DNA of 63,855 nt, the filler included, from Reclinomonas americana ATCC 50394 (lineage: Eukaryota): assembly GCA_048213135.1 (NCBI GenBank). It is 14 parts of 14 records of this genome, joined end to end, with 100 filler letters (N's around TTAATTAATTAA, not from the genome) between each part and the next. Parts side by side here need not be neighbours in the genome. Positions count along the whole stretch, not along the records: positions 58,982 to 61,889 come from AFZH01017331.1; 13 more parts are not named here. One strand, given 5' to 3'. The position numbers were made by a program, and so were the translations under genes. This document shows positions 1 through 63,855 of this stretch, one piece after another. Below the pieces are notes generated by a model. That model was not told where the DNA came from, did not search any database, and saw nothing but the letters and a program-made list of their open reading frames with translations. Numbering within the stretch: the stretch's first letter is position 1; every line of letters begins with the position of its first letter.

Positions 1-595
1 CTGTTTTGTCATAACTTCCACTGACAACGAGTTGACCGTCTGGAGTAATGGCCACAGACTGAACCCTGTCTGCGTGACCCGTCAACCGTCGCACTTCCTC
101 TCCGCTCGCCAGCGACAGAACGCGCACTGTTCTATCAAGGTTACCACTCACGACGTGCAGACCATCGGGTGTGACGGCGATAGCCAGCACTAGCCCACGG
201 TAGACCCCCAGCTGACGCACTTTTTCACCGTGCAACACTCGCACAGTGGTGTCACCTATGACAAATCGACCATCGTGTGTGGCGGCGACGCATCGCACCC
301 ATCCAAAGTCCCTCTCGACCTGTCGCACCTCCTTTCCACTCGCCAGCGACCACACTCGCACAGTTGTGTCATGGCTGCCACTCGCAATGTGCTGACCATC
401 GGGAGTGACAGCGACAGCGGCAACCGATCCTCTGTGTCCCTCCAACCGTCGCACTTCACGCCCACTGGCCAGCGACCACACTCGCACTGTTCTATCACCA
501 CTTCCGCTCACCACATGCTCACCGTCGGGAGTGAAGGCCACAGACATCACCGCACCCGCGTGTCCTTTCATGCACATGGGCAGGAGAGACGACAT
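1..595 (-). CDS. WD40 array copy 1 (3' part runs off the window)
   Basis: ATG at 595; open frame MSSLLPMCMKGHAGAVMSVAFTPDGEHVVSGSGDRTVRVWSLASG... down to base 1; 5' end nearly identical to copy 2. Confidence 0.9.
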   Translation of the reverse strand, partial: MSSLLPMCMKGHAGAVMSVAFTPDGEHVVSGSGDRTVRVWSLASGREVRRLEGHRGSVAAVAVTPDGQHIASGSHDTTVRVWSLASGKEVRQVERDFGWVRCVAATHDGRFVIGDTTVRVLHGEKVRQLGVYRGLVLAIAVTPDGLHVVSGNLDRTVRVLSLASGEEVRRLTGHADRVQSVAITPDGQLVVSGSYDKT

Positions 596-783
596 TGTAA
601 CAGAGAGGGAAGAATGGAAGGTGAGCGCAACGACGGGTGATGGAACGAAAGATGTGTGAGGGACGGACACGAATTCCTTCTTTGAAGTTCGTTGCCTCGT
701 TGCCAAGGCCACGTTTTGCTATGTTTCTCTATGCGAGCGACAAGAACAAGAACAAGACTCTCGTGCCAGTTAGTTGCCTTCAT

Positions 784-1842
784 TCACCAATGCATCTCGG
801 GGTAACAGCCGAATCGAAAGAGCGCCGCTTCGGCCTCCTCCACCAAGAAGCACCGCAGCACCATCTCCGGCAGGCATCGCGCTTCGAATCCATCTTCTGC
901 TCCTCCTCCTTTCTGCATCTCCTGCACGGCTTGCAGAGCCCGTCGCGCACAATAGAGCTCACGGCCGACCAGGCCGTACAGCGAAGACCACACTCGCACA
1001 ATGCCGTCGGCGCCACCGCTCACAATGTGCTGTCCGTCGGGAGAAACGGAAACAGAGGTCGCAGGACCTTCTTGTCCCTCCAGCCGTCGCACCTCCACTC
1101 CGCTCGCCAGCGACCACACTCGCACTGTCGCGTCTTCACTCCCACTCACAACAAAGTGGCCATCGGGAGTGATGGCGACGGAACGCACCGCGTTAGTGTG
1201 TCCGTACAGTCGTCGCACCTCGTCACCACTCGCTAGTGACCACACACGCACTGCCGTTTGATCACCTCCACTCACGACATATTGGCCGTCTGGAGTGATG
1301 GCCACAGAGAGAACCCTGCCCAAGTGACCGTACACGAGTCGCACCTCCTCTCCGCTCGCCAGCGACCAAACGCTCACTGTCCCATCACGGTTACCAGTCA
1401 CGGCGTGCTGACAATCGGGTGTGACGGCGATCGCATGCATCACTCCAGAGTAGACCCCCAACTGACGCATTTTTTCACCGTGCAACACTCGCGCATAGCT
1501 GCCACCTGCGACAAACCGACCATCACGTGTGGCGGCGACGCACCACACCCATCCAAACCCCTCGAACCGTTGCACTTGCTCTCCACTCGCCAGTGACCAC
1601 ACTCGCACAGTTGTGTCATGGCTGCCACTCGCAATGTGCTGACCATCGGGAGTGACAGCGACAGCGGCAACCGATCCTCTGTGTCCCTCCAACCGTCGCA
1701 CCTCCTCTCCACTCGCCATCGACCACACGCGCACTGTTCTATCACCACTTCCGCTCACCACATGCTCACCGTCGGGAGTGAAGGCCACAGACATCACCGC
1801 ACCCGCGTGTCCTTTCATGCACATGGGTAGGAGAGACGACAT
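784..1842 (-). CDS. WD40 array copy 2 (7 WD repeats, third shortened, plus conserved C-terminal tail)
   Basis: 352-aa intronless ORF of GH..V.SVA.TPDGQH.VSG..D.TVRVWSLASG repeats; tail ...RCLPEMVLRCFLVEEAEAALFRFGCYPEMHW. Confidence 0.93.
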   Translation of the reverse strand: MSSLLPMCMKGHAGAVMSVAFTPDGEHVVSGSGDRTVRVWSMASGEEVRRLEGHRGSVAAVAVTPDGQHIASGSHDTTVRVWSLASGEQVQRFEGFGWVWCVAATRDGRFVAGGSYARVLHGEKMRQLGVYSGVMHAIAVTPDCQHAVTGNRDGTVSVWSLASGEEVRLVYGHLGRVLSVAITPDGQYVVSGGDQTAVRVWSLASGDEVRRLYGHTNAVRSVAITPDGHFVVSGSEDATVRVWSLASGVEVRRLEGQEGPATSVSVSPDGQHIVSGGADGIVRVWSSLYGLVGRELYCARRALQAVQEMQKGGGAEDGFEARCLPEMVLRCFLVEEAEAALFRFGCYPEMHW

Positions 1843-2029
1843 TGAACAGAGAGGGAAGGGTGGAAGGTGAGCGCAACGACGGGCGATGGAACGAAAGATG
1901 TGTGCGGGACGGACACGAATTCCTTCTTTGAAGTTCGTTGCCTCGTTGCCAAGGCCACGTTTTGCTATGTTTCTCTATGCGAGCGACAAGAACAAGAACA
2001 AGACTCTCGTGCCAGTTAGTTGCCTTCAT

Positions 2030-3106
2030 TCACCAATGCATCTCGGGGTAACAGCCGAATCGAAAGAGCGCCGCTTCGGCCTCCTCCACCAAGAAGCACC
2101 GCAGCACCATCTCTGGCAGGCACCGCGCATCGAATCCACTTGCTCCTCCTCCTCCTCCACCTTCCTGCATCTCCTGCACGGCATGCAAGGCCCGCCGTGC
2201 ACTGTCGAGCTCACAACCGGCCAGGACGTACGGCGACGACCACACTCGCACAGTGCAGTCGGCTCCGCCGCTCACAATGTGCCGCCCATCGGGAGAGACG
2301 GCAACGGACCGCACCCGTCCAGTGTGACCGTAGAGCCGTCGCACCTCCTCCCCGCTCGCCAGGGACCAGACACTCACCGACCAGCTGTCAGCGACTCCGC
2401 TGACAACGTAATCTCCACCGGTGGAACTCGTGTGCCCACAGAATTGATGCACCTCCTCGCCACTCGCCAGTGACCACACACGCACCGTGTTGTCCAGACT
2501 CCCACTCACGACGTGCTGATTGTCGGAGGTGACGGCCAGCGACATGACCTCTCCCTTGTGGCCTTGATTGCGACGAACTTCTTCACCACTCGCCAATGAG
2601 TACACTCGTATCGCACTCCCACTCCCGCACACTACGCGCTGGCCGTCGGGGGTGACCGCCACAGACAACACCCAGTTAGCTTGTTCCTCCATACGCCGCA
2701 CCTCGTCACCACTCGCCAGTGACCACACTCGCACCATCCTGTCCGAGCAACCACTCACCACATGCTCGCCGTCGGGTGTCACGGCGACAGAGTACACAAT
2801 CCCATAGTGCCTATCAAACCATTGCACCTCCTCGCCACTCGCCAGTGACCACACTCGCACCGTCTTGTCATGGCTGCCGCTCACGATGCGCTGCGAGTCG
2901 GGAGTGACAGCGACACACATCACCCAGTGCGCGTGTCCCTTCAGTCGCCGCACAAGCTTTCCACTTGCCAGTGAATGCACGCACAGTGTCTTGTCCTTGC
3001 TGCCACTCACAACATGTTGGCCGTCGGGAGTGATGGCGACGCACATCACTGCACTCTGGTGCGCATTCAGGCACTTGTGAGGACGAAAGGGAGTGGCTGC
3101 TGACAT
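2030..3106 (-). CDS. WD40 array copy 3
   Basis: Probable start MSAATPF at 3106 within ORF 2030..3232; 7 WD repeats, the sixth internally deleted; tail ends like copy 2. Confidence 0.92.
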   Translation of the reverse strand: MSAATPFRPHKCLNAHQSAVMCVAITPDGQHVVSGSKDKTLCVHSLASGKLVRRLKGHAHWVMCVAVTPDSQRIVSGSHDKTVRVWSLASGEEVQWFDRHYGIVYSVAVTPDGEHVVSGCSDRMVRVWSLASGDEVRRMEEQANWVLSVAVTPDGQRVVCGSGSAIRVYSLASGEEVRRNQGHKGEVMSLAVTSDNQHVVSGSLDNTVRVWSLASGEEVHQFCGHTSSTGGDYVVSGVADSWSVSVWSLASGEEVRRLYGHTGRVRSVAVSPDGRHIVSGGADCTVRVWSSPYVLAGCELDSARRALHAVQEMQEGGGGGGASGFDARCLPEMVLRCFLVEEAEAALFRFGCYPEMHW

Positions 3107-3265
3107 CACGACGGAGGGCTGGCGGGATGGAGAAGTAAAGGCGGGCGGACGGACTCGGACTTTCGAAGTTGTCTTGTCGCAAGTCTGCGCAGAGTCTCCA
3201 CGAGAGCGAGTGGGCAGATAAGACGAGAACAAGACGGTGCAGATTGTGCATGCGCGCGGCCTTTA

Positions 3266-4067
3266 TTACCAATGCAACTCGGCGTCCGTGCGACAGCGGA
3301 ACCCAACGACCTCAGCCTCCTCCACCAAGAAGCACCGAAGCACCACTTCAGGCAGGCAACGATCTTCTTCTTCTCCTCCTCCTCCTCCTCCTCCTCCTCC
3401 TCCTCTTTCATCCTGCACCTCCTGCACGGCTTCCAGGCCCCNNNNNNNNNNNNNNNNNNNNNNNNNNNNNNNNNNNNNNNNNNNNTTAATTAATTAANNN
3501 NNNNNNNNNNNNNNNNNNNNNNNNNNNNNNNNNNNNNNNNNCAGTACTCGCACCTCCTCGCCACTCGCCAGCGACCACACGTGCACTGCGCAGTCGGAGG
3601 CCCCACTCACAACGTGCTGCGCGTCGGGAGTGAACGCCACTGAGTACGCATGCGCGCAGACGCCCTTCAAGCGAAAGCACCGCAGCTGGTCTCCACTCGC
3701 CACGCGCGGTCTTGTCGTTGCCGCCACTCGCAATGAGCTCACCAGAGGCGCTAATGGCGATCGACCACACCAGTCCCTTGTGCGCCTGCATTCGTCGCAC
3801 CTCCCCGCCACTGGCCAGTGACCAAACACGCACGGTCTTGTCCTCACTGCCGCTCACAAGGTGCTCGCCGTTGGGTGTGACGGCCACGCAGCGCACCCAG
3901 TGTGTGTGGCCCTCCAGTTGACGCACCTCGGCGCCACTCGCCAGTGACCACACGCGCACAGTGTGGTCCATGCTGCCGCTGACAACGTGCTGCCCGTCGG
4001 GTGTCACGGCGACGCCCATTGCGCGCTCCGTGTGCCCCTCAAGGTAACGAGGAGCGCGGGCCAACAT
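3266..4067 (-). pseudogene. WD40 array copy 4 (spans a gap; frameshifted)
   Basis: Starts MLARAPRYLEGHTERA at 4067; ~10-nt deletion near 3705 (DKT followed directly by an out-of-frame ASG); tail ...FRCRTDAELHW* at 3266-3441 on the other side of the gap. Confidence 0.7.
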
Positions 4068-4118
4068 GAGCGATGAGAGGAAGACAAAGGTGACAACGAA
4101 GAGGACATGACTTTTTCT

Positions 4119-5186
4119 TCACTCGTCGCTGCGGCAACGAAAGAGCACCACCTCGGCCTCCTCCACGATAAAGCAGCGCAGCACCAACTCGGGCAGGCAG
4201 CGCGAATCGGCGACTCGTTTGTCTTGCACGTCGTGCACGGCTTGCAGTGCCGAACGTGCCGTGTCGAGCTCGCAGCACGCGAGGCCGCAGGGCGTGGACC
4301 GCACGCGTGTCGTTATGCCTCCGCAGCTGACAATGTGCTGCCCGTCGCGGCTGATCGCCAGGCACTTGGCGCCGCTCGGTGGCTCGTAGAAGCACCGCAC
4401 TTTGTCGCCAGTCGCCAGCGACCACACGTGCAGCAGGCGGTCACATCCGCAGCTGACCACGTGCTGTCCATCGGGGGTGACGGCGACAAAGATCACTGAG
4501 TACGTGTCACCGGTCCACGAACGCACCACGTTGCCGGTCGCCAGTGACGACACCTTGATGTACTGGCCTGCGTGACTGCTCACCATGTGCAGGCCGTCGG
4601 GAGTGAGGGCCAAGGGAACCGCAAAGGTATAGTCGCCCTTCAAGCGTCGCACCTCCGTGCCGCTCTCCACAGACCACACGCACACCAAGCCGTCGTAGCA
4701 GGCGCTCACCGCCAGCTGACCATCGCAAGTGATAGCAATGGCTCGCACTCGTCCAGTGTGCGCCACCAAACAATGCACTTGCTCTCCACTTGCCAGTGAC
4801 CACACACGCACAGTCGAGTCGTCGCTGCCACTGACTGCACGCTGCCCGTCCACCGTCACCGCCACACACTCGACATGTTCCGTGTGTCCCTCCAACCGTC
4901 GCACCTCCTCTCCACTCACCAGCGACCACACTCGCACGGTCTTATCACGGCTTCCACTCACTACAAACTCCCCGTCTGCAGTGACAGCGACAGCTTGCAC
5001 TGCGTCGGTGTGCCCTCTCAATCGACGCACCTCGCGACCACTCGCCAGTGACCACACACGCACAGTGCCTCCGACACCGGCGCACACAATGTGGCGGCTG
5101 TCGGGGGTCACAGCGACCGACAGCACCTCGCCAGTGTTCAAGGTCGCGTGGAGGCGATCGAGGAATGCAGCGGCGTTCGACGACAT
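4119..5186 (-). CDS. WD40 array copy 5 (divergent; tail ends FRCRSDE)
   Basis: Probable start MSSNAAAF at 5186; WD repeats plus DSRCLPELVLRCFIVEEAEVVLFRCR tail. Confidence 0.9.
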   Translation of the reverse strand: MSSNAAAFLDRLHATLNTGEVLSVAVTPDSRHIVCAGVGGTVRVWSLASGREVRRLRGHTDAVQAVAVTADGEFVVSGSRDKTVRVWSLVSGEEVRRLEGHTEHVECVAVTVDGQRAVSGSDDSTVRVWSLASGEQVHCLVAHTGRVRAIAITCDGQLAVSACYDGLVCVWSVESGTEVRRLKGDYTFAVPLALTPDGLHMVSSHAGQYIKVSSLATGNVVRSWTGDTYSVIFVAVTPDGQHVVSCGCDRLLHVWSLATGDKVRCFYEPPSGAKCLAISRDGQHIVSCGGITTRVRSTPCGLACCELDTARSALQAVHDVQDKRVADSRCLPELVLRCFIVEEAEVVLFRCRSDE

Positions 5187-5299
5187 TGACAAGGGGAAGA
5201 CAAGTGAGTGGGACAACAAGCTGTCTCTGAGGTGCTCTTCTTTAGCCGAAGCAGGTGTGGCTCAGTTCCACTCTGCGACCTTCATTGCTGTACAAGTGC

Positions 5300-6361
5300 T
5301 CACCATTGCAGGTCGGGATCCGTGCGGCAGCGGAACACGACAACCTCGGCCTCCTCCACCAAGAAGCACCGCAGCACCATCTCCGGCAGGCACCGCGAAT
5401 CCGTCTCCTCCCGCGCTTCCTGCACGGCCTGCAGAGCTCGTCGCGCGCTCTCGAGTTCGTGGCAGGCAGCGGCAAACGGTGACGACCACACGCGCACGAT
5501 CACGTCCTTGCATCCACCCACAATGTGATGCCCGTCGGGAGAGACGGCCACAGACATAACACCCGAGTGCGTTTCCAATCGTCGCACCTCCTCGCCACTT
5601 GCCAGCGACCAAACTCGCACGGTCTCGTCATCGCCTCCACTCACCACGTGCCGACCGTCGGGCGTGATCGCCACGCAGAACACGTACTTGCCCGCGTGAC
5701 CCTCCAACCGGTGCACTTCTTCTCCAGTCGCCATGGACCACACGTGCACGGTCTTGTGGTCGCTCCCACTCACAACGTGCTCTCCATCGGGAGTGATGGC
5801 GACACACCACACCGCGTTGGAGTGCCCCCGCAGCTGTCGCACCTCCTCCCCACTCGCCAGTGACCACACGCGCACCGTCTTGTCCCAGCTCCCACTCACA
5901 ACGTGCTGACTGTCAGGAGAGACGGCAACACACGTCACCACGTCCTCATGCCCCTCCAACAGCTGCACTTGTTTCCCGCTCGCCAGCGACCACACACGCA
6001 CCGTCTTGGTATGGCCTCCACTGACAATGTGCCGACCATTGGGAGAGACAGCAAACACCCAACCATATTGCCCCTCGATTCGCCGCACTTGCTTCCCGCT
6101 CACCAGCGACCACACTCGCACTGTCAAGTCAAAACTGCCACTGACCGCGTGCTGGCCATCGGGAGAGACGGCCACAGAGCGCACCCACGCAGTGTGTCCC
6201 TCTAGCTGCCGGACTTGCGCACCACTTGCCAGTGACCACACACGCACGGTCCTGTCGTTACCACAACTGATTACGTGTTGGCCGTCGGGAGTGATGGTGA
6301 CACTGGCCACAGAGGCCGTGTGTCCAAACAAGCAATTGCGAAGGAGAGCGGGGAATGACAT
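5300..6361 (-). CDS. WD40 array copy 6
   Basis: Probable start MSFPALLRNCLFGH at 6361; 7 WD repeats plus tail ...FRCRTDPDLQW. Confidence 0.92.
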   Translation of the reverse strand: MSFPALLRNCLFGHTASVASVTITPDGQHVISCGNDRTVRVWSLASGAQVRQLEGHTAWVRSVAVSPDGQHAVSGSFDLTVRVWSLVSGKQVRRIEGQYGWVFAVSPNGRHIVSGGHTKTVRVWSLASGKQVQLLEGHEDVVTCVAVSPDSQHVVSGSWDKTVRVWSLASGEEVRQLRGHSNAVWCVAITPDGEHVVSGSDHKTVHVWSMATGEEVHRLEGHAGKYVFCVAITPDGRHVVSGGDDETVRVWSLASGEEVRRLETHSGVMSVAVSPDGHHIVGGCKDVIVRVWSSPFAAACHELESARRALQAVQEAREETDSRCLPEMVLRCFLVEEAEVVVFRCRTDPDLQW

Positions 6362-6509
6362 GAATGAGAGGGGAAGAGAAGGAGGAGAGAGGGTAAAGAG
6401 AAGGGAGGGGAAAGGGGTGTGTGCGTGAGTGCAAGGTGAGAAATGAATGAAGGCGCGGGACGCGCACTTTTGTATTTTATTCAAGCCACGCACTCTCTGC
6501 AGGTGTCCA

Positions 6510-6643
6510 TTACCAATGCAGGTCGGGGTCCATGCGACAGCGGAACACGACGACCTCGGCCTCCTCCACCAAAAAGCACCGCAGCACCATCTCAGGCAGG
6601 CACCGATCTTCTCCTCCTCCTCCTCCTTCTTCTTCTTCTTCTT
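6510..6643 (-). CDS. WD40 array copy 7, C-terminal tail only (rest lost in gap)
   Basis: Reads (K/E)n-IGACLRWCC in one frame and ...RCLPEMVLRCFLVEEAEVVVFRCRMDPDLHW* in the tail frame. Confidence 0.8.
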
Positions 6644-6799
6644 NNNNNNNNNNNNNNNNNNNNNNNNNNNNNNNNNNNNNNNNNNNNTTAATTAATTAAN
6701 NNNNNNNNNNNNNNNNNNNNNNNNNNNNNNNNNNNNNNNNNNNGCACAACTGCCACTCACTCACCATGACTCACTTGCTCTCTCCTCTCTCTTATGCAG

Positions 6800-8471
6800 C
6801 ATCGTGGGCAGTCTTCTTGCGTCGCTCACTGGACATGGTGGCAGTGGAGGAGAGGGCTCGCGTGACTATCATGTGACGCGTCCAGAGGGCGGCTATGGAG
6901 AGGGCGAGGACTGGTATCCGCCCAACTCGGCTGCCCCGCGTGAGGGCGAGCCTGATCCGGAGGTCATGCTGTCCACGTGCACGTTGCGTCTCTCTCCTCA
7001 TGTGTGTGACTGCGAGCGCGCGCGAATCTCACATGTGTCGCATGTCGCAGTGGCCGGAAGCGGGGTGCGGTTTCTCTCCACTGTTGTATTTGCAATCGCA
7101 TTCACCATTCTCATTGTTCGCTCAGCATTGTTCATTGGTATCAACTACTTTGGAACGCGTGCGGAACTGCGCGGTTGCATCAACGATGTGCACAACATTA
7201 AGCGGTTCATGACGTCGCACTATCATTTCGAGGACGTGCGCGTGTTGACCGACGATGAGCATGATCCGAATGTGCGGCCGACCAAGGCCAACATTCTCAA
7301 GGTGTTGTGTGGGGATCGATAGGTGTTAGCTGTGACGAGTGTGTCTGATGTGTCGTGCTGGCAGTCGTTCCTGTGGCTTGTGTCGGGCGCGCAAAGCGGC
7401 GACTCGTTGTTTGTGCACTACTCGGGCCACGGTGGCACTGAGCGCGACACTGGTGAGTGGCAGTTGCACGACAAGTCACTACTGTTCGTATTAACATAGG
7501 GAGGGTGTGGCAGATGGCGACGAGGCCGACGGGCAGGACGAGACCATTATCCCCGTGGACTACGAGACGGTCGGCCAGATTGTGGATGATGTTGCGCACA
7601 CGAGCCACTTGCTCCCCATGCAAGCATACTCTCTGTTGTTGACGTCAGGTGTCTCTCTCCCTCCTCCGCGCGCATAGGAAATCAACAAGGTGCTGGTGCG
7701 CAACCTGCCGCAGGGTGTGCGTCTGACTGCGATTTTCGACTCGTGCCACTCGGGCTCCGTGCTCGATCTGCCGTACGTGTACGGCCTCGACCGCGAAACG
7801 GGCCATGTCCGCGAGACCGACAGACGCAAGGCATGGCAGGTGGCGCTCTCCGCCGGCGCGTCGCTCTTGCGGGGTGACTTTAAGGGTGCCAAGAGCCAGG
7901 TGAGAACAATATTATAATCGACATCGTTGTGGAGACTGACATCGGGTGATCTGTCGTGCAGGCCATGGAGGCTTTCGGCATGACGTTTTCTGGCAAGCCG
8001 CACAGGCCGCCGCAGCACACAGCCACCGCAGCAGCTGATGGAGCTCATGGCGGCAAGTCGCCTGCGCAGCTCAAGGCCGAACAGACTCGTTTCACGTGCG
8101 TTGTGTGTGTCTCGTCAAGAATCCTTCTCGAATTCCTCACTTCCTGTCGTCGGCCATTGCGCAGGTACGCCGATGTTATCCAATTCTCCGGCTGCCGCGA
8201 TGAGCAGACGTCGGCCGATGCCAACATTGGCGGCCAGGTGCGTCTCTGGCAGTGCAGCTTCAGCTGCATTTCAGTTTGCTTACCATGTGTTCATGCACAG
8301 GCCACTGGCGCCCTCTCGTGGGCTCTGATCAAGTGCCTCACCGAGAACAAGGACCAGACGTACGTGGAACTGCTGACTAACATCCGCAGGACGCTGGCCG
8401 GCAAGTACGAGCAGGTGCCGCAGATGAGCTCCGGCCACAAGATGGACATGAACACCAGGTTTTTCATGTAG
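6800..8471 (+). CDS. Type I metacaspase (Mca1-like), multi-exon, 5' end in gap
   Basis: Spliced LSTCTGRKRALFIGINYFG..LRGCIND, PTKANILK, DSLFVHYSGHG (catalytic His), DGDEADGQDETIIPVD, RLTAIFDSCHSGSVLDLPY (catalytic Cys), SGCRDEQTSAD, QVPQMSS. Confidence 0.95.
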
Positions 8472-8772
8472 AGCGACGGTCGGGGAGGACAGGCAGCCGC
8501 AGTGACTGTAGCATGCACGTAATACATGCAAGGTTTTATTAGAACTGGAGTAGTGAGCTTCCGACGCGCGTGACAGGAAAGAGAGAGGAGACGAAAAGAA
8601 ACATTAGGACCGAAGCAGTCTGTTCTCCACAACGTCGGCCTTGCCGCTCAGCTGAGGAAACCATTGTCTCTGCCGTTCCACGGACTACGTAAACTAACAT
8701 GCTTGGATGTGCATGAGGCGAAGACAGTCCTTCGCTCGCAATGAAGAGAATAGCGACCAAAACTCTGGCGCC

Positions 8773-9834
8773 TCACCAATGCAGATCGGGATCCATGCGA
8801 CACCGGAACAGCACCACCTCGGCCTCCTCCACCATGAAACAGCGTAGCACCATCTCTGGAAGCCATCGTGAATCTCGCGCCTCTGCCTGTCCTTGAACCT
8901 CTTGCACCGCTCGAAGCGCCAGCCGCGCACTGTCGAGCTCACGGCTGGCACAGGTGTATGGCGAGGACCACACGCGCACCGTGCGGTCGGAACTGCCACT
9001 CACAATGTGCTGTCTGTCGGGAGAAACAGCGACAGAGTGCACCCATGAAGTGTGTCCCTCCAGTCGTCGAACCTCCTCGCCAGTTGCCAGCGACCACACA
9101 CGCACGGTCTTGCCTCCGCCGCCGCTCACAACGTGCTGGCCGTCGGAAGTGATGGCCACCGAGCTCACCCCCCAAGTGTGTCCCTCCATGCGTCGCACCT
9201 CCTCGCCACTCGCGAGCGACCACACCCGCACAGTCTTGTCTTGGCTCCCGCTCACCACGTGCAGGCCATCAGGAGTGACGGCCACTGACCACACCCGGTG
9301 AGTGTGGCCCTCCAAACGCCGCACTTCCTCGCCTCTCTCCACACACCACACCCGCACGATCATGTCCCAGCCGCTGCTCACAACGTACCGACTGTCGGGA
9401 GTAAAAGCCACACATAGCACCCAGTCTCCGTGGCCACCCAGTCGGTGCACCTCCGCGCCACTCGTCAGCGACCACACGCACACGGTCTTACTCCAATCAC
9501 CACTCGCGACAAGCTGGCCATCGGGCGAGACAGCAATAGCATCCACTCTTCCACTGCGTCCCTTTGATCGGTGCACCTCTTCCCCACTGGCCACACACCA
9601 CACTCGCATGGTGCCGTCGTTACCGCCGCTGACAATGTGCTGGCTGTCGGGAGTCACCACCACCGATTGCACCACGTCAGTGTGTCCCTTCAGCAGTCGC
9701 ACTTGCTCTCCAGTCGCCAGTGACCACACTCGAATGGTCTTGTCTTTGCCGCCACTCACACAGTGTTGACCGTCGGGGGTGACCGCGACTGAAAACACGA
9801 GGTCGATGTGACCCACCAGGCACTTGTGAGACAT
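8773..9834 (-). CDS. WD40 array copy 8
   Basis: 353-aa intronless ORF, 7 WD repeats plus tail ...FRCRMDPDLHW. Confidence 0.94.
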   Translation of the reverse strand: MSHKCLVGHIDLVFSVAVTPDGQHCVSGGKDKTIRVWSLATGEQVRLLKGHTDVVQSVVVTPDSQHIVSGGNDGTMRVWCVASGEEVHRSKGRSGRVDAIAVSPDGQLVASGDWSKTVCVWSLTSGAEVHRLGGHGDWVLCVAFTPDSRYVVSSGWDMIVRVWCVERGEEVRRLEGHTHRVWSVAVTPDGLHVVSGSQDKTVRVWSLASGEEVRRMEGHTWGVSSVAITSDGQHVVSGGGGKTVRVWSLATGEEVRRLEGHTSWVHSVAVSPDRQHIVSGSSDRTVRVWSSPYTCASRELDSARLALRAVQEVQGQAEARDSRWLPEMVLRCFMVEEAEVVLFRCRMDPDLHW

Positions 9835-10163
9835 TGTGACAAGGGAGAGAGAGTGGGAGGGGAATGGGGGAGAGAGGGGGGGTGGGGGGAGAAGGGAGTG
9901 GGAGCGTGTTCTCGAGAGACGGGTGCAATCAATGTGACGGGACGAAAAGCAGTCTGTTCTTCAACGTCGACCTGTCGCTCGGCTGAGGAAGCCACTGGCT
10001 TTGCTGCTGGGTGACCAAAAGTTACGAACTGGACGCGCGTGAGTTAAGGGCAAGACTCTTTTTATTGAATAATGGCTTCGACATGAAATTAAGGCAAATG
10101 TTGAGGCACTCAACGCGCAGGAGAACGCGTCAACCATCACCGTTGAGCTCGAACTCTGGCACG

Positions 10164-34600: not shown

Positions 34601-35010
34601 CAGTGCGCGTACATGCGGCATACCAGAATGTCGCGGATGCGTCTCTCCACAGCGTTGCCTGTGTCAGCCACTCCCCCTTGGTCCTCCAGCAAGCACTCGA
34701 TGTCACCAAGGTGCAGGGCCAAAAATTCGTGCAAGGGACCTGGCGCGCCACTCCCCACATTGGCCAGCTCACTCATCAACAGCATCGCGTGTAGTGTTGG
34801 TGACATCTGTGCAGCATTGGAGAGCCTGTCCATCCTCGCCTCCGTGGCCAGCACCTGTTGCTCCCCGTCGCCGTCGACCTCCATCACCTGCAATTGTGGT
34901 GGCGCAAGTTCCTCTACGGCTTCGTGCACACCGTCGACCTCCATCACGTGCTCTGTCGGCGGCGGTGGTGGCGCAAGTTCTTCCATGTGTCGGTGATCTG
35001 GAGAAACAAT
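31619..35010 (-). CDS. Orphan multi-exon gene of unknown function with weak codon bias
   Basis: Chain of minus-strand ORF segments separated by short GT-AG introns; scattered Cys/His; no recognised domain. Confidence 0.4.
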
Positions 35011-35989
35011 TGCGAGGTGAGAGGGGAACATGTCGTGCAATGACGCGCACACACAAAAAGCGACGCTCACAAACAAACATGCTCCGTCACTCTTCCTACT
35101 CTTNNNNNNNNNNNNNNNNNNNNNNNNNNNNNNNNNNNNNNNNNNNNTTAATTAATTAANNNNNNNNNNNNNNNNNNNNNNNNNNNNNNNNNNNNNNNNN
35201 NNNAGTGAGAGAGAGAGAGAGAGGGAGATCTGGTGTGTGTGTGTGTGTCTGTGGATGATTGCTTCCCCCTCATGCACTTTTCGGGTTGCATGTTTTTGCA
35301 TGACTCTTTCTTGGTATTCGTGATGCTGACGCACGTGTGTATGCGTACGTGCGGGTGTGCCTGTCTGTGTTTGTGTGTCGGTCTGTTGATCATGATCCTG
35401 TCGACATGTCTTTCACTTCCGTTTTTCTACCTTCTTGTCGCACTCGACTTTTGCCGCTAGCTATAGATTTCAGTGTCCCTGTCCTCCTCTCATATGCATC
35501 TCGCCATGTCTTTTTCCCCTCCTGTTAAGATCGCCTATTGTGCGCGACTATGGCAAGTCGGCACATGTGATCATGAGTGGTAGCGATCTTGCACTCAGTG
35601 ATTTTTGCGCCACGAAATCCTTTTGAGGCCAACACGCGTTTGCTTGGCTTTGTCTCCTGAAAGGTGTGAGGCGCCACGTGCTGCAAAGGTGCCGCCACCA
35701 CTAGGCCACTCACGTAGCGCAACCACGCCATACTGTCGCTGCCATGCCCGATGTTGCACCGGCCCAGTCGATCATAAGCATCTGCATCTGGCGGTCTGCG
35801 ACAAAAGGGAAGATGATTGTTTGGAGAAGTTCATGGTAGTTTGTGCCTTAGTCATTGTCGGCAAGGGATTTGTGGGCGTTTATCGCATTATTGGAATGTG
35901 GTGAATGAAGTGTTTTTCTTTCGAGTGTGCACAGCGAGTCACTGAGTAGGTCCCACTGCTGCTGAGACTTGTTGGCAGGAGGAGAAGCT

Positions 35990-36160
35990 CAGTTTGCACA
36001 GTTGAATCCAGACATTGTGGCTCTGACTCGAGCAGGCGACGAAAGTGCTGATTGTGGAGTTCGCCGTGAGACACTGCAGAAGGCGTACGACCGCAAGTCG
36101 GCGAAGTATACCGAGCTGGTGGAGAAGATCCGAAAGCACAGTGGAGCGGTGGTTACGAGA
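35990..36160 (+). mobile_element. Restriction-like endonuclease (RLE) fragment of a non-LTR retrotransposon
   Basis: LNPDIVAL ... LQKAYDRKSAKYTELVEKI matches PD..(D/E)..A..K..KY..L. Confidence 0.6.
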
Positions 36161-36559
36161 ACCATCACGTCGCTACTGCAGCACCCATGGCCAGCTTCAA
36201 CGAGTTCAGCGTCCGTCGTTGACATGACTCAGAAAGGGAGGCCAGCACTGGCCTCCTGAAAGTGAAGATGGCTGTTGTGAAAAGTCATTGGTTTATGCAT
36301 TGTTCGGTGTGCCGAGATCATTGTCGGCAAGGGATTTGTGAACGACTGTCACGTTCGAATGAAGTGCTAGCGCTGTTGTCATTCAGAAACTCAATAATTC
36401 ATTCACAAGCCACAAGCATCTGCCAGTGATCGCTAACTAGTCTTGTGCTTTCCTTCTCGAATGTGTGTCATCGATGTTGAGAATAAGTCATGGCCTCCAG
36501 GCCAGGAAGACTTCGTCAGCAGCGACCACCAGAAGACGTCCATCACAGCAACTGCGTAC

Positions 36560-37956
36560 AAAACGAAGAGATATTGCCCACAAGCCCTTCAGCTTTTCAC
36601 AGCCGTTGAGCAAGTGTCTCCTTGCCACAGAGTGGGCACAGCGACGCGGGGCCACCAGGGTTGCCGATGAAGACCGCCGCCTTGTTGTTGAGCATGACGG
36701 AGTTGGTCCGCATCTTGCAAAGGAAGCGCTGCTCCTTCTCGCTGATGCTGTTGCCCTGAGCCACCACGTCATGGGTTCCAGCAGCAGCCTTCTGCAGAAA
36801 GTCGACAAAGGCACCACACTTCTGCAAGGCCTTCCAGCTCACAATGTGGCGCTTGGAGTAGAAGTGTGACATTGCAGGCAAAAAGCGAGAGGCAAAGGGA
36901 AACACAACACCACCGTACGCGTCAGCCAGCCGTCCGACCACCAACGGAGGTTGACCAGCAGCAGCAGCCGGATGCACCTCCACAATGACACCCAACTTCA
37001 GAGCGTGCCCGAGAGCAACACCCATCAGATTGGAGCGAACAGCGCGGCGAGGAGCATTCGGATCAGTGGCCACTTGAAACCGGGTACCCGCACCAGGAGC
37101 AACAGCAGCAGCACCAGCCGGAGGAGCAACAGGAGACAAACACACAGAGATATACCGTAGCTGCGGCGTGGCAACTGGCAACTGCTGGCGATTGACGTCT
37201 GTGACCTCGTTCGTCTGTGCCGGTACTTGGCCACCAAACCAGCAGTCGGCAACGGCGAGAAGTCGTCAACACGACCACCGGCCGCCTTCACCGAGCAGTG
37301 GAGCATGTGCTCCGCCACACGGCGAGTCAGCAGTCGGCGGTGTGTCAACAGCTTCACCGCCGAGTTGATCAACAGAGAGGCCGCTCGCCCCACCACAGAG
37401 TACAGGCCGAGACCACCTTTCGACAGTGGAGTGTAGAGGAAGGGTGTGCCGGAGTCGTTGTTGAGGCCAAGGCAGACTGTCGCGGATCTTGCTGTCGAAT
37501 CTGCCGAGCACTTCCGGTTGAAGCTCCACGGCCGAAATGACAAAGGTGGCCTTGGTGAAGACGAAGCGGCGAACGGCATCCACCTTCTGGAGCGGCAACA
37601 GCGACGACGACTGCTTGGTGGCCTCGATCAGAGTGAAGAGCTGCTTCTCCAGCATCTCCCCCACTTGCTTCTTCGTCTCACTTGTACGAGTCGGTGAGTA
37701 GAACGGGTAGCCAAGCCAACGATCGCACTCAGTGACAGATGACATGGATCGCAACGCAGTGCCAGCCATCAGCAGCTCGGGATCGAACTCCTCCGCCACA
37801 AAATTCTGCGCCTGCATTGGACCAGAGCCAACACCAATGACTTCTGCGGGTTGTCGGCGATGCCAGACCACTCGGCCAAACGCTTGGACAGATCCAGGAC
37901 CAGCTGCGCCTCACGAACAGAAGACACCACCACGTGACGATCATCGGCAAAGGCAG

Positions 37957-37957
<1 letters not shown>
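36560..37957 (-). mobile_element. Degenerate RLE-clade (R2/NeSL/CRE-like) non-LTR retrotransposon: RT C-terminal half, thumb and zinc knuckle
   Basis: SAFADD, GIADNPQKS, RWLGYPF, LLPLQKVDAVRRFV, FLYTPLSKGGLGL, CPLCGKETLAQ; several frameshifts. Confidence 0.8.
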
Positions 37958-37992
<35 letters not shown>

Positions 37993-38375
37993 ACGAATGT
38001 TGGAATCACAGAAAGAGTAACCAACACGAATGAACACAGAGCACACAACACAAAGCGCCAGCAAGCAGGGGAGAGACATGAATGGCATGCTGACATCCAA
38101 ACATGTGTGTGTGTGTGTGCGTGTGTGTGCGAGAGAGAGAGTGTTGTGTGCTGTTCGTGCAGCGCTCTCCAAGCCTGTTACCCGGGTGGCGAAAAGCCGG
38201 TTCCCTGAGACTCATCGGGGGACTGCGGTCCCCCACCTTGAGCAGGGCAACGTCCCCCACCCCCACCCATTTTCTGCCGAGAGTCCCCCGCCCTCGTCCC
38301 ACGCCCGAGTGACTCATCACGGATCTGTCCCAGTCGCTGTGTGTGTGTGTTTTGTGGGAGCGCGTGTGTTTGACA

Positions 38376-40601
38376 ATGATGGACGAGATGGAAGTGGAGA
38401 ACATTAGCGGCGTTGCGCTGCCGAAGATGTTGCGTCGCTTAGGCTAACGAGGGGAGAGCCTGATTTAGCGCCATCTGCTGGATCACTCACTCTTTTGTGC
38501 CCCCGCTTCCCCCTCTCTCGCGCGCGCAGCCGGTGTTGCATGTGCGGCACTGTGATCACCAGCAACCCGGCCAACATGTGCCCCGACTGCCTCACCAGTG
38601 TGGTCCGCATTCTCTTTGTCTTGCACTCCCTTGTACATCGGAGTTCTCACTCCTCGTTGTTTCCATCACACAGGTGGACATCACCGAGGGCATCCCCCGC
38701 CGCTTCAACCTCTCCTGGTGCAAGGAGAGCGGTCGGTGAGCACACACAGACAAGATCGGGGCGCGCGCGCTCCGACAAGCGGAAGCTATGTGCACATTCA
38801 CATGCCCACTCCTGACACACACACTCTTCCCTCTTCCCCTTGAACAGCTACCTGCAACCACCCAACCGATGGATCCCCGCGGAGCTGGAGAGCGCCGAGC
38901 TGCTCGCGGTCTGCCTGAAGCACATTCGCGGATTGGCCGGTCTGCGCCTCGTCGACGCGCAATTTGTGTGGACGGAGCCGCACTCGCGCCGCATCAAGGT
39001 CCGCATCACCGTGCAAAAGGAGGTCTACGATGCACTGGTGCTGCAGCAGTCGTTTGTCGTCGAGTACGTCGTCAATGACCATCAGAGCCCCGAAGTCGCG
39101 AAGTCGTACACGCCGCACACGTGGAAGTCGGCGGTGCAGGTGCGCCAACTGGTGCCGCACAAGCGCACCATTTTCTACCTGGAGCAGGTGATTCTCAAGC
39201 ACCGCGCGTTCGGTCGCATCACGCACATTAAGGAGATGCCGGACGGCATGGATTTCTTCTTTTCGCATCGCTCGCACGCCCTCAACTTTGTCGATTTCCT
39301 CGGCTCGGTGGTGCCCACGCGCTCGCACTCGTCGAAACAGCTCATCTCCTCCGACATGTCCAACAACACCTACAACTACACGTACACGTTTGCGGCGGAG
39401 ATTGTGCCCATTTGCAAGGACGATTTGGTGGTGATGCCGCGCGAGTTGTACTCGATTGGTGGCACCTCGTCGCCGCTGCTGTTGTGCACGCGCGTCACCA
39501 ACATGATTCAGTTGGTGGATCCCATCTCGTGTCACAGTTGCGTGGGGGAATAAGGGTGAGGGAGGGGGAAGGGGGAGGGGAGGGAAGGGAGAGAAAAGCT
39601 GATATGTAAGCACTCGCCTTCTCCACTCTTCCGTCTTCATCCTGCTGCATTGGAAGGGGAAGATGGCGTTGTTTCTCTCTCCGTTCCTTCTTATTCTCTT
39701 CTTCGTCGAGAGGGGGAAGGGGGAAGCGTGCGGCTCTTCTCTTGCCTTCAGTTGCTCTTCCCACTCGGGCAACCTTTCTCTTCCCAGAGAATGAGAGGAG
39801 GAAGGGGAAAGATGGCGTTGTTCTCGCTCTGTTCCTTGTTATTCTCTTCTTTATCCTTCTCCACTCGCGCAACCTTTCTCGGCCGAGGGGGAAAGGGAAG
39901 TAAGCGGCTCTTTTCTTGCCTTCAGTTGCTCTTCCTATCCCTTCTCCACTCGCGCAACCTTTCTCGACCGAGAGAATGAGAGGAGGGAAAGATGGCGTTG
40001 TTTCTCACTCTGTTCCATCTTTTTCTCTTCTTCATCCTTCTCCACTCGAGCAACCTTTCTCGGCCGAAGGGAATGGGAAGTAAGCGGAGCGTAGCTCCAC
40101 TCTCTCCTTTTTCTGTTGCTCTTTTTCAACTCTTCTCCGTTGTTGTTTCTCTCCTTCTTTCTCTTCTTCTCCGCTCTCCAACGCCCGTCTTCACTCCATA
40201 CTCAAGAAATGAAGAAGGAGAGAGGGCGATCTCTTCCTCTCTACTGTCTCTTTTCTCTCCATCTTTTCTCCTCTCCATTCTCCGCTCGCTCATCTTTACT
40301 CCACACTCGAAAGGAAGAAGGGGACGCAGGGAGAAAGAGGGTTACCCAAGCGCAGACATCTCGTGTTGCCTCGAGTACTCCCTCTTTCTCCACTTCTGTT
40401 GCTCTTCCATTCTCAGTGCGATCTCTCCTCACCAAATCGTACTCGGAAGGACATATTCTCTTCTCGCTCTCGTTGCTTCTCATTCTCTCTGCATCTCTCT
40501 TTTTGTCTCCGTGTCGCATTCGAAAGGAAGGGACGGAGAATAACTGAGTGCATTCTTCTCTTGTTTCATTGCCGTTCTCTTTCTCATTGCTTCTCTCTCT
40601 G

Positions 40602-40647
<46 letters not shown>

Positions 40648-41900
40648 TCTATGTCGCACTCGAAAGGGAAGGATGCGCAGGCCTCGCTCGCTCTCTCTTG
40701 TCCTCTCTCTCCTTCCCCCCNNNNNNNNNNNNNNNNNNNNNNNNNNNNNNNNNNNNNNNNNNNNTTAATTAATTAANNNNNNNNNNNNNNNNNNNNNNNN
40801 NNNNNNNNNNNNNNNNNNNNACCTTCCCCCTTCACCTTCCCCCTCATCCTCCCCCCTCATCCTCCCCCCTCATCCTCCCCCCTCATCCTCCCCCCTCATC
40901 CTCCCCCCTCATCCTCCCCCTTCATCCTTCCCCCTCATCCTCCTCCCTCATCCTCCCCCCTCATCCTCCTCCCTCATCCTCCCCCCTCATCCTTCACCCT
41001 TCACCCTTCATCTCCCCCTCCACCCCCTTCCCCTTTTCCTCACACCCCCTTCCCCCCTTTCCCCTCATACCCCACAGCCGCCGAAATGAACTCCAAATCC
41101 TTCTGGGCCAACCCATACCGCGCACTGGCCTCCCAGAGCGAAATGATTGACTTTATCGTCTACGACACGGAGTTCACGGGCGTGCAGACCGACCACGTTG
41201 CGTCTCCTCCACCCTCCCTCCTCTCTCTCTCTCCTTTTCCCTGGTCGTCTCACACTCTCCTTTTGCGACACAGTACGCCCAAGTGGACGTGCAGCTGGCG
41301 CGCGCCGACCGACCCGGCGACGTGTTCATTGTGCGATCGCACATGGGCTACGTGCTGAAGCCGGGCGACATGGTGCGCGGCTACGACATGCGCTCGTTGA
41401 ACTTTGACGAGGACGCCTTCCGCGCCTACCGCGGCTTCGAGCCACCGTCCGTGATTCTGGTGCGCAAGACCTTTGCGGACCGCGAGAAGCGCAACAAGTT
41501 CCGCCAGTTCAAGCTCAAGCGACTGGACGTGGAGCACGACGACTCGGTCATGCGCCGCACCGACATTCTGCGTGCGGCCAGCGACTACAATCGCTTCCTC
41601 GAGGAACTCGAAGAGGACCCGGAGATGCGTCAGAACGTGGTGCTGTACCGCGACCCGGAGGCACCGCCGCTCGAGCAGTACGAGGTCGAGCTGCAGGCGG
41701 CGCGTGAGCAGGGCCTGGAGGAGCCCGACGTGGTGGAGATGCCAGTGATCTCGCTCGACGAGCTGGTGGCCGAGTTCGACTCGATGGCCATTGACGACTT
41801 TGGCGCTGCGCCGGACGCGGGCGACGAGGAGGTGGAGGCCGACGATGATGCAACGGCGGCGGCGGCGGCAGCAGATGGTGGCGCAAGTGGCAGTGTTTGA
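38376..41900 (+). CDS. NMD3: 60S ribosomal export adaptor NMD3, multi-exon, spans a gap
   Basis: RCCMCG..NPANMCPDC, VDITEGIP, FVWTEPHSRRIKV, VQVRQLVPHKRTIFYLEQVILKH, EIVPICKDDL, SHMGYVLKPGD, FLEELEEDPEMRQNVVLYR. Confidence 0.96.
39650..40090. repeat. Degenerate ~180-bp tandem units in an NMD3 intron
   Basis: Recurring GGAAAGATGGCGTTG...CTCCACTCG.GCAACCTTTCTCG. Confidence 0.6.
40830..41000. repeat. (CCTCATCCTCCC)n 12-mer minisatellite
   Basis: Direct inspection. Confidence 0.85.
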
Positions 41901-42065
41901 ATGAAATAGTGCCTAAGGTAGTAGTGGTAAGGAGAATCGCCATTTGCAGATAGCCGAATTGCTGCGATACCGCACGGCGGACTGTATACGTAGACTGTAC
42001 ACTGTCGTGTGTGTTTCGCATCTTTTTTTCCGTGTTCCTGTGAGCGAAAGCAATCACAAAAAACG

Positions 42066-43237
42066 ATGAATATTCGCATCTTTTCCCCCACTCTCTCCCT
42101 GGTCCTCGTGGCCGCACTCCTCATTGCCGCTGTCGCACACGTGGCTGAGGCGGCTGGTGGCGCTGGTGAGTGTGCTTGTGATCTTTCATGTGGCAGCGAA
42201 TCTGACTCGTTTTCCGCACATTTTTTCGGATTCCGTTGGTGGTCTCATCCACTCCTCGCAGGTTGCAGCTCCAACGCCGACTGCAACGCGCCCATGATCC
42301 CGGGCACGAACATCAACAACGGCTTCTGCCAATACGGTAGTCCCTCGTCCGGGAGTTCGTGCGTCTGCTATGAAGGTGCGCGATTGCGATCGCGACCGGT
42401 ATCATCGCGCGATTAACTGTTTTTTCCCCCATGGCACGCGCCTTCTTTGCTCACCTCTCCTCCAGGCATTGGTGGTGCCAACTGTGGCTGCCGCAGCAAC
42501 ATCACCTGCAGTGGCACTGGCGTCTGCAACGACGACGGATCGTGCGCTTGCCACGCCTGGTCCGAGAGTGGCACACTGTCCGGCGTCTACTTTGGCCCGC
42601 GATGCGAGTGCAAGAAGGCCGGCGACGCCTGCACCACGACCACCGGAGCTGCAGGCATCTGCTCCGCACCCACCGGCTGCGTCTCCACGCTCGACAAATT
42701 CGTGTTGCAATCGGCCGTCGAGGTGCGGCCGTCTGTGCTCTGCGATGTGTTGGACGCTGCGCCGGTGCACCATGTCCAGCCGACGCCAGGCCGCGCGCTG
42801 GTCAACAACAACTTTGTGTTCGTGCAAGACACGTGCTTCACGCTGGCTGCTGATGGCAAGACGTACAGTCTTCAGCAAGTGAGTATTACTCAGTACGAGT
42901 TGTGTGCACCCTGCACAAGCAGCTGTTGTTCACTGACATGTCGCATGTTTTGTAGGATTGCATGGCCAAGTACGCCAACGCTGGTATCGTGGCCATGTTC
43001 GCGTACCACTCCAGCTCCACCTCCTCCACCTTTACGGCCACGCGCAGCCCGGGCGCAGGCGCCGATGTCTCCCTGTCCTACAACTCCACCACCGGCAATG
43101 TGGAGGGCACGCTGCAGTGGTACCTGCGAGGCTGCGTTCTCGGATACTACCTGTGCGGCTGCGGCCAGTGCTCGGCCCCTGTGTCGTGCAGCACCCGCTC
43201 TGGTGTCCTCCTCTACATCTATCACTATGCGAACTGA
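42066..43237 (+). CDS. Secreted Cys-rich EGF-like protein, multi-exon
   Basis: Signal peptide MNIRIFSPTLSLVLVAALLIAAVAHVAEA; CVCYEG..GANC and CSGTGVCNDDGSCAC..YFGPRCEC. Confidence 0.8.
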
Positions 43238-43419
43238 TCAATTGCAAACAATGAATAGAACTACCACTGACAACACAAGATAATAATAATAGAAACTTCA
43301 CTGATCCATACACAACAATGAGCATCTACCAGTGATCGCCAACAAGTCTCGAGTGCTTTCCTTCTACAACTAAAACTGTTTTAAGTGTGTCTCTCTTTTA
43401 TTCATCAATGATGATACCA

Positions 43420-43964
43420 ACTGTCGCGATCTGATGCGTGCTGTCGAGCAACACATGCTGAAGCGCGTCGTCTTCTATATACTGGTGTTTGGCTCCGGTG
43501 GCATCGTCCCGAAACGGACTGGTGGCAACGTGGCCGAACTGGTGCATGGCCGTTCACCTCAGGAGCGTCGAAGCAGTGACGACACGGATCGCTTGCTGTC
43601 GAAACTGTGCAGCTGCGCTGCGCGCCACGACCATTACATCTGGCCGGCTCATTACGGTGCCGTTGCCAGAATCAACAGACGGCAGTGACAACTCCCGTGA
43701 GCAACACCATCGTCAGCGACAACCACTCAACGTTAACTGCACCTCAGCTCCTTCTCGTAACTCGCACGTTGCCTGGCTTTGTTGGTTTTTCCTATGTGTT
43801 CTGACACCAACGACTCTTGCTATCTCTCTCGTTTCCTTTGTGGAATTCGGCGTCAAATCCATGCTTGTCATGAGCCGTGGTTTCTCTTGCGGAGACGCCA
43901 TCTCGACTTTTTCTCGCTTTTTTCGTGATATCTCAGTTTCTGCTAGTGCTCACTCAAGATAGTG
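43420..43964 (+). mobile_element. 5'-truncated 3' end of an RLE non-LTR retrotransposon (end of ORF plus 3' UTR)
   Basis: VVFYILVFGSGGIVPKRT..VAEL resembles the post-RLE V(F/V)G..G.VP..T motif; downstream sequence shared with the 22.1-22.4 kb and 63.2-63.36 kb copies. Confidence 0.6.
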
Positions 43965-44064
43965 NNNNNNNNNNNNNNNNNNNNNNNNNNNNNNNNNNNN
44001 NNNNNNNNTTAATTAATTAANNNNNNNNNNNNNNNNNNNNNNNNNNNNNNNNNNNNNNNNNNNN

Positions 44065-44194
<130 letters not shown>

Positions 44195-44746
44195 AATATT
44201 GTTTGGGCGTGTGTCGCACTGTGTCTGCCAAGAACATTCTCGATTTCTGTCCTCTTCTTCTCCCTCCCTTCTCCCCCTCTCTGCCCCATCTCTTCCCCCT
44301 TGCTCTTCCCCCTTGCTCTTCCCCTTCTCTTCCCCTTCTCTTCCCTCCCTTCTCTTCCCCTTCTCTTCCCTCCCTTCTCCTCCCTCCCTTCTCCTCCCCT
44401 TCTCCTCCCCCCTTCTCCTCCCCTTCATCCATCCCTTCTCCTCCCCTTCTCCTCCCCTTCTCCTCCCCTTCTCCTCCCCTTCTCCTCCCCTTCTCCTCCC
44501 CTTCCCCTCACCCTTCTCCCTCCCCCTTCCCCTCACCCCTCCCCTCACCCTTCCCCTTCCCCTGCCAACAGCAAGCCAAGACTGGCGCCATGGAGTCTGC
44601 GTTCCAGGCCAGCCAGTAAGCGCTCTTTTGTATACTGTGTGTGTGCGCGCAAGCCATTATCACACCATTGAACGAGTACTGGGTTGTTGTTACTTTTTGT
44701 TCCATTTTCATCGCTTTTTCTCCCTTCCCTTCTCTCTCCCTCCCCA

Positions 44747-46025
44747 TCACATGGCACTGATCATGTGTGTGATGGGAGCGGACATGACGGAGCTGGCGAC
44801 ACTGGAGCGGCGGTTGTGTGGCGCGTACTTGCGCAACAGCAGGCGCAGCACTTGAATGTCGACGGGCTTGTGGATCAGGTCGGTGAAGCCCTGTGTCATT
44901 TGTCAGTATGCGTTGCTGCGAGAGAGACACGGGAGGGAGCAGAAAACAAAACGCAACTGCTTCCCGCATGGTCGAGTCAATGTCCAGCTTGCGACCCTCG
45001 AGCATGCCGACCAGCGGCATGAGTGCGGCGGGCTCGGCGAGTCCGCGAATCAGCTTGGCCGTCTCCAGCCCGCTGAGGCCGGTCATGGACAGATCGATAA
45101 AGGCGATGCAGAAGGGACCGTGAGTGGAGGCGCGCTGCACGGCATCGTTGCCGTCGGTCGCCTGCACGACTTCGACGTGCAGACGCGAGAGCATGCGTTC
45201 CAACAACTTGCGAGCAATCGGCTGCTCGTCGCACACCAGCACGCGGTTGCAGGGGCGGTCGGCCACGGTGGTGCTGCACATGGACTCGGCCAGCGACACG
45301 CTCGACATGCCGCGCGGAATGTGCACGCTGTTGACACGCGTGCTCATGTAGCCTTGCGAGGCGGCGTCGTCGGTGCTGCCGGCGGTGGTGTACATGCGCA
45401 GCAGGTTGAGCGAGCGTTGGCGCTTGGGCGCCGGCGCACGGGCTGATAGCAGTGCGCGTTGCAGTGGTGTCTGCGTGTGCATCGAGTCCACCTCGTCGGC
45501 CTGCAGTACCTCGCTGACCGGCACCGCGTTGGAGGCCTGGTTTTTTACAAAAGTTAGCTGTGAATGAAAACAACGAAAGTACACACATCATTACGCACCT
45601 CCGAGTTCGAGCTCGCCGCTACCAGCCCGCTCAGCATGGTAGACACCACCGACATGCGTGGCTTCGCCGGCTCCACGAGCCACGTCTGCAGCATGCGCCG
45701 AATGTCGGGGGCACGCACGGGCTTCGGAGCAAAGTCTTGCATGCCCTGTGAACACAGCAGAGGGTGAGTGGGCGAGTAAAGAAGGAGAAGCAGGGAGAGG
45801 GGAATGAGAGGAGGAAGAAAAGCACAGAAAGACGAGAAGAAGAGGAAGAAGAAAAATGAGTCGAGCACGAAGTAGAAAAAACACAAGAAAAGCAGAAGCA
45901 GAAGGAGAGAGGAAGAAGAAGAAGGCAAAGAAGGTGGTGTGGAAGACAACAAACAAGGATAAGCAGAACAACAAGAAGACAACGAGACGAACACGAAGAA
46001 GAAGAAGAAGAACAGCGACAACAAC

Positions 46026-46059
<34 letters not shown>

Positions 46060-46099
46060 ACAAATACACGAGCAAAACTGCAGCATCAACAACAACGAG

Positions 46100-46149
<50 letters not shown>

Positions 46150-48231
46150 GAACAAGAACAAGCAGAGAATGAAGAAGTAAAAGAACGAGAAGAAGAGGAG
46201 GAGGAGGAAGACGAAGGGGCGTAAGGAGGATATATACAAGAAGGAGTTGGAAGAGGAGGAGAATCAGGGAGAGGGGAACGAGTGGAAGAAGAAGGAACAA
46301 ACACATCATGTAGGAGAAGAAGCAGAGGAAGCAGAAGAAGAAGAAGCAGCAGCAGAAGAAGAAGAATAAAGTGGAACGAGGAGATGGTAAGAACAGATGA
46401 AGCTGAAGACGAAGGAAGACATATTGGAGATGGAGGAGAAGAAACAGAAAGAGGGGAATGAAGAGAGAGGAAGCTTAAGTAGAACGAAGAGGAGACGAAC
46501 AACAAGAACAAGTGGACCATGAAGAAGTAGAACAAAAAGAACTCCAGACGCAACAACAACGCGACACCGCTCTGCCGTATCCGGTGTGTTCATGGCCGTC
46601 ATGGCAATGACAGGCACGAGGCAAATTGGGGAGGCGTAATTGCGGCGGATGCGCTCCGTCGTCTCCCACCCGTCCATACTCGACATCTCAATGTCCATAA
46701 AGATAATGTCGATGGGCCAGTTGTGCGTCAGCAATTGCAGCGCCTCGGTGCCATTCTTTGCTGACATGACCTCGCAACCCATGCGCTCCGTGTGCCGACT
46801 CAGCACCTTGCGATTCATGTTGTTGTCCTCCACAATGACGACTCGCGGCTGCCGACGCCACGTCGACCATCGTTCCTCCTGTACCCGATCCGCCGCTTCA
46901 GCAACAGAGAAACAAGGCACGTGCCTGCGAGAATACAAACCGAGCCGCTGATATTGTCCGTGTTCGATGGCGACGCAATGGAACCCTGATTCTCAAACGT
47001 GGGCGTGCACACATTGCGCGGGACCATGGCGCCAGCATCCAGCACAAACACCTCCATGTGCTCGGCGCCAAACGTCAACTGCATCGCCTTCCATGAGTCA
47101 CCCGCGTACGAGACACAAAGACGCACCCTTCGAATTCTCCCTCACCTTGCGCGACGAAATGTGAATGGCCTCCGGCAGGTGCTGCTTGGTGGCACCAGTG
47201 ACCGCCACCTCACCACTGTGACACAGATTGCGCACCGCCAGCGCCGTGTTGACCGCATCGCCGCACACATCGAACGGCTTGCCGAGGAACACCACCAGAC
47301 GACTCGTGTGCACCACCGCGCGCACGGGCAAATTATGCCGCACTCCCGACGCCACAAACTGCTTGGCCACCGACAGCGCAATGCACGCATCCTTGCTGAT
47401 ATCCTTGCCCGTCGGCTGCCGATGCATCGCCGTGCATCCGATCCACCGACCGCACGCACCACGAACACGCGTCATGCCATTGACCTCGCCGATCGAGTTG
47501 AGATCGGCCTGCAGCGCGGCCAGAGCACGCGACAACGGCATCGGATCCCACTCCTTCACCACGCCCTCAAAGTCCGACACATCTGCCGCCACCACCGTCA
47601 CGCTCTCAAACACCTGCACAACACATAAGTCAGAGTGAGCTCGGAAATCATCGCTTTCTGTGTGTGTGCACACCTCAAAGAACAGCATGCGAGACATGTC
47701 AACACTGCCGGCACTGGTGCTCTCGCCCTGCCCGGGGAACCACCCAGTGGAGCTATCACGCGACGAGTGCACCGGCTTGATCCGCTGTCCTTGCCTTCAC
47801 ACACACACGCACAGAAGTCAGTCAACTGCCTGTGCACAAAAGACAACTCTGAGTGCGCGCAACTGTGATCCCTGCGTGCCTCCTCCCAGTGGCTTCCACC
47901 GTCTCCGCGAGGGTGCAACAGCGTCCTTTTCACCACTGTTCTTTGTCAGCGTGCCCTCTCGCGGAAGAGTCGTTGTCGGCATTTCGATTTCAGAGGCCGA
48001 CGACGACGACGGCGACGAGGACGCGGGAGAGGACGCCTCTTGCTGTTGTTGTTTGTGCTTGCGACGGTGTCTCTTGTGACGTTGGTGGCGACGGCGACGG
48101 CGACGGCGTCGACGTTCCTCTTCCTCGGAGAACTCGTCCTCGTCGCCCGTGAGAACGTCGTCGTCGTCCTCGTCGTCGTCGTACATCGAGTCGGTTTCGG
48201 TAAAGTCGGGCGTCGACGAGCAGCGACCCAT
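44747..48231 (-). CDS. Signalling protein: degenerate class III nucleotidyl cyclase domain plus two response-regulator receiver domains
   Basis: FESVTVVAADVSDF...FDVCGDAVNTA; REC1 VVIVEDN..IIFMDIEM..DG..VIAMTA..GMQDFAPKPV; REC2 VLVCDEQ..AFIDLSM..GFTDLIHKPV. Confidence 0.8.
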
Positions 48232-48423
48232 TTTTCTCTGCGCTGGGTGATCTTTTCTCGTCACGCGCTCCAATCAAAAGAAAAAACCGCTTTATGTTCT
48301 TTCGGACAAATCAACGGTCGCCGCTTGCACGGTTCATTCGACACAAAAAAGGCTTCAGAGGAGAAAGTGTGTGTCTGCTACAGAGAGGGAGAGAGAAATG
48401 GCCTTGCGGGGTGGTGCTGGCGC

Positions 48424-51209
48424 TCACTTGGATCCGCTCAGCTCGCGCACCATATTGTGACCGAGAGTGTCAAAGTTGAACTTGGTGCCGGTGATTGGCA
48501 GTCTCCTTCGCAGTGCCTTGAATGTGTCGTTGAGCTGGTTGCCGAGTGCGTCCTCCACCTCGGCCAGGAAGCTACCCTCCACCTCGCTGATTCCTCGGAT
48601 GACCCCGTCAGCCGACTGGGTAGCAATACCAAAAGACAAAAACAGGTTAGTTCGGAGAATTGTTCTTGAAATTGGTTGGCGGCGCAACTGAGGGATCGAC
48701 TTGCACCGTGGCCTCCTTCTTCGAGGTCAGCTGCACGTTGCTGTCCTCAAAGTAGTGTGACTGCACCTTGAGCAGACCCGACGCCGCGCCGCTGCTCAGG
48801 TTGATGCTCCATACCGAGCGCCACTTGCCGGTACTGTGTGTGTGCGGGAGAGAGAAGTGAGGAGAGAGAGAGAAACGCAGGTAGGAACTTGGTGATTGCA
48901 GGCGCCACGCAACAGGCAATTGGCAAAGTCCTCTCGAATCGCCGAGATCACCACATACACGTTCTGGCCGTCGGCCGAGATCGCCGTCGAGCCGGCGCCC
49001 AGCGGATACATCGACTTGGTGTACTTGTCGACCGCTGTTTGCAGGGCGGAGCTGGAGGGGTGGAAAGGGGAAAGGGATGAGTAAATGGGGAGGGAGGGGG
49101 GGAAAGAAAGAGAGCGATATATTTGAGATATGAGTGCAAGAGAAGGAGGAGAGTGAAGCTCAAATGGCAAGAGAGGAGACAACAGTGTACGGACCTCGCG
49201 TCACGCACACTCGCTCTTCCCTGCTCGGGAGAAAGAAAGCAAAAACAGGCAGGGACGAGCGAAGCACTGGTCTGAGCAACAAAACACACACAAAAGATGC
49301 TGCAGAGAGGGCAAGCGACGACATGATCGTGAACATGGAGGCGAGGAGGAGGACGAGAGAGAGGGGGGAGAGACAAATGTGAGGAGGGATCGATCTGAAT
49401 TACTGCACACATGACATGGCAGAGAGTGCAAGCGACGACATGATCGTGAATAGGGAGGCGAGGAAGAGGAGGAGGAGAGAGAGGGGGAAATGAGAGAGAG
49501 GAGACGACCAATGAAAGCGAGAGTTGGAATCGGTCATTGAGAATAGATGTATGATGGGCGACGATGCGCACATTTCCACTGCATGCATCGAGCATACTAA
49601 ATCAATCGCCTGCACGAGTATGACATGGACGAGAGCTGAAACGGAGAACAAGACGGTGGAGAACATGGGAAGATGTGCGACGATGTGTGCACGTTTGTGT
49701 TCGAGAGTTGGTGCGATCACGTATACTCAATCACTCCCTCGTCAGCGATAGAATGAGACGGACGAGAGCTGAAACGGGAAAGGAGAACAAAACACGGTGA
49801 CATCGTGCGTTCGAGTGTACGTGAGAGAAGAGCAAGTACCAAGCCTCTTTGCACTTCTCATCAGGTACGAGTAAGAGAGACGAGAGTACGAAGATGACAG
49901 CAGATGTGCGTACATGCGTGTGTGTGTTTGTGAGGATGCTGAAAATGATGGTGTGAAGCGCAAAAGAGAGACAAAGGACGCAAGGAGGAAGCTTCTCAAC
50001 CGCACACGCATCTCCATTCCAACAGTGCCTTCTCCCCCCACATAAAACAAGCCCCTCCCTAAGCGACGGAGACCTGCGCAACTCGCTCCTCTCCCAGTTC
50101 CTCGCACTCTCTCATTCTGTCTCTCACATCATGTTGCCTCTCGTTCACCCACCCCCTCCCTATTGCCACCCTTTCCCAATTGCCACCCATTCCCTTTTGC
50201 CACCCTTTCCCTATTGCCACCCTTTCCCTATTGCCACCCTTTCCCTATTGCCACCCTTTCCCTTTCGCCACCCTTTCCCTGTTGCCACCCTTTCCGTATT
50301 GCCACCCTCTCCTATTACCTTCCTATTGCCACCCTTTCCCTTTTGACACCCTATTGCCACCCTTTCCCTTGTGTCTCCCTTCTTCCTTACTCACCGCACT
50401 GCCTCCGCAGCCGCACCGCCAGGCACCTCGCCCTCACCCGCCGGACGCACACTCGCCGCAGTCTACACATGCACAAACACACACAAGCACACACACACAC
50501 ACACACACACACACNNNNNNNNNNNNNNNNNNNNNNNNNNNNNNNNNNNNNNNNNNNNTTAATTAATTAANNNNNNNNNNNNNNNNNNNNNNNNNNNNNN
50601 NNNNNNNNNNNNNNCACACACTACATAAGCCTCCCAAACACACACAACACTCTGACAACATCACAAGCAAGCAACGCAACACCCGTGAGTGGATCAAGTG
50701 TAATGATCTGCTTGCCAGCGAAATCCACAAAGTCCGTGCCATGCGCATAGCTGAACCGCGACAGAACCACCTATCACACACCCACCACCAAAACCATCAG
50801 TAAACAGCAATGAAAAGCACACTCTTTGTCAGAGAAGAGACCTTGCGTCCATCAGGCAGCTGCACAATCGACAAGTGCTCCGTGTGATACTCGCGCAGAA
50901 TGTTGCCCAAATGCCGCTCAAAGAACCCGTCATCCGCAATCAACACACGCACATCTGTGCACAAAGAGAGAGAGAGACACACATAATGAGAAGAAGAGTG
51001 TCATGTCCACACACACACACGCGCGGAAAAAAGAAAACACACTCGTCTTTTCTCTTTCTCTCTCCGCGTGCTTGCGTGCCTATGCACGTGTCTCTCTTCT
51101 TCTCTGCGCTGTGCTCACCATCAACCACCTGGCGCAGCTCGGCGTCGGGTGCTGAGAGGATGAGATGGCGCACAATGGCCAGGCGCCCCGCGTCGTCATG
51201 ATCCGCCAT
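48424..51209 (-). CDS. CAPZA: F-actin capping protein alpha subunit, multi-exon, spans a gap
   Basis: LSAPDAELRQVVDDVRVL, GKWRSVW, LKVQSHYFEDSNVQL, TFKALRRRLPITGTKFNF. Confidence 0.93.
50160..50370. repeat. 17-mer minisatellite TATTGCCACCCTTTCCC (~11 units) in a CAPZA intron
   Basis: Direct inspection. Confidence 0.85.
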
Positions 51210-51387
51210 TCTTCTCTGTGAGTGTGCTTGCTTGCGTGCTGTGCAATACACACACGCGCGCGTGAGATCGTGTAAGGCAAAGTGCGAGCGCGCGGACGAC
51301 GGCACCTCGAGATCCAACAAGCAGTCGGTTCGTCGGATGATGAAACACACACTTCATTTGTTTTGTGCGTGCGTGTGGGAGCGAATC

Positions 51388-52960
51388 ATGGCAAGTGCGG
51401 CAGAAGGTTTGTGCGTTGCATCTGGGGCGACTGCCACGTTCGCGTGTGTGTATGTGTGTGCTTTCCGCGCGCGCGTGTGTGATGAGTTGGCATGTCGCCA
51501 TGTTCTTCCTCACACACAGCAACAAGCGGCGAGGCCAGTGGCAGTGGCAGCAGTGCACCAGTGGTGGACGCGGCTGCAGTCGTCGACGACGAGGGTACGC
51601 TGTCTCTCTCTCTCTCTCTGATCAATGCTCATCTATTTCCTCTTGTGATCGATCACTCATGCATTGCACACATACAGATGTGGTCGTGGAGTCATCGGTG
51701 CAACTGGCGCAGTACTCGGTCGCCGGATCGCCTCTGCTGGGCGTGCCACCTCAATTCGCCGCCAGTGGCGAGTTGCGTTTGCTCACACCTCCCACCCATC
51801 GCCCAAGTGAGTATATTGACTGTGACCTCCCAACAAGGCTGTCGCTGGACGACCGCTTCTGGCTGTGCCGCAGCGTCGCTGTCGAGTGTATCAAGGACGA
51901 GGAATTGCGCACGCTGCTCGAGAAGAAACCGCATATTACGGCCTACGATGGGTTCGAGCCGTCGGGACGCATGCATCTGGCGCAGGGCGTGATGAAGGCC
52001 GTCTATGTCAATCGCCTCGGCCGTGCGGGCGTGAACTTTATTCTGTACGTTGCCGACTGGTTCGCGCAGCTGAATAACAAGTTGGGAGGCGATTTGGCCA
52101 AGATCCAGACGTGTGGGCGCTACATGGTGGAGGTGTGGAGGGCGTGCGGCATGAATCTCGACTATGTGCAGTTTGTGTCGAGCTCCGAGGCCATCAACTC
52201 GCGTGCTGGCGAGTACTGGCCGCTGGTGATGGACATTGCGCGCAAGAATACGGTGGAGCGCATCAAGCGCTGCGGGCAGATTATGGGACGCAAGGAGGAG
52301 GAAGGCATGTCGGCCGCGCAGATCCTCTACCCGTGCATGCAGTGCGCCGATATCTTTTTCCTCAAGGTTCTCACTCATTCTCCTCGCCCTCTCTTCCACC
52401 ACATTCATGCTCACTCCTCCCACCACACACACACACAGGCCGACATTTGCCAACTGGGCCTGGATCAGCGAAAAGTCAACATGCTGGCGCGCGAGTACTG
52501 CGACTCGATCAAGAGGAAGCTGAAGCCGATCATTCTGTCGCATCGCATGATGCCCGGTCTGCTGCAGGGCCAGGAGAAGGCCTCGAAGAGCAGCCCCGAC
52601 TCGGCCGTCTTCATGGACGACACGCCAAAGGAGGTCAACAAGAAGATCAACAGCGCGTGGTGCCCGGCCGGCGACGTCGCCAACAACCCCGTGCTGGACT
52701 ACGTGCATCACATGGTGTTCAACACCCTCGGCGTATTCGAGGTGAAGCGCGCGGCGGATCACGGTGGTGATCGTGTGTACGACAACTACGCAGAGGTGGA
52801 GGCCGACTTTGCCAGCGGCGCACTGCACCCTAAGGATCTGAAGGCCGGCCTGGCGGCCGCCATCAACCAGCTGTTGGCGCCGGTGCACCATCACTTTGAG
52901 ACGAACGAGGAGGCCAAGGCACTGCTGCAACGAGTGCGCAGCTTCAAGATCACGCGTTAA
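51388..52960 (+). CDS. TyrRS: Cytosolic tyrosyl-tRNA synthetase (plant/protist type)
   Basis: AYDGFEPSGRMHLAQG, ADWFAQLNNKLGGDL, YPCMQCADIFFLK-ADICQLGLDQRKVNMLAREY, KASKS, LHPKDLK. Confidence 0.96.
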
Positions 52961-53088
52961 CGAGTGAGAGCGCGCGCATGTGCGGTTTTTTGTTTCGTAA
53001 ACACGGATGAAGAAAAAATTGGCTATCACTTTTACAACTGGCGCGCGCGCTCGACACAACGCACAAACCCCTCGCACACTCTCATCGT

Positions 53089-56000
53089 CTAAAGTACCGT
53101 GCAGCATCCCCTGTGTCGCAGACGCTCGGCCTCCTGCTGCAAGTCGGTGAACTGCGTGCGCAGCTCGCCGAGTTCCTTGTCGCGCGTCGCCAGCTCCTCG
53201 CCACGCGCCCTCAGCTCGCGCTCCGCCGCCTCGGTCCGCTCACGCTGCTGGCGCAGTGCGTCCTCCGCTCGCTGCCTCTCCTCGGCAAGCTCGCGCTCAC
53301 GACTGTGCAACTGCTCCTCAATCACCACCATCGTGGCCTGCTGCTCCTGCAGGCGCTCCTCGCGGTGTCGCACCTCCACCTGCAGCTCTTGGATGGCGGA
53401 GTTGTCGTGCTGCGTGACCTCCTCGGTGACTGCGACGCAGGCGAGCAGTGAGAGACCTGACCAAAAGTGGGAAAAAAGAGACAAGTCGACGCACTCTTGG
53501 CTGTGGTGTGCGCCACGTGAGCCTGCAGTTCGCGCTCGCGCTCCAAGAACCTGTCCTCGTATTTCCGCTTCACCTCCTCCTTGGCCTGCTCGAACACGAC
53601 GTCGCGCTGCCGCCGCAGCTCCAGCGCCATGTCCTCCTCCATCTTGCGGCGCTCGTTCTCCACCGCGGACCTGAACTGGGCACGGAAGGCGGCGCGCTGA
53701 CTGCGTCGCTCGCGATCCAGCTCATCCTCCAGGTCCACCACAGTCAGTGCCGCCACCAGTGGCTTGTCAATGCACAGCAGTCGCACGGCTTCGGCAGCAT
53801 TGCATGTCAAGGCCTCCTCCGCAGTAAACGTCTCCAGCCACCGCTGCAGCTCCTCCAACGCCGGCCCGTCGGTGGGAGAGCCGTCGTCGAGCATGGCAGC
53901 AATTACACGCTGGAATGACTCCAGCGACAGGGGCGCGTTCTCGTCCTCCTCGTCGTCGTCGTCACCACTCGAGCCAGCATCGATCTCTGTGTGGGGGACG
54001 GGGAAAGAAAGTGAGCATCAAAGCACAGAGTGCAAACCAACAAAGGACAGGAGGCTCACCACCATCGGCGTCCGGCACGTCGACCTTGATGTCGACAAGC
54101 GATCGCGGTTCGGATGACGACGCACGGCGTGCCGGCTTGCTCGGCGACTCGCGAGGCAGGTACTTGCCGACCAGCTTGACAATGCGGCTCTCCACGTAGT
54201 GGCGGAGCCGCAATAGCAGCTGTCGCACACCGTCCAGCGCCAAGCGAGTGCGCCCAGTGAGGCTGTCTTGCATCTCGTCCTCGTACCGCGGTGCCAGTGA
54301 CTCGTCCCCGCCATTGCCACTACCACCGGCGACACCAACATCGTCAGTGGCCGCGGTGGGCGACTGGGCGTGGTGTGGCTGATCGGGTGCTCCATCGGCG
54401 GCCGGTGTCGACACGCGGTGCGACGGTGACTGCACGCTGCGCAGGTAGCTGTGCGTGGTGGAAGGAATCAGTGAGAAGACAGCGGCAAGGAGAGAAGCCT
54501 CTTGCGCCGCACCTTGACAACGCCGCCACACGCTCCTGCACGTCGAGCGGGAGGAGACCGCTCGCCCCGGCAGTGCCGAGGGACGCGCGTCGCTCCGTAA
54601 AATAGTGTTGCAACCAGCCGTGTCCGGCTTGTGTGACATCGGCCGACGGAAGGCCAAATGTGCGGCACATGAGAGCGAGCGAGAACTCGAGATTGTAGAC
54701 CAGTGCGCCGCGCAGCCGATGCACATGCTCATCTTCCTCGACCTCGCGCTCCGACTCCAGCTCCTCCTGTGTCAGCTCCATGATTTGCTTCTGCAGCGAT
54801 TGTGAGCAGATCCAACAGCATAGGCAGCACAGGGACAATCAATCACACACCGCCTCGCGTGCCTGTCGCACCGCGGAGAAGCGAGTGACAGCGGCAAGAA
54901 TGTACGCAGCCAGTGCCTCGGCTGCCAGCAGCGGATGCATGCGATCGGCTGTGCGCAAAAAGTGTGAGATAGAGGCATCGTTAAGTTGACATTTCACAGG
55001 CACGCACTCGTCTCAGCGCCGGAGAGCGGGGCGGCCACCTCTGGCCGCAGGTACTTGCTAGCGATGCGGTTCACGTCCACAATGCCACGCAGCTTCTCAC
55101 GCATGGCGACCACAAATGCGCGGTGATTACGAGTATCCAACTGTGATGCAGACGTGAGCAACAATGCGACCTCTGCAGATAAACGAGCGACGGGTGTCAA
55201 ACGCAAACCTCACGCGTGTACTCGGCATTTCGCAGCAGCTCCTCGTACTGCGCAATCTGGCGATCGCGATCAATAACATCGGCTCGCAACTCATCCTGTG
55301 TCACCACGCAGTGAGTGTCACAGCCGAGAAAACAAAGAGTTGACGAGAAAATCGCTGCACACCTCGGTTGTTTGCAACCAAGTAGTCAGATAGCGGTACG
55401 CGTCCTTGTATGCTGTGCGCGCAAGTATGGTGAGCGAAAGAGTCGCCCTGACTGAGTGTGGACACCAAGGGCGACGCAACTCTCTTGCACAACAGTGGCC
55501 GCATCGCTGGCCGACCGCACCAGATCGGCGTGCTCTCCCGTCATCAACTCCATTTGTGCACGCATATTGTCGAGCTCCCGCTGCAGACTCTCGGCCAAGA
55601 TCTTGTAGTCCACCTCCTGATTCTGCTCCGGGTGAATCACGACCGACATGCACCGCTGGCCGAAGCGCAGCGAACTGTGCGCGGAGGAGGAGAAGTGAGT
55701 TACCACTGCTGCTGCTTCTCTCCCTTTTCCGCACACTCACACACCTCAGTGTCTCCGAATGGAAGCGCTCCGTCGGCCCCACGCACAGTAGCAACGAGGT
55801 TCGCGAATTGCCACCGAGTGAGTCTTGCAGGAGGCGGGTCAGCTTGGAGTCGCGGAAAGGCACGTGCGTGCGACCGGTCTCGCCCAGTGCGTTGATGCAG
55901 ATGCCGAGGTACGTCAGCGACTTGTTGATGTGCGTGGCCTCGGTGAAGCGCGTGCCCTCCGCACCGCTCTTCTTCACACGCTCACTGCCGGCCAAGTCGA

Positions 56001-58047
56001 CAATCACCAGCTTGCCGACGAGACGGGCGCCGTTGAGCGAAGGTGGTCGGTCGGCCGACATGGCCAGGTGCTCCGGCAACGGCTCCTTGTCACTCTTCTT
56101 GACCATGATCTGGAAAATGGCGTGCGACCGCGACGACGCGGCGTTCATCCGCGTCTCCGCGTACACGATGCGATCACGGCCGGCAAACAGCAGCTCCATG
56201 ACGTCGGCACGCGCGCGCACCACATACTCCGACAGGCCCTCCACGTACACGCCGTGGGCGGGGTGCTCACGAATGTTGAGGTTTTCGTTTTTCGGCTTCA
56301 GCAGGTCGTTGATTTGCTCGTTGTAGATCTGCGGCGGGATGAGCACGGGCAGAGAATGGCAAGGAGGAGAAGCGGCAAGCATGAGCGCAACTTGCATGAA
56401 TGAGCACGTGACGAGGTACTCGTGGAACGGATCGCTCTCCATTTGCTGGAACAGGTCGTCGACAGCACGTGGCACGACACCGTTGACGTCGCTGCGTTGG
56501 GCGTCGACGTTGAGGAGGGAGTATGTTTTGCCGGCGCCGGTCTGGCCGTAGGCTGTGATGAGGGAAAGCGATGAGGGAAAGGGGGAAAGGAGGGGAAGTG
56601 GGAGCGTCAGAAGATCCCAAGGGGGTAACAACAAAGACGATAGAGAGTGTCGCTGAGAATTCGATATCAAGATACAGAAAGAGGGAGACAATGACCATTC
56701 TGCGAGTGAATGAAAGGGGAACACCACTGTCGCAGAGAACTCGCAAGATGGCAAGAGATTCGCAGTGCAGCACGGGGGGTACACCAGATGGAAAGAGTGC
56801 TGCAGAGAAACCGCGAGGGGAAGGTAGAGAAACAGGTGCACTCCAGAAGGGGAGGGAGTCTTGCAGAAAAGAGATTCACAACGCAGTACACAATGGAGTT
56901 GCAGCGATAGCAATCGACAACTCTGTGAGAGAAGAACGAAACAAATGTGACAGCGCGATTCTACAGCCTCGACACAAGAGAAAGACTCCATAAGCGATTC
57001 CCCCACTCAGCGGCTACACACAAGGAGGTGCACGCGGGACATAAAATTCGAAACCACGACGATTCCGCAGGCACGACACACAGCGATTCCACGGTTGCAC
57101 ACACACGCGACACAACACCCTCTGCCAATCCCTGCTCTCTCCTCCCTTCTTCTCTCTCCCTTCCATCTCCTCGATCAGTTGGACACTGCAATTCGCGAGA
57201 CAGCCATGACCCAGCAACCCCCCGCCGACGCACCCATGATCGTGGCATTGTAACCGTTGAGGATCGGCTCAAAGGTCGACTTGAGCGAGTTGAACACCTC
57301 CTCCTGCGTCGCCGTCGGGCCCAAACACATATCGAAATTGAACTCGCGCGCCTCCTCCAACGACATGCCATCCGGTCGCAATCGCAACTGAATGCAGACA
57401 GACGCACGTGTGTACGTGTGAGAGAGAGACACACACGCAGAGGGATAGTGAGGCATGCGCGCGTAACTGTGTGCCCATCCTCGCTAATCTCAATGCACGT
57501 GGCCTCCTCCACCTCACCGGGCCCGTTCGGTGGCCGGCACCGCAGAAACACCTGCACACACGCACACAAGAAGAACGAGTCACACACTGCGCGCGCACAC
57601 ACACACTCAAAGTGTGAGTGAGAGAGAAAGAGAAACAGACAGACCTTTACACGCGAGTCCATATCCGCAAGTGCCGACAGTTGAATCGCACCCTCCATCG
57701 CTGATCGACTGCGCTGTCGTCTGCAACACACACACACACAAGCACGCACACATGCGCGTTCAGTCACAAACACAAACACGCACTTTTGCCACTCTTTCTG
57801 CTCACCGCAACCCTGTCTTCCCTCCTCCTCCTCCTCCTCCACTGGCACCCGCTGCAGCAGAGGCGCCTGCAGTTGCAGGCACAGACGCAGACGACGATCC
57901 TCCACCTCCTGCAACTGTGGGCGGTGTGCTTGGTCGTGGACTGCTGGGAGGTGTGTTGCCTGCACTGCCTCCCGTGCCTGCAGTGGGCGGCGTGCGCGGG
58001 CGACCCATGTTGATGGGCGTGGTGCCGGATCGCGCGCGCGTGGACAT
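53089..58047 (-). CDS. Kinesin with N-terminal motor and long coiled-coil tail, multi-exon
   Basis: RVKVFLRCRP, GYNATIM-AYGQTGAGKTYSL (P-loop), QIYNEQINDLL, NAASSRSHAIF (switch I), VDLAGSER (switch II), HVPFRDSKLTRLLQDSLGG; first exon from MSTRARSG joins in phase 2; tail exon structure approximate. Confidence 0.9.
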
Positions 58048-59078
58048 GATTTTTTTGATCGTTGTGGTGGGACGACGACGGACTGGCAGGTGTTTGTCAT
58101 GCACGTGATCGAAGTGCATGTCAACCGAAGAATGCTCAACCAAACAAACAAACAGCGTTGTCGTATATATGATCAAGCGGCTGCTGGCATCTTGCTGTGC
58201 TGGCACCATTCGGGGGCTTTCGTTTTCCAGAACACCATGGGCGTACGCGTGTCGCGCAGCCAGTAAAAGTGTGCACCGCTGCGTACGGTGGTTGCTGGCT
58301 GGGATGTCGAGTCTGTACTTGTAGCCCTTGGCTTCGACGCGATCGACCACGTACTGGTTCGTCCGCTCGCCTTGGCCGGGAATCGCCCACGACGTCGACA
58401 GCACCATGCCGCACATGCATGGCGTGCACGTACGCGCCCTGAGCACCCGACTGTTTGTCTTTACGTTTGCTTCCCCACTGTCACCCCTTTTCTTTGGACC
58501 TGTATATTTCTGTGGGTGGCCATGGATGAACCGGTCCCACCCCTTCTCTTCGTCACAGGCGCCGATTGACGGCATGAAGCGAGTTTTGTGGAGACGGAGA
58601 AGGACATGTTGTGTGTTTGGTATACGTGCGTGTGTGTGTGTGTGTGTTTGTGTGCACGCTGCGTGTCTATATCTCAGGCTGAAGTAGATGTACAACTCTC
58701 AGTTTATGTTGATTGGTATTGATTGGTGTACATCACATTGGGGGGGGCGGGGGGGGGGGGGGGGGGAGAGGAGGGAGGGGTGGTGTCTTCCTACTATGTC
58801 GCGCGACGGCGGTCGGTCGGGCGACGCGGCCGGGTACGGGTACGTAGAAGAGAGAGAGGCGGCGGCGGACGCACGACGACGNNNNNNNNNNNNNNNNNNN
58901 NNNNNNNNNNNNNNNNNNNNNNNNNTTAATTAATTAANNNNNNNNNNNNNNNNNNNNNNNNNNNNNNNNNNNNNNNNNNNNGCGTCGTCGTACGACGACG
59001 ACCGACGACGACGTACGACGTACGACCGACCGACCGACCGTACGACGTACGACGACGACGACGTACGTACGTACGACG

Positions 59079-59180
<102 letters not shown>

Positions 59181-59215
59181 ACGACATGTGTGCACCAATC
59201 TCCACACCAACGCAC

Positions 59216-60299
59216 CTTGCCGTTCTTTCCGTGTGGACCAACAGGTCCCTTCTTGCCCTGCAGACCATCCTGCATGCAGACGCGCGCACACGCGTACGTG
59301 GTCGTGTGAGTGTGACGGTGCGAGGGTGTGTGATCAACTCGCACTCGGGCGCACCTTGCCATCTTTGCCGTCCTTGCCGTCTTTGCCAGGCTTGCCGGTG
59401 GCACCGCGAGGGCCATTCTGCAGCCACCCTTGCGTGTCAGAACACACGTACTCGACGCACCAGGATGCATCTTTCTTCAGCTCACTTTGCCGTTCACGCC
59501 GTCCTTTCCACGAGTGCCTTGCGGTCCTGTGGGTCCACCCTTCATCAAGAACACGTGAGCGCCACAGCAAGAGAAAACGCGCGCGTGCATGAATACCTTG
59601 CCATCTTTGCCGTCCTTGCCATTCGGCCCCGGCAGTCCCTCCTGCAGCACAGCACTTTAGGCGCCCGTGGAGAAGAGCGTGCAACACGCACATGTACGAC
59701 CTACCCGACAGTGCAAGACGCAGCGGCGCTTGAATGCGTCGTCATCGTCGTCGTCGTCGTCGTCGCCGTCGGTGTCCTTGTAGATTACAGGCGTTTCTGA
59801 CAGGATGCCGGTCTCGTCCTCCTCCTCATTCTCTTCCTCCTCGTCCTCCAGCTGGAACTCTTCCTCGTCGAATGCATCGAGAACATCCTCGTCATCGTCC
59901 ATGTCAACTGCAGTCGGGCGTACGTGAGACAACCGACGACAGATCGAGGATCACGTGCACGCTGAGGCAAAGCTGTTCACGCAACTCTCGTCTATTGAGC
60001 CAAATTCATAGAGCACAGCAGCGACACAGTGAGCAACACTCGAGCGGGAGCGTCACGACGCTTCGAGCTTCATGATCACTCACCGTCGACCTCAAAGTCT
60101 TCACTCTCAAGCCCCGCAATCTCTTGCCCCACCATGTCCTCGGCCTCGTCTGCGCGCGGGAAATCGCAAGTGAGCGGGAAGTCGAGATCTCAGGTGCGTG
60201 CTTGTGCAAGTGGCGCCACTCACAGGCATGTGCCGAGACGAACAAGACAGCCAGCAGTGTCATCGCCGCGGCGAGCACAAGCCAGAGGTTACGTTGCAT
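59216..60299 (-). CDS. Secreted collagen-like protein A (3' end in gap)
   Basis: Signal peptide MQRNLWLVLAAAMTLLAVLFVSAHA; acidic region ending FKRR; Gly-X-Y exons 59597-59641, 59486-59539, 59355-59417, 59216-59269. Confidence 0.85.
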
Positions 60300-60534
60300 C
60301 GTGTGTGTTTTTCTCTCCACAATGCCAAAAGAACAACAACAAGCAACCGTTACTCGCTGTTGGCGCGAAAACGGAAAATGAGCGCGGGAAACAAATATGG
60401 TCACGCGGCTGGCAACAGCTCGTGCACGTTGTACGCTTTGCGATTGAGTTTATTCAGGGATCATGCACGCAGAGCACGTACGCCTCATGCGGCGGCCCGG
60501 AAACACCTAATCGTCATGCGTCTAGCAGCCATAC

Positions 60535-61739
60535 TCAGTGCTTCAGTACGGTGCACGTGTGAGGCGCCGGGCTCGCGCACCCACTCCGTGGACTCTTGCA
60601 GCCTGCCTTCTTCTTGTGACCGACAATGATGCCCTGTGACAGGCAGCAAGAGAGCACAGGGGCTGAGACGACGTACCGCACAAGACAATGAGCACGCTCT
60701 TGTACTGTACCTTGCAGCAAATGATCGTGCCATCGGCGCGACGGAAGCCGAATGTCTCGGTCTGCACATGCAAGTTCAGTCGGCGTACTAGATACAGAAG
60801 ACAGCAGCAGCACATACCGAGCACCCGAAACCGCCAAGACGCTGAACAAAGTAGTGATTCGGTCGCACGACGATCAGCTGTGATAAAATCACCGCGTGAG
60901 TGCCCTCTCTCCCATGCAGAGAGCGAACCGTCGCACGTGTATGAGAGAGCTACCTTGCCATCACGTCCGCGCGGTCCAGCCGGTCCCTGGGGACCGATGG
61001 GACCAGTCTTGCCTGCCGGTCCACGCTTTCCAGCGGGACCACGCTCACCGTCCTTGCCAGGCTTGCCTTGCGGTCCGCGCTGCAAAGTGAGAGGATGTGG
61101 AGAGTGAATCATCGAGCGTGCAATGGAGTTGTTGCTTGCTTGGCAGTACACGCACATCACCCACTGCGCCGTCCTTGCCGTCCTTGCCGTCCTTGCCGTT
61201 CGGACCTCGCGGACCGCGCTGGCTCACAAATAATTCATCAATAACAGGAGGGCGCAAAACAAGTGCAACAAGCAACAAACCGGCCCGTTCTTTCCGGCCG
61301 GACCCGGCGGTCCAGCTGGCCCAATCTGCACGCGATAGAATGAATACAGTGCGTGGCGTGCATACACATGACGACAGCGCACAAAAGCCTCTCACCTTGC
61401 CAGGCTCGCCGTCCTTACCGGCAGCACCGGCAGGTCCACGCGGTCCCCTCTGTATCGCACACAGCGTGAGTGCTGGATACGGCGCAGGTGCACACGCGGA
61501 CAACGAATGCTACCTTGCCCGGAAGGCCACGAGGGCCAGGCGGTCCACGCTACACCAAGCGCAAAGGTGTGCGCGCACAATGAGTACACCACTATTTTTA
61601 CGGGTCACATGAAACACCAAACCTTGCCAGGCTGTCCGGGCTTGCCATCCTTTCCGTCGTGTCCAGGGGGACCACGCTGTGCAACCAAGCGGTAAACAGC
61701 AACGAAATCAGTAACACGGTTCGACGCACGAGCAGATGA

Positions 61740-61792
<53 letters not shown>

Positions 61793-62096
61793 AGAGAGAG
61801 CTACGCGACCGGCACTTTTCCTCGCCTACTCCGTCGACCGACGACTACTCCGTCGACCGGCCCTCGCACGTCCACGCCGCACCGACACCNNNNNNNNNNN
61901 NNNNNNNNNNNNNNNNNNNNNNNNNNNNNNNNNTTAATTAATTAANNNNNNNNNNNNNNNNNNNNNNNNNNNNNNNNNNNNNNNNNNNNAACCGAACGTA
62001 ACGTAACGTAACGAACGTAACGTAACGTAACGTAAGAACGTAACGTAACGTACGAACGTAAACGAAGTAAACGAAACGTAAGTAAGAACGAAGAAA

Positions 62097-62128
<32 letters not shown>

Positions 62129-62366
62129 GTGTGTGTGTGTGGGCGCGTGGGAACAAACTCACCGCCATCATCAGCGTACTGGGAGACGAGCATCTGCTCG
62201 TCCACATCCTCAGCTTCGTCTGCAGAAAAACATATGGGAGAGAGTGAACATACTGCGGAAACAGAACACACAGAGAGAGAGAACTAGATGTGCACTCACA
62301 AGCATGCGCAGCAATGGCAAGCAGCGCCAGCACAATGACCAGCGTCACCCACTTCAGATGTCTCAT
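60535..62366 (-). CDS. Secreted collagen-like protein B (spans a gap) with a small Cys-rich C-terminal domain
   Basis: Signal peptide MRHLKWVTLVIVLALLAIAAHA then DEAED; Gly-X-Y exons 61623-61676, 61514-61549, 61396-61449, 61281-61325, 61156-61218, 60954-61079; C-terminus GFGCS-TETFG..IICCK-GIIVG..C..C..CTVLKH*. Confidence 0.85.
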
Positions 62367-63209
62367 GTTGTCTCTGCTCTCAGAACAGGGAGAAAAAACG
62401 GTGGGCGCGAAAAGCGACACGAATTGTGCACCAAGTAGCCGTTGGAGATGAAGTGCGCGCGAAATTCGCCCGTTGCGTCGCGGACCCACACGATCACGCG
62501 CGCGGAATTCCGCACAATCAACAGCGCTCAACGACGCCTGCAGGTGTCGAGCACAGACAGGCCACAGACTCGGAAACGGGAGTCCACTGACCATGGATTC
62601 TCCCTCCAGCTTGTTCGACATCTGCCATTTGACGACTGAGGATTCGTTTGATTTTCGCGCGCTGTGTGCGCCAACGGATTTCGAGGCGACAGAGAGTGTC
62701 ACTCAGCGGCACAGATGTGCATCGGCAGCACCACTGGCGGGCAACAGCGGTATGTCAGGCAACCTGAAACAGTGTTGCGATATTTTGAACGACGAGAGAG
62801 GCAACCACGTGCACTCGCTGTGCGCGCGCGGCGAAAAGAGAATGCGCATGTTACACGGCGCCAGCACTGAGTTGCTAGTTTGCGCGCAAGAACGGGCAGA
62901 GAGGCGGTCAGGTGCAGATCTAGACCACAGTGCCATCAAACAAGCACACACATGCATGAGCTCGCAGAATGCACAGGGCTCGAGATCAGGAGGATCTTCA
63001 CAACAGGAGTGACAGCTGTATGCGGCTATCATGATCACCACCTTGCAAGCAGCACAAGCGTGAATCGGAGATTTTCAGCGCGAATACAGCCGAGGGCGCA
63101 GCGCGATCTCTTCCGACCAATCGCAGCGAGCGGTACCAGTGCCACTGGCCCGCAGCCATGGCCAACTGCAAACAAACAGTTGCAAGTAACAGCCGCCTAG
63201 ACAACACAG

Positions 63210-63360
63210 ATAGCCATCTCGACTTTTTCTTGCTTTTCTCGTGATGTCTGAGTTTCTGGTGCTCACTCAAGATGGTGATCATCATGCAGCTGTGTTGCTG
63301 TTTGGATTAGGAAAGTTGTTGTTGTTGTTGTTGTTGTTGTTGTTGCTGTTGTTGTTGTTG
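63210..63360 (+). mobile_element. Short 5'-truncated retroelement 3' end with (GTT)n tail
   Basis: Near-identical (inverted) to 22081-22225; ends TTGGATTAGGAAAG(TTG)n. Confidence 0.7.
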
Positions 63361-63855
63361 GCCATCATCATCCCACAAACAACCGGCAGCTGGCTGACCA
63401 ATTAGACTCGAGGTACTTGCAGAAACATGTAGGGATCGATAGTTTTAGCGCAGTACTGCAGTCATCCTTCGCGAGTGCGATCAGGCCAAGCCGACCGGCG
63501 ACGTCGACAACGGGTCTGAATTCGAATTCCAACAATCAGTAACAGCGTTGCTGATGCAAATGCCGTACAACAAGGATCATGTTTAGGTGCAGGAAACATC
63601 GTTGCTTCGCTCTATGTCAATGCGCATGCGCAGCGCGATCGCGATCGATTTCGATATCGATCCATGGCCAGATAGCGATCGCGATCTCGCGCAGATTCGC
63701 GAACACGCACTGCGGATCATTTATCGTGTTTTTCTTGCGATGCCTACACACCTTTCAACTCACTGGCACGACCCGCAGCAACTGCAGCGAAAAACGTGAT
63801 CGCAGGCGGAATTCCACAGTCGCTCCGACCAGTCGACCAATCACACCTATTATAT

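Follow-up and report, generated by a model that had tools for sequence, protein, structure and literature searches.

Nematode cuticle collagens carry cysteines around their Gly-X-Y blocks, which are interrupted, and are encoded by genes with few introns. The collagen-like proteins of bacteria and viruses, such as Scl, BclA and those of giant viruses, form short helices in which charged residues and Arg can provide stability in place of hydroxyproline, and cnidarian minicollagens combine 12-16 triplets with polyproline flanks and with 6-Cys domains in which the C-x3-C spacing is fixed. Animal fibrillar collagens are encoded by exons of 45, 54, 99, 108 and 162 bp, the subject of the Yamada 1980 model (reviewed in PMC2852846), and, according to the excerpt of that review used here, exons of the 54-bp unit open with an intact Gly codon and close with a Y codon. 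In an excerpt of PMC10538796, nematode cuticle collagens have a dibasic site of furin/kexin type on the N-terminal side of the helix. Outside animals collagen domains are widespread (Linden & King 2021 preprint, 10.1101/2021.10.08.463732), with a median repeat length of 85.5 aa in SAR and median proline contents of 29.9% in metazoans and 0% in SAR, and the genes of the secreted collagen-like proteins of Blastocystis have been termed 'bacterial type' (PMC5608401). The words 'exon' and 'intron' occur 0 times each in the Linden & King preprint, so gene structure lies outside its scope.

The window analysed in this study, a whole stretch of 63,855 nucleotides, contains ten GT-AG exons, all of uninterrupted Gly-X-Y and all on the minus strand of a single contig of 2.9 kb (58982-61889; Table 1). 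A six-frame scan of the window for Gly-X-Y runs of at least 4 triplets found ten collagen-type runs, all on this contig and strand. The other 17 runs elsewhere in the window were rejected as Gly-rich low-complexity stretches, and one additional short run was seen antisense in the interior of exon B6. The exon borders proposed by the first-pass annotation, with sizes of 54, 36, 54, 45, 63 and 126 nt in gene B and 45, 54, 63 and 54 nt in gene A, were reproduced, AG/exon/GT and phase 0 in all ten. The register it had described, starting at Y and ending at X, mostly as GK/GT, was recovered as well: every exon opens on a Y residue, with Gly next, and closes on an X codon, and eight of the ten end in Gly-Lys, the exceptions being B4 (Gly-Pro) and B5 (Gly-Asp). 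Gly occupies 42/42 triplet positions in gene B, in agreement with the claimed run of at least 42 uninterrupted triplets, and 24/24 in gene A. All junctions are predicted from GT-AG sites and reading frame. When all frame-keeping GT..AG pairs within +/-9 nt were considered for the 8 collagen-to-collagen introns, the called splice pair alone kept the Gly periodicity, with one exception in B5, where a second donor 9 nt upstream gives an exon of 54 instead of 63 nt and leaves the register unchanged. Because one register is common to all the exons, sizes in multiples of 9 and phase 0 together amount to a single constraint, and exons that arose by duplication would also not count as independent observations.

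Table 1. Features of the two collagen-like genes and their surroundings (positions along the whole window).
Feature	Position	Strand	Size	Remarks
Signal-peptide exon of upstream paralogue, probably gene B exon 1	62300..62366	-	67 nt	phase 1 end
Exon 2 of upstream paralogue	62163..62219	-	57 nt	phase 1 to phase 1; YEAED acidic start
Assembly gap or spacer	61890..61989	.		N44 + TTAATTAATTAA + N44; separates N-terminal from collagen exons of gene B
Collagen exon B1	61623..61676	-	54 nt	splice sites and frame
Collagen exon B2	61514..61549	-	36 nt	splice sites and frame
Collagen exon B3	61396..61449	-	54 nt	splice sites and frame
Collagen exon B4	61281..61325	-	45 nt	Gly-Pro end
Collagen exon B5	61156..61218	-	63 nt	Gly-Asp end; Pfam Collagen 18.3 bits
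Collagen exon B6	60954..61079	-	126 nt	14 triplets; PF01391 32.0 bits
Gene B C-terminal exon C1	60818..60877	-	60 nt	AG/GT borders, phase 0
Gene B C-terminal exon C2	60711..60761	-	51 nt	CC pair
Gene B last exon C3	60535..60633	-	96 nt + TGA	3 Cys
Intergenic region, gene B stop to gene A ATG	60300..60534	-	235 nt	AATAAA inside
Gene A exon 1, signal peptide	60224..60299	-	76 nt	phase 1 end
Gene A exon 2	60084..60149	-	66 nt	YEAED acidic start
Gene A exon 3, acidic pro-region	59705..59907	-	203 nt	KRR end and C-x3-C pair just before helix
Collagen exon A1	59597..59641	-	45 nt	splice sites and frame
Collagen exon A2	59486..59539	-	54 nt	acceptor AAG
Collagen exon A3	59355..59417	-	63 nt	Pfam Collagen 18.1 bits
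Collagen exon A4	59216..59269	-	54 nt	GTGCGT donor next

Our results support two eukaryotic genes that are rich in introns, with at least 8 in gene B and at least 6 in gene A, and that encode secreted collagen-like proteins; they are arranged as head-to-tail paralogues. Both are truncated by assembly gaps; gene A continues beyond A4 into an (AC)n repeat and then the contig end, and its C-terminus is outside the assembly. A DNA contig of run X1, which may share its source data with the assembly, spans 60178-60797 with 0 differences, is unspliced and bridges both genes. A second DNA contig (541 nt) aligns with the collagen exons in three short pieces and appears to belong to another paralogue. 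Signal peptides had been claimed for both genes. That of gene A is encoded by its own first exon, whereas the one ascribed to gene B lies on the next contig, in an exon with an ATG, a hydrophobic core, an AHA/Y junction and then a GTGAGT donor. This exon and the signal-peptide exon of gene A are reciprocal best non-self matches in the window (36% identity, E 0.2), and the next exon agrees with gene A exon 2 in its phases and in the YEAED motif. The order of the contigs is apparently that of the scaffold, since NMD3 crosses another such spacer with order and strand correct, and we infer that these two N-terminal exons belong to gene B across the spacer. Since the second of them ends in phase 1 and B1 starts in phase 0, at least one exon would have to lie within the gap, comparable to gene A exon 3. 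The acidic N-region had been read as DEAED; the motif is YEAED, its Tyr codon being split T/AC by the phase-1 intron. In gene A, Asp+Glu make up 43 and Lys+Arg 5 of the 90 residues past the signal peptide. Exon 3 matched no Pfam family, and the KRR site announced before the helix is present at the end of that exon. The small Cys-rich C-domain ascribed to gene B is present too, with 69 aa and 6 Cys in three exons, and its cysteines are irregularly spaced: one, a CC pair 15 residues on, then three that are 11, 7 and 9 residues apart. Inclusion of C1 is predicted from its splice sites, and B6 could also be joined to C2 directly and in frame. No Pfam family was found in C1 or C3, C2 (17 aa) being below scannable length, an Atlas look-up with C3 gave no usable match, and no further copy of the gene B C-terminal exons was found elsewhere in the window.

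A homologue search with B6, within a length window of 123-394 aa, returned 3076 proteins at E<=10 among 5959 candidates. The best 120 of the 3076 were all generic PF01391 proteins, and the few named ones among these 120 were bacterial. Many of the 120 carried PF18573, presumably the BclA C-terminal domain. When the spliced N-terminus of gene A and C-terminus of gene B were compared with these 120 proteins by local BLAST, the best E was 1.7 over 21 aa, and relatives with the same non-collagenous domains were found neither among the best 120 B6 matches nor by the Atlas look-up of C3. When metagenomes were scanned for a degenerate 21-nt motif common to both YEAED exons, 20 loci were returned, each alike at the motif alone and none like the collagen contig beyond it, and three of the 20 had one Gly-X-Y run of at least 5 triplets each. 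These loci were treated as chance matches.

The adjacent TyrRS scored 370-407 bits against eight solved TyrRS chains, as compared to 94-99 bits against 1n3l and 2dlc, which we take to be the human and yeast TyrRS chains. A haloarchaeal-type TyrRS is described as an opisthokont marker (Huang et al. 2005, cited in the excerpt of PMC1920508). In the TyrRS tree the window protein and two others formed a polytomy with green algae and streptophytes, and in the NMD3 tree, which was otherwise poorly resolved, it stood next to one further protein and apart from the clade of fungi (SH-aLRT 99). The best identities in database searches were 63% for TyrRS and 66% for NMD3, neither list having a match close to 100%, so the proteome of the host seems to be missing from the database; Colponema vietnamica was the most similar named NMD3 match outside fungi and plants (58%), with several fungi equally close. 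On the basis of one marker gene (TyrRS) and one poorly resolved tree (NMD3), the host is probably not an opisthokont, as the first-pass annotation had suggested. The contig might instead be foreign to the host genome, either contamination from an animal or DNA acquired recently from a bacterium or giant virus. The nearest B6 matches, generic collagen-repeat proteins whose named members among the 120 listed are bacterial, would agree with this, but the many short GT-AG introns per gene exclude a present-day bacterial or viral gene. Moreover, GC content and codon preferences match those of the neighbouring housekeeping genes, as does intron length (56-85 nt in the collagen genes, roughly 60-110 nt for the GT-AG introns of NMD3), and the adjacent contig ends have identical simple repeats in common. 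We know of no animal with 58% GC and introns of 56-85 nt, and a foreign origin of this kind is exceedingly improbable.

Pro fills 26/84 X and Y positions (31%) of gene B and is found at Y in 8/42 triplets there and in 2/24 of gene A, and Arg occupies Y in 11/42 triplets of gene B. The helix had been described as GKD-rich and stabilised by charge. GKD triplets are indeed frequent (6/42 in gene B, 7/24 in gene A) and stabilisation by charge is plausible from this composition, but Pro and Arg at Y are at least as prominent as GKD in gene B. The Pfam scan covered six exons, i.e., four collagen or flanking exons and two of the three C-terminal ones. B6 alone exceeded the cut-off of Pfam Collagen PF01391 (27.2 bits), B5 and A3 (21 aa each) stayed singly under it, and no family besides Collagen, DUF7932 included, was found in the six exons. 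The DUF7932 glycine-triplet proteins were rejected in view of the signal peptide, the high Pro content and Collagen as the sole family in the scanned exons. A homotrimer model of B6 scored 0.58, as compared to 0.02 for the best of 3 controls; it was built from three copies, unlike the calibration, in which the mark was reached by 21/30 one-chain solved pairs and 0/23 solved single chains. Contact agreement among the runs was at least 99%, partner pLDDT was at least 90, and the contacts of least error were in register with an offset of 0-2 residues. This score may be owed to the model's memory of solved collagen peptides. Gly-X-Y stretches could also be disordered or take up another polyproline-II arrangement with no intermolecular triple helix. 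The signal peptide, the high Pro content, the perfect Gly periodicity over 42 triplets, the Pfam Collagen match with no rival family in the six exons and the margin of the trimer model over its controls all speak against this, which makes it very improbable here.

The locus resembles the animal fibrillar collagen genes in its many short phase-0 exons, sized in 9-nt multiples around 54 and sharing a single register, a likeness that fits amplification of an exon-intron unit and unequal crossing-over. Unlike them, it has the Y start and X end in 10/10 exons, helices of at least 42 (B) and at least 24 (A) triplets rather than about 338, short introns and a probably non-opisthokont host. The shift of register claimed earlier holds against the excerpt of PMC2852846, since the exons are cut between X and Y here and start at Gly in animals. 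No COLFI C-propeptide, type IV NC1 (C4) or other collagen-associated domain was found in the six exons scanned with Pfam, and the C-domain of gene B, with 69 aa and no NC1 (C4) match, differs from type IV and spongin short-chain collagens. As in the collagen-domain proteins of non-metazoans, Gly-X-Y occurs outside animals together with signal peptides, which are often present there, and the repeat lengths of at least 126 aa and at least 72 aa are comparable to the SAR median. The proline content of gene B, by contrast, is at the metazoan median and unlike the low values typical of non-metazoans. Nematode cuticle collagens are likewise small and secreted with a dibasic site before the helix, and no sequence relationship to them is claimed; their few introns and interrupted blocks differ from the intron-rich genes and uninterrupted Gly-X-Y found here. 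Bacterial and viral collagen-like proteins are the top matches by repeat similarity alone, but their genes are intronless and many of the matched proteins carry PF18573, which is absent from the intron-rich genes described here. A cnidarian minicollagen was rejected because of the helix of at least 42 triplets without polyproline flanks and the irregular Cys spacing of the gene B C-domain. Common ancestry with holozoan or metazoan collagens, vertical or by transfer, would require that the register was changed by intron loss and regain or by sliding. The metazoan-like proline content of gene B, far over the SAR median, and the B6 score above the Pfam Collagen cut-off are in its favour, and against it stand the absence of COLFI, C4 and other collagen-associated domains from the six scanned exons, the different register in 10/10 exons, the non-opisthokont signal of TyrRS, the host-like codon use and intron size, and the low information of Gly-X-Y similarity. 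We regard such ancestry as quite improbable.

The exons further share a pattern of Pro, Arg and Lys that is locked to exon phase. Pro directly follows the first Gly in 8/10 exons as compared to 16/56 other X positions (p=0.003), Arg opens 5/10 exons as compared to 8/56 other Y positions (p=0.02), and Lys is the last residue in 8/10 as compared to 20/56 other X positions (p=0.014). The exon-final Lys (AAG) could reflect a splice-site preference instead of descent. Indeed, an originally intronless Gly-X-Y array may have gained introns repeatedly at favoured sites, e.g., after a Lys AAG, with no amplification of an exon-intron unit. AAG or AAA stands right before GT in 8/10 exons, which matches the usual AG/GT donor context, and clear similarity among the introns is absent, the best z being an unconvincing 4.9 against a mononucleotide shuffle and the mean z 1.1. 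On the other hand, 20 more internal X-position Lys lack an intron, two exons end in CCG and GAT, and the common Arg-Gly-Pro exon starts are unexplained by donor-site preference, so that repeated intron gain appears unlikely. Our preferred reading, which we hold to be reasonably probable, is that a head-to-tail pair of paralogous genes, encoding small secreted collagen-like proteins in a probably non-opisthokont host, arose by exon-unit amplification. The short exons cut between X and Y would most likely stem from tandem amplification of an exon-plus-intron unit of about 45-63 nt, B6 being the product of exon fusion. As the animal 54-bp unit starts at Gly, this amplification was probably independent, and as the introns lack convincing mutual similarity it would, if real, be old. 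An independent origin, as put forward by the first-pass annotation, is plausible from the X/Y register, but two truncated genes are too little to show it. The convergence on 54 bp that it also proposed is weakly supported: 54 nt occurs in 4/10 exons, and with sizes uniform over 36-63 nt the probability of at least 4 of 9 at 54 is 0.17. Combinatorial exon skipping reduces to an arithmetic possibility, high skipping rates being a bilaterian trait in the excerpt of PMC6335736.

From the sequence we infer secretion, cleavage, disulfide nucleation and an extracellular role, in addition to the amplification history. The signal peptide would direct the chain into the ER, where a pro-region of strongly acidic character (about -38 net in gene A) may mask the Gly-X-Y domain, which is basic and rich in Lys and Arg (net +8 and +16), until a kexin/furin-type protease, probably cutting at KRR, removes the pro-region. 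The helix-flanking cysteines, i.e., the C-x3-C pair upstream in A and the 6-Cys domain downstream in B, would register and lock three chains. The Gly-X-Y domain could then zip into a triple helix stabilised by Pro at X, Arg at Y and Lys/Asp pairs, with or without hydroxyproline, and the trimers may become a component of an extracellular coat or matrix.

A broader claim, possible and put forward tentatively, is that a non-opisthokont lineage independently built proline-rich, animal-grade collagen genes from an exon-intron module of about 54 nt cut between X and Y. Amplification of a module is the route also proposed for the ancestral animal fibrillar collagen, and it is the cut of the module that differs. 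Since collagen domains of non-metazoans are already known, the novelty lies in the exon-modular gene structure in the X/Y register. If the claim is true, intron register would be a heritable marker of separate origin, by which the origins of modular collagens across eukaryotes could be counted. Gly-X-Y sequence is too low in information to settle homology versus convergence (Linden & King, 10.1101/2021.10.08.463732), and for the scattered collagen domains of eukaryotes the position of an intron within the triplet offers an independent, discrete character. The proteins themselves, with their acidic pro-region, dibasic site, flanking Cys and Pro/Arg/Lys-rich helix, would be candidates for hydroxyproline-independent collagen-like materials. 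Ten exons in a non-animal register suggest that exon-unit amplification is a repeatable route to collagens, and the intron registers of collagen genes in choanoflagellates, algae, fungi and SAR could make the question of collagen origins directly testable.

The exon architecture of the two neighbouring collagen-like genes, in which gene B lies upstream of gene A, was confirmed. In a six-frame scan of the window for runs of at least four Gly-X-Y triplets, collagen-type runs were found only on the minus strand of the contig at 58982-61889, where strand reading and a scripted border test gave ten collagen exons, numbered B1-B6 and A1-A4 in transcript order. All ten are preceded by AG, followed by GT and in phase 0, and each opens with a codon at the Y position, followed by Gly, and closes with a codon at the X position, as the first-pass annotation had correctly read; the last residue is Lys in eight of the ten, Pro in B4 and Asp in B5. 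The joined exons make 24 triplets in gene A and 42 in gene B, with Gly at every third position, in agreement with the at least 42 uninterrupted triplets first claimed for gene B. When frame-keeping GT..AG pairs within ±9 nt were tried at the eight collagen-to-collagen introns, the Gly periodicity survived only with the called pairs; the one exception is a second donor in B5, 9 nt upstream, which gives an exon of 54 instead of 63 nt and leaves the register, i.e., the point at which the triplet is cut, unchanged. Introns within the collagen part measure 56-85 nt. Since one register is common to all the collagen exons, "multiple of 9" and "phase 0" amount to the same constraint. Duplicated exons, if such they are, would be non-independent draws, so the pattern can be called non-random but cannot be given a meaningful chance probability.

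Features of the window and their positions
Feature	Position	Strand	Remarks
Gene B collagen exons (B1-B6)		minus	54, 36, 54, 45, 63, 126 nt, 5' to 3'
Gene A collagen exons (A1-A4)		minus	45, 54, 63, 54 nt, 5' to 3'
Signal-peptide exon credited to gene B	62366-62300	minus	next contig
YEAED exon credited to gene B	62219-62163	minus	next contig
Matches of run X1 record 2	61048-61078, 61639-61661
TyrRS	51716-52954	plus	single exon; contig next to the collagen contig, with kinesin
NMD3, N-terminal and SH3 parts	38388-39538	plus
NMD3, OB domain	41271-41819	plus
Shared (AC)n repeat across contig junction	50514/50615
Shared CGACG-type repeats across contig junction	58881/58982
WD40 open frames	784-16096	minus	contigs 1-4
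tRNA gene	16047-16127	minus	upstream end of last WD40 frame
Open frame with terminal fibronectin type III domain	27697-28995	minus	433 aa
Cyclase and receiver-domain open frames	44511-47796	minus
Kinesin motor open frame	55321-57006	minus	Pfam E 9e-76
G-rich run	58733-58770		about 35 G's with one C; near end of TyrRS/kinesin contig

The primordial collagen unit of animals is described as a 54-bp exon with an intact Gly codon first and a Y codon last, and the animal exons of 45 and 99 bp are explained by unequal crossing-over (PMC2852846). Relative to this unit, the cut in genes A and B is shifted upstream by one codon and falls between X and Y in 10 of 10 exons. Residues next to the borders are also biased: Pro follows the first Gly in 8/10 exons against 16/56 other X positions (p=0.003), while Arg opens 5/10 against 8/56 other Y positions (p=0.02), and Lys closes 8/10 against 20/56 other X positions (p=0.014). 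Such a border-locked pattern would be expected had a single exon-intron unit been amplified, while the Lys at exon ends could also come from a donor-site preference for AAG|GT; the introns among the collagen exons retain no convincing resemblance to each other. An independent origin of these exon-modular collagens is plausible. The proposed convergence on a 54-bp unit is weak and not supported, with only 4/10 exons at 54 nt (5/10 with the alternative B5 donor), and for at least 4/9 at this length p=0.17 under a null of sizes uniform over 36, 45, 54 and 63 nt. The combinatorial skipping isoforms likewise proposed are unsupported and an arithmetic possibility only; frequent exon skipping is described as a bilaterian feature (PMC6335736). 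A separate DNA contig of 541 nt (run X1 record 2) matches three short stretches of collagen exon, spaced as if by introns and in one case separated by 86 other nt, which hints that it is probably a further paralogue of the family.

The identity of genes A and B as collagens is well supported. Exon B6 alone (42 aa) scored 32.0 bits against the Pfam Collagen cut-off of 27.2, and B5 and A3 (21 aa each) scored about 18 bits; the flanking exons scanned, each taken singly, matched no Pfam family. In gene B, Pro occupies 18/42 X and 8/42 Y positions, or 31% of X/Y taken together, whereas 11/42 Y positions are Arg; GKD triplets number 6/42 in B and 7/24 in A, and both genes have a basic helix domain, with net charges of +16 and +8, respectively. 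The signal peptide, the proline content and the Pfam result speak against a non-collagen reading as glycine-triplet proteins of the DUF7932 kind. Trimer modelling, which had been suggested as a check, gave a pass for the B6 homotrimer, with a score of 0.58 against 0.02 for the best of three controls, at least 99% agreement of contacts between runs and pLDDT of at least 90. That mark was reached by 21/30 proteins solved as one-chain pairs and 0/23 solved as single chains. Three copies are unlike the calibration of the score, and a pass may reflect solved complexes already known to the modelling program, as there are for collagen peptides; the model lends support to collagen likeness and is not proof of it.

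A typical signal peptide (hydrophobic core and AHA|Y junction) opens gene A at 60299. The two leading introns of the gene are in phase 1, so that the residues which follow are YEAED, and not DEAED as previously read. A 203-nt exon holds the remainder of the strongly acidic region, and among the 90 residues downstream of the signal peptide there are 43 Asp+Glu against 5 Lys+Arg; the KRR first noted stands at the end of this region, followed by a C-x3-C pair immediately before the first collagen exon. A donor site follows A4, so gene A runs on through the (AC)n repeat towards the gap. On contig 58982-61889, gene B has no start; signal peptides had been claimed for both genes, and that of gene A lies on the contig, while the one credited to gene B is found only on the next, across a gap. 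The YEAED exon there ends in phase 1 and B1 begins in phase 0, therefore at least one exon, a counterpart of the 203-nt exon, has to lie within the gap; the arrangement is consistent with, and no proof of, the N-terminal exons and gene B forming one gene. The small Cys-rich C-domain of gene B was recovered as three exons of 60, 51 and 96 nt with TGA (69 residues, 6 Cys), a model based solely on splice-site quality, in which joining B6 to the second of the three is also in frame. From the gene B stop to the gene A ATG there are 235 nt.

Scaffold order matters here because the collagen finding spans contig 58982-61889 and takes features from the next contig. The 63,855 bases comprise 14 contigs of 1.9-8.3 kb, separated by 100-nt spacers (N44 + TTAATTAATTAA + N44). 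A simple repeat at a contig end is often also present at the start of the next, and the spacer at 40721-40820 interrupts the NMD3 gene, whose portions on either side keep the right order and strand, so the contigs appear to be in scaffold order. Most contigs stop inside (GA)n, (AC)n or CGACG/AACGT-type simple repeats, which therefore limit the assembly. Elsewhere in the window, nine intron-free open frames of 365-481 aa with 5-7 WD40 repeats apiece belong either to a single giant gene or to a tandem cluster of WD40 genes, and successive frames that encode an adenylate/guanylate cyclase catalytic domain and then two response-regulator receiver domains may be a single signalling gene of unusual domain order.

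The host was placed with the TyrRS gene of the neighbouring contig and with the NMD3 gene. TyrRS scored 370-407 bits with eight solved chains (8zmi, 7sc6, 5usf, 3p0h, 3vgj, 7ror, 7ros and 7rot), several of which we take to be Leishmania and Plasmodium enzymes, whereas 1n3l, 7rou, 5thh, 5thl and 2dlc aligned only in the C-terminal half and scored no more than 94-99 bits; 1n3l and 2dlc are presumably the human and yeast enzymes. Its best identities in a large protein database were 60-63%, to green algae, Rhodelphis and two other proteins, and 47-53% to oomycetes. A haloarchaeal-type TyrRS is a shared opisthokont mark according to Huang et al. 2005, as cited in a passage of PMC1920508, and by its sequence the TyrRS of the window is of the non-opisthokont eukaryotic type. 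NMD3 was 66% identical to one protein, 58% to a Colponema vietnamica transcript and 52-59% to proteins from fungi, Balamuthia, plants and a tardigrade; neither gene had a near-identical match in the large protein database, from which the proteome of the organism seems to be missing. The NMD3 tree placed the window outside the fungal clade (SH-aLRT 99), and it otherwise fell in polytomies in both trees. The first three NMD3 introns (about 60-110 nt, GT-AG) resemble those of the collagen genes in size and form, and the codon preferences GGC, AAG and GAC are shared by the collagen genes and the host genes compared. We conclude that the collagen genes belong to the host genome and that the host is neither animal nor fungus; it is probably not an opisthokont, as first proposed, TyrRS being one good marker.

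Collagen domains outside animals are already known from the preprint of Linden & King (10.1101/2021.10.08.463732), which gives median X/Y proline of 29.9% for metazoans, 15.6% for choanoflagellates and 0% for SAR, and which holds homology and convergence to be undecidable from the repeats; the words "exon" and "intron" are absent from its text. Secreted collagen-like genes of Blastocystis are described as of bacterial type (PMC5608401). In the open-access full texts searched, neither an X|Y register nor, for unicellular non-holozoans, a collagen gene of exon-modular build was found reported. The main value of the finding lies in the possible use of intron register as a character for tracing where collagens came from.
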